Source: Eledone cirrhosa
Lineage: Eukaryota
Direction of reading: 5' to 3'
NCBI GenBank assembly: GCA_964016885.1
Contig: OZ024741.1
Location: 82,708,001-82,772,000, forward strand
Length of the DNA stretch: 64,000 nt
Positions 1 through 64,000 of the stretch are shown here, in pieces. Each line of letters begins with the position of its first letter. Positions within the stretch are counted from its first letter, which is position 1. The translations under genes and the position numbers were made by a program. Below the pieces are notes generated by a model. That model had not been told where the DNA came from. It saw only the letters and a program-made list of their open reading frames with translations, and searched no databases.

Positions 1-705
1 TCACTTTGGATTTGTACGTTTGTTATATAGTTATAGAGGTATATTTACGCTTTAATTTATATTTTTAATTATCGTGTCTATACTCTGCCTTTCATAGGTT
101 ATAAATTCCTTACACTGGTGGTTTTTCCCTGTTTTATTGATAGCGCACTGTATCTCTCTCTAGTGTGTTTACCTTTTCAACATATTGTAATTTAAAGAGC
201 TCAGGATTTCCTCTTATTTGAATACATTATTTACGGGGAACGACGAGAGTCTATCGCTCCGTTAATCTATCGTGATATATAGCTCCTTATAACAGTCTTT
301 CCTCTCTCTCTGTTTCGTTGAGCACACTTGTCTGAGTGGTTTGGGGCTGCCCTTTCTAGCAGCTCGTCTCTCAGATGCCACTGGTTCACGGCCCTTAAAC
401 ACCGTGTGACTTCTCTCTCCCACTTGTAGCTGGACGGTCGCTTTAAAAATTATCTTAGTGTTGTCTGAAATGTATAGCCTTAGACACGCTGATGAACCGG
501 GGTTATTTCATTTCTGTCAACACCTTACTGGCGAAACAGATCCCTTTGGATTTGTACGTGTGTTATATAGTTATAGAGGTATTTATTTACGCTTTAATTT
601 ATGTTTTTAATTATCGTGTCTAAACTCTGCCTTTCATAGTTTATAGATTCCATACACTGGTGGTGTTTCTCTGTTTTATTGATAGCGCACTGTATCTCTC
701 TCTAG
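1..705 (+). repeat. Partial tandem repeat, ~540-bp period, PLE pseudo-LTR/retrozyme-like, cut by the window edge
   Basis: Bases ~8-162 recur at ~548-705 (ggatttgtacg..gttatatagttatagaggtat...gatagcgcactgtatctctctctag). The unit contains a hammerhead and ends near (TA)n. Confidence 0.75.
484..561 (+). ncRNA. Type I hammerhead ribozyme with a stable stem III
   Basis: acacg-CTGATGA-a-ccgg...ctgg-c-GAAA-cagatcc-cttt-ggatttg-TA-cgtgt: canonical core, stems I and III pair, GUA cleavage triplet. Confidence 0.85.
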
Positions 706-1267
706 ATACATACTGTATTTTATATATATATATATATATACCATTAGAATATGCTTCCAAACAATTATATATACCATAATTTAATTTACAATTGTTACAT
801 CGAAGCTGATATAAATTTTAAACCTACACCTTTCCAGTTTTTTATCATTGATATACACACGTGCACCCAGACGCTCTCACTTATAGCGTGTCGATAGAAC
901 AAAAATACTGAATATAAATCAAAGTACACATATAAGTACACATAACTATACAATAAATTATAGATACATAATAAAAAGGGGAGACATAACATATATAAGT
1001 GGGCGTATCATTAAATCAATTTGAAGACAAGTATTTAATAAATATATTATATAAAAACGAATTATTATAAATAGTTAACAGGAGATATGAAGATTGTAAA
1101 ATCACTAAAAATGGAGGATGATACGAGCAGATGTACTGAGACTAGGAACATATATTTTCTGGTAATTATGACAGGTAGATGTAGATGAACATGAGTAATA
1201 ACAAACATACTGCTGCAATGATACTAGATACTAAATTATAACGATTAAATAATGCAATAAATAATCT

Positions 1268-1380
<113 letters not shown>

Positions 1381-4300
1381 AGATTATATTAATAAAAGGA
1401 ATTCCAACTTTGTCTGATTTACTCGTTTTATTTACAATCCTTTAAAATTATAATGATATTATAATGAAATGGTATGGTAGAATATTAAATGTTAAATTTA
1501 ATTGAACAAATACGTTCAATTAACAATCGCTTTAGCAATCTTCTGTGGTGACAGACAAGTTTCCAATTTTCAACTGTAATGAGATGGCTCAAATCTGTGC
1601 CTCATATACAGTAAAAAGGGGCTACAGAATACTAAGTTTTGCAAACTGTGATTCGACGAACCGGTGCGTGGTTTCACTAGATTACTAAAGCTGACTGGTT
1701 TAGGCATCATGGTTGGTTGAGCATGTCTAACGACTTCTATTTGACCCTAACCAAAGCATCAATTGTTTAGCTATTTTTAGAAATGATGAAAATAGCATTT
1801 TCTAGAGTTTTTATAAAAAATCTGCAGTAATCATCAATATTAACATCACTTTTTTATTATTATTGTTAGTGTTGATAGTGGTGGTAGTCGACATGGTCGT
1901 AGGCGTAGTCGTAGTAGAAGTAATACCCCTAAGCATTATTATTGCTCATTTAGCTTGGGTTGGAATTTATCTATAAAATTATTTTCTTTAATTTTTCTCT
2001 TGATTTCACTTGGGCTGTGTAGTTTGTAGAATGGAAAAATATAAATATTTTCTGACCACTAGTTGCTAGATGTTTACTCAGGGGTATCTGACGGACATTT
2101 TGGTCTTTGATTTTCTATCGGTTCACGCGTGCACGTTCCGATAGTGTATTTCCAGTTTGACTGACATATAGTTCTTCACAATTCGTGCATTTAATGCAGT
2201 AAATTAGATTTCTGCTTTTGCAGATTGTATTTGCATTTGGGAATATTTTTCCAGATTTTGTGTTCATATATTGACCAGTATGTAAGAATTGACATGTGCC
2301 ACATCGAATATCAGTGCATTTAGATACAATGAATGATTGGTCTTTGTTGTTAAGGTCAAACTTTGTCTTTATTAGTAATTGCTTCACATTTTTCGGCTGT
2401 CTTTTACTAAGAACCAAAGCTCGGTCTGTGATTAAACCTTTTAATTCATTTCTTTGAGCAATGATCGGTAGGTTTGCTTTGGCATTGTTAAAGATATTCT
2501 GGTGACATCGGTTGTGTGTCATTATAAATGGTATGACCAGTTCATGGTTTCTTCTTCCTTGGGTTTCCCTAAGTTGTTGTATAGGTATTTTTATAGCTCG
2601 CTGTATGCCATTTTCTATAAGTAGAGATGGGTATTTTTGTTTGAGCAAAAATTCTCTCAGTCTTGTTAGGCGATATGGGATGTTGCGTTTTGTATGAGGT
2701 GGATGGCACGACTTCAGATTCAGATATTGGTGGGTGTCTGTGTGTTTATAGTATATATCCGTGGTAATGGTGACGTCGTTTTCGATTACCATTATCTATA
2801 GGAATGGTAATTTGGTACTACTCATCTCTTTTGTAAATTGGAGAGAAGGGTGTAGGTTATTCAGGAGGATATTGAACTCATCCAGAGTATCTTCAGATTC
2901 TGTCCAGATGATGAAACAGCCGTCAAAGTATAACTTCCAAGACTTCTCAATGTACTTTCTAAATTCAGTGCTATATTTTTCCTCTATTTCTTGGTAGATT
3001 TGTTGTTCTAAGTGTCCCATTACAAGGTTCGCGTAAACGGGAGCAAACTTCGTTCCCATCGCTGTGCCTCTAATTTGGATGTAATTATTTCCATTGAAGA
3101 AGAATGTGTTGTTTTCCAGAATAGGTCTGACTGCGTCTAATATAAATGGCACTGTGAATCTGGTAGGAATCACTTCTCTATGTTTTTCCATCCAGTATTT
3201 AACCGCCTTTATTCCTAAATCATGTGTAATGTTGGTGTAAAGGCTTACCACATTAAAAGTAAGTAGAAGTGAATTCGTTTCCCTGGTTTTGAGAAGATGG
3301 GACAGGAAGTCGATATCATCCCGGATGAAACTGGCTATGTGAATAGATAGTGGTTTCAAAATAATGTCAACCAAATTGCTTAGACGGTGGGTATGGCATG
3401 TTGGACCAGCTATAATAGGTCTAAGTTTTAAGCCTTTGGGGTGTAGTAATTTAATGTACTCAATTTTTTGTTCTTTTACTGCCAGTTTAATTATTTTAGG
3501 ATCTACGTGTTCAATTGTTTTGGGTAATTTTCCTCCTGGAGTTTTTCTTTTTTCGGTTTTTGTTGCCCTGACGTTAAAAAATGGATTTTTCTATGTTCAG
3601 GATTTATATTCCTGTTGGTCTGTGCTTGATGAACTTTTGATCGTGATATTATACTTAGTTTCGTTATGTTTTTTGTCCTGTTTTTGGTATTATGTATATT
3701 ATTTTTCCATTTCTTGTTAGCATTATTTTTAACAATCTGGGAAAATGACCTAGGTTTGCTTCAAGGTTTACATCGTTTTTTTGCCCAGTTTCTTATGGGT
3801 AATCTCTTTGGAGATCTTGAAAGTGATATTGTTATTCTACGGTTTTTTCCCCGGTCCTTGTGGGTAGTCTCTGTTGAGATCTTGAGAATGATCTCCTGGT
3901 TTTTCAATTCTCATGGTCTGGTCAAAGGAATACCTATCGTCTTTGGGCTTTTTGTTCATGTTATGTGCGTTAGGGTGTTTTTGTAGAAAAAGCGAATAGT
4001 TCTTACCGTAGTTGTTCTTTGATTCAAGGTGAAATGAGTGTTTGTGTTGCCAGGCGTTCTGGCGTATGTTGTGTTGGTGAGATTGTCCTCTTTTAATGCT
4101 TTTTCTGAGAGTTCCAGAGTCTTTACCGTAATTTGCAGCATATTCGTCGAGAAATAACTGTTTCTGCTGCCACAACTTTCTTGATTTGCTTTCTTCTTTT
4201 GAGATATCTCTGATCCATAGTTCCCGTAGTGTTTCAGCTATATTACCAGTAGTTAGCTTTGAAATTTCGACTCAATTTGATCATCGATAGTTTCGTATTT

Positions 4301-4860
4301 GGCTTTGTAGCGGGATTGTTTACATTGAGTAATGGAGATGTCGGTCCTGAATTTTGTCAATGTAAGTTCCCATCGGAGTTTTGTTTCTTCTTATGGCTCT
4401 CCTGTAATTTCTTTAATTAGGTATTTAAGAGGGAGTATGGGTACCGTTAGAGAAAGCCATTTCGAATGTGTTTCGACATATTTTTCGCATTTGTATGCTT
4501 TCCAGAAGTTTTGTTTTCTTATGTTAAGAAATATTTTCTATGTCTTCCACATTTCTTTTCTAATTCGATGTGTCTCGTTTTCCAAATTTGTTTCGTTTAG
4601 TTCTGACATCCAAGGGGGTTGTGGTAGGCTTTCTCTTGTATCTTTGATAACTGTTGGTATAATTTCAGCTAAATTCTTAATTTCAGAGTTTATATGTTCA
4701 GTGATAAGTTTTCCGTCCGTAGATTCTTTTTCTATTTCCTTTAACATAGAGGATTGTGTGTGAATCATCGTGATAAGTGTTGATAATTTTGATATCTTCT
4801 TCAGAATTCTTTCTGATTCTGTTGATTTCATTTGTTGCTTTTCAGACATGTTTGCATATA
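1381..4860 (-). mobile_element. Decayed Penelope-like retroelement (RT + GIY-YIG), flanked by microsatellites
   Basis: Broken minus-strand ORFs carry PLE RT motifs (FNVVSLYTNI, QIRGTAMGTKFAPVYANL, YFDG for YxDD), thumb IYYKHTDTHQYL and GIY-YIG (LIYCIKC..LYVSQTG). Confidence 0.9.
2115..3374 (-). pseudogene. PLE reverse transcriptase / GIY-YIG endonuclease remnant
   Basis: ORFs 2796-3374 and 2115-2792 are in the same frame and separated by a stop codon; catalytic motifs are degenerate. Confidence 0.85.
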
Positions 4861-4868
4861 CACATTAG

Positions 4869-4940
<72 letters not shown>

Positions 4941-4946
<6 letters not shown>

Positions 4947-5209
4947 AGGAGGTGAGTTTTATTATCGTACAATAAAGCAATGTAGATATCGGATAAGAAG
5001 CACTCTACAGTTTGTAGGACTGGAATATATATAATATATAAGAACAAAAGATGGTTAAAAGAGTTCCATGTATTTTATTATGCGCATTTCAAAAACAAAT
5101 ATCATCATGCAATAACATTTGTGTTTTCATCAGATAAAACAGGAAGACATGATATGAAGATTAAAAAACACTTGTGAATAGTGCAGTTTTAAATCAACAT
5201 ATTTTTTCT

Positions 5210-5212
<3 letters not shown>
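4941..5212 (-). mobile_element. Solo 3'-end fragment of the PLE family at 32340-36497, with a hammerhead at ~5073-5139
   Basis: Reverse complement of 36240-36497; minus strand reads ttttat-CTGATGA...GAAA-tgcgca-TA-ataaaa; (TA)n on both sides. Confidence 0.8.
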
Positions 5213-5251
<39 letters not shown>

Positions 5252-5279
5252 TACACGTATGTGTATGATTGTGTATGGA

Positions 5280-6195
5280 AGATTATATTAATAAAAGGAA
5301 TTCCAACTTTGTCTGATTTACTCGTTTTATTTACAATCCATTAAAATTATAATGATATTATAATGAAATAGTATGGTAGAATGTTAAATGTTAAATGTTA
5401 ATTGAGCAAGTACTTTCATGCTTTCGCACCTGGAAATACTCTATCGGAACGTGCACAGGTGCACCGACAGCATAACGGAGATCACAAATGTCCGTCAGAT
5501 ACCCCTGGGTAACCATCTAGCAACATGTGGTCAGAAAATATTTAAAATATTTCCATTCTACAAACTACTCAGCCCAAGTGAAATCAAGAGAAAAACTAAA
5601 GAAAATAAATTTATTGATATATTTCAGCCCAAGGTAAATGAACAATAATAATGTTTAGGGGTTATTACTTCTACTATGACTACACCTACAAACATGTCGA
5701 CTACGACCACTAACAACAACAACAACACAACAATAATAATAATAATAATAAAAGTGATGTTAATATTGATGATTACTGAAGATTTTTTATAAAAATTCTA
5801 GAAAATGCTAATTTCATCATTTCTAAAAATAGCAAAACAATTGAAGCTTTGGGTAGAAGTCGTTAGACATGCTCAACCAACCGTGACGCCTAAACCAATC
5901 AGCTTTAGTAATCCAGTGAAACTACACACCGATGGTCGATATACAGTTTGAAAAATTAGCATTCTGTAGCCCCCTTTTACTGTATATAAGGCACAGATTT
6001 GAGCCATCTCATTACAGTTGAACATTGCAAACTTGGCTGTCACCACTGAATATAAACCTGAATATTGCGAAAGCATAGAAGTACTTGTTCAATTAACATT
6101 TAACATACTACCATACCATTTCATTATAATATCATTATAATTTTAATGGATTGTAAATAAAACGAGTAAATCAGACAAAGTTGGAATTCCTTTTA

Positions 6196-6204
<9 letters not shown>
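5280..6204 (+). mobile_element. 5'-truncated PLE copy (same family as 1381-4860) preceded by an inverted copy of its 3' end
   Basis: 5430-6204 is the reverse complement of ~1381-2150 (end of the GIY-YIG domain plus 3' UTR). 5280-5429 is the reverse complement of ~6066-6204. Confidence 0.8.
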
Positions 6205-6262
<58 letters not shown>

Positions 6263-6343
6263 GTCTGGTTATGTGAGTATGTGTTTATATATATATTGAT
6301 ACGTGCGTGTGAATGTACGTCGCTACGTAACTACGTATATTTG

Positions 6344-6387
<44 letters not shown>

Positions 6388-6464
6388 ATTCTAAAAGTAT
6401 GTAAAAAAAAAAATACTGTCCTGCGGTTTGAAGTTTGCGCCAGGATTGGAGACACTCTTCTATT

Positions 6465-6655
6465 TAATAATTGTTTCTACTATTGGCACAAGAGCTGCAA
6501 ATTAGCCAGTGTATTACTGGTACTTTATTTTATCGACCCCATAAGGATGAAAAGCAAAGTTAACCTCGGCGGGATTTGAACTCAGAATGGCAAGGGCCGC
6601 AACTCCATGCATCGAAGCATGGCGTCCGACCCTCTACCGATACTGCCAATTCACC
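6465..6655 (-). mobile_element. tRNA-derived SINE (MetaSINE-like central domain)
   Basis: Same family as 34422-34618: B-box gagttcaaatcc and central (g)c(c)tttcatcctta.ggggtcgataaaataaagtaccag. Confidence 0.75.
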
Positions 6656-7176
6656 AATGCTAAATGTGTAACTTAGTGTGTGCTGACGTTCAAAGTAATA
6701 AATTAGAGGTTCAACCTGGTATGGTGTGGTGTTTTCTTTTATTTCTTATTTTAATGAATTAGTGAATTACCAGATGGATAAGTGTGTCAGATTAAAAATA
6801 TCTTGGTGAATATTCCAGCGTACGGCACCCTGTGTTCCAATCTCACCGAAGCTAAATTTGACACCTTTGATTTCGAGGTCAATAAATGAAGTAACACTCG
6901 AATAGCGGAAAGGGTTCTTTTTCAATATATATTTGATATTCCTTACACTCTTTCCCTCACACACAGAGACACATAGTGGGGAAAATTGACTGTGTGCGAA
7001 GAGGACACCACTTGTTACATGCTACTTGTGTCTAAAAGAGATATAATAAGAGCCCTTGCTGTCATGAATGTGAGCGTATCATTATTCTACGCCACAATAT
7101 TAAGTAATTCTGTGTGTATAAAACTACATGTAACATTATTTTTATACGTGGATATTTGAATCCTAATTAGTCATTA

Positions 7177-7785
<609 letters not shown>

Positions 7786-8508
7786 TTAAATGTATAAGAA
7801 CAGCTGCAGCCGGCGCACCTTACGAAGCAATCAATACTGTTAAAAGGTCCGTCTTGTTTGGGTTGTAATCCAGTGTCAAGGCAGCTATAGTGTTGTGCGT
7901 GTACATAGATTTTAAAGAATCGAAATCAGTTTTGAAGCATATGTACAAAATGTATTTGCATATTACTCTGTTTAGACATCTCTTCAGAAATGCGAATTTA
8001 TATGTGCAAAGAGATGTCAAGAAGTGTTGAGCCGCCTCACATCGATTTTACCCTGAGCTTATCGATATCGAAACAATTGTAATATGCAAATAGGTGTGTA
8101 CATATGCTACACCACTGACTTCAATTCTTTAAAATCTGTCTCTCGCTCTCTATATATATATTTCATATAGAAAAGGCTTCTACAAGAATAGAAGAGTTTT
8201 ATTCCTGATGATTTGCTACGATTGAAACAGTTATATATGAAACATATGAAATATGATGCTCACATTTATTGAGCAACATATTAACAGTAACTAACTCCGA
8301 TTTAACTCAGGATCTACACACACACACACGCACAAGCATATATATATATCGACATATAAAGCCCAAGAAGTGCGAACCCGGTAAAGGAACCAAATAAATA
8401 TTCTTAAAAAGACTCCTCTTGCATTTTCGATTTCATCTTTTTTCTTTATACTTTCACTCGTGTATGACATCTCGTTTCTTTTCATATTGTAAAAAAAAAA
8501 TTCTAATA

Positions 8509-9394
8509 TATGGTGTGTCAGAAAAGTCCCAGGACTGATGTCACAAAAGATTTATTTCAAACCCAAAGTTCACACTAAGAGTGTTCTCCTTCAAAATAAT
8601 ACCCCTGGAGTCGAATGCACTTTTCCATCCTTTTCTGTCACGCTTGCATGCACTCCTGTAAGGATTCTTCCGGGATCCTCCGCAGTTCCGTCGTCACGGC
8701 CTTTCTGATGTCGTCCACGTCTTCAAAACGGGTCCCCTCCGGGGCATACTCGAATATCCATGCCTCATCACCGGTGATGACTGTCCCTAGACAGTCTGGT
8801 TCGGTTTCAAGACGCTCGAGGATGTTCTGGCACACTTGCATGCGTCGACCCTTCTGGTCTTCGTGCAGCAGTTTTGGCACCATCTTCGCGCAGACTTTCC
8901 GCATGTCCAAATCTTCAGTGAGAATCGTTCAGACGCTGTCCCGATTCATGCCCAGCTCATTAACCATCAGTCGAACAGTCAGCCGACGATCGCTACGCAC
9001 CATCTGCCTGACGCGCTCAACGTTGACCTGAGTCCTGATTGTTGAGGGCGTTCCACTCCTGGGGTCATCTTCCACGCCCTCGCGTCCTTCTTCAAACCTC
9101 TTGCACCACTCAAAAACACGTGAGTGTGACATCGTCTCATCTCCAGACACTTGCTGTAGCAATCCCAGTGCTTCTGACGGAGTTTTCCATTTTGTTCGTT
9201 GCTCTGTGCTCATTGCTTGACGACCGGAAACAGAGGACATGAATATAAAATTATGAAGAAAAAGGTTTGTTCGCTGCAGAGAGCTAAGATTACAGTTACA
9301 TACTCCAGGGGGGTTACTTTGAAGGAGAAAACTCTTAGTGTGAAGTTTGGGTTTTAAATAACTCTTTTCTGGAACCTTTCTGACACACCTCGTA
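8509..9394 (-). mobile_element. Internally deleted mariner (Tc1/mariner) DNA transposon
   Basis: Imperfect TIRs of ~90-100 bp (ggtgtgtcagaaa...acccaaa.ttcacactaagagt.ttctccttcaaa...cccctggag) flanked by TA. HTH region VFEWCKRFEEGREGVEDDPRSG, then MRKVCAKMVPKLL and ITGDEAWIFEY fused to the C-terminus; most of the DDD domain is missing. Confidence 0.9.
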
Positions 9395-9412
9395 TATATA
9401 TATATATACATA

Positions 9413-9956
9413 TACTAGCTGTTTAACCCGGTTTTAGCCGGGAGATTTGGTTCACTGACAAGAATTCAACTTCTTTTCTCCACCAAGAAACCAACAAAAA
9501 TAACAAAAAGGGAACACGAAAAACAAAACATATTCAGAAACCCTAATAAATTTACTGTCAAATAAGGTTGAGAACAGAAATATGATTTTGACGTGAAAAA
9601 CGAACCACCGGAATGCCACCCATTTAAACGGCTTATTGTAGTTAAATAAACTAATGAAATGCAAAGTATGCTTTATTAATTTGAATGTGTTGTTTATGCA
9701 GTAGAAATCTGCCTAGAACGCGCAAAACATCAAATCTCGTAATTGAGCGTTCACGATACTGACCTGACGTCAGTTCAATTTGAATGGAACATTCCTGTTT
9801 CATCGATTTTCTCCGTAACCATGGAGAACCAACGCCTCCTCGGGTCATTCTACAAAACCGTATAACTTTTCGCTGCATTCCACCAAGACGGTTCGACGTT
9901 TATCCGACTACACCTACATATACAACGTCCGTCCACTTCCAATTTATATAGTAGAT
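9413..9956 (+). mobile_element. Putative non-autonomous Helitron/Helentron-like element
   Basis: 5' tactagctg followed by the hairpin cccggttttagccggg; 3' end tttatatagtagat; non-coding; between (TA)n tracts. The termini resemble Lep1/DINE-type rolling-circle elements. Confidence 0.45.
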
Positions 9957-10077
9957 ATATATATATATATATATATAAATTTATTAAAATAACAGATTAA
10001 AGTTTAAGCAAAGAATCGGTGCGTTCAGCCTTAACGGGATCTTTTGAATTTTATATATATATATAAATTTATATATA

Positions 10078-10179
<102 letters not shown>

Positions 10180-10194
10180 ATATGTATATATATA

Positions 10195-11487
10195 TAAGTG
10201 AGTATTGAAGTTTGCTTGAAGCATTCTGGAATAATAAGGTAAATTTCTTTAAGTCGTTTCAAAGCCTCGACATTGCAGATGGGTAAATCTCCGGGTAACA
10301 AGATCCGGTGGTGGAGAGAGAGATGTAAGTGGCGTGTATAAGACTGTAACGTGTAGAGGAATGAAGGAAAGAGCGTAAAGGATAAAAATAAAAATAACAA
10401 CACGAGAAAGAGTTACCTGGGGAGAGATTTAATAGTCCCTATATATTTCGGATTCACATCCATCAACTGGGATTTTTTCCGGGGGGGGGTCTGTCGTAAA
10501 GGTTCGAAACGTGTTCTCCGCTGGTCGTTGTTTTGAATATCTGAGGTATTCAGCAAAGCGAGCGTGCGCGTGAAATGGGATCGGTCAGGCAGAAGTCAGC
10601 GGCCGAAGTAGTTCTTTCAATCCATTTCAGTCCATTATCTGCCTGTTTGGTGAATGTTACTGTGTGTGTGTGTGTGTGTGTGCGCGTGTGTTGTTGTCCC
10701 GCTTGAGTGTGTGTATGTGTGCGTGTGTTGTTGCCTTGTTCCTCTGTATTGGCAGTGTAGTATGTTCGTATGGTGGAATGCTACTGTGTGTGTGTGTGTG
10801 TGTGCGTGTGTTGCAGGCTCGCTTGGGTGTGTGTGTGCGTGTGTTGCTGCATCGTTTGTTAACTTAAACCAACCACCTCATTTCGATTCTCACGGATCGT
10901 GCTTCCTTGATACGTAACGTGCCGACGTTTCTTTCTGTCGCTAGAATTGTGACAATGGCCCTTCCGTCTTTGTTTCCGCATTTGGCTATGTGTTTCTGGA
11001 AAGCGAGGCCCTGGTTTTAGTGTGTTCCTTGATCCGGATGTGCAACGGCCTGATTGTGCTACCTATATAGTATTGGTTGCACTTGTTACATTCTATCTCA
11101 TACACGACGTATATGCGTAGGCAACAGTTCGCATGGCGCATCGGGCAGTCTCTGAGGGAGCAGGCGTCAGTTGATTTCCCGGGTTTCCTAAAGAGGCATA
11201 TTCGCAGGGAGGGGCTCGAGTGGGCCAGGTGGATGTTGAGGCTCTCCCTCCGTATAGCCTTGCGGATAGCGTTGGTGGTATTCTCGAACAGGTGTGGCAT
11301 TTCTCGTGTTGTTATTTTTATTTTTATCATTTACGCTCTTTCCTTCATTCCTCTACACGTTAGTCTTATACACCCCACGCATCTCAACGTACACCCACTT
11401 ACATCTCTCTCTCCACCACAGGGTCTTGTTACCCGGAGATTTACCCATCTGCATTGTCGAGGATTCGAAACGACTTCAAGAAATTTA

Positions 11488-11490
<3 letters not shown>
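10195..11490 (-). mobile_element. 5'-truncated PLE (family of 36709-39600) with an inverted copy of its 3' end
   Basis: GIY-YIG ORF 10986-11330 (VVYEIEC..YYIGST) closely matches the 37484-38908 protein. 11302-11489 is the reverse complement of ~10237-10410. Confidence 0.9.
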
Positions 11491-11550
<60 letters not shown>

Positions 11551-11562
<12 letters not shown>

Positions 11563-13363
11563 TATAGACATAGAATATTCGAAAATATTCTGTATGTTTA
11601 TAATAAACATTTTGAAGACCTAATCGCTATAGAATAGAATACGTCACGTATTACAATTAGATTCTCGATAAAAGCAAGGGAAGTAATCTACGCGTTTCAT
11701 TCTTGTTAGAATTCATCAGGACTACATATCCAGTGCTTTTATCGAGAATGACACAGCTAGAGACTTATAGAATACTTAGCTGTGTACAGGAACTGGTTTG
11801 AAAGAGCGGTTGCCGGTCCGGCAGAAATTAGAAATTGGAATAAATGCTCTGAAATAGCGATATATATATGAATATAGACATAGAATATTCGAAAATATTC
11901 TGTATGTTTATAATAAACATTTTGAAGACCTAATCGCTATAGAATAGAATACGTCACGTATTACAATTAGATTCTCGATAAAAGCAAGGGAAGTAATCTA
12001 CGCGTTTCATTCTTGTTAGAATTCATCAGGACTACATATCCAGTGCTTTTATCGAGAATGACACAGCTAGAGACTTATAGAATACTTAGCTGTGTACAGG
12101 AACTGGTTTGAAAGAGCGGTTGCCGGTCCGGCAGAAATTAGAAATTGGAATAAATGCTCTGAAATAGCGATATATATATGAATATAGACATAGAATATTC
12201 GAAAATATTCTGTATGTTTATAATAAACATTTTGAAGACCTAATCGCTATAGAATAGAATACGTCACGTATTACAATTAGATTCTCGATAAAAGCAAGGG
12301 AAGTAATCTACGCGTTTCATTCTTGTTAGAATTCATCAGGACTACATATCCAGTGCTTTTATCGAGAATGACACAGCTAGAGACTTATAGAATACTTAGC
12401 TGTGTACAGGAACTGGTTTGAAAGAGCGGTTGCCGGTCCGGCAGAAATTAGAAATTGGAATAAATGCTCTGAAATAGCGATATATATATGAATATAGACA
12501 TAGAATATTCGAAAATATTCTGTATGTTTATAATAAACATTTTGAAGACCTAATCGCTATAGAATAGAATACGTCACGTATTACAATTAGATTCTCGATA
12601 AAAGCAAGGGAAGTAATCTACGCGTTTCATTCTTGTTAGAATTCATCAGGACTACATATCCAGTGCTTTTATCGAGAATGACACAGCTAGAGACTTATAG
12701 AATACTTAGCTGTGTACAGGAACTGGTTTGAAAGAGCGGTTGCCGGTCCGGCAGAAATTAGAAATTGGAATAAATGCTCTGAAATAGCGATATATATATG
12801 AATATAGACATAGAATATTCGAAAATATTCTGTATGTTTATAATAAACATTTTGAAGACCTAATCGCTATAGAATAGAATACGTCACGTATTACAATTAG
12901 ATTCTCGATAAAAGCAAGGGAAGTAATCTACGCGTTTCATTCTTGTTAGAATTCATCAGGACTACATATCCAGTGCTTTTATCGAGAATGACACAGCTAG
13001 AGACTTATAGAATACTTAGCTGTGTACAGGAACTGGTTTGAAAGAGCGGTTGCCGGTCCGGCAGAAATTAGAAATTGGAATAAATGCTCTGAAATAGCGA
13101 TATATATATGAATATAGACATAGAATATTCGAAAATATTCTGTATGTTTATAATAAACATTTTGAAGACCTAATCGCTATAGAATAGAATACGTCACGTA
13201 TTACAATTAGATTCTCGATAAAAGCAAGGGAAGTAATCTACGCGTTTCATTCTTGTTAGAATTCATCAGGACTACATATCCAGTGCTTTTATCGAGAATG
13301 ACACAGCTAGAGACTTATAGAATACTTAGCTGTGTACAGGAACTGGTTTGAAAGAGCGGTTGC
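11551..13363 (-). repeat. Tandem array of a 310-bp hammerhead-containing unit, ~5.8 copies, ribozyme on the minus strand
   Basis: aatatagaca recurs at 11561, 11871, 12181, 12491, 12801 and 13111; HHR at 11683-11725 and every 310 bp after. Confidence 0.95.
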
Positions 13364-13394
13364 TCTTATATATTCTATAAGTCTTATATATTCT

Positions 13395-16300
13395 TATATA
13401 TTCTATAAGTCTCTAGCTGTGTCATTCTCGATAAAAGCACTGGATATGTAGTCCTGATGAATTCTAACAAGAATGAAACGCGTAGATTACTTCCCTTGCT
13501 TTTATCGAGAATCTAATTGTAATACGTGACGTATTCTATTCTATAGCGATTAGGTCTTCAAAATGTTTATTATAAACATACAGAATATTTTCGAATATTC
13601 TATGTCTATATTCATATATATATCGCTATTTCAGAGCATTTATTCCAATTTCTAATTTCTGCCGGACCGGCAACCGCTCTTTCAAACCAGTTCCTGTACA
13701 CAGCTAAGTATTCTATAAGTCTCTAGCTGTGTCATTCTCGATAAAAGCACTGGATATGTAGTCCTGATGAATTCTAACAAGAATGAAACGCGTAGATTAC
13801 TTCCCTTGCTTTTATCGAGAATCTAATTGTAATACGTGACGTATTCTATTCTATAGCGATTAGGTCTTCAAAATGTTTATTATAAACATACAGAATATTT
13901 TCGAATATTCTATGTCTATATTCATATATATATCGCTATTTCAGAGCATTTATTCCAATTTCTAATTTCTGCCGGACCGGCAACCGCTCTTTCAAACCAG
14001 TTCCTGTACACAGCTAAGTATTCTATAAGTCTCTAGCTGTGTCATTCTCGATAAAAGCACTGGATATGTAGTCCTGATGAATTCTAACAAGAATGAAACG
14101 CGTAGATTACTTCCCTTGCTTTTATCGAGAATCTAATTGTAATACGTGACGTATTCTATTCTATAGCGATTAGGTCTTCAAAATGTTTATTATAAACATA
14201 CAGAATATTTTCGAATATTCTATGTCTATATTCATATATATATCGCTATTTCAGAGCATTTATTCCAATTTCTAATTTCTGCCGGACCGGCAACCGCTCT
14301 TTCAAACCAGTTCCTGTACACAGCTAAGTATTCTATAAGTCTCTAGCTGTGTCATTCTCGATAAAAGCACTGGATATGTAGTCCTGATGAATTCTAACAA
14401 GAATGAAACGCGTAGATTACTTCCCTTGCTTTTATCGAGAATCTAATTGTAATACGTGACGTATTCTATTCTATAGCGATTAGGTCTTCAAAATGTTTAT
14501 TATAAACATACAGAATATTTTCGAATATTCTATGTCTATATTCATATATATATCGCTATTTCAGAGCATTTATTCCAATTTCTAATTTCTGCCGGACCGG
14601 CAACCGCTCTTTCAAACCAGTTCCTGTACACAGCTAAGTATTCTATAAGTCTCTAGCTGTGTCATTCTCGATAAAAGCACTGGATATGTAGTCCTGATGA
14701 ATTCTAACAAGAATGAAACGCGTAGATTACTTCCCTTGCTTTTATCGAGAATCTAATTGTAATACGTGACGTATTCTATTCTATAGCGATTAGGTCTTCA
14801 AAATGTTTATTATAAACATACAGAATATTTTCGAATATTCTATGTCTATATTCATATATATATCGCTATTTCAGAGCATTTATTCCAATTTCTAATTTCT
14901 GCCGGACCGGCAACCGCTCTTTCAAACCAGTTCCTGTACACAGCTAAGTATTCTATAAGTCTCTAGCTGTGTCATTCTCGATAAAAGCACTGGATATGTA
15001 GTCCTGATGAATTCTAACAAGAATGAAACGCGTAGATTACTTCCCTTGCTTTTATCGAGAATCTAATTGTAATACGTGACGTATTCTATTCTATAGCGAT
15101 TAGGTCTTCAAAATGTTTATTATAAACATACAGAATATTTTCGAATATTCTATGTCTATATTCATATATATATCGCTATTTCAGAGCATTTATTCCAATT
15201 TCTAATTTCTGCCGGACCGGCAACCGCTCTTTCAAACCAGTTCCTGTACACAGCTAAGTATTCTATAAGTCTCTAGCTGTGTCATTCTCGATAAAAGCAC
15301 TGGATATGTAGTCCTGATGAATTCTAACAAGAATGAAACGCGTAGATTACTTCCCTTGCTTTTATCGAGAATCTAATTGTAATACGTGACGTATTCTATT
15401 CTATAGCGATTAGGTCTTCAAAATGTTTATTATAAACATACAGAATATTTTCGAATATTCTATGTCTATATTCATATATATATCGCTATTTCAGAGCATT
15501 TATTCCAATTTCTAATTTCTGCCGGACCGGCAACCGCTCTTTCAAACCAGTTCCTGTACACAGCTAAGTATTCTATAAGTCTCTAGCTGTGTCATTCTCG
15601 ATAAAAGCACTGGATATGTAGTCCTGATGAATTCTAACAAGAATGAAACGCGTAGATTACTTCCCTTGCTTTTATCGAGAATCTAATTGTAATACGTGAC
15701 GTATTCTATTCTATAGCGATTAGGTCTTCAAAATGTTTATTATAAACATACAGAATATTTTCGAATATTCTATGTCTATATTCATATATATATCGCTATT
15801 TCAGAGCATTTATTCCAATTTCTAATTTCTGCCGGACCGGCAACCGCTCTTTCAAACCAGTTCCTGTACACAGCTAAGTATTCTATAAGTCTCTAGCTGT
15901 GTCATTCTCGATAAAAGCACTGGATATGTAGTCCTGATGAATTCTAACAAGAATGAAACGCGTAGATTACTTCCCTTGCTTTTATCGAGAATCTAATTGT
16001 AATACGTGACGTATTCTATTCTATAGCGATTAGGTCTTCAAAATGTTTATTATAAACATACAGAATATTTTCGAATATTCTATGTCTATATTCATATATA
16101 TATCGCTATTTCAGAGCATTTATTCCAATTTCTAATTTCTGCCGGACCGGCAACCGCTCTTTCAAACCAGTTCCTGTACACAGCTAAGTATTCTATAAGT
16201 CTCTAGCTGTGTCATTCTCGATAAAAGCACTGGATATGTAGTCCTGATGAATTCTAACAAGAATGAAACGCGTAGATTACTTCCCTTGCTTTTATCGAGA

Positions 16301-16439
16301 ATCTAATTGTAATACGTGACGTATTCTATTCTATAGCGATTAGGTCTTCAAAATGTTTATTATAAACATACAGAATATTTTCGAATATTCTATGTCTATA
16401 TTCATATATATATCGCTATTTCAGAGCATTTATTCCAAT
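13395..16439 (+). repeat. Tandem array of the same 310-bp unit in inverted orientation, ~9.8 copies
   Basis: ctctagctgt recurs at 13411, 13721 ... 16201; it is the reverse complement of the left array. Confidence 0.95.
13448..13490 (+). ncRNA. Minimal type I hammerhead ribozyme (representative of 16 copies)
   Basis: gtagtc-CTGATGA-attct-aaca-agaat-GAAA-cgcg-TA-gattac: intact core, 5-bp stem II, palindromic CGCG stem III. Confidence 0.92.
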
Positions 16440-16455
16440 ATATATATATATATAA

Positions 16456-16509
<54 letters not shown>

Positions 16510-16516
<7 letters not shown>

Positions 16517-16820
16517 ATGAATTATAAGTAAAGGAAGTCATATAAGTGTTCATTCAATAATAAATTGCTCCGAAGAATCCAAACCTCGGTTTGGAGGAAA
16601 CAGTTGTAAGCATAAACATGTTTTGAACAGTTCTTTGATTCTTATGATTCATATAACTGCTCTGTAAATCATCTGATGTTATTACATTGAGGTATTTAAC
16701 TTACTGGTAATAAGATAGTAGTATATTACTGCCTACCACTATTTAGGGTTTATAAAAATATATATAACTACAAAAGGTTTTTGTATTTGCATAACCATAA
16801 ATGGTATAATCAATACTATA
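16510..16820 (+). mobile_element. Solo 3'-end fragment of the PLE family at 27140-32180, with a variant hammerhead at 16566-16612
   Basis: Homologous to the reverse complement of 27140-27430; tgct-CCGAAGA-a-tccaaac-ctcg-gtttgga-g-GAAA-cagttg-TA-agca. Confidence 0.8.
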
Positions 16821-16856
16821 TATATATATGTAAATTTATATATATATATATATATA

Positions 16857-19800
16857 TAAACGGAAAAATATGAAACGATATTTCATTTCCCACTCTTAGT
16901 ACGGCTGTTACTTAAATATAAGTATGTACACGTACATACATATATGTATACCGACGTACAGTAGTATGTATATATATATATACATACATGCACACATATA
17001 TATATATGCACGTATGGATTCACCGAACATTTATTATAATGCTCGGTGTGTTTGTAAACAAACATCCCGTATTAAGCCGTAGTGTCTAGCAACCACCGTT
17101 GCTCGTTTGTTCAACACTGACAAAGGAACACTGTACTAGTTTCAAGCTTGTTAGCTATCGTCAGCAACGTATACCTTCCTGCCACATTGTTGAACGTATA
17201 TACTTACCTTATGCATATTAACGGCTGAGTAGCCCAAAATGCATATCGAGTGGGTTAGTCGGCCGGGTGCACCAAAAACGATAAACGGAAAAAAATGAAA
17301 CGATATTTCATTTCCCACTCTTAGTACGGCTGTTACTTAAATATAAGTATGTATACGTACATACATATATGTATACCGACGTACAGTAGTATGTATATAT
17401 ATATGTACATACATGCACACATATATATATGCACGTATGGATTCACCGAACATTTATTATAATGCTCGGTGTGTTTGTAAACAAACATCCCGTATTAAGC
17501 CGTAATGTCTAGCAACCACCGTTGCTCGTTTGTTCAACACTGACAAAGGAACGCTGTACTAGTTTCAAGCTTGTTAGCTATCGTTAGCAACGTATACCTT
17601 CCTGCCACATTGTTGAACGTATATACTTACCTTATGCATATTAACGGCTGAGTAGCCCAATATGCATATCGAGTGGGTTAATCGGCCGGGTGCACCGAAA
17701 ACGATAAACGGAAAAAAATGAAACGATATTTCATTTCCCACTCTTAGTACGGCTGTTACTTAAATATAAGTATGTACACGTACATACATATATGTATACC
17801 GACGTACAGTAGTATGTATATATATATATATACATACATGCACACATATATATATGCACGTATGGATTCACCGAACATTTATTATAATGCTCGGTGTGTT
17901 TGTAAACAAACATCCCGTATTAAGCCGTAGTGTCTAGCAACCACCGTTGCTCGTTTGTTCAACACTGACAAAGGAACGCTGTACTAGTTTCAAGCTTGTT
18001 AGCTAACGTCAGCAACGTATACCTTACTGCCAGATTGTTGAACGTATATACTTACCTTATGCATATTAACGGCTGAGTAGCCCAATAAGCATATCGAGTG
18101 GATTAATCGGCCGGGTGCACCGAAAACGATAAACGAAAAAAAATGAAACGATATTTCATTTCCCACTCTTAGTACGGCTGTTACTTAAATATAAGTATGT
18201 ACACGTACATACATATATGTATACCGACGTACAGTAGTATGTATATATATATATACATACATGCACACATATATATATATGCACGTATGGATTCACCGAA
18301 CATTTATTATAATGCTCGGTGTGTTTCTAAACAAACATTCCGTATTAAGCCGTAGTGTCTAGCAACCACCGTTGCTCGTTTGTTCAACACTGACAAAGGA
18401 ACGCTGTACTAGTTTCAAGCTTGTTAGCTATCGTCAGCAACGTATACCTTCCTGCCACATTGTTGAACGTATATACTTACCTTATGCATATTAACGGCTG
18501 CGTAGCCCAATATGCATATCGAGTGGGTTAATCGGCCGGGTGCACCGAAAACGATAAACGGAAAAAAATGAAACGATATTTCTTTTCCCACTCTTAGTAC
18601 GGCTGTTACTTAAATATAAGTATGTACACGTACATACATATATGTATACCGACGTACAGTAGTATGTATATATATATATACATACATGCACACATATATA
18701 TATGCACGTATGGATTCACCGAACATTTTTTATAATGCTCGGTGTGTTTGTAAACAAACATCCCGTATTAAGCCGTAGTGTCTAGCAACCACCGTTGCTC
18801 GTTTGTTCAACACTGACAAAGGAACGCTGTACTAGTTTCAAGCTTGTTAGCTATCGTCAGCAACGTATACCTTCCTGCCACATTGTTGAACGTATATACT
18901 TACCTTATGCATATTAACGGCTGCGTAGCCCAATATGCATATCGAGTGGGTTAATCGGCCGGGTGCACCGAAAACGATAAACGGAAAAAAATGAAACGAT
19001 ATTTCATTTCCCACTCTTAGTACGGCTGTTACTTAAATATAAGTATGTACACGTACATACATATATGTATACCGACGTACAGTAGTATGTATATATATAT
19101 ATACATACATGCACACATATATATATGCACGTATGGATTCACCGAACATTTTTTATAATGCTCGGTGTGTTTGTAAACAAACATCCCGTATTAAGCCGTA
19201 GTGTCTAGCAACCACCGTTGCTCGTTTGTTCAACACTGACAAAGGAACGCTGTACTAGTTTCAAGCATGTTAGCTATCGTCAGCAACGTATACCTTCCTG
19301 CCAGATTGTTGAACGTATATACTTACCTTATGCATATTAACGGCTGAGTAGCCCAATATGCATATCGAGTGGGTTAATCGGCCGGGTGTACCGAAAACGA
19401 TAAACGGAAAAAAATGAAACGATATTTCATTTCCCACTCTTAGTACGGCTGTTACTTAAATATAAGTATGTACACGTACATACATATATGTATACCGACG
19501 TACAGATATATATATATATATATATATATGCATACATGCACACATATATATATATGCACGTATCGATTCACTGAACGTTTATTATAATGCTCGGTGTGTT
19601 TGTAAACAAACATCCCGTATTAAGCCGTAGTGTCTAGCAACCACCGTTGCTCGTTTGTTCAACACTGACAAAGGAACGCTGTACTAGTTTCAAGCTTGTT
19701 AGCTATCGTTAGCAACGTATACCTTCCTGCCACATTGTTGAACGTATATACTTACCTTATGCATATTAACGGCTGAGTAGCCCAATATGCATATCGAGTG

Positions 19801-22800
19801 GGTTAATCGGCCGGGTGCACCGAAAACGATAAACGGAAAAAAATGAAACGATATTTCATTTCCCACTCTTAGTACGGCTGTTACTTAAATATAAGTATGT
19901 ACACGTACATACATATATGTATACCGACGTACAGTAGTATGTATATATATATATATACATACATGCACACATATATATATGCACGTATGGATTCACCGAA
20001 CATTTATTATAATGCTCGATGTGTTTGTAAACAAACATCCCGTATTAAGCCGTAGTGTCTAGCAACCACCGTTGCTCGTTTGTTCAACACTGACAAAGGA
20101 ACGCTGTACTAGTTTCAAGCTTGTTAGCTATCGTTAGCAACGTATACCTTCCTGCCAGATTGTTGAACGTATATACTTACCTTATGCATATTAACGGCTG
20201 AGTAGCCCAATATACATATCGAGTGGATTAATCGGCCGGGTGCACCGAAAACGATAAACGGAAAAAAAATGAAACGATATTTCATTTCCCACTCTTAGTA
20301 CGGCTGTTACTTAAATATAAGTATGTACACGTACATACATATATGTATACCGACGTACAGTAGTATGTATATATATATATACATACATGCACACATATAT
20401 ATATGCACGTATGGATTCACCGAACATTTATTATAATGCTCGGTGTGTTTGTAAACAAACATCCCGTATTAAGCCGTAGTGTCTAGCACCCACCGTTGCT
20501 CGTTTGTTCAACACTGACAAAGGAACGCTGTACTAGTTTCAAGCTTGTTAGCTATCGTCAGCAACGTATACCTTCCTGCCAGATTGTTGAACGTATATAC
20601 TTATCTTATGCATATTAACGGCTGAGTAGCCCAATATGCATATCGAGTGGGTTAATCGGCTGGGTGTACCGAAAACGATAAACGGAAAGAAATGAAACGA
20701 TATTTCATTTCCCACTCTTAGTACGGCTGTTACTTAAATATAAGTATGTACACGTACATACATATATGTATACCGACGTACAGTAGTATGTATATATATA
20801 TATACATACATGCACACATATATATATATGCACGTATGGATTCACCGAACATTTATTATAATGCTCGGTGTGTTTGTAAACAAACATCCCGTATTAAGCC
20901 GTAGTGTCTAGCAACCACCGTTGCTCGTTTGTTCAACACTGACAAAGGAACGCTGTACTAGTTTCAAGCTTGTTAGCTATCGTCAGCAACGTATACCTTC
21001 CTGCCACATTGTTGAACGTATATACTTACCTTATGCATATTAACGGCTGCGTAGCCCAATATGCATATCGAGTGGGTTAATCGGCCGGGTGCACCGAAAA
21101 CGATAAACGGAAAAAAATGAAACGATATTTCATTTCCCACTCTTAGTACGGCTGTTACTTAAATATAAGTATGTACACGTACATACATATATGTATACCG
21201 ACGTACAGTAGTATGTATATATATATATACATACATGCACACATATATATATGCACGTATGGATTCACCGAACATTTTTTATAATGCTCGGTGTGTTTGT
21301 AAACAAACATCCCGTATTAAGCCGTAGTGTCTAGCAACCACCGTTGCTCGTTTGTTCAACACTGACAAAGGAACGCTGTACTAGTTTCAAGCTTGTTAGC
21401 TATCGTCAGCAACGTATACCTTCCTGCCAGATTGTTGAACGTATATACTTACCTTATGCATATTAACGGCTGAGTAGCCCAATATGCATATCGAGTGGGT
21501 TAATCGGCCGGGTGTACCGAAAACGATAAACGGAAAAAAATGAAACGATATTTCATTTCCCACTCTTAGTACGGCTGTTACTTAAATATAAGTATGTACA
21601 CGTACATACATATATGTATACCGACGTACAGTAGTATGTATATATATATATATACATACATGCACACATATATATATATGCACGTATGGATTCACCGAAC
21701 ATTTATTATAATGCTCGGTGTGTTTGTAAACAAACATCCCGTATTAAGCCGTAGTGTCTAGCAACCACCGTTGCTCGTTTGTTCAACACTGACAAAGGAA
21801 CGCTGTACTAGTTTCAAGCTTGTTAGCTATCGTCAGCAACGTATACCTTCCTGCCACATTGTTGAACGTATATACTTACCTTATGCATATTAACGGCTGC
21901 GTAGCCCAATATGCATATCGAGTGGGTTAATCGGCCGGGTGCACCGAAAACGATAAACGGAAAAAAATGAAACGATATTTCATTTCCCACTCTTAGTACG
22001 GCTGTTACTTAAATATAAGTATGTACACGTACATACATATATGTATACCGACGTACAGTAGTATGTATATATATATATACATACATGCACACATATATAT
22101 ATGCACGTATGGATTCACCGAACATTTTTTATAATGCTCGGTGTGTTTGTAAACAAACATCCCGTATTAAGCCGTAGTGTCTAGCAACCACCGTTGCTCG
22201 TTTGTTCAACACTGACAAAGGAACGCTGTACTAGTTTCAAGCTTGTTAGCTATCGTCAGCAACGTATACCTTCCTGCCAGATTGTTGAACGTATATACTT
22301 ACCTTATGCATATTAACGGCTGAGTAGCCCAATATGCATATCGAGTGGGTTAATCGGCCGGGTGTACCGAAAACGATAAACGGAAAAAAATGAAACGATA
22401 TTTCATTTCCCACTCTTAGTACGGCTGTTACTTAAATATAAGTATGTACACGTACATACATATATGTATACCGACGTACAGTAGTATGTATATATATATA
22501 TATACATACATGCACACATATATATATATGCACGTATGGATTCACCGAACATTTATTATAATGCTCGGTGTGTTTGTAAACAAACATCCCGTATTAAGCC
22601 GTAGTGTCTAGCAACCACCGTTGCTCGTTTGTTCAACACTGACAAAGGAACGCTGTACTAGTTTCAAGCTTGTTAGCTATCGTCAGCAACGTATACCTTC
22701 CTGCCACATTGTTGAACGTATATACTTACCTTATGCATATTAACGGCTGCGTAGCCCAATATGCATATCGAGTGGGTTAATCGGCCGGGTGCACCGAAAA

Positions 22801-24658
22801 CGATAAACGGAAAAAAATGAAACGATATTTCATTTCCCACTCTTAGTACGGCTGTTACTTAAATATAAGTATGTACACGTACATACATATATGTATACCG
22901 ACGTACAGTAGTATGTATATATATATATATACATACATGCACACATATATATATGCACGTATGGATTCACCGAACATTTTTTATAATGCTCGGTGTGTTT
23001 GTAAACAAACATCCCGTATTAAGCCGTAGTGTCTAGCAACCACCGTTGTTCGTTTGTTCAACACTGACAAAGGAACGCTGTACTAGTTTCAAGCTTGTTA
23101 GCTATCGTCAGCAACGTATACCTTCCTGCCAGATTGTTGAACGTATATACTTACCTTATGCATATTAACGGCTGAGTAGCCCAATATGCATATCGAGTGG
23201 GTTAATCGGCCGGGTGTACCGAAAACGATAAACGGAAAAAAATGAAACGATATTTCATTTCCCACTCTTAGTACGGCTGTTACTTAAATATAAGTATGTA
23301 CACGTACATACATATATGTATACCGACGTACAGTAGTATGTATATATATATATACATACATGCACACATATATATATGCACGTATGGATTCACCGAACAT
23401 TTATTATAATGCTCGGTGTGTTTGTAAACAAACATCCCGTATTAAGCCGTAGTGTCTAGCAACCACCGTTGCTCGTTTGTTCAACACTGACAAAGGAACG
23501 CTGTACTAGTTTCAAGCTTGTTAGCTATCGTCAGCAACGTATACCTTCCTGCCAGATTGTTGAACGTATATACTTATCTTATGCATATTAACGGCTGAGT
23601 AGCCCAATATGCATATCGAGTGGGTTAATCGGCCGGGTGTACCGAAAACGATAAACGGAAAGAAATGAAACGATATTTCATTTCCCACTCTTAGTACGGC
23701 TGTTACTTAAATATAAGTATGTACACGTACATACATATATGTATACCGACGTACAGTAGTATGTATATATATATATATACATACATGCACACATATATAT
23801 ATGCACGTATGGATTCACCGAACATTTATTATAATACTCGGTGTGTTTGTAAACAAACATCCCGTATTAAGCCGTAGTGTCTAGCAACCACCGTTGCTCG
23901 TTTGTTCAACACTGACAAAGGAACGCTGTACTAGTTTCAAGCTTGTTAGCTATCGTCAGCAACGTATACCTTCCTGCCAGATTGTTGAACGTATATACTT
24001 ACCTTATGCATATTAACGGCTGAGTAGCCCAATATACATATCGAGTGGATTAATCGGCCGGGTGCACCGAAAACGATAAACGGAAAAAAAATGAAACGAT
24101 ATTTCATTTCCCACTCTTAGTACGGCTGTTACTTAAATATAAGTATGTACACGTACATACATATATGTATACCGACGTACAGTAGTATGTATATATATAT
24201 ATACATACATGCACACATATATATATGCACGTATGGATTCACCGAACATTTATTATAATGCTCGGTGTGTTTGTAAACAAACATCCCGTATTAAGCCGTA
24301 GTGTCTAGCAACCACCGTTGCTCGTTTGTTCAACACTGACAAAGGAACGCTGTACTAGTTTCAAGCTTGTTAGCTATCGTCAGCAACGTATACCTTCCTG
24401 CCAGATTGTTGAACGTATATACTTATCTTATGCATATTAACGGCTGAGTAGCCCAATATGCATATCGAGTGGGTTATCGGCCGGGTGTACCGAAAACGAT
24501 AAACGGAAAGAAATGAAACGATATTTCATTTCCCACTCTTAGTACGGCTGTTACTTAAATATAAGTATGTACACGTACATACATATATGTATACCGACGT
24601 ACAGTAGTATGTATATATATATATACATACATGCACACATATATATATGCACGTATGG

Positions 24659-24660
<2 letters not shown>
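16857..24660 (-). repeat. Tandem array of a ~425-bp hammerhead-containing unit, ~18.4 copies
   Basis: aaacggaaa..aatgaaacgatatttcatttcccactc recurs from 16858 to ~24500 at ~424-426-bp intervals with few substitutions; (TA)n on both sides. Confidence 0.95.
17129..17169 (-). ncRNA. Minimal type I hammerhead ribozyme (representative of 18 copies)
   Basis: Minus-strand consensus cgttg-CTGACGA-t-agct-aaca-agct-t-GAAA-ctag-TA-cagcg; palindromic CTAG stem III. Confidence 0.88.
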
Positions 24661-24722
<62 letters not shown>

Positions 24723-24929
24723 TATCGACGCCACCCCATCTATGGTTCAGCTAACCACCCGACTCCCGGGAATGAATATGACCGCAGCTAGTAAACAAGG
24801 ATCAACACCCCACCCTCCCGCACCAAAATTAGACTTATCGTCCCCTACTTTTGCTCTTTACTCTCTTTACACTTTGTTCTTGAATGTTTGGTTGGTAGAG
24901 TCCATAACACCAATCAAACCCCTTTTATA

Positions 24930-24974
24930 GCTCTGACGAATCCTACGGTTACGTAAGGAAGAAACATTGTAAGC
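24930..24974 (+). ncRNA. Minimal type I hammerhead in a ~300-bp PLE-end-like fragment (24721-25022)
   Basis: gct-CTGACGA-a-tcctacg-gtta-cgtaagga-a-GAAA-cattg-TA-agc; the fragment lies between (TA)n tracts. Confidence 0.72.
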
Positions 24975-25019
24975 CAATAAACATTTTTTGATGTTGTAGA
25001 CGCTCTTCTGTTCTTTATC

Positions 25020-25090
<71 letters not shown>

Positions 25091-25195
25091 GCCCGAAACG
25101 TCTTTCCCCACCCCTTCTCTCAAAAGCGTGCACCTAATAAACTAATATTTGTACTGCGTCTCTGTTTTTGTTCTTGTCTAAGATTTAACTATATA

Positions 25196-25270
<75 letters not shown>

Positions 25271-25329
25271 CATGTATGGGCATGTGTGTATGTATATATA
25301 CATGTTTGGGCATGTGTGTATGTATGTGT

Positions 25330-25640
25330 ATGGAGGTGCATAGTTTTGTCGTTTGCGTATTTGTGTTACGAGCGGAAGATCGTGGGTTTGATTCCCGGAG
25401 CGTGCTGTACATTTCGTCTTTGAGCAAGATGCTATATTTCACCTCGCTCCAATTCACTAAAACAACTGTGTTGAATCTCTAATTTAAGTGGCCATCCTTG
25501 TCACATACTGTGTCATGAGCAATCTCTTTGAAAACTACATTAGGCGTGCAGGTTACTCTTTAATGTTCAACCGCTTCCACGTTACGTTTATGTGCAGGCA
25601 TTTCAATTCATTGAATCAACCCTGTCTCTCGTCATCGGAA
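25330..25640 (+). mobile_element. Degenerate tRNA-derived SINE (second family)
   Basis: B-box-like gggtttgattccc followed by gtctttgagcaagatgctatatttcacctcgctcca, resembling a conserved SINE central domain. Confidence 0.5.
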
Positions 25641-25759
25641 CAGAAGGAACTCTAATAAAGAAAATGTATACATTATCTTTTTCCGTAATTATTATTTTTT
25701 TTGTCTGTTCCAGCTGACCAGTTTTGGTTATGATGAAAAAAATATGTTTATGTGTGGTT

Positions 25760-25866
<107 letters not shown>

Positions 25867-26017
25867 CATGGACATTTTATTAAGTCAACTATCGGGGTCT
25901 AATATTTCTTCAAAAGGAAGGATGGTTGTAGCATCATTTACTTTAGCTTCCGAAGAAAAGGACTATGTAAAAATACACGCTGTATACTGGGATACTGGAT
26001 GTATGCGGACTAGTAAA

Positions 26018-26148
26018 ATAATTGTTTCTACTTATGGCACAAGGCCACCAATGACCCTGTGCATTACTGGTACTTTATTTTATCGACCCCCGTATGGATG
26101 AAAGGCAAAGTTAACCTCGGCGGGATTTGAACTCAGAATGGCAAGGGA
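26018..26148 (-). mobile_element. Truncated tRNA-derived SINE
   Basis: Matches the 3' two-thirds of 34422-34618. Confidence 0.75.
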
Positions 26149-26947
26149 CTAAAATAATGTAATTTTCATAGCTTTAATACATATAATTATAGCACTGATC
26201 AATTAAGATTGACTGAACATTAAAGAGAACAAAAAGAACGAAAGCTTAGAGAAGAAACGACATACTCCTCGAGTACTGCATGTATTTATTCAAATATAAT
26301 CCCCAAATCCAATGATTATTTAAGAAATTTGGAGTGCAACTACTTGGTTTAAATTTAACTGCCAATGTGTAGTAATTTGAGAAAGTATTCTGCCATAGTC
26401 TTAGATCGAGCGATGGCTTCGATTGAAGTTTGGTGAATACCATGCAGAAACCTGACATTGAGTCCATTGCTTTGTTTTCAGTTATTTAAAAGCAGCATCT
26501 CTCGTTTGAGTGCGTTTAGCGATGTCTGCCATATTGCAAATATTCCTAGCGGGTTTCTCCATTGCCTGAAAACCTGAAGAGTGTCTTAGAAACAGCATTT
26601 CTTCCACTGACTAAGACATACAAATTCATGTGTGGCTATATTGATGTGTTCGAAACTCTTATGTAAACACACTTCATGCAGCGTAAACAAAACGACAAGT
26701 TTGCTTAGGGGCAGAAATAACAGAAATATCACTGTTATGTAGTGATTTCTGCCGCAGAATACTAATATGTAGTCTCACTTCTGTGCTGCAAACATTTCTA
26801 TATATAAATGTTATGTTTGAGTTAATAGGTAATCGTATCACATGTGTAAAAGGTGTGTGTGAATGTGCATAAAACAGTATTAGTGTATGAAATGTTATAT
26901 TTTTATATATGAACACGTAATTAAAATTCATTCTTTCTCTCTCTCTC

Positions 26948-27036
<89 letters not shown>

Positions 27037-27105
27037 ATATATATATACAATATATATAAATAGATATATATATATACATACATACACACATATATATATA
27101 TATAT

Positions 27106-27139
<34 letters not shown>

Positions 27140-27143
<4 letters not shown>

Positions 27144-30100
27144 TAAAGGATACTATTTATGGTTATGTATGTAATAAAACCTTTAATGGTAATATATTAT
27201 TAATACAAACCCTAAATAGTGAAAGATAGTCATTAATTACTATCCTATTACCAGTAAGATAAATAGCTCAATGTAATAACATCAGTTGTTTTACAGAGCA
27301 GTTATATAGAGAGTACAATAATCAAAGTTCAGTTTAAGTCATTTATTTGCTTACAATTGTTTCCTCCAAACCGAGGTTTGGATTCTTCGGAGCAACTATT
27401 TACTGATCTATAACATACTTGACCTCCTTTTCAACCCAAGAGACATATAAAACATATGCGCATATTGATCAACAGTGGGGTGACATTCATCAAATGATAT
27501 AGCATGGCAATTTACATATAAAGGTTACAGGATAAAAATAAAAATAAAAATAAAAACAAAAATGAAAATAAAGATAAACATGAAGCGTTGGCAGTCTATG
27601 AAGGTAAAGCAAGAGGAAAGTTTAGAGTAGTCAGTGTATGAAACAATCTCACGTGTAGCATGCACGCGTGTCTTTTTTATACATGATTAGAGTGCGTCAG
27701 AATGATATTTGCAGGGTCAGGCAGTTGAAGCAGGCAATCGATCTTATCATGTGGGCTGAATTATTAAGTCATTTATTCGCATACATCTATATGATATACA
27801 GTCCCGGATGCAGGGAAACACCAACATATCAAAAACTTTCAACATACTATAAACCTTATTGTATCGTAGGCAAAGCCGTACCACTGTCTTCGCTCACACC
27901 ACCACTCACATAATCCATGAGACGCAATATATAGAACACGTGTCTATCGTATAATTCACGATGGTTCGGCATATAATCAAGTTATGTAGCGTATCTAGTC
28001 TGTTCTTAATTAATAGATCATGCTGTTTAGATTCCGGAAGTGTCTGAATGACTAAGGGGAGTTAAAGCGTAAGGGGAGGTAACTAGCTAGTTATCTTAGT
28101 TAAATTATTATCCTAAACTACATTAATGGTGATTCAAATACGTGCCTATCATATGAAGTTATAACTAATTTCTAGAGTATGTTTCCCATTTATAGGTTAG
28201 AGAGTTGTCCATTAAGAAGTACAAGGGTGTATATATTAGGATGATTACCATCCATTAAGGGGTGTCATATCTGAACATTCTATAAGAGGAGTCAGACTCT
28301 CAAATCACTGTTCCATGCAAATGTAATATAACAGTAGGACCTGGTATGGTCCCACTATTATATATGCCCCCCCCCCCCGGTAGGCTCCGGGTCATTGCAT
28401 GTCTGAATCTCCGGTAAATCTGAGTACCTTCGGGGTGGTCCGGAGATCTAATTTCTCATATAAAGGCACTAGTCTGGTCATCAAGCAATAGACAACCCCC
28501 ATCTCATATATAAATCAATTAAGTATCACATCTACAAGTTAGAGTGGAGTCTATTAATAGGTACTAAAGGAGTTCATATCATGATAATTACAATCTGGAG
28601 ATTAAATCTCTCATACCAGGACACCTGTCTAGCCACCAAGCAATACATAAACTCGCATCCCACATATAGATCAGGTATCCCATCCACAAGTTAGAGTGGA
28701 GTCCAGTAACAAGTACTAAAGGCGTTCATATCATGATGATTACAATCCAACATGGGGTGCCACACCCGGCCAATCCATAAGAAGAGTCAGACTACATAAT
28801 TAATTACATGGGTCTCACTATCAGTAATGGTCTTATTATCGTACATGACTCCCGGCGAGATTCAGGTCGTAGTATGACTGCATCCCCGGTAAATTCACCA
28901 GGGTGGTCCAGTGGCCGGTTCTCTCGTCAAAAGATGCCGGTCAGGTCACCAGGCAACACAGAAGCTCCTAACTCATGCATCGCCTGTGCATAGTTCATTG
29001 AACTGATCGTTTACAGTATATATTCACATAACAATACGATTATCTATCTGATCATCAATCTATCTCTTGGTGGCAATCCATGCACAGGACTATGTTATCG
29101 CAACCAGTAACGTGTCCGCGGTTTATACTAATCTTATGCAATGCAGACTAAGTAGTCTACGGTCGAGATATCAGAATTAGAGGTACAAGGGGGTATTCCC
29201 AGGGTAGGTGGTACTAAAATGCTGTCAGTATTATCTTTAGAGTATATAAATGGGTGTGGATGTGAGGTGTAAGGTGAGCTACTGATGTTAATTGATAGGG
29301 GTGGTGCCGGTTCCAGTCTGACATTATTATATATAGGGTTTAAAGTTTTGGAACGAGTGTCGGAAGCGGTGTTGGCAAGTTGCGAACACTTCTGATTTTT
29401 TATTAAGGAGATTATGTTTAGAGAAGATGATAGTATGGGTCTCTAGTAGACAGAGGTTACACAATTTATTAGGTGGTTTGTACGATGTTGCACTACCTAC
29501 CACTTCCCATTTAAGTGTATATATTTTATTTTTAGTTTTTAGATAGTGTATGTAGCTAGATAGTGAAGTGGAGTTGGCTAGACTGTGTTTTTTGAAAGAG
29601 TGTAGGTGCGAATTGTATCTAGTTTCGAAGCAGATAGAAGTAGAGCCTATATAGGTTTCAGAAGAGTTGTTAGTTGTGACTGTACATGAGTATATGATAT
29701 CCTTGGTTAAGCATTTGTTATCTAAAGGGCAGGTTCTACTTGATCTACAGTTACAATTACTCTGGGTGCTAGTCTGCCGGTTACTATGCTGTGTAGAAGT
29801 TTGGATGTTAGCTATAGGGTTATGGTTATGTGGGTTGTGGTACGCAGCGTTAATGTTTACACTAGTGCTATTACTATTATTTCCAATGATATTACGGTTA
29901 GTTGCTATAATGTTACTTTGACTGTTATTTTGAATGTTATTTTGAAGGTTTATCGACTGTTGTGATTTAGTTTGTTGGAAGTAAGAATTAATTTGTCTTT
30001 TATTTGTACTAGCTATGTGGTATGCTAAGTTAGGCGTAGTAGAGTATGAGATCTTAATAGTGTTTTTGTTTAAAAGGCCGTGGTACCTGTGGCCGGATGA

Positions 30101-32180
30101 GAAGTGTTTATCTAGTAGTGAGAAGAAAGCCCTAGGTAGGTTGGTAGAGACGTTTAACTTGAAAGGAGGGTTGGAAAATGTATTATTTCTTCTTCTATTT
30201 CTGTTTTTTATGTCTGGTGATTTGTTTCCTTTAATGTTCCTATGGTAATTTCTGTGGTGCGGGTTACTGTTGTTGTTACTATCACTATTAATGTGCGTGC
30301 AGTTGCTATTCCTATTATTAAATTTTCCCATGGACATGTTGTGTGAAATGATGTTGTAGCTATGTGTTTTTGTAGGTAGGAACTCTATCCCTGTATTATG
30401 GCCTGATCTAACTAATGCCTGATTATAATACTGCGAGTTATTGTTAAATGTGTTTATGTCATAGGATAGATTAGAGATTCTATTAGATACTCCCTTAGAG
30501 ATAGAGTTCAATATAGATTTAGGGTGGTTAGACTTGGTATCTACGTAGATGAGTTTTTCATTAGGTTTGTGGAAAGGTGCATATATCGTTGAGTCTAGGT
30601 AGAGTGTGGCGTCTAGGAAGTTGACGTTTTTGGTGTTTTTGTCCATGGTAATACTAAGGTTAAAGTTTTTGAATGTTTTGTGCAATAGTTTTCTAGTCCT
30701 TTCTATATTGAATTTTTTTGGATTGTAATCATCATGATATGAACTCCTTTAGTACTTGTTACTGGACTCCACTCTAACTTGTGGATGGGATACCTGATCT
30801 ATATGTGGGATGCGAGTTTATGTATTGCTTGGTGGCTAGACAGGTGTCCTGGTATGAGAGATTTAATCTCCAGATTGTAATCATCATGATATGAACTCCT
30901 TTAGTACCTATTAATAGACTCCACTCTAACTTGTAGATGTGATACCTAATTGATTTATATATGAGATGGGGGTTGTCTATTGCTTGATGACCAGACTAGT
31001 GCCTTTATATGAGAAATTAGATCTCCGGACCACCCCGAAGGTACTCAGATTTACCGGAGATTTACCGGATATTATATATCCCCCCTACCGGGGGGGGATA
31101 TATAATAGTGGGACCATACCAGGTCCTACTGTTATATTACATTTGCATGGAACAGTGATTTGAGAGTCTGACTCCTCTTATAGAATGTTCAGATATGACA
31201 CCCCTTAATGGATGTTAATCATCCTAATATATACACCCTTGTACTTCTTAATGGACAACTCTCTAACCTATAAATGGGAAACATACTCTAGAAATTAGTT
31301 ATAACTTCATATGATAGGCACGTATTTGAATCACCATTAATGTAGTTTAGGATAATAATTTAACTAAGATAACTAGCTAGTTACCTCCCCTTACGCTTTA
31401 ACTCCCCTTAGTCATTCAGACACTTCCGGAATCTAAACAGCATGATCTATTAATTAAGAACAGACTAGATACGTATATAACTTGATTATATGCCGAACCA
31501 TCGTGAATTATACGATAGACACGTGTTCTATATATTGCGTCTCATGGATTATGTGAGTGGTGGTGTGAGCGAAGACAGTGGTACGGCTTTGCCTACGATA
31601 CAATAAGGTTTATAGTATGTTGAAAGTTTTTGATATTTTGGTGTTTCCCTGCATCCGGGACTGTATATCATACATATGTATGCGAATAAATGACTTAATA
31701 ATTCAGCCCACATAATAAGATCGATTGCCTGCTTCAACTGCCTGACCCTGCAAATATCATTCTGACGCACTCTAATCATGTATAAAAAAGACACGCGTGC
31801 ATGCTACACGTGAGATTGTTTCATACACTGACTACTCTAAACTTTCCTCTTGCTTTATCTTCATAGACTGCCAACGCTTCATGTTTATCTTTATTTTCAT
31901 TTTTGTTTTTATTTTTATTTTTATTTTTATTTTTATTTTTATTTTTATTTTTATTTTTATCCTGTAACCTTTATATGTAAATTGCCATGCTATATCATTT
32001 GATGAATGTCACCCCACTGTTGATCAATATGCGCATATGTTTTATATGTCTCTTGGGTTGAAAAGGAGGTCATGTATGTTATAGATCAGTAGATAGTTGC
32101 TCCGAAGAATCCAAACCTCGGTTTGGAGGAAACAATTGTAAGCAAATAAATGACTTAAACTGAACTTTGATTATTGTAAT
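27140..32180 (-). mobile_element. 5'-truncated PLE with a ~2.2-kb 3' UTR and a ~1.45-kb inverted duplication of that UTR
   Basis: ORF 29327-30685; 30720-32180 is the near-identical reverse complement of ~27316-28748; variant HHRs at 27347-27395 (-) and 32097-32145 (+). Confidence 0.9.
29327..30718 (-). CDS. PLE C-terminal part: RT thumb, Asn-rich linker, Cys motif and GIY-YIG endonuclease (N-terminally truncated)
   Basis: VNFLDATL, PFHKPNEKLIYVDTKSNHP, CNCRSSRTCPLDNKCL, IIYSC..TYIGST, CNLCLLE. Confidence 0.85.
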   Translation of the reverse strand, partial: KKFNIERTRKLLHKTFKNFNLSITMDKNTKNVNFLDATLYLDSTIYAPFHKPNEKLIYVDTKSNHPKSILNSISKGVSNRISNLSYDINTFNNNSQYYNQALVRSGHNTGIEFLPTKTHSYNIISHNMSMGKFNNRNSNCTHINSDSNNNSNPHHRNYHRNIKGNKSPDIKNRNRRRNNTFSNPPFKLNVSTNLPRAFFSLLDKHFSSGHRYHGLLNKNTIKISYSTTPNLAYHIASTNKRQINSYFQQTKSQQSINLQNNIQNNSQSNIIATNRNIIGNNSNSTSVNINAAYHNPHNHNPIANIQTSTQHSNRQTSTQSNCNCRSSRTCPLDNKCLTKDIIYSCTVTTNNSSETYIGSTSICFETRYNSHLHSFKKHSLANSTSLSSYIHYLKTKNKIYTLKWEVVGSATSYKPPNKLCNLCLLETHTIIFSKHNLLNKKSEVFATCQHRFRHSFQNFKPYI

Positions 32181-32192
32181 CTCTCTCTCTCC

Positions 32193-32311
<119 letters not shown>

Positions 32312-33578
32312 CACACATATATATATAATTATATATAATATAAGATCAAAAGATGGTTAAAAGAGTTCCAAGTATTTTATTATGCGCATTTCAAAAACAA
32401 ATATCATCATGAGATGATATCTGCGTTTTCATCAGATAAAATAGTGATACATGATATGAAGGTTAAAAAACACTTGTGGATAGTGAAGTTTTAAATCAAC
32501 ATATGAAAAATAATTTAACATTGATATGTGATATTGGGAAAAAGTGAGGGTCGGTTGGAAAGTATAAGGGGGAGGAGGAGGAGGAGGAGGAGGAGGAGGA
32601 GGAGTATAAGAAGTAAGCCTGAGAGAGGAGGAGAGATGGTTGATAGAGAGAGAGAGAGATAGCCTTTACAATTGAGAAAAATATATATTGTCTCACAGAG
32701 AGAAGTTAAAAAGCCATTGGAAGATAATAGATAATTTAAAAGAATTTGAAATTAAAAGTTGTTGAAGAGAAAAAGGGGTTAAGAGTAATATTAAATTAAG
32801 GTTTGTATATTAAAGGGTTTAATAATATGTGCGAGGAAAAGAAATTGTTAATATGTATGATTAAATTAAAAATATTAATGTTATTGAGGATATAATGTGA
32901 AAAGAAGTAGAAGAATGGATGAGTTATGAATTTATAGGAATTAGTTAGTATTTAAGTTTGTTTTTATGTAATGTAATATGTGTGCGTAATATATGTAAAT
33001 AGTTTGTTTAAAAAAGAGCGCAGAAAACAAAGAAGAAAAGAATGTTTAAGGAAGAAAATATCTAACATCAAAATATATATGTTTACGAAATATTTTCTAA
33101 TGGTAATAATATAATATATTAAAGGAAATTAGTTAGGGTTTAAGTTTGTTTTTATGTATTGTAATATGTAATATGTAAAAGTCAAACGAGCATGAAAGGA
33201 AGAAATAAGGAACTTAAGGAAGAAAAATCTAACATCAAAAAATGTTTACGTTTACGAAGGACTATTAAAGGTAATACTATAATGTATTTACAAGATAATA
33301 ATAATGTTTATGGCACATGATATGAAGAAAGATGGAAGAGTGGATATGTTGTGGTGAGTAATAAGAACTGAGAAGTAGTTAGGAAGAAAAAGTACAGATT
33401 AGAGGTTAAAAATTAAAAAGAAAAAAGAAAAGAGGAAGGAAGGAAAGTGATAAAGAGGAATGTTATAGAACGAGTAACTTGTATTATATAATATATAATA
33501 AATAATATTAAAATAAGGTAGAAAGATGGGTATATTTAAAAAAAAATTATATAAGCCTTTGAGAAAAAGGATTTTAAA

Positions 33579-35620
33579 CTAGTAAAGTCCTTTGTATACT
33601 TTATGGAATGTTCTGTGGAATTTATGCAAGCAGAGAGAAAATAAACCAGTGCGTCTATTTATTATAGAATCTAAATTAGATATAATGGTAAATTTCTCAG
33701 ATAGGCAAAGATTACACGTTCTGGATAGCGAGGCATTCAAGTAGGAAGAGGCAGAACAAACTTCCCTCCAAGAGATGTTATAGTTAATATGTTTGTCTTT
33801 CAAGGACCACATGAGTCCTGAGAGTGCCGTGTTAGTTCTTTTAAGTTGGTATCTAAAAGACGAATTGTGATTATAAAATCTCGCTTTGAAGCAGGTGGAA
33901 GTGGAACCGAAACAGGTAAAGGAATTGGTATCAGTTATAACCTTAACGTTCATAGACTAAGTTTTTTTCAAGACAAGGGTTATTCAGAGGACATTTAGTT
34001 TTAACAGGGCAATTACAATTGCGATTAGAGAAATTAACAGAGTTATTAACAAGTGACCTAGTGTTATTTATAGGAGGAATTGGATTGGAGAAGTTATTTA
34101 CGATAGGAATAATAGTTTCCTGATTTAGATTGGTATTATGAACATTCAACGAAGTTACATTTGACGTCGTATTTGAGTTTGCAGTATCGAGCCTAGAGTT
34201 AACAATGACGTCGGGAGTATTACTGCTATTATTATGACACTCAGTGTTGGAAGGATGTGATTTAATATTTAATATTTTATTGTTGTGTTTAGAGATAATG
34301 TTATAGATGTTGGAGGAGGTGGAATAGGAAAATGTTATTGTATGTTTGTTAAAGATTTTATTATAGATATGTGAGGGAGGGAAGCATTTATCTAAGGCCC
34401 TAAATAATAGTTTGGGAATAGTGGCGGTGGATTGGCAGCATTGGTAGAGGGTCGGACGCCATGCTTTGACGCATAGAGATACGGCCCTTACCATTCTGAG
34501 TTCAAATCCCGCCGAGGTTAACTTTGCCTTTCATCCTTACGGGGTCGCTAAAATAAAGTACCAGTAATACACTGGGTATTTGCTGGCCTTGTGCCTAACG
34601 TAGAAACAATTATTATTAATAGAAATAGAGAAAGGAGCATTATATATTTGTATCTAGGTCTTTTATTTAAGTTATTGGAATGATCATAATTAATTATTTT
34701 ACTATAAGTCCTTCTAGGATTGGTTTCTTTACTGTATTTAATTTTATCAGGATAACCGGCTTTACAAAGCGCATTATTATAGTAATTGGCGTTAGCATCA
34801 AATATATTTTTATTAGAGGATAGGTTTGATATTCTTTTTCCAATATTACTAACTATAGCATTTTTAATGTTAGTGGAGTGGTTAGATTTAAAATTAACAT
34901 AATTTAGATTTTCATTGTTTTTATGGTAAAGGTAATATATGCCAGTGTCAAGATTAAGGGATATATTGAAGAAGTTAGCTAGTTTGACGTTGTTATCAAA
35001 TTCGATTTTAAGGTTATGTTGCTTAAAGAAATCACGTATATTGTTCTTAATAATATTAAGGTTAACTAAATTGCAATTTAAGATATTAAAAAGTCCATCG
35101 TCACGATAAATTCCACCGCGAAGTTGAGGAATTTTCCGATTTAAAGAATTCAAAATAAACATACCAATCAAATCAGTCAATTGCGATGAATCGGAAGCAC
35201 CCATTTTGATATCAAAATTGTTGGAGGTATCAACTCTAGTCCAGTATTCATTGTTGAATTCTAAGATGGTTTTTCTTGCGTTGAGAATGATGTGAAGTTC
35301 ATCTGTGCTGATATCAGAATATTTAAATGGGAAAGATAGAGCATTGTTGAGAAGTGAAGGCGAAATAGAAGAATAATAACTGGCAATATCAAATTGAATA
35401 AATTGTTGTTTGTTTTTCTTATTCAGGTTGTTGAACCCGCCAATTACTTCAGATGTACCAAACCATAAATTTAAGTTAGAAATAGAGCAATTAGAACGAA
35501 CCTGATGGATAGTTCTATCCAAGATGGCTTTACTAACAACCCCCAGATCTGATTTAGAGGGGGCGATTAGTCTAACAGATTGTTCCGTTCGAAAATTACT
35601 TTTATGATCCTTGACATTTA
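33579..35620 (-). pseudogene. PLE RT/GIY-YIG ORF broken by a SINE insertion and a frameshift
   Basis: ORF pieces 34548-35522, 33943-34494 and 33579-33953. Confidence 0.85.
34422..34618 (+). mobile_element. Full-length tRNA-derived SINE inserted in the PLE ORF
   Basis: A-box tggcagcattgg, B-box gagttcaaatcc, MetaSINE-like gcctttcatccttacggggtcg.taaaataaagtaccag, (att)n tail. Confidence 0.8.
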
Positions 35621-36300
35621 TCCTAACATATTATATTATTACCATTAGAAAATATTTCGTAAACATATTTATTTTGATGTTAGACATTTTCTTCCTTAAA
35701 CATTCTTTTCTTCCTTGCTTTTGCGCTCATTTTTAAACAAACTATTTACATATATTACGCACACATATTACATTACATGAAAACAAACTTAAACACTAAC
35801 TAATTCCTATAAATTCATAACTCATCCACTCTTCTACTTCTTTTCACATTATATCCTCAATAACATTAATATTTTTATTTTAATAATACATATTAACAAT
35901 TTCTTTTCCTCGCACATATTATTAAACACTTCAATATACAAACCTTAATTTAATATTACTCTTAACCCCTTTTTCTCTTCATCAACTTTTAATTTCAAAT
36001 TCTTTTAAATTATCTATCTTCCAACGGCTTTTTAACTTCTCTCTGTGAGACAATATATATTTTTCTCAGTTGTAAAGGCTATCTCTTTCTCTCTAACACC
36101 CACCTCTCCTCCTCTCTCATCCTTCCTTCTTATACTCCTCCCCCACCATTCTTTACTCTCCTTTCCTCCTCTTCCTTACTCTTTCCAACCCCCCGTCACT
36201 TTGTCCCAATATCACACATCAATGTTAAATTATTTTTCATATGTTGATTTAAAACTTCACTATTCACAAGTATTTTTTAACCTTCATATCATGTATCCCT

Positions 36301-36369
36301 ATTTTATCTGATGAAAACGCAGATATCATCTTATGATGATATTTGTTTTTGAAATGCGCATAATAAAAT
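36301..36369 (+). ncRNA. Type I hammerhead ribozyme with a long stem II
   Basis: attttat-CTGATGA-aaacgcagatatcatc-ttat-gatgatatttgttttt-GAAA-tgcgca-TA-ataaaat. Confidence 0.85.
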
Positions 36370-36503
36370 ACTTGGAACTCTTTTAACCATCTTTTGATCT
36401 TATATTATGTATACTCCAGTCCTACAAACTGTTGAGTGCTACTTATCCGATATTTCCATTGCTTTATTGGGCTACAATAAAACTCACCTCCTACATATAA
36501 TTA

Positions 36504-36585
<82 letters not shown>

Positions 36586-36615
36586 TATATATATAAATGT
36601 ATATATAAATATGTG

Positions 36616-36649
<34 letters not shown>

Positions 36650-36654
36650 TATAC

Positions 36655-36708
<54 letters not shown>

Positions 36709-36710
<2 letters not shown>

Positions 36711-39598
36711 GAGTGGATCTTGTCGAAACGCCACAACGAGAAGATCGACACTAACGAACAAACGGACCAGAACCACTTGGAAAACAACAACTTAACAACC
36801 GCCACCGGCGCAACCACCAACACCGAGCCATACCTCAACGATGCGACGCACCTGGTCACCGACCTAACCGGCACTCTCACGAGCGACGAGCTGAAACTCC
36901 TACACCTCGGACCTAAGTTCATCGTCACACAACGTCTCGACGACAGACTCAAACTCAACATCGAGGCCAACTTTTGTCGAGCCACTTACCAACTTAAATG
37001 GGTGACCGCCATCAACAGCGCCACAGAAAATAACAGCGCCGACGCAACCCACCTCAAGTTCCCCAATTACCACCCCGACAACCCACTCCACCCCCACCCA
37101 CCAACCACGAACTCGACACTAAACTCATCAAGCTAAAACACTCCATCTCGGATATACTTCACAAACACACACACACAACACATAACCTCACCAAATCTCA
37201 ACTCACCACTCTCTCCAACCTAAAATCGAAGAACCTCATCTATCTCCCCTCCGACAAGGGGAAAGAATTCTGCGTCATCAGCAGAGAGGCCTACAACACC
37301 CTGGCCCTCCAACACCTTGACGATGACAACCTCTACTCCAAGGTCACAGGAATTACTCCCGCACAGATAGAAGAACACATCAACTCCGCCTGGACCAACA
37401 TCTGCGACCGGCGGAAGATCCCGAAGAAGCTGAGATACAACCTCCTCACGAGGAACAGCACACTCCCCGCCTTCTACCACCTCGTGAAAACACACAAACA
37501 GGGACCCGACCTGAAAATCAGGCCCATCGTATCGAGCGTGGAGGGACCACCCTACAAAATGTCATGGCTCCTAGCCAGAATACTCAAACCCATCTTAGAC
37601 ACCTTGCCGGGACACGTTAACAGCTCCGAGGAGGTTTTGAAGCGCCTGCATCAAATGGATCCCGACACCAGAAGGAGTAACAGATATGCTTTCAGCCTTG
37701 ATGTAGTCGCTCTCTACACCTCGGTCCCGGCACTCCCGGCCGTCAATATACTAATGGAACGCGTCCAATCCACCGACCTACACTGCTTCGGGCTCACCAC
37801 CACTGACATCCACCAACTCCTATCCATCGTCGTCGACAACACCTACTTCGGATTCCTTGACCAAATATACCAACAAACCTCGGGATTGCTCATGGGATCA
37901 AGCCTATCAGGTGTGCTAGCAATCTCTTACATGGACAACCTCGAACGGAAGGCACTCAACGCCTGCCACCCCAACGCCGTAGCCTTTTTCTCAAGGTACG
38001 TGGAAGATATCCTCATCCTCACATCTTCCCAAGACACGGTGAACAGAATCTATGAGACGTTCAACAACACGGACGAGAACATTGACTTCAGTGTTGAACA
38101 CCCCAACGAAGAAGGGTCACTTGCCCTCCTCGACTTCCGAATGAACATCACGGAACAAGGAAGGATCCACTGCAACTTCTACCGAAAGGCAGCCTGCAGG
38201 GACCTATTTGTTCACTACAAGTCTGCCCTCCCTAACAGTGCCAAAAGCGGATATATCACGAACGAGATCGCGCGAAACAAAAACAGATGCAGCGATCCCG
38301 CGAGTGGTGTCACTCATACCAAGCGATTCCTCCAGGTGCTGGAGACGAACGGGTACCCTACCTCGATCACAGACAGAATAGGAGACACCAGACGCAAAAG
38401 ACAGAGAAGCACCCAAGGCAAGTGCTTCCTTAAAATGCCACAACTGGGCGAGAAAACAACCAACGCTATCCGCAAGGCTATACGGAGGGAGGGCCTCCAC
38501 ATCCACCTGGCCCACTCGGGCCCCTCCCTGCGAAGATGCCTCTCCAGGAAACCCGAAAAATCTACTGACGCATGCTCCCTCAGCGACTGCCCGATACGCC
38601 ATGCGAACTGTTGCCTACGCACATACGTCGTGTATAAGATAGAATGTGACAGGTGCAACCAATACTACATAGGTAGCACAATTCGACCTTTGCACATCCG
38701 GATCAAGGCACACATTAAAACCAGGGCCTCGACTTTCCGGAAACACATAGACAAATGCGGAAACAAAGACGGAAGGCCCATTGTCACAATTCTAGCGACT
38801 GAAAGAAACGTCTGGACGTTACGTATCAAGGAAGCGCTTTTTATAAAACGCCTGCAACCGCAAATAAACAACCGATCAGAGAGAAGCGAAATGAGATGGC
38901 TGGTTTAAGTTAACAAGCTATGCAACAACACACAACACACGCACACACACACACACAAACGAGACAACTACACACACACACAGTAGCATTCCACCATACG
39001 AACATACTACACTGCCAATACAGAGGAACAATGCAACAACACACGCACACACACACACACACACACTCAAGCGAGACAACAACACACGCACACACACACA
39101 CAGTAACATTTAACAAACAGGCAGAGAATGGACTGACAGCTAGCTCCATCCCACTCCCTCATTCGGCAACTGACCTCTGTTCGACCGACCCCATTTCACG
39201 CGCACGCGCGCACAGCCGAATAACTCAGATGTTCAAAACAACAAACAGCGAAGGACGCGTTCCGGACTTGTCCGACAGACAACCTTTTCCCCCACCGCGG
39301 AAAAAACCCCAGTTGATGGATGTGAATCCGAAATATATAGGGACTATTAAATCTCTCCCAAGGTAACTCTCTCTTGTGTTGTTATTTTTATTTTATCCCT
39401 TATACTCTTCCCTTCATTCTACACATCTCACACATCTTATACACACCACGCATCTCAACGTACACCCACTTACATCTCTCTCTCCACCACCGGACCTTGT
39501 TACGCGGAGATTTACCCATTTTCATTGTCGAGGCTTCCAAACGACTTAAAGATATTTACTTATTGTTCCACAATGCTTCAAGCAAACTTCAATACTCT

Positions 39599-39600
<2 letters not shown>
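36709..39600 (+). mobile_element. Near-complete Penelope-like element (GC-richer family) bounded by (TA)n
   Basis: [38 protein letters not shown] (YVDD mutated), VVYKIEC..YYIGST, LRIKEALFI..QPQIN; frameshift near 37100. Confidence 0.92.
37484..38908 (+). CDS. PLE reverse transcriptase-GIY-YIG polyprotein (the frame extends upstream; probably inactive)
   Basis: 474-aa ORF with RT and GIY-YIG motifs; catalytic DD reads ED. Confidence 0.85.
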   Translation: MKTHKQGPDLKIRPIVSSVEGPPYKMSWLLARILKPILDTLPGHVNSSEEVLKRLHQMDPDTRRSNRYAFSLDVVALYTSVPALPAVNILMERVQSTDLHCFGLTTTDIHQLLSIVVDNTYFGFLDQIYQQTSGLLMGSSLSGVLAISYMDNLERKALNACHPNAVAFFSRYVEDILILTSSQDTVNRIYETFNNTDENIDFSVEHPNEEGSLALLDFRMNITEQGRIHCNFYRKAACRDLFVHYKSALPNSAKSGYITNEIARNKNRCSDPASGVTHTKRFLQVLETNGYPTSITDRIGDTRRKRQRSTQGKCFLKMPQLGEKTTNAIRKAIRREGLHIHLAHSGPSLRRCLSRKPEKSTDACSLSDCPIRHANCCLRTYVVYKIECDRCNQYYIGSTIRPLHIRIKAHIKTRASTFRKHIDKCGNKDGRPIVTILATERNVWTLRIKEALFIKRLQPQINNRSERSEMRWLV

Positions 39601-39637
<37 letters not shown>

Positions 39638-39860
39638 CGTTTCTGAATTTGTTTAGCAAGATTCTTTATCTGAAATCGTGTGTTGAAACCGATATTGTTA
39701 TACTTTGGGAGGGTCATGTTGCCAATAAGAAACACACGCACCATTGCTTTCACTTCAATTTATTATATATTTATAAATTTATAAATTTACAAATCTACAA
39801 ACTTATAAATTTCTGGTTGGTTGGTTGGTTCCACAACCAGATAGTTGTTTATATATATAT

Positions 39861-39905
39861 AGTCATAGTCCTTTCGTCACACACTCTGTGACCTCTTCAG
39901 TGACT
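39861..39905 (-). ncRNA. Minimal type I hammerhead ribozyme
   Basis: agtca-CTGAAGA-g-gtcaca-gagtg-tgtgac-GAAA-ggac-TA-tgact. Confidence 0.78.
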
Positions 39906-40595
39906 GGGGATTCCTTTCTTTGTTTCTGTGCATTTCCTTTCTTCTGTCCTACGCCATTTTGTTTCTGTGTGTGTGGTGTGTGCTCAGTTTGCGCATGCGC
40001 CACATCCGGGTGTCTCTGTGTGTTTGTGTTCATTTATCTATTTGTTTATTTATATTTATTTACATGTTGTTGGTTGGTTGTTTGTTCTATGTGTGTGTGT
40101 GTTTTCATTTTGTCCTTAATTGTAAGTTGTGATGTTGCTGTTCCACTCATATTTTCTATTTAATTTTGGTTGTAATTCTTTTATGCTTACTGCCTCTGTA
40201 ATTTGCCTAAACATTGCATCTTTTCTGTGTGTGGATTCTATTTTTATTTCTATGTTCTCGAATTTGCCCTTGTGTTCTATCTTAGCATGTTGGTAGAGTA
40301 CAGATGATTCTTTATTATCTTGAAGGTCTCGCCAGTGTTCATTTATCCGTTCCCCTATACTACGAGCTGTCTCACCTATGTACACTATATTTTTGTTTCT
40401 ACATTGTCCTTCAGTACATCTTATGCTATACACTACATTTCTAGTTTTACAGTTAATATGGGGGCTTATTTTACAGGTTATACATTTCTTATCTATACAT
40501 GAGGGTCTTTGGAACGGGTATGTCTTGCTAATAAGTGTTTTTACGGAGGTACCTGGTCTAGGTAAAAACACTTATTAGCAAGACATACCCGTTCT
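39861..40595 (-). mobile_element. Short 3' PLE fragment: GIY-YIG ORF 40116-40571, a 3' hammerhead and a 5' fold-back
   Basis: NVVYSIRC..VYIGETARSIGERINEH, RQITEAVSI..QPKLN; hairpin 40511-40593. Confidence 0.88.
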
Positions 40596-40885
40596 ATACG
40601 CCAATCTTCTGCGAAAATGCGGGTAAGCCTCTATAATAAACATCTAGTAACATGCAAGGGAACATCATCGTTTTAATGTATATACCTATCTATGTATATA
40701 TATATAAATATATATATATTTAAAAGTTAAACAACGTTCAATAAAATATAATTGATCACAAGAATAACTATTTTGTTAATATTTTGAATTAATATAAATA
40801 TATATATATATAATGATGATGATGATAGATGATAATAATAATAATAATAATATAATAATAACAATAACACTAATAATAATAATAA

Positions 40886-43800
40886 CTTGATTTCTTTATT
40901 AACCACAAGGGTTTACATAAAGTAGACATTAAGGACAGTGCAGGACAATACAGGACGGTACAAAAGGGCATTTCTGCGTGTAAAGAACAAAAACAGAGGA
41001 TGTAACAAAAAAATAACAATGAAAAATTCCCCAATAAGGGGGAGATTTCGGAGGGACATTTGTGGAGAAAGCCCAGTAAAAGGCCACAGTGACCCTGACC
41101 ACCAAGGCAAGTGCCCTCTCCCCGTTTTCCACATTTAACAGATACGTACTCAGAGTAGGCCCATTCACTCGGGCCATTCTCTCTCTACCCTGATTTGAAA
41201 AAGTTAATCAGGGCATCACCGAAGAGGTAAGTGCTCGTCTTCAGCCCTTTCAAACGTGTCCACCATACTATCTCTTTCGCCATGACCACCAGACAGATAA
41301 AAACTGCCTGCCCTTCCCGGCTAAAGGAAGAGGGCGGGGCAATCCTCACGATGGACTCAGATGATAGCCTGATCCGTCCTGCACGCGACAGCAGGTGTTC
41401 GACATAAATCCACAAGTCAGCAATTTTCGGACACTGGACGAGTGCGTGCAGGACGGTTTCGTCGCCCTGCGCGCATCTCGGACATGCCCGGATGACGGCA
41501 CCTCCCTGCCTGTAGAGTTTATCCCGAACTGGCAAGGCTCCTCGGTAGCACTGCCAGGCCAGAGATTTCTGGCAGTTGTCCATAGGTCCCGGCCCGAAAG
41601 TTCTTCCGAAGAGAATGGCTAGTTGATTTTCGTCGACGCCTAGAGTTTACCCAAGTACGTCGTCGCTCTCCCCCTCCACTAATCCTCTATAGAACGCCGA
41701 GGTGGAGTTTCCACCGATCACATTGCCCGATTGGTCGAGGGCTGTGAGAGCCTGAAGACATTCCAGTCTCCAGGCGCTTCCTCTCGGTCTTCGCTTGACC
41801 AAGGACTCAGCTCCGTCAAAGAAACGAGCTGGGGAAATACGTGTCTAGCAAACGGCGACCACACCTGATCACCCTCAAGGAAGAGGTGGAGATGTCGTAG
41901 CCTGAGCGCGTGTCTGCGCATCATCAGCCACGGCATTCCCAGCCCTCCACGTAGCGGCTGTTGACAGCAGATGGAGCGCTTGACCATCGGAGCGCGTCCC
42001 TTCCACAAAAAGCGAAAGAGCAAACGCTCCAGCGCAGTCAGGCGGGGCTTAGGACAAGGTACGACGGTCAGGCGGTAGCAGATGACAGACGCAATGTACG
42101 CGTTAGCCACCTCCGCTCGACCTTTCAGGGATAGCTTCTTCTCCGCCCATTTCTGGGTGAGAGAAGCCACCCTGCACGTCACCTCGTCCCAGTTTTTGTC
42201 CGTCTGGAGGTCCGGACCGAACCAGACCCCTAGCAATCTAACCGGTCCGTCCGTCCAGCATCCGACGACGCTGTTGGACGGCATGGACCTGCCTCTCCAG
42301 GAGCTGAGCTGCAGGCCCACTGACTTTTCCTTGTTGATCATTGCTCCTGTCACCGCTTCGTATTCTCTTAGTGTAGTGCCGATCGCCTCGATGTGTTTGG
42401 CGTTCGACACCACTACGGTGACATCGTCTGGATATCCTCGGCTCATAGAACTGGGAATTCTCCCGTTCTGTTGCCAGTTCCAGTAGACGTCCGCCAAGAG
42501 GCCTCCGAACAAGTCTGGCATCTGTACGTAAAGTTCATAGGGCAGACAATCCAAACCAGGCGATTTACCCCTTGTGCAGCCAGTCATTGCCTGCCTTATC
42601 TCAGCGGCTGTTATCGGCTTTTCGCAACACTCCGCCTCAGTGGCAGAGAGCCGCGGCAGTCCGTCGAGGTAGACACTAAAGTCCATCACTCGACCCGGCC
42701 CACCGCTTCCCCCGAACAGCTTCACACATTTGCCCGGGATCGAGTAGCCTGCGCCCGTCGTGGTCCACCAAAGACCGGATCGTGGATTTGTTGCCACGAC
42801 GCGCCTCCGCCACTCGGGCCCATTGAACGGCTTTCGTCCCCTCGTGTCTGAGAGCACGCACACTAGCTCTGACAACGCAGCCTTCGTGCTTTGCATTGAA
42901 GAATTGGTCAAGGGCCAATTTCGCCGCAAGTACGTCGGTCGCGATGCCTTTGCTAATTATCCCTCTCCTCTATTTTTCTCTATTGCTAAAGCCTTACTAA
43001 AACTAATGGACTCTATTCTAATTGCTCTTTTCAGAGCAAACCACCACTTGTTGTTGACGATGGCCCGTCAACGCCCGCTTAACTAGTTCGCTAATCCGGT
43101 CTCTGTAGGCCTTACGCGCTGGTAAGGACGCGTTTAGCTTCCAGTAGCCTGGTCCTCGTCTATGAAGCCTATCTAAGTCAAGCACACAGATCACGAATTT
43201 GTGGTCTGTGTAGCTGACTATCTTGAATTGTGGACAGCCTATGCTAGACCTATCTATTTCTCTACAAAATACTCTATCTAGATATGATCTGAATGACCCT
43301 ATGCGGTTTGTCCAAATCCACATTGGCACATTCGGGAAATCAAATCGGTAGCTCTCAGACAGTTGAAAACGCCTGAGCAGGTTGGTGAGGCTGTTGCACC
43401 CTCCTCCCCTATCCGATAATCCCACATAGTCCCAGCGTGCATCTAAGATCCCGTTCCAGTCGCCCACTAACACTAAAGAGCGGGACGTTCCAAGAAAGGT
43501 CTCCAGACGCCGGAATAAATCAGGCCTCCCTACTCCTGTCGGGGCATAGACGGCCACTAGCCTGAAAGCTTGCCCGTCTCCGCTGGTCACGTCTAGCACC
43601 ACCAACTTACCTTCTGCGTCCAGGAAGATGGCCCGTATGGCGAGATCCAAACATCTCCGAAAAAGCACAGCAACTCCTCCCCCCGACCCCGGACGGCTGG
43701 GAGATGCGTACATATCGTAGCCGCCGAAGATCGGTGCGAAGGCCCGTGCTTCCGAGAATCTAGTGTCGCTGATGGCCACTACATCTTTGTTTGGTGACCT

Positions 43801-45935
43801 GAGGTCGTTGAGCAGGTGGCCCTGCTTCCATGGTGACCCATGCCACGCGCATTTATGCTGCCTATTCTGAGTGAGGTAATGTTGAAATGGAGTGGAACAG
43901 ATGGCAAAGACCACTTACCTTACTTCTCGTAGAGGAAGGATGGTTTGTCCATCCTTGTCACTGCTTGTGGCCTCCTCCGGAAGGATGTCCTTATAAATCC
44001 TCCTGGAGAGTGTTTGTCGGAAGTCTCCGATGTCTTTGGGGAATTTTTGTTTTAGTGTCGTGTACGTTTTCTGTGTGATGCGAGTGATTTGTATGTGTGG
44101 AGGTGGTGTGAACTGTTGGGTGGTCGTGTAGTCTTTTTCTGTGATGCTGGTGCCGTGTTGCATCTAGTGTAATAATTGGTTGTTGTTCAAATTTAATGCT
44201 GTGTAGTGTGTATCGTTTTGGTTGTTTTGTTTTGTTTGCGTTTGTTGTGGGTTTGTTTCTGTTACGCTTTTTAGTGACTTTTGTGGTGTTGGTGATGGTG
44301 GTGTGGGGGTTAATGATGGTGATGGTGTTGGTATTTGTGGTGATGGGGTTGGTGATGTTGGTGTGGATGGTGGCATATCTGTCTTAACTTTCTTGTTTGA
44401 TAATTTATTTGTTTCCCTCTGTATTTTATTTTTGGAGTTGGAGGGAAGAGAATTTTTTCTTTTTTGGTTTCTTTTTTCTTTTTTCCTGATACCGTTTCCC
44501 ACTCCTCGTCGTCACAATCTGTCTCCAGTTGCGATAAGCCGGAGTGTGGAAAATCCTCCACAGGCGTTGGTTTTGGTTGTGGCGTGGTGGATGGTGTAGG
44601 CGCTGGTGCTAGTTCTGGCGCGTTGGGTGGTGGTTGTGTTGGTTTTGCTACTGTTGCTGGGGTTGTTACTGTTACAGTTGCATCTGTAGTTGCTGCTACA
44701 GTGGTTGCTGCTATTTCTACTGCTGGTGGTGTTGATGGTTGAGTCACTGGGGTGGGTAAGAGAGGTGGCCTCAACCTTTTAGACAGAGGGCAGAAAACCC
44801 TTAGGTGGGTTCCTTCATCACAAACGACACACCTAGGTCTTCTGCCCTCGATGATTACGGTGAGGTGGCTGCCGTCAGTGAGGTCTATTACCTCCGGAAT
44901 CTCCTCAATGCTTTTTTAGTCCGCTTGGATCAGGAGCTCCATCCCAGATCCGGACCCGTTTTCCTGCTTTTCTTTTACTATTTCTATTATTTTGGTGTTG
45001 GCCTCGAAGCCGGCGAGGACGGCAGCCATTAGCCAGGGAATTTCGATGGCTGGTGGAACGTGGGTCACCCTGATCTTCATAAGTCTCTGGCCACAATATC
45101 TTGGGATGAGTGTGAAGTCGTCACTTCTTAATGGGGCCATGGAGTGCTCTCTGGCCTCCTGTGGTGTTTTAAAGAACACGTCACCGGTTCCATATTTCTG
45201 CCCACGTCTGATGTGGGTTTTCTTTGCCCACACATGTCCCAAAGCTTTTTGGATTTGGGACTCGGATGCCTGTTCCACTCGGCGCGACTTTATGTTAATT
45301 GTCCGATAATACACGGTGCATAGGCGACGTTGCTCCAATTTATTAGGTGGGTGGCGGGTGAGGCTGACCCTGTACCCATCTTTCTTTACCATTCCTTTGG
45401 CTTCTTCTAATTCCTTCTGAGTTACATGGATCACTTCGCACGTTTTTGCTACTCTGGCAAAACTCTGGGTAGTTTTCTTAATGTCATTGTTGCTGTTGTT
45501 GTTATCGTTATTTTTACTAGTAATTTTAGTTTCAGTTGTGGTGGTGGTGGTGGCGTCAGTGGAAGAGTTCATTTTGGTTGAATTCATTTCGATATCACGA
45601 GTTAATATATTTTTTCTTTTGTTTCTGTTGTCGCTGTGGTGGTGGAGGTGGTGGTTGTCGCGTTAGTGGTGGTGGCGGCTTTAACACCTGCAGTCATTGG
45701 TAATGGCGGGAAATGAACGTCTGCCTGAGACAAATTAAAAATATTGCTACTGCTTACAATTCCAGTGTTGGCAAACGTAGCAATATTTACAATGGTGGTG
45801 TCGGTGTGAGGTGTTGGATTCTGAGGAAGGAGTGACTCTGAGTCATACATTATTTGTCAAAGAAATATTTTTGTTTGATAATTATAAAAAGTTTAAATTT
45901 TGGGCTCAAGGCCCCAATATTGTTGAGTGTCCTTT
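40886..45935 (-). mobile_element. Decayed Tx1/L1-clade LINE (ORF1 with zinc knuckle; ORF2 APE-RT-zinc finger)
   Basis: ORF1 ~44164-45587 with IEGRRPR-CVVCDEGTHLRVFC after a premature stop; APE 43018-43914 (VYAP, GDWN, SYLDR, TDH); RT KSPGLDCLPYE joined to YPDD (internal deletion); CPRC..ETVLHALVQC; (AAT)n at the 3' end. Confidence 0.9.
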
Positions 45936-46065
45936 TCAGAAATCAATGTATGTGCACTTATATACAGTTAACAATAAACATATTCCATGAATGGCAATTT
46001 TAAGGAACTGAAAATAACAAACATGTGCGGAACTCATGATGATACGATTTACTACGTAGGTCGCC

Positions 46066-46134
<69 letters not shown>

Positions 46135-46427
46135 TAATAATAATAAAAAAAAGCATTGAGGAGATTCCGGAGGTAATAGACCTTCATATTAGGACTCGAA
46201 CTGCGACATAAACCTATATGTTCACACTCACACGTAACCACGCGCAGACACACTCACATGCACGCACACACACACATACACACACACACACACATACATA
46301 CATACATACATACATACATACATACATACATACATACATACATAGAGGCACACATATATATATAAACATACATACATACACAGTGTGAGGTGAACATAAA
46401 CTAAATTTCGAAAGAAGGAAGTACAAA

Positions 46428-46486
<59 letters not shown>

Positions 46487-47608
46487 GAGATAGAATGTTG
46501 CTGAACAAAAAGAAATGGATAGGAAGACTAGGAAGCTATTGACTATCTACAATATGTTCCACAAGAGGAGTGATGTCGATAGACTCTACTTAAGGAGATC
46601 TGAGGGTGGAAGAGGTCTTATCAGCATAGAGGACTGTGTTCAGATGGAGAAAAACAACCTATACAAATACGTGACCTATAGTAAGGAGCCAATGCTCAGA
46701 ACTGTACTGAAGGAGGGGACAGTAGGCCAGGGGATGTCCAAGGAGGAAATAACATCAAGGAGGAAGAGCAGCCTTAAGGGAAAATCCCTTCATAGTACCT
46801 TCTTTGAGAAAACTGAATTTAGAGATCCACAGACATGGAACTGGTTGAGAAGAGGAGACCTCAAAAAGGCTACAGAAGGAATGCTAATGGCTGCGCAGGA
46901 GCAGGCCCTCAAAACGAAGTGGTTGAAGCACCATATTTACAAGGAGGAGGCTAGTCCACTGTGCAGGATCTGTGGAGAGAGAGAGGAGACTGTGGCTCAC
47001 ATTGTGTCCGAGTGTAAACACCTAGCCCAGACCCAATATAAGGGCTGGAGACACGATGTGATGGGCAGGGTGATCCACTGGCACCTGTGCAAAGTAAACA
47101 ATTTACCACATTCTGAGAAATGGTATGAGCATAGGCCAGAGGCGGTGATGGAGAACAATCAGGTGAAGGTGCTGTGGGATTTTAGGATACAGACGGACAA
47201 AAAACTGGAACACAATAGACCTGACCTGGTGGTTGTGGACAAAGAAAAAAGATCGTGTCTGATTGTGGATGTGGCCTGCCCGTTCGACACGAGAGTGCAA
47301 GAGAAGGAGAGGGAGAAAATTATCCGATACCAGGACCTAAAGTGGGAGATGAACAGGATTTGGAACTGCCATGAAGTCAAAGTGATCCCGATTGTCATAG
47401 GCGCACTGGGGACTATCTCCAAAAGTTTCCAGGGATGGTTAAAGAAAATCGGCCCCGTCACGCTTTTTGGAACGCTTCAAAAGGCATGCTTGCTTGGAAC
47501 AGCAAGAACCCTCCGATACGTCCTGAATATCTGAGGCTGCAGGTAGTGGCTTGATATTCAATCCAACGGACTTTCCAGTTAACCAACATCAATGACTGAG
47601 ATTCAAGG
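46487..47608 (+). mobile_element. R4/Dong-type non-LTR retrotransposon, 5'-truncated copy A
   Basis: ORF 46515-47534 with a CCHC knuckle and RLE motif RPDLVVVDK..IVDVACP; (AAT)n on both sides. Confidence 0.9.
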
Positions 47609-47620
47609 AATAACAACAAC

Positions 47621-47656
<36 letters not shown>

Positions 47657-50600
47657 TAGGGAAGAAGACGCACGAGGTGGTAGAAGGTCATGAAATCGCT
47701 GCCGTAAGTTTTGAATTTTTAACATATTTAAATCATTTGTGAAATAACAACTCTTAGTACAAATGCTACGTAAAGCATCCGGCTTGAGCCCCAAAAAATT
47801 TCGGACCCCAAATATATTGATATAAGGCTCAAATATTCAAATATTCAACTTTGTATTGTACATTGTATATTCAAAAAAGAAAATTGCTATAAATGGAAGA
47901 AGAACCCCCCCTCCTCTGTCTACACTATATAGAACAGCCAAACAACACCAATCTCACCAACACCAGAAACTTGATATACCACCTACCCCATCACCTCTCT
48001 GTCTACACTAAACACAACAGCCAGATAACGGCAATTTCACCACCAACACAACCAATCTTAACATAATAAGGATAATAATAAATACTATTATTATTGTCCC
48101 AAGTCTTAACAAACTGTTTAATCCCAACATTAAGGGAATTTAGGTCAACACATATACGCGACTAACCCCATAGATTCACCGAACGGACATCAGTCCTTCA
48201 TTGCTACCACCGCTACAACAACACCATCACTACTGCCATCATTACTACCACTATCCCATCACCGCCGCCGCCACTCCTTCATTGCTACCACCGCTACAAG
48301 ACCATCACTACAGTAATACGATCACATCACCACCACCACTGTCTCGGTATCGACATCACCACCACCACTGTCTCAGTATCGCCACCGCCGCTACTGTCTC
48401 CCATTGCTTCTGCTAGTTGTTGCCACCACATTATAGAATTCCTACTAAAAAAGAGCAAGGCATCAAAATATATAGATAGACTCAAAAGAAAAAAGAAAAA
48501 AACAAACATCAAAACCAAAACAGCACAGCAACAACAGCAAAAAACGAGAAAAACAGAGAAAAACAAATACAAAAAACAAAAAAAAACGTAAAGAAAATAA
48601 GAATGAAGAGGGAAACAAGCGGACGGACAGAGAAGAGAAGGGAAAAACTAAGTCAGACATTCGAACACTACATTACAATGAAACTTATGCTTATTCATTT
48701 TTGGGGTTTTTCCTGCCTGTGTGTTTGTTTGTTTATTTGTGTTCGTCTACAGCGTGGTGATAATGCCACACAAGTGCCAAATGGAGCGGCGCAACCACCG
48801 GAGACGGTGAATCCACAGATGGCTATGTAACCATACATTCGCCAATCCTCGATAAGAGTGTTTAAATATCGAACCTAAACAGTTCGAATAACGGTGAAAT
48901 GGAGACGAGAACGTCATGTGACAGACTCTCACCCAACAGGTGCTCCCTGGCTCAGCAGCAGGAACCTGACTGTCAACCAAATACTGCTGGTGTTGGAGGA
49001 AGAAGAAGAAGGAAAGGGGCCAGAACCAACTGGACGAAAGAATTGAATAGAACTGTTATGCAATGTTACCTGAAAAGTAACCCCAAGGAGAGGGGCTATA
49101 GGAGACGGATGCATAACATCTGGAACGAGATTGGTCTATTTAATTAGATGAACAAAAATTGGCCGGGCAGGCTCGGGTAATAAGAACTAATGGGTGGATA
49201 AGCGAGCTGGAACTGGAGGAACTGAGCAGAGAGAATAGCTTGGAGATGGAGGGTGTAGTATGCCAGACAAACGAGCCAGTGGGAAATGAAGGTGAAGAGG
49301 TCGAGAGAACGGAGGAACCACCCGAAGCAGACAATGATCTGAATACTGAGATAAATAATACCTGGAACAGAGATACGGTCACTGAGGAGATGAATACTGA
49401 CGGGCTAGGACAAGATTCGGTTGACATCCTAAATTTAGTGGTAGATGAATTGAACAATGATAATGGGAGACCTATGAACCTGAGATTTGTAGACAGGAAA
49501 AAGTTAAAAGAAACAACAGCTAGTGTAAACAAAGTCATCCCATACCTTGAGGCGAGGAGCCTTCACCAGTGCAACAATATCCTCAAAGCAACAGCAAATA
49601 CGGTGAGGAAACTACTTGGTATAAAAGCGAGAGGAAACAACAGACAAGAAAGAGCAGAGCCTTGGTGGAAGAAACGACAGAGTTGTCAAATCAAGGAAAT
49701 GAGAAATGACATAGGAAAGCTTGAGTCACTACAGAATGGGACACTAAAAAACATAGGCACTAAAAATAGACTGGAAAAAAAGTACAACACTAGGAGGAAA
49801 AAGCTAAATATTATCATATAGGAACCGAAGTAACGCATTGTAGCAAAGAGTTCAAAAATCAGGCGATACGAGAACAGAGTCAGTCAGTATAAACAGAACC
49901 GCATGTTCGACAACAACCAGAAGATGCTGTTTGGACAGCTTGATTGGAAAGAAAGAGGCAACGACTTGATCCCTGAGGCGGAACAAACTAAAACATTCTG
50001 GAGAGGAATATGGGAGCAGGATGTTAGACATAATGACCAGGCAGGGCGGATTGAGACAGTACAGAGGGAGATCGGTGAGCAGGCACACCAACAAACTGAT
50101 TTGAGTATCACAGTTGAAACTCTTAAGGGGCAGGCCAAAAAACTAACCAACTGGAAATCACCAGGCCCAGATGGTGTGCAGGGGTATTGGATTAAAAATA
50201 TAACATCCCTCCACCCGAAACTGACGGCCATGTTCAATGACTGCTTGGTGTCGGGTGAGGTACCAGAGTGGTTGACAAAAGGTACCACAGTTCTGATAAT
50301 GAAAGACCGAATCAAGGGTAATGATGTTACCAACTATAGACCTATCACATGTCTGTCCGTAATGTGGAAACTGTTGACGAGCATTGTGTCTGAGGAAATC
50401 TACCAACACCTCCACACAAACAACTTGTTACCGGACGAACAGAAAGGATGCCGAAAGAAGTCACGTAGTACAAAGGACCAGTTACTTATTGATAAAATGG
50501 TAATGGGGAATTGCAGGAGGAGACACACTGATCTTGCCAGGGGATGGATAGACTACAGAAAGGCATTTGACATGGTGCCTCATTCTTGGTTCACCAAAAG

Positions 50601-52363
50601 CCTGGAGATCTTCAAGGTAGCAGATAACATCAGACAGTTGCTGGACAGGAGTATGGGGTCATGGGAGACAGAGTTGACATCAACTGGAGAATCCTTGGGA
50701 AGCGTGAAGATCAAGAGAGGTATCTTCCAGTGAGATAGCCTGTCCCCTCTGTTGTTTGTCCTTGCCCTGATGCCCTTGACCATTATGCTGCGAAAAGTGA
50801 GAGCAGGATAAAAGTTGGGAAAGGGAGAGCTTACCATCAATCACCTCCTCTTCATGGACGATCTTAAGCTCTGCGGGAAGAGTGAGAAGGAGTTGGATGT
50901 GCTTGTTGACACTGTCCGTATTTTCAGCAGTGATATATGTATGCAGTTTGGTATTAATAAGTGTGGAGTCATTGTGATGAGGAGGGTTAGGTTGAGCAGA
51001 AGTAACGGAATCCAGATACCAACAGGTGAGATGATAAAGGAAATTGACTCTGAGCAAGGATACAAGTATTTGGGCGTTCTGGAGGCTGATGGCATAAAGA
51101 AAAAAAAAATGAAGGAATTGTTAAGAACTGAATACATTCGGAGAATAAGGAGCGTATTGAAGTCACATCTGAACAGCAGAAATGCCAGAAGCGCAGTAAA
51201 TTCCCGAGCTGTGTCTATTATTAGGTACAGTGCGGGAATTCTGAGATGGAATGTTGCTGAACAAAAAGAAATAGATAGGAAGACTAGGAAGCTATTGACT
51301 ATCTACAACATGTTCCACAAGAGGAGTGATGTCGATAGACTCTACCTGAGGAGATCTGAGGGTGGAAGAGGTCTTATCAGCATAGAGGACTGTGTTCAGA
51401 TGGAGAAAAACAACCTATACAAATACGTGAGTGATAGTAAGGAGCCAATGCTCAGACCTGTACTGAAGGAGGGGACAGTAGGCCAGGGGATGTCCAAGTA
51501 GGAAATAACATCAAGGAGAAAGAGCAGCCTTCAGGGAAAATCCCTTCATAGTACCTTCTTTGAGAAAACTGAATTTAGAGATCCACAGACATGGAACTGG
51601 TTGAGAAGAGGAGACCTCAAAAAGGCTACAGGAGGAATGTTAATGGCTGCGCAGGAGCAGGCCCTCAAAACGAAGTGGTTGAAACACCATATTTACAAGG
51701 AGGAGGCTAGCCCACTGTGCAGGATCTGTGGAGAGAGAGAGGAGACTGTGGATCACATTGTATCCGAGTGTAAACACCTAGCCCAGACCCACTATAAGGG
51801 CTGGAGACATGATGTGATGGGCAGGGTGATCCACTGGCACATGTGCAAAGTAAACAATTTACCACATTCTGAGAAATGGTATGAGCATAGGCCAGAGGCG
51901 GTGATGGAGAACGATCAGGTGAAGGTGCTGTGGGATTTTAGGATACAGACGGACAATCAACTGGAACACAATAAACCTGACCTGGTGGTTGTGGACAAAG
52001 AAAAAAGAGCGTGTCTGATTGTGGATGTGGCCTGCCCATTCGACACCAGAGTGCAAGAGAAGGAGAGGGAGAAAATTAACTGATACCAGGACTTAAAGTG
52101 GGAGGTAAAAAGGATTTGGAACTGCCATGAAGTCAAAGTGATCCCGATTGTCATAGGCGCACTGGGGACTATCTCCAAAAGTTTCCAGTGATGGTGAAAG
52201 AAAATCGGCCCCTTCACGCTTTTTGGAACGCTTCAAATGGCATGCTTGCTGGGAACAGCAAGAACCCTCCGATACGTCCTGAATATCTGAGGCTGCACGT
52301 AGTGGCTTGATATTCATTCCAACGGACTTACCAGTTAACCAACATCAATGACTGAGATTCAAG

Positions 52364-52364
<1 letters not shown>
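47657..52364 (+). mobile_element. R4/Dong-type element, apparently full-length decayed copy B
   Basis: ~1.2-kb 5' region plus ORF 48899-52290, colinear with 53461-56853 but with several stops and frameshifts. Confidence 0.9.
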
Positions 52365-52423
<59 letters not shown>

Positions 52424-52425
<2 letters not shown>

Positions 52426-55400
52426 CATGAAATCGCTCCCGTAAGTTTTGAATTTTTAACATATTTAAACCATTTGTGAAATAACAACTCTTAGCACAAA
52501 TGCTACGTAAAGCACCCGGCTTGAGCCCCAAAAAATTCGGACCCAAAATATATTGTTATAAGGCTCAAATATTCAAATATTCAACTTTGTATTGTACACT
52601 GTATATCCAAAAAAAAAAATGGCTATAAATGGAAGAAGAACCCCTCCCCTCCTCTCCTCTGGCTACACTATATAGGACAGCTAAACTCACCAACACCAGA
52701 AACTAGATACACCACCCACCCCATCATCTGTGTACACTAAACACAACAGCCAGATAACAACACATTTTCACCTTCACCGCCACCGCTCACTACGGCCATC
52801 ATTACCACCACTATCCCATCACCGCCGCCACCACCCCTTGACTCCGCTACAGCACCATCACTACAGTAATACGGTCACATCACCGCCACCACTGCCTCGG
52901 TATCGACATCACAACCACCACTGTCTCAGTATCGCTAACGCCGCCAGTCTCCCACTTCCCTGCTGGCTGCTACTTCCACATTATAGAATTCCTACTACTA
53001 ACAAAGAGGAAGGCATCAAAATATATAGATAGACCCAAAAGAAAAAAGAAAAAAGAAACAACAAAACCAAAGCAGCACAGCAACAACAGCAAAAAACGAG
53101 AAAAACAAACAGAGAAAAACAAAAACAAAAAAAGAAACCCCAAAAACGTAAAGAAAATAAGAATGAAGAGAGAAGCAGGCGGACGGACAGAGAAGAGGGG
53201 GAAAAAGTAAAACTTAAAAAACTAAAACTAAGTCAGACATTCGAACACTACATTACAATGAAACTTATGCTTATTCATTTCTGGGGCCCTTTCTGCCTGT
53301 GTGTTTGTTTGTTTATGTGTGTTCGTATACAGCGTGGTGATAATGCCACACAAGGGCCAAGTGGGATGGCGGATCCACAGATGGCTATGTAAACATACAT
53401 TCGCCAATCCTCGATAAGAGTGTTTAAATATCGAACATAAACAGTTCGAATAACGGTGAAATGGAGACTAGAACGTCATGTGACAGACTCTCACCCAACA
53501 GGTGCCCCCTGGCTCAGCAGCAGGAACCTGACTGTCAACCAAATACTGCTGATGTTGGAGGAAGGAGGAGAAGGAAAGGGGCCAGAACCAACTGGACGAA
53601 AGAATTGAATAGAACTGTTATGCAATGCTACCTGAAAAGTAACCCCAAGGAGAGGGGCTACAGGAGACGGATGCATAACATCTGGAACGAGATTGGTTTA
53701 TTTAAATTAGATGAACAAAAATTGGCCGGGCAGGCTCGGGTAATAAGAACTAATGGGTGGATAAGCGAGCTGGAACTGGAGGAACTGAGCAGAGAGAATG
53801 GCTTGGAGATGGCGGGTGTAGTATGCCAGACAAGCGAGCCGGTGGGAAATGAAGGTGAGGAGGTCCTGAGAACGGAGGAACCACCCGAAGCAGACAATGA
53901 TCTGAGTACTGAGATAAATAATACCTGGAACAGAGATACGGCCACTGAGGAGATGAATGCTGACGGGCTAGGACAAGATTCGGTTGACATCCTAAATTTA
54001 GTGGTAGATGAATTGAACAATGATAGTGGGAGACCTATGAACCTAAGATTTGTAGACAGGAAAAAGTTAAAAGAAACAACAGCTAAGGTAAACAAAGTCA
54101 TCCCATACCTTGAGGCGAGGAGCCTTCACCAGTGCAACAATATCCTCAGAGCAACAGCAAATACGGTGAGGAAACTACTTGGTATAAAAGCGAGAGGAAA
54201 CAACAGACAAGAAAGAGCAGAGCCGTGGTGGAAGAAGCGACTGAGTGGGCAAATCGGGGAAATGAGAAATGACATAGGAAAGCTTGAGTCACTACTGAAT
54301 GGGACACTAAAAAACATAGGCACTAAAAATAGACTGGAAATAAAATACAAAACTAGGAGTAAAAAGCTAAATATTATCATAGAGGAATTGAAGCAACGCA
54401 TTGTAGCAAAGAGTGCAAAAATCAGGCGATACGAGAACAGAGTCAGTCAGTATAAACAGAACCGCATGTTCGACAACAACCAGAAGATGCTGTTTGGACA
54501 GCTTGAGGGCAAAGAAAGAGGCAACGACTTGATCCCTGGGGCGGAACAAACTAAAACATTCTGGAGAGGAATATGGGAGCAGGATGTTAGACACAATGCC
54601 CAGGCAGGGTGGATTGAGACAGTACAGAGGGAGATCGGTGAGCAGGCACAGCAACAGACTGATTTGAGTATCACAGTTGAAACTCTTAAGGGGCAAGCCA
54701 AAAAACTAACCAACTGGAAATCACCAGGCCCAGATGGTGTGCAGGGGTATTGGATTAAACATCTAACATCCCTCCACCCGAAGCTGACGGCCATGTTCAA
54801 TGACTGCTTGGTGTCGGGTGAGGTGCCAGAGTGGTTGACAAAAGGTACCACAGTTCTGATAATGAAAGACCGAATCAAGGGTAATGATGCTACCAAATAT
54901 AGACCTATCACATGTCTGCCCGTAATGTGGAAACTGTTGACGAGCATTGTCTCTGAGGAAATCTACCATCACCTCCACACAAACAACTTGTTACCGGACG
55001 AACAGAAAGGATGCCGAAAGAAGTCACGTGGTACAAAAGACCAGTTGCTTATTGATAAGATGGCAATGGGGAATGGCAGGAGGAGACACACTGATCTTGC
55101 CATGGGATGGATAGACTACAGAAAGGCATTTGACATGGTGCCTCATTCCTGGATCACCAAAAGCCTGGAGATCTTCAGGGTGGCGGATAACATCAGACAG
55201 TTGCTGCGCAGGAGTATGGGGTCCTGGGAGACAGAGTTGACATCAACTGGAGTATCCTTGGGAAGCGTGAAGATCAAGAGAGGTATCTTCCAGGGAGATA
55301 GCCTGTCCCCTCTGTTGTTTGTCCTTGCCCTCATGCCCTTGACCATTATGCTGCGAAAAGTGAGAGCAGGATACAAGTTGGGAAGGGGAGAGCTTACCAT

Positions 55401-56926
55401 CAATCACCTCCTCTTCATGGACGATCTTAAGCTCTTCGGGAAAAGTGAGAAGGAGTGGGATGTGCTTGTTGACACTGTCCGTATTTTCAGCAGTGATATA
55501 TGTATGCAGTTTGGTATTGTTAAATGTGGAGTCATTGTGATGAAGAGGGGTAGGTTGAGCAGAAGTAACGGGATCCAGATACCAACAGGTGAGATGATAA
55601 AAGAAATTGACTCTGAGGAAGGATACAAGTATTTGGGCGTTCTGGAGGCTGATGGCATAAAGAAAAAAAAAATGAAGGAATTGTTAAGAACTGAATACAT
55701 TCGGAGAGTAAGGAGCGTATTGAAGTCACATCTGAACAGCAGAAATGCCATAAGCGCAGTAAATTCCCGAGCTGTGTCTATTATTAGGTACAGTGCGGGA
55801 ACTCTGAGATGGAATGTTGCTGAACAGAAAGAAATGGATAGGAAGACTAGGAAGCTATTGACTATCTACAACATGTTCCACAAGAGGAGTGATGTCGATA
55901 GACTCTACCTAAGGAGATCTGAGGGTGGAAGAGGTCTTATCAGCATAGAGGACTGTGTACAGATGGAGAAAAACAACCTATACAAATACGTGACCTATAG
56001 TAAGGAGCCAATGCTCAGAGCTGTACTGAAGGAGGGGACAGTAGGCCAGGGTATGTCCAGGGAGGAAATAACATCAAGGAGGAAGAGCAGCCTTAAGGGA
56101 AAACCCCTTCATAGTACCTTCTTTGAGAAAACTGAATTTAGAGATCCACAGACATGGAACTGGTTGAGAAGAGGAGACCTCAAAAAGGCTACAGAAGGAA
56201 TGCTAATGGCTGCGCAGGAGCAGGCCCTCAAAACGAAGTGGTTGAAGCACCATATCTACAAGGAGGAGGCCAGCCCACTGTGCAGGATCTGTGGAGAGAG
56301 AGAGGAGACTGTGGCTCACATTGTGTCCGAGTGGAAACACCTAGCCCAGACCCACTATAAGGGCTGGAGACACGATGTAATGGGCAGGGTGATCCACTGG
56401 CACCTGTGCAAAGTAAACAATTTACCACATTCTGAGAAATGGTATGAGCATAGGCCAGAGGCGGTGATGGAGAACAATCAGGTGAAGGTGCTGTGGGATT
56501 TTAGGATACAGACGGACAAAAAACTGGAACACAATAGACCTGACCTGGTGGTTGTGGACAAAGAAAAAAGATCGTGCCTGATTGTGGATGTGGCCTGCCC
56601 GTTCGACACGAGAGTGCAAGAGAAGGAGAGGGAGAAAATTAACCGATACCAGGACCTAAAGTGGGAGGTGAAAAGGATTTGGAACTGCCATGAAGTCAAA
56701 GTGATCCCGATTGTCATAGGCGCACTGGGGACTATCTCCAAAAGTTTCCAGGGATGGTTAAAGAAAATCGGCCCCTTCACGCTTTTTGGAACGCTTCAAA
56801 AGGCATGCTTGCTTGGAACAGCAAGAACCCTCCGATACGTCCTGAATATCTGAGGCTGCAGGTAGTGGCTTGATATTCAATCCAACGGACTTTCCAGTTA
56901 ACCAACATCAATGACTGAGATTCAAG

Positions 56927-56927
<1 letters not shown>
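52424..56927 (+). mobile_element. R4/Dong-type element, near full-length copy C with an open ORF
   Basis: ~1-kb 5' UTR, single ORF, 74-bp 3' UTR, (AAT)n flanks. Confidence 0.93.
53461..56853 (+). CDS. RT / zinc knuckle / restriction-like endonuclease polyprotein, 1130 aa
   Basis: WKSPGPDG, YRPITCL, WIDYRKAFD, GIFQGDSLSP, HLLFMDDLKL, YKYLG, CRIC..ETVAHIVSE(W), RPD..D..K. Confidence 0.93.
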   Translation: METRTSCDRLSPNRCPLAQQQEPDCQPNTADVGGRRRRKGARTNWTKELNRTVMQCYLKSNPKERGYRRRMHNIWNEIGLFKLDEQKLAGQARVIRTNGWISELELEELSRENGLEMAGVVCQTSEPVGNEGEEVLRTEEPPEADNDLSTEINNTWNRDTATEEMNADGLGQDSVDILNLVVDELNNDSGRPMNLRFVDRKKLKETTAKVNKVIPYLEARSLHQCNNILRATANTVRKLLGIKARGNNRQERAEPWWKKRLSGQIGEMRNDIGKLESLLNGTLKNIGTKNRLEIKYKTRSKKLNIIIEELKQRIVAKSAKIRRYENRVSQYKQNRMFDNNQKMLFGQLEGKERGNDLIPGAEQTKTFWRGIWEQDVRHNAQAGWIETVQREIGEQAQQQTDLSITVETLKGQAKKLTNWKSPGPDGVQGYWIKHLTSLHPKLTAMFNDCLVSGEVPEWLTKGTTVLIMKDRIKGNDATKYRPITCLPVMWKLLTSIVSEEIYHHLHTNNLLPDEQKGCRKKSRGTKDQLLIDKMAMGNGRRRHTDLAMGWIDYRKAFDMVPHSWITKSLEIFRVADNIRQLLRRSMGSWETELTSTGVSLGSVKIKRGIFQGDSLSPLLFVLALMPLTIMLRKVRAGYKLGRGELTINHLLFMDDLKLFGKSEKEWDVLVDTVRIFSSDICMQFGIVKCGVIVMKRGRLSRSNGIQIPTGEMIKEIDSEEGYKYLGVLEADGIKKKKMKELLRTEYIRRVRSVLKSHLNSRNAISAVNSRAVSIIRYSAGTLRWNVAEQKEMDRKTRKLLTIYNMFHKRSDVDRLYLRRSEGGRGLISIEDCVQMEKNNLYKYVTYSKEPMLRAVLKEGTVGQGMSREEITSRRKSSLKGKPLHSTFFEKTEFRDPQTWNWLRRGDLKKATEGMLMAAQEQALKTKWLKHHIYKEEASPLCRICGEREETVAHIVSEWKHLAQTHYKGWRHDVMGRVIHWHLCKVNNLPHSEKWYEHRPEAVMENNQVKVLWDFRIQTDKKLEHNRPDLVVVDKEKRSCLIVDVACPFDTRVQEKEREKINRYQDLKWEVKRIWNCHEVKVIPIVIGALGTISKSFQGWLKKIGPFTLFGTLQKACLLGTARTLRYVLNI

Positions 56928-56984
<57 letters not shown>

Positions 56985-56989
<5 letters not shown>

Positions 56990-57382
56990 CAGACCTAACC
57001 TGGTGGTTTTGGACAAGGAAAAAAGAGCGTGCCTGATTGTGGATGTGGCCTGCCCATTCGACACGAGAGTGCAAGAGAAGGAGATGGAGAAAACTAACCG
57101 ATACCAGAACTTAAAGTGGGAGGTAAACAGGATTTGGAACTGCCATGAAGTGAAAGTGGTCCCGATTGTCATAGGCGCACTAGGTAATATTTCAAAAAGT
57201 TTCCAGGGATGGTTAAAAGAAATTGGCCCCGCCACGCTTTTTGGAACGCTTCAAAAGACATGCTTGCTGGGAACAGCAACAACCCTCCGATACGTCCTGA
57301 ATATCTGAAGCTGCAGGTAGTGGCTTGATATTCATTTCAACAAACTTTCCAGTTAACTAACATCAATCACTGAGACTCAAAG
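56985..57382 (+). mobile_element. R4/Dong-type element, short 3' copy D
   Basis: RLE C-terminus and the same 3' UTR. Confidence 0.88.
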
Positions 57383-57385
57383 AAC

Positions 57386-57432
<47 letters not shown>

Positions 57433-57433
<1 letters not shown>

Positions 57434-58920
57434 CGGGAAGAGTGAGAAGGAGTTGGATGTGCTTGTTGACACTGTCCGTATTTTCTGCAATGATATATGT
57501 ATGCAATTTGGTATTAGTAAGTGTGGAGTCCTTGTGATGAAGAGGGGTAAATTGAGCAGAAGCAACGGAATCCAGGTACCAACAGGTGAGATGATAAAGG
57601 AAATTGACACTGAAGAAGGATACAAGTATTTGGGTGTTCTGGAGGCTGATGACATCAAGAACAAAAAAATGAAGGAATTGATAATATCTGAATACATTCG
57701 GAGAGTGTGGAGAGTATTAAAGTCACATCTGAACAGTAGGAATGTAATAAGTGCAGTAAATTCCCGAGCTGTGTCTATTATTAGGTACAGTGCGGGAATT
57801 CTGAGATGGAATGTTGCTGAACAAAAAGAAATTGATAGGAAGACTAGGAAGCTATTGACTATCTACAACATGTTCCACATGAGGAGTGATGTCGATAGAC
57901 TCTACCTAAGGAGAGCTGAGGGTGGAAGAGGTCTTATCAGCATAGAGGACTGTGTTCAGATGGAGAAAAACAACCTACACAAATACGTGACTGATAATAA
58001 GAAGCCAATGCTCAGAATTGTACTGAAGGAGAGGACAATAGACCAGGGGATGTCCAAGGAGGAAATAACAACAAGGAGAAAGAGCAGCCTTTATGAAAAA
58101 TCCCTTCATAGTACCTTCTTTGAGAAAACTGAATTCAGAGATCCACAGACATGGAACTGGTTGAAAAGAGGTGACCATAAAAAGGCTACAGAAGGAATGT
58201 TAATGACTCCGCAAGAGCAGGCCTTCAAAACGAAGTGGTTGAAACACCATATTTACAAGGAGGAGGCTAGCCCACTGTGCAGGATCTGTGGAGAGAGAGA
58301 GGAGACTGTGGCTCACATTGTATCCGAGTGTAAACACCTAGCCCAGACTCACTATAAAGGCTGGAGACATGATGTGATTGGCAGGGTGATCCACTGGCAC
58401 CATTGCAAAGTAAACAATCTACCACATTCTGAGAAGTGGTATGAGCATAAGCCAGAGTCGCTGATAGAAAACGATACTGTGAAGGTGCTATGGGATTTTA
58501 GGATACAGACGGACCAGAAATTAGAATACAATAGGCCTGACATGGTGGTTTTGGACAAGGAAAAAAGATCGTGCCTGATTGTAGATATAGCCTGACCATT
58601 TGACACGAGAGTGCAAGAAAAGATAAGGGAGAAAATTAACCGATACCAGGATTTAAAGTGGGAGTTAAAAAGGATTTGGAACTGCAATGAAATCAAGGTC
58701 GTCCCGATTGTCATAGACGCACTAGGTACTATCTCAAATAGTTTCCAGGGATTGTTAAAGAAGATTAGTTCAGACCCGCTTTTTGGAATACTTCAAAAGG
58801 AATGCTGCTGGGACCAGCAAGAACCCTCCGATAGGTCCTGAATATCTGAGGCTGCAGGTAGCGGCTTCATATTCATTTCAACAAACTTTCCAGTTAAATG
58901 AAATCAATGACTGAGACTAA
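57433..58920 (+). mobile_element. R4/Dong-type element, 5'-truncated, more diverged copy E
   Basis: ORF 57453-58595, then a stop and a frameshift; same 3' UTR. Confidence 0.88.
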
Positions 58921-58928
58921 AATAATAA

Positions 58929-59120
58929 TAATTGTTTCTACTTTTGGCAGAAGGTCAATAAATATCCAGTACATCACTGGTACTTTATGTTATCGACCCC
59001 GTAAGGATGAAAGGCAAAGTTAACCTCGACGGGATTTGAACTCAGAATGGCAAGGGCCGTAGCTCTATACGTCAAAGCATGGCGTCCGTCCCTCTACCGA
59101 TATTGTCAATCCATCGCCCT
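58929..59120 (-). mobile_element. tRNA-derived SINE
   Basis: Reverse complement of the 34422-34618 family. Confidence 0.78.
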
Positions 59121-59126
59121 AACTCA

Positions 59127-59180
<54 letters not shown>

Positions 59181-59182
<2 letters not shown>

Positions 59183-59440
59183 TTTCTTTATTAACCACAA
59201 GGGTTTACATAAAGTAGACATTAAGGACAGTGCAGGACAATGCAGGACGGTACAAATGGGCATTTCTGCGTGTAAAAAACAAAAACAGAGGATGTAACAA
59301 AAATAACAATGAAAAATTCCCCAATAGGGGGGAGACTTCGGAGGGACATTTGTGGAGAAAGCCCAGTAAAAAGCCACAATGACCCTGACCACCAAGGCAA
59401 GTGCCCTCTCCCAGTTTTCCACCTTTAATTTACAGATATA
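59181..59440 (-). mobile_element. 3'-end fragment of the Tx1-like LINE
   Basis: Closely matches 40889-41143; flanked by (AAT)n on both sides. Confidence 0.85.
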
Positions 59441-59558
59441 TAATAATAATAATAACAATAGTAGTATTAAAACACAATGTGTATGCTCCGATGATTCCTG
59501 TCTGGAAGAAGAAACGAGCGTCAGTAATTAAAGACAAATTTGATTGTATTATATTTTG

Positions 59559-59615
<57 letters not shown>

Positions 59616-59692
59616 CGAAGGAAATGTGGTAAGGAACCAGGTGGACCATAACGCACCAAAGTACTCAATACTTCGGGTAGTAGAGTGGGTAA

Positions 59693-59929
<237 letters not shown>

Positions 59930-59930
59930 G

Positions 59931-60003
<73 letters not shown>

Positions 60004-60114
60004 AGAATAGAAGTAAAGAATAGAATTCGAAGAGGGGCGATAAGGATTATATTTATATATAAATACATATATATATATATATTTCGCTCTACATGGCTGA
60101 ATATAATAAATGTG

Positions 60115-60612
60115 ATCAGAGTTTTTAGAATATTAATAATAACATTCGATTTGTTTGCAATTATGCAAACAAGTCTCAATTTTTTAGCCATGTCAGTAGA
60201 ATGAACACTTCAATCTTGCTCTTGTGTTGGCATGCGAACAGATCTGCAAACACTGATGTTTCTGGGTATCACCCTTCATCAGTATAGCTCACTCTTCACC
60301 TGCCACACTGTCACAGCTAATGAAAATATATGCTATTTTCAAAAATACACAGTGACTGATCGGCCTGATTTGCGGTGTATTTTTGAAAATAGCATATATA
60401 ATTTCAATAACTCTGACAGTTTGGCAGGTGAACAGTGAGCTGTACTGATGAAGGGTGATACCCAGAAACATTAGTGTCTGCAGTTCTGTCCTCATTCCAA
60501 CATGAGAGCAATAATGATGTGTTCATTCTATTGACATGGCTATAAAATTGAGGCTTGCTTGCATAATTGCAAACGAATCGAATGTTATTATTAATATTCG
60601 AAAAACTCAGAT
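60115..60612. repeat. ~500-bp imperfect palindrome with a hammerhead in each arm
   Basis: Arms of ~240 bp centred near 60360; + strand HHR 60437-60486 gagctgta-CTGATGA-a-gggt-gat-accc-a-GAAA-ca-ttag-tg-TC-tgcagttc; minus-strand copy ~60239-60290. Confidence 0.85.
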
Positions 60613-60965
60613 TATATATATATATAAATTAAAGAACTAGAGTCTAAAACAAGAAAACCGGTTTTCTTATTTTAGACTATAGTTCTTTAATTTCATAAAT
60701 TCCTTTTTTCAGATTCCTGTATAAATCTATTTTGGCCATGCTTTTTAGGTAGCCTACTTTAGCTACACTCTTTAGAAATAGTTGTATAGAATTCACTCTT
60801 AACGCTTAACCGGCTTCACCCAATCCCTCTTTGTTCTACAGGCAAGTTCATGCCCCACCTGCCGCCATGAAAGATTTAACTGTGTTCACAAAGAACTTCG
60901 AGCATTTCTTTTGATAACTACAACCTTCAGAAATGCCTGACTATCGTATGTCCATATATGGAATT

Positions 60966-61060
60966 ACCCCTTGAAGAGTTCGGCTATATCAACACCACGG
61001 TAACATTTTTATTTAGTCCAGAAATAGCTGTCGAAACATCTTGAACTCTGCTGTCGGGGT
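60966..61060 (+). ncRNA. Type I hammerhead, first core base C>T
   Basis: acccc-TTGAAGA-g..cggctat...atagctgt-c-GAAA-ca...tg-TC-ggggt; ends just before (TA)n. Confidence 0.65.
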
Positions 61061-61076
61061 TCTGACACTTTTCGTA

Positions 61077-61182
<106 letters not shown>

Positions 61183-61520
61183 AGAGAGAGAGATAGGTAG
61201 ATAGATAGATATATAGATAGATAGATAGATATTCATTTGGTAGTTCAGCTCAGGATAGAACTGGATATTCAGAATCGATGTAATATTAGAAAAGCACTCG
61301 ACGTTATACAACTCATTTTCTCTGATGTTCAAGCTTGTTGATGGTGCGAGATCGCATTTAATTATTATTGAGTAAAATGACAGGAGGCCAGGATGGTTGA
61401 ATTCCTTCAAGATTTATTATTATATACATAAAAACCCGTAGAGCAAATAAATGTCACAGGTTGCAGAACATCCTATAACATGGTGAAAGCAGCGATTCTT
61501 TGCATGAACAATAATCTGTA

Positions 61521-61652
<132 letters not shown>

Positions 61653-61739
61653 TGTGAATATGCATAAGTACACACACATATATACATATGTACGTATGGG
61701 TTTTATCGACCCCGTAAGGATGAAAGGCAAATAATAATA

Positions 61740-62797
61740 TTCGATTATTTTGTAAACAAACAGTTCGATTAAAGCTGTGCCGTGCTGATGACAAATCAAC
61801 ATCCGTTTATTCAACACCGGCATTGAGGACAATCAAAATGTTTCTTGGTCATTACCCTTCACCAGAACTGTATACCTCCCCCAGTCTGTTGAACGGTTGA
61901 AAATATATAGAATTTTCTGAAGTACACTTCGGCTGAGTAGCCTCATTTGCATACGGAGAGAGTTACGCCTAAGCGTGTCGAAAACTAAAACTAAAATACT
62001 ATATATATTCAATACTATATATTTTCAATCATCCAACAGACTGGCAAACGTATACAGTGCAGCTGAAGGGTAATGACCAATAAACATGTTGATTGTTCCT
62101 GAATGCCAGTGTTGAACATTGAAAAATGAACGATGGTTGCTAGACACTACGGCTTAATTCGGGATGTTAGTTTACAAACACACCGAGCATTATAATAAAT
62201 GTTCGGTGAATACATACGTACATATATATATATGTGTGCATGTATGTATATATATATATATACATACTACTGTACGTCTGTATACATATATGTATGTACG
62301 TATACATACTTATATTTAAGTAACAGCCGTACTAAGAGTTGGAAATGAAATTTCGTTTCATTTTTTCCGTTTATCGTTTTCGGTACCCCGGCCGATTAAC
62401 TCACTCGATATGCAAATTAGGCTGCTCAATAGTTAATATGCATAAGGAAAGTATATACTTTCAGACGTTCAATCATCTGGCAGGAAGGTATACGTTGCTG
62501 ACGATAGCTAATATGCTTGAAACTAGTACAGCGTTCCTTTGTCAGTGTTGAACAAATGAGCAACGATGGTTGCTAGACACTGTACGGCTTAATTCGGGAT
62601 GTTTGTTTACAAACACACCGAGCATTATAATAAATGTTCGGTGAATCCATACGTACATATATATATGTGTGAATGTATGTATATATACATACATACTACT
62701 GTACGCCTGTATGCATATATATATGTACGTGTACATACTTATATTTAAGTAACCGCCGTACTAAGAGTGGGAAATGAAATTTCGTTTCATTTTTGCC

Positions 62798-62801
<4 letters not shown>
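61740..62801 (+). mobile_element. Second, diverged locus of the ~425-bp retrozyme-like family (~1.8 units on + and an inverted diverged unit at 61740-61990)
   Basis: 62100-62801 aligns to the reverse complement of the array unit; HHR at 62493-62533 cgttg-CTGACGA-tagctaatatgctt-GAAA-ctag-TA-cagcg. Confidence 0.85.
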
Positions 62802-62888
<87 letters not shown>

Positions 62889-63720
62889 TGTAGAACACTG
62901 GAAGGTAATATCCGTAGTGGTAGGGCACTCAGTCTATGGGACGAGTTTAATAAAGTATTAACACAACAGTTAATTCACCGTACCGAGAGCAATTGTTCTC
63001 GGTATGGGGAACTAGCTGTTGTGTTACAACTTATATATATATATTTACATCTTCCTTTTCTCCCCCCCGCCCCTCTCTCTCTCTTCTACATATTTGTTTG
63101 ATTATATTTTTCTTAAATTGTCTATTTCTCATTTCTAGTTGACATGTTGTTACATTTATTTTGCGAATTACCTCTAGTGTATTTGTTTCATATATTCCTA
63201 TCTATGTTATTTGCTATTGAATTTATATTTTTAATAGCCCGGAATTTGTCCTAATGCTTTCATTACATGCACTATGGCGCGTATCTGTAATTCTTCAGAC
63301 ACGATATTTTCATTATTTCTGTAATATAAATATTAATTGTTAGAGCTTCTTATTTCTGAATGGTGTTTGGCTGCTTTTTCTGCCTATTCACGTCACTTAG
63401 GCAGACCGATGAGCCGGAGTATGTCTGCGATCGATGTGCGTTTTGGCTAATCAATAGAATTGCTTAGAGGTGTGACTTCATATGGATTAAGCTCCCTCTT
63501 GCTGATGATCCTAGCTTACAATTTTGAACTTCACTATTGGAAGGTGAATGATAGTCCTATTGTTATTAAAGAATTATGTGCGAGAGAGTAAACTAGTTAT
63601 TTGGTGTTCCGTGTGTACCATTTGATTATCTGTCTGTTAAACTGTCTATTGGTCATATTTTGTTGATATGTCCTTACATTTATTTTGTGAATTATGTCTA
63701 GTGTATTTGTTTGATATATT

Positions 63721-63858
63721 CAAGCGTCATTTGACGTTTGCTGTAGTATTCAAGAAGATCTGGATAATGTCATCGATTGCCGCATGAATCCATGTGATTT
63801 TACATACGGTAGTAGACTTCATAATCCAGCTCCTCGTGCACACGTCAAACAACGCTTG
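63721..63858. mobile_element. Possible small MITE
   Basis: Imperfect terminal inverted repeats caagcgtcatttgacgt / acgtcaaacaacgcttg around ~100 bp of non-coding DNA. Confidence 0.35.
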
Positions 63859-64000
63859 AAAGTAGTTTATGAATTTTAATTGCAAATCTAATTTCAAGCG
63901 AATATATCTGAATTTTTGTTCGTTTTTCTCTGAGTGTTACTTCTACATCTTTACAAACCTATTTTCAAAATATCAATAAATCGTATAGGGATAATATCGT

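Follow-up and report, generated by a model that had tools for sequence, protein, structure and literature searches.

What kind of element is the array of hammerhead-bearing 424-bp repeats at 16857–24660 of the window (the whole 64,000-nt stretch of DNA analyzed here), and how did it enter this site, only a few hundred base pairs from a 310-bp ribozyme repeat? Our analysis indicates that it is probably one insertion of a dispersed, non-coding hammerhead retrozyme, copied into a (TA)n tract by a Penelope-like element (PLE), presumably from a small RNA circle. The features of the locus are collected in Table 1.

Table 1. Positions of the array, its parts, and related insertions in the window
Feature	Position	Strand	Basis
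310-bp retrozyme insertion, separate element, two inverted arms	11550..16439	.	same footprint
(TA)n tract, 3′ junction, inferred target	16817..16858	.	TRF
60-nt "tail" of the terminal unit, from short end site (nt 216) to long end site (nt 276)	16856..16915	-	
Tandem array, 18.4 units, non-coding, one-armed	16857..24660	-	TRF, unit alignment, ORF check
Long TA-rich hairpin of each unit, immediately 5′ of the short end site, limits approximate	23300..23385	-	predicted fold
One extended type I hammerhead, copy in every unit	23479..23565	-	predicted structure and covariation
Octamer-like ATGCATAT in each unit, candidate internal promoter element	23607..23614	-	
(TA)n tract, 5′ junction	24661..24721	.	
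Second insertion of the same 424-bp family, ~1.6 units, 90% identical, separate	62104..62803	+	

Structure of the Array

TRF places the repeat at 16856–24660 with a period of 423, 18.4 copies, and 97% matches, and every unit carries a type I hammerhead, which bears out the initial annotation of some 18 units of ~425 bp with a minus-strand hammerhead. The units are arranged head-to-tail with a spacing of 422–429 bp; the mean identity between unit pairs is 98.4%, and 14 of the 17 complete monomers are distinct. The array interior contains no ORF of 120 aa or longer, and the RT plus GIY-YIG ORF that marks an autonomous PLE is absent from the array; a low-complexity frame starts within its last 100 bp and continues beyond it. 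The RNA-sense 3′ end lies on the left and terminates at monomer nt 276, and the right end is 5′-truncated at about monomer nt 115–123. The second insertion of the family in the window likewise stops at nt 276 and enters (TA)n. Because the flanks are (TA)n, a target site duplication is unreadable.

The Hammerhead Motif

The hammerhead comprises a closing helix, a three-part stem I, a 4-bp stem II with an AACA loop, and a palindromic ACTAGT stem III, with a predicted cut site after GUA, between 23504 and 23503. A CTGACGA/GAAA core with a CTAG stem had initially been assigned to each unit. The GAAA-CTAG-TA part of this assignment holds on the minus strand of all 18 units, whereas the exact CTGACGA is found in 14/18, the others having G8→A (three units) or A9→U together with a stem I change (one unit). 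The hammerhead nevertheless stays type I with an intact core in at least two consecutive units, as is characteristic of retrozymes. The four damaged cores and a U·U mismatch at the base of stem II may reduce activity; among predicted Xenopus retrozymes, 8 of 9 failed to cleave in vitro (10.64898/2026.07.22.740005). Of the hairpins described earlier, the predicted fold contains caccgaacatt/aatgctcggtg and gttcaaca/tgttgaac but lacks cggctgagtagccca/tgggttaatcggccg, whose 15 positions include 3 mismatches on the hammerhead strand. Folded as a circle, the minus strand reaches −146 kcal/mol (z −10) compared to −119 for the opposite strand, and the linear fold without the TA hairpin has a z of −7.4.

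A loose hammerhead pattern matches the window 152 times against a shuffle mean of 7, an excess inflated by the tandem copies. Rfam returns no hammerhead match for the whole window at the gathering threshold, and none among 87 matches for 1 kb of the array at E ≤ 10; the best sub-threshold matches, TA-rich miRNA models on the hairpin, were rejected as composition.

Comparison of the hammerhead with the rest of the unit, part of the refuting condition set at the outset, finds the hammerhead core to be the more conserved: across five subfamily representatives, 11/11 core positions are invariant versus 55/152 others. The corresponding variation among copies (core 1.0%, rest 1.6%) is set aside because an exact match that covers the core was the basis on which the loci were chosen. 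In 12 aligned sequences, 93.8% of the cells pair and both sides have changed in 13/31 pairs, with 0/500 shuffles as high, a test that kinship inflates, and 27–42% in slid controls, the structure being taken from the window unit. Stem III changes yet stays palindromic, being ACTAGT in the 424 unit, ACATGT in family C, and ACGCGT in the 310 family. The invariant core, the covarying helices I and II, and the short palindromic helix III are those of a canonical type I hammerhead.

This conservation and covariation argue against a relic hammerhead, which would be part of an alternative scheme where the array is a satellite or fold-back repeat at the DNA level and owes its spread to recombination or to an enzyme other than that of a PLE, such as the AAT-targeting RLE LINE of the window.

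Outside the hammerhead, ATGCAAAT is present in 11/11 aligned relatives and has 3–4 copies in family E. The promoter of newt satellite 2 includes an octamer, and by analogy the conserved octamer of the present units might belong to an internal promoter of that type. Newt satellite 2 is a hammerhead satellite with an snRNA-type promoter (cited in PMC2220036) and, like the 424 family, a dispersed tandem hammerhead repeat.

Dispersal and Insertion Footprint

The genome-wide copy search that had also been suggested reveals a dispersed family, with 1,853 exact matches to a 35-mer of the hammerhead in the 3.0-Gb animal genome and 0 in the control. Within the first 123 Mb of C1, the family occupies 41 separate places. 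The median arm length across the family is 1.4 units, so the term "satellite" suits the window locus and not the family; a further long array (L039) has at least 14 units at 90%. Scanning a metagenome with the 35-mer gave 0 matches. DNA runs of three organisms share 32–85% of words (unaligned word sharing), and in four RNA runs, picked by guess, the overlap with the unit is confined to the TA-rich stretch and carries no weight for or against expression.

The ends were surveyed in 39 loci with 76 arms, the loci being picked via an exact hammerhead match. Fixed sites terminate 69 of the arms, 39 at nt 276 and 30 at about nt 216, 60 nt apart in the monomer; 66 of these 69 defined ends enter (TA)n, and the end sites show 3–5 nt of TA microhomology. 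The 39 loci include 25 two-armed insertions with inverted arms. In 20 of these the two ends are of different kinds, in none are they alike, and in five one end is undefined. Since two of the 20 appear duplicated, 19 unlike pairs are independent (p ~2e-6). The same end rule is followed by the related 466-bp family D (13/14 two-armed) and by the 310 family (12/12 two-armed), and in a coding GIY-YIG PLE family the two ends lie ~67 nt apart, each running into (TA)n.

PLE insertions are described as having an inverted 5′-truncated copy and a one-sided tail (PMC8557442). The 424-bp family has the inverted 5′-truncated copy, the one-sided tail, and the microsatellite target by which PLE membership is judged, and its footprint matches the "inverted copy plus one-sided tail" of PLEs. 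We consider it very likely that the element is a PLE-type retroelement.

At the window array itself, the inverted partner arm is absent. The hammerhead fragment at 24722–25020 was considered for this role and rejected, since it does not resemble the unit and has TA tracts of its own on either side. Haplotypes of the array recur at non-adjacent positions, with an alternating two-unit pattern occurring three times, and it is likely that a single arm was retained and then grew locally by unequal exchange. Because it is one-armed and mixed, the array lends no direct support to rolling-circle copying.

Such internal duplication, the existence of further long arrays such as L039, and the helper PLE not found in 93 coding loci are in line with the DNA-level scheme. 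However, the family has fixed, complementary 3′ ends, its 5′ ends are random, and its polarity is constantly outward, which together constitute a retro-insertion pattern, and the LINE copies of the window lie at (AAT)n rather than (TA)n. We judge this alternative scheme as a whole to be highly improbable.

The helper sample, a small part of 10,595 GIY-YIG candidates, yielded a related terminal repeat in 0/63 GIY-YIG PLE loci and in 0/30 loci of the window's 37034–38908 family; six loci without a readable ORF and one skipped locus stand outside these 93. Profile matches past the PLE's own end at three GIY-YIG loci were rejected as neighbors across a TA tract. Families C, D, and E, which resembled possible pLTRs, were also dismissed. 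The units of D and E are found without coding sequence, and in 25 loci family E has no PLE ORF joined to it upstream.

Nature of the Template and Proposed Mechanism

The 5′ ends are spread evenly around the unit, with 2/69 close to the cut site, and 55/69 arms cross a cut site; cut linear monomers were for these reasons rejected as the template. An uncut linear multimer transcribed from an existing array accounts for the crossed cut site and the lack of a 5′-end pile-up as well as a circle does. The element would then be the same and PLE-driven, with the hammerhead serving another stage, such as processing or regulation, and a circle being unnecessary. In agreement with such a template, PLE insertion in vitro is unaffected by hammerhead mutants (PMC11167929), and the recurring haplotypes of the window array could stem from a mixed donor. 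Two further in vitro results count against the main reading: uncut RNA was the chief substrate, and initiation did not require homology, in contrast to the microhomology of the 424 family (PMC11167929). At L031, moreover, the arms differ in a variant that is present in most units of one arm and lacking from the other, a pattern that does not fit simply with a single template.

The variants at other loci argue against the linear multimer. Two private variants at L038 are common to units in both arms, as expected if one monomer is copied repeatedly, and those at L062 are fixed through all units of an arm, both implying a single-monomer bottleneck. In addition, the palindromic stem III is retained across families, and circular molecules predominate among the RNAs of those animal retrozymes that have been tested (PMC7229834). 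On balance, the uncut multimer appears unlikely, and a circular template is mildly favored. The private variants also contain 28 A→G versus 13 T→C changes in the RNA sense (p = 0.03), which hints weakly that the RNA is edited at some stage.

With the circle as template, the cycle would begin with transcription of the minus strand, perhaps via an internal promoter containing the octamer. Adjacent hammerheads would then pair by the palindromic stem III and release 424-nt monomers, to be circularized by a host ligase. A PLE RT/GIY-YIG complex would cut (TA)n on both strands and prime from both ends, starting at nt 276 from one end and at nt 216 from the other, with 3–5 nt of TA microhomology. How far each RT travels around the template would vary, and the resulting pair of cDNAs would be joined head to head. 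A more specific version, where an octamer-driven, self-transcribing 424-nt circle is copied from both cut (TA)n ends by a dimeric Penelope enzyme with one site per half, is a tentative but quite conceivable proposal.

If this version is correct, the insertions directly record target-primed reverse transcription that proceeds as a rolling circle in both directions, a step that the literature consulted proposes for animal retrozymes without demonstrating it. The family bears on two questions, namely how retrozymes return to the genome and how the inverted, one-tailed insertions of PLEs originate. It supplies precisely defined start sites (nt 216 and nt 276), a (TA)n target, copies of very young age, and, within one genome, candidate enzymes; the in vitro assay already established for PLEs can therefore address both questions.

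Relation to Known Elements

The animal retrozyme is an already known class of element. For metazoan non-LTR retrozymes, the available text proposes PLE mobilization from co-occurrence and pLTR similarity (PMC7229834; 10.64898/2026.07.22.740005). As there described, these share with the 424 family tandem units that are non-coding, a few hundred bp long, and low in GC (~38%), a single type I hammerhead in each unit, dispersal as monomers to long multimers, and coexisting PLEs. The pLTR similarity has no counterpart in the 93 coding loci for the 424 family; conversely, fixed paired ends and inverted arms, counted here, are not described in the available text on those retrozymes. A literature search, with most subscription papers and bioRxiv supplements outside its coverage, retrieved no report of the 424-bp family or of paired fixed ends in retrozymes. 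The initial designation as a retrozyme family is supported, the repeat being non-coding, tandem, and dispersed with a conserved and covarying type I hammerhead, and it is likely a new non-LTR retrozyme family mobilized by a PLE.

The unit resembles metazoan dimeric type I hammerheads (PMC4209133) in its helix I of 6 bp, helix II of 4 bp, and helix III of 1–2 bp with a palindromic loop, and differs from them in the U·U at the base of helix II and in having no Rfam match.

With endonuclease-bearing PLEs, the family has in common partial tandems, microsatellite or AT-rich targets, two start sites, the inverted 5′-truncated copy, and a tail at a single end (PMC8557442, PMC11167929). In vitro, a PLE uses two internal RT start sites and cleaves both strands (PMC11167929), and non-autonomous multicopy head-to-tail forms are known for Chlamys (PMC8557442; PMC11167929). 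Unlike these PLEs, the 424 family has no ORF, 3–5 nt (TA)n microhomology at both start sites, ends that are strictly one of each kind when counted, and a tail of 60 nt instead of the published 30–40 bp.

The Neighboring 310-bp Insertion

The arms of the 310-bp insertion run over 11550–13363 (minus) and 13399–16439 (plus). TA runs aside, the best match between the 424 and 310 units is 14/16 nt, at stem II/GAAAC, which confirms the earlier impression of no evident similarity beyond the hammerhead; the two families are "independent" in this sense only. The suggestion of a shared helper RT holds at the level of enzyme class, both families having (TA)n targets, inverted arms, and two fixed ends; one and the same PLE family may or may not serve both. 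The tail is 60 nt in the 424 family versus ~26–31 nt in the 310 family.

The insertion hotspot initially suspected is not peculiar to this locus, and the targeting of (TA)n by both families is the best explanation for it. A rough estimate from C1 densities gives ~0.3 close 310/424 pairs expected by chance genome-wide. The window contains 30 (TA)≥10 tracts, and more than one family-like insertion is found in 9 of 40 sampled loci.

Hammerhead Array and Unit

The window contains a tandem array of the 424-bp family with a period of 423 and 18.4 copies, whose units are 422–429 bp long and share a mean identity of 98.4%; no ORF of at least 120 aa was found inside the array. The initial annotation proposed a ribozyme array with a minus-strand hammerhead, and on that strand the unit does read as a hammerhead, of type I. 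As also noted there, the unit is unlike that of the neighboring 310-bp family, which it resembles only in TA runs and in a stretch around stem II (14 of 16 nt). On the minus strand, the unit is ordered as the stem I 5′ arm, CTGACGA, stem II, GAAA, CTAG, the GUA cut site, and the stem I 3′ arm, stem II having 4 bp, an AACA loop, and a U·U mismatch at its base. The core, described initially as present in each unit, is exact in 14 of the 18 and altered in the other four (G8→A in three, A9→U in one). An Rfam search of the motif gave no match at either threshold used, which counts against a textbook hammerhead match.

The predicted circular fold of the monomer has an energy of −146 kcal/mol on the hammerhead strand (z −10), and the linear fold of this strand without the TA hairpin has a z of −7.4; the opposite strand folds less strongly (−119).

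The array has no partner arm and is composed of recurring unit haplotypes, including a two-unit pattern present three times. It is therefore likely that it originated as a retro-insertion that was later enlarged by local unequal exchange, the alternative being that the haplotypes were copied from a mixed donor array. On contig C1, the family has other long arrays, one at locus L039 (G000:C1:51772500-51778500; at least 14 units, ~90% identity) and another at G000:C1:53356203-53368647.

Insertion Ends and Relation to Penelope-like Elements

The genome (3.0 Gb in 1,796 contigs of AT- and microsatellite-rich animal DNA) contains 1,853 exact occurrences of the hammerhead 35-mer and 12,735 matches to the 310-bp family. 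Forty of the 41 places among the first 100 matches listed on C1 were sampled, one long array being left out; such a sample, picked with the 35-mer, is biased toward young copies.

Of 76 arms, 69 have their 3′ end at one of two sites, monomer nt 276 (39 arms) or ~nt 216 (30 arms), L039 being excluded from the counts because its ends lie outside the fetched stretch. A (TA)n tract adjoins 66 of the 69 arm ends at these defined sites. The 5′ ends are evenly spread and lie near the cut site in only 2 of 69 arms, and at least one cut site is crossed by 55 of 69. In the 25 two-armed insertions the arms are head to head with the 3′ ends outward, and all 20 with both ends defined have one end at each site, none having two alike (two of the 20 look duplicated; with 19, the chance is ~2e-6). 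The same rule holds for 13 of 14 two-armed insertions of the related family D (466 bp) and for 12 of 12 of the 310-bp family, the window's own insertion included. A coding GIY-YIG family that belongs to the Penelope-like elements (PLEs) also has two ends, ~67 nt apart, each into (TA)n.

Craig et al. (PMC8557442) describe PLE insertions with an inverted 5′-truncated copy, a 30–40 bp tail at one end, and a microsatellite bias, as well as non-autonomous head-to-tail forms. Frangieh et al. (PMC11167929) show cleavage and extension of both strands by a PLE, with initiation at two internal positions of the RNA that bound the tail; the main substrate there was uncut RNA, and homology was not required. 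PLE insertions as described in these two sources match the inverted arms and the two fixed ends observed here. The 424-bp family is new, although its class is known, and its PLE footprint is clear. Li et al. (10.64898/2026.07.22.740005) argue that animal retrozymes derive from PLE terminal repeats (pLTRs) and report cleavage in one of nine elements tested.

Selection on the Hammerhead

Diverged relatives (subfamilies B2, B3, C, and D) were taken from loci fetched from the genome. Equal conservation of the hammerhead and the rest of the unit, named at the outset as part of a possible refutation, was not found: among five subfamily representatives, 11 of 11 core positions are invariant vs 55 of 152 others. 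In a 12-sequence alignment, 93.8% of the cells pair in the predicted structure and 13 of 31 pairs have changes on both sides, the pairing score being reached by no shuffle and slid controls dropping to 27–42%; these figures are not probabilities, since the alignment consists of relatives and the array unit itself supplied the structure. Stem III differs among families yet is palindromic throughout, as expected of hammerheads working in pairs (PMC4209133). The 424-bp family is real, young, and under selection.

The octamer ATGCAAAT is located ~75–95 nt before the core in 11 of 11 aligned relatives, with the variant ATGCATAT in the youngest copies, the window array among them. A pattern built around it is matched 17,100 times, and family E, another relative, carries the octamer three or four times per copy. 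Judging from sequence, it may be a promoter element of the unit; newt satellite 2 is cited as carrying an snRNA-type promoter (PMC2220036). In RNA runs chosen by guess, which count neither for nor against expression, matches were confined to the TA-rich stretch of the unit.

Nature of the Template

In young insertions the units are near-identical in both arms. Two private variants at locus L038 are common to both inverted arms and one at L062 to all units of its arm, which points to a single-monomer bottleneck, L031 being a counter-example with a variant confined to one arm. In the proposal of Cervera and de la Peña (PMC7229834), retrozyme circles are the templates from which reverse transcriptases, perhaps those of PLEs, make tandem cDNA. 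We lean slightly toward an RNA circle as the template here. Private substitutions, read in the RNA sense, comprise 28 A→G vs 13 T→C (p = 0.03), with G→A and C→T balanced, a weak hint that the RNA stage is edited.

Neighborhood and Other Elements

The initial annotation read the proximity of the two arrays as an insertion hotspot or a shared helper. Thirty long TA tracts lie in the window, and two or more family-like insertions are present at 9 of 40 sampled loci. The neighborhood is accounted for by pile-up in TA tracts. A 310-bp array lies within 3 kb in one of the 40 loci (0.09 expected), and ~0.3 pairs as close as the window's are expected genome-wide.

As to the helper, a search of 63 of the 10,595 GIY-YIG candidate loci, together with 30 loci belonging to one of the window's families, turned up no coding PLE whose terminal repeat is related. 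Three of the window's five coding PLE fragments are backed by Pfam RT or GIY-YIG matches. The family of the fragment starting at 37034 numbers no fewer than 150 copies at ≥92% identity, with no canonical hammerhead seen in its 3′ region. The coding PLE family at loci L194, L198, L210, L211, L217, and L219 has a long 3′ region with two 3′ ends ~67 nt apart, long open frames in some copies (938 and 844 aa), and no obvious canonical hammerhead.

Features of the window (nt 276, the longer of the two 3′ end sites)
Feature	Position	Remarks
Mariner-type transposase fragment	8929-9414	HTH_48/HTH_32 matches below cut-off
Junction of 310-bp insertion arms	13364-13404	~35 nt of short rearranged repeats
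424-bp-family array	16856-24660	minus-strand hammerhead; 3′ end nt 276 in (TA)n at left; 5′-truncated into (TA)n at right
pLTR-like fragment	24722-25020	plus strand; follows array immediately; TA tract on either side; hammerhead-like motif
Coding PLE fragments, several families	2115-4271, 29327-30748, 33579-35630, 37034-38908, 40116-40571	three or more terminate in (TA)n
AP-endonuclease LINE	41185-43914	broken
Restriction-endonuclease-type LINE	46494-58595	several copies at (AAT)n tracts; one 1141-aa ORF at 53428-56853
Inverted pair of family E	60080-60620	own hammerhead
Inverted family C insertion	61650-62803	plus arm switches to 424-bp family near 62104
Second 424-bp-family insertion	62104-62803	90% identical; 3′ end as in array (nt 276)

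The switch from family C at ~62104 falls inside the homologous closing helix and is suggestive of recombination, or else of a template switch, involving related retrozymes. Genome copies of family E have two fixed ends.
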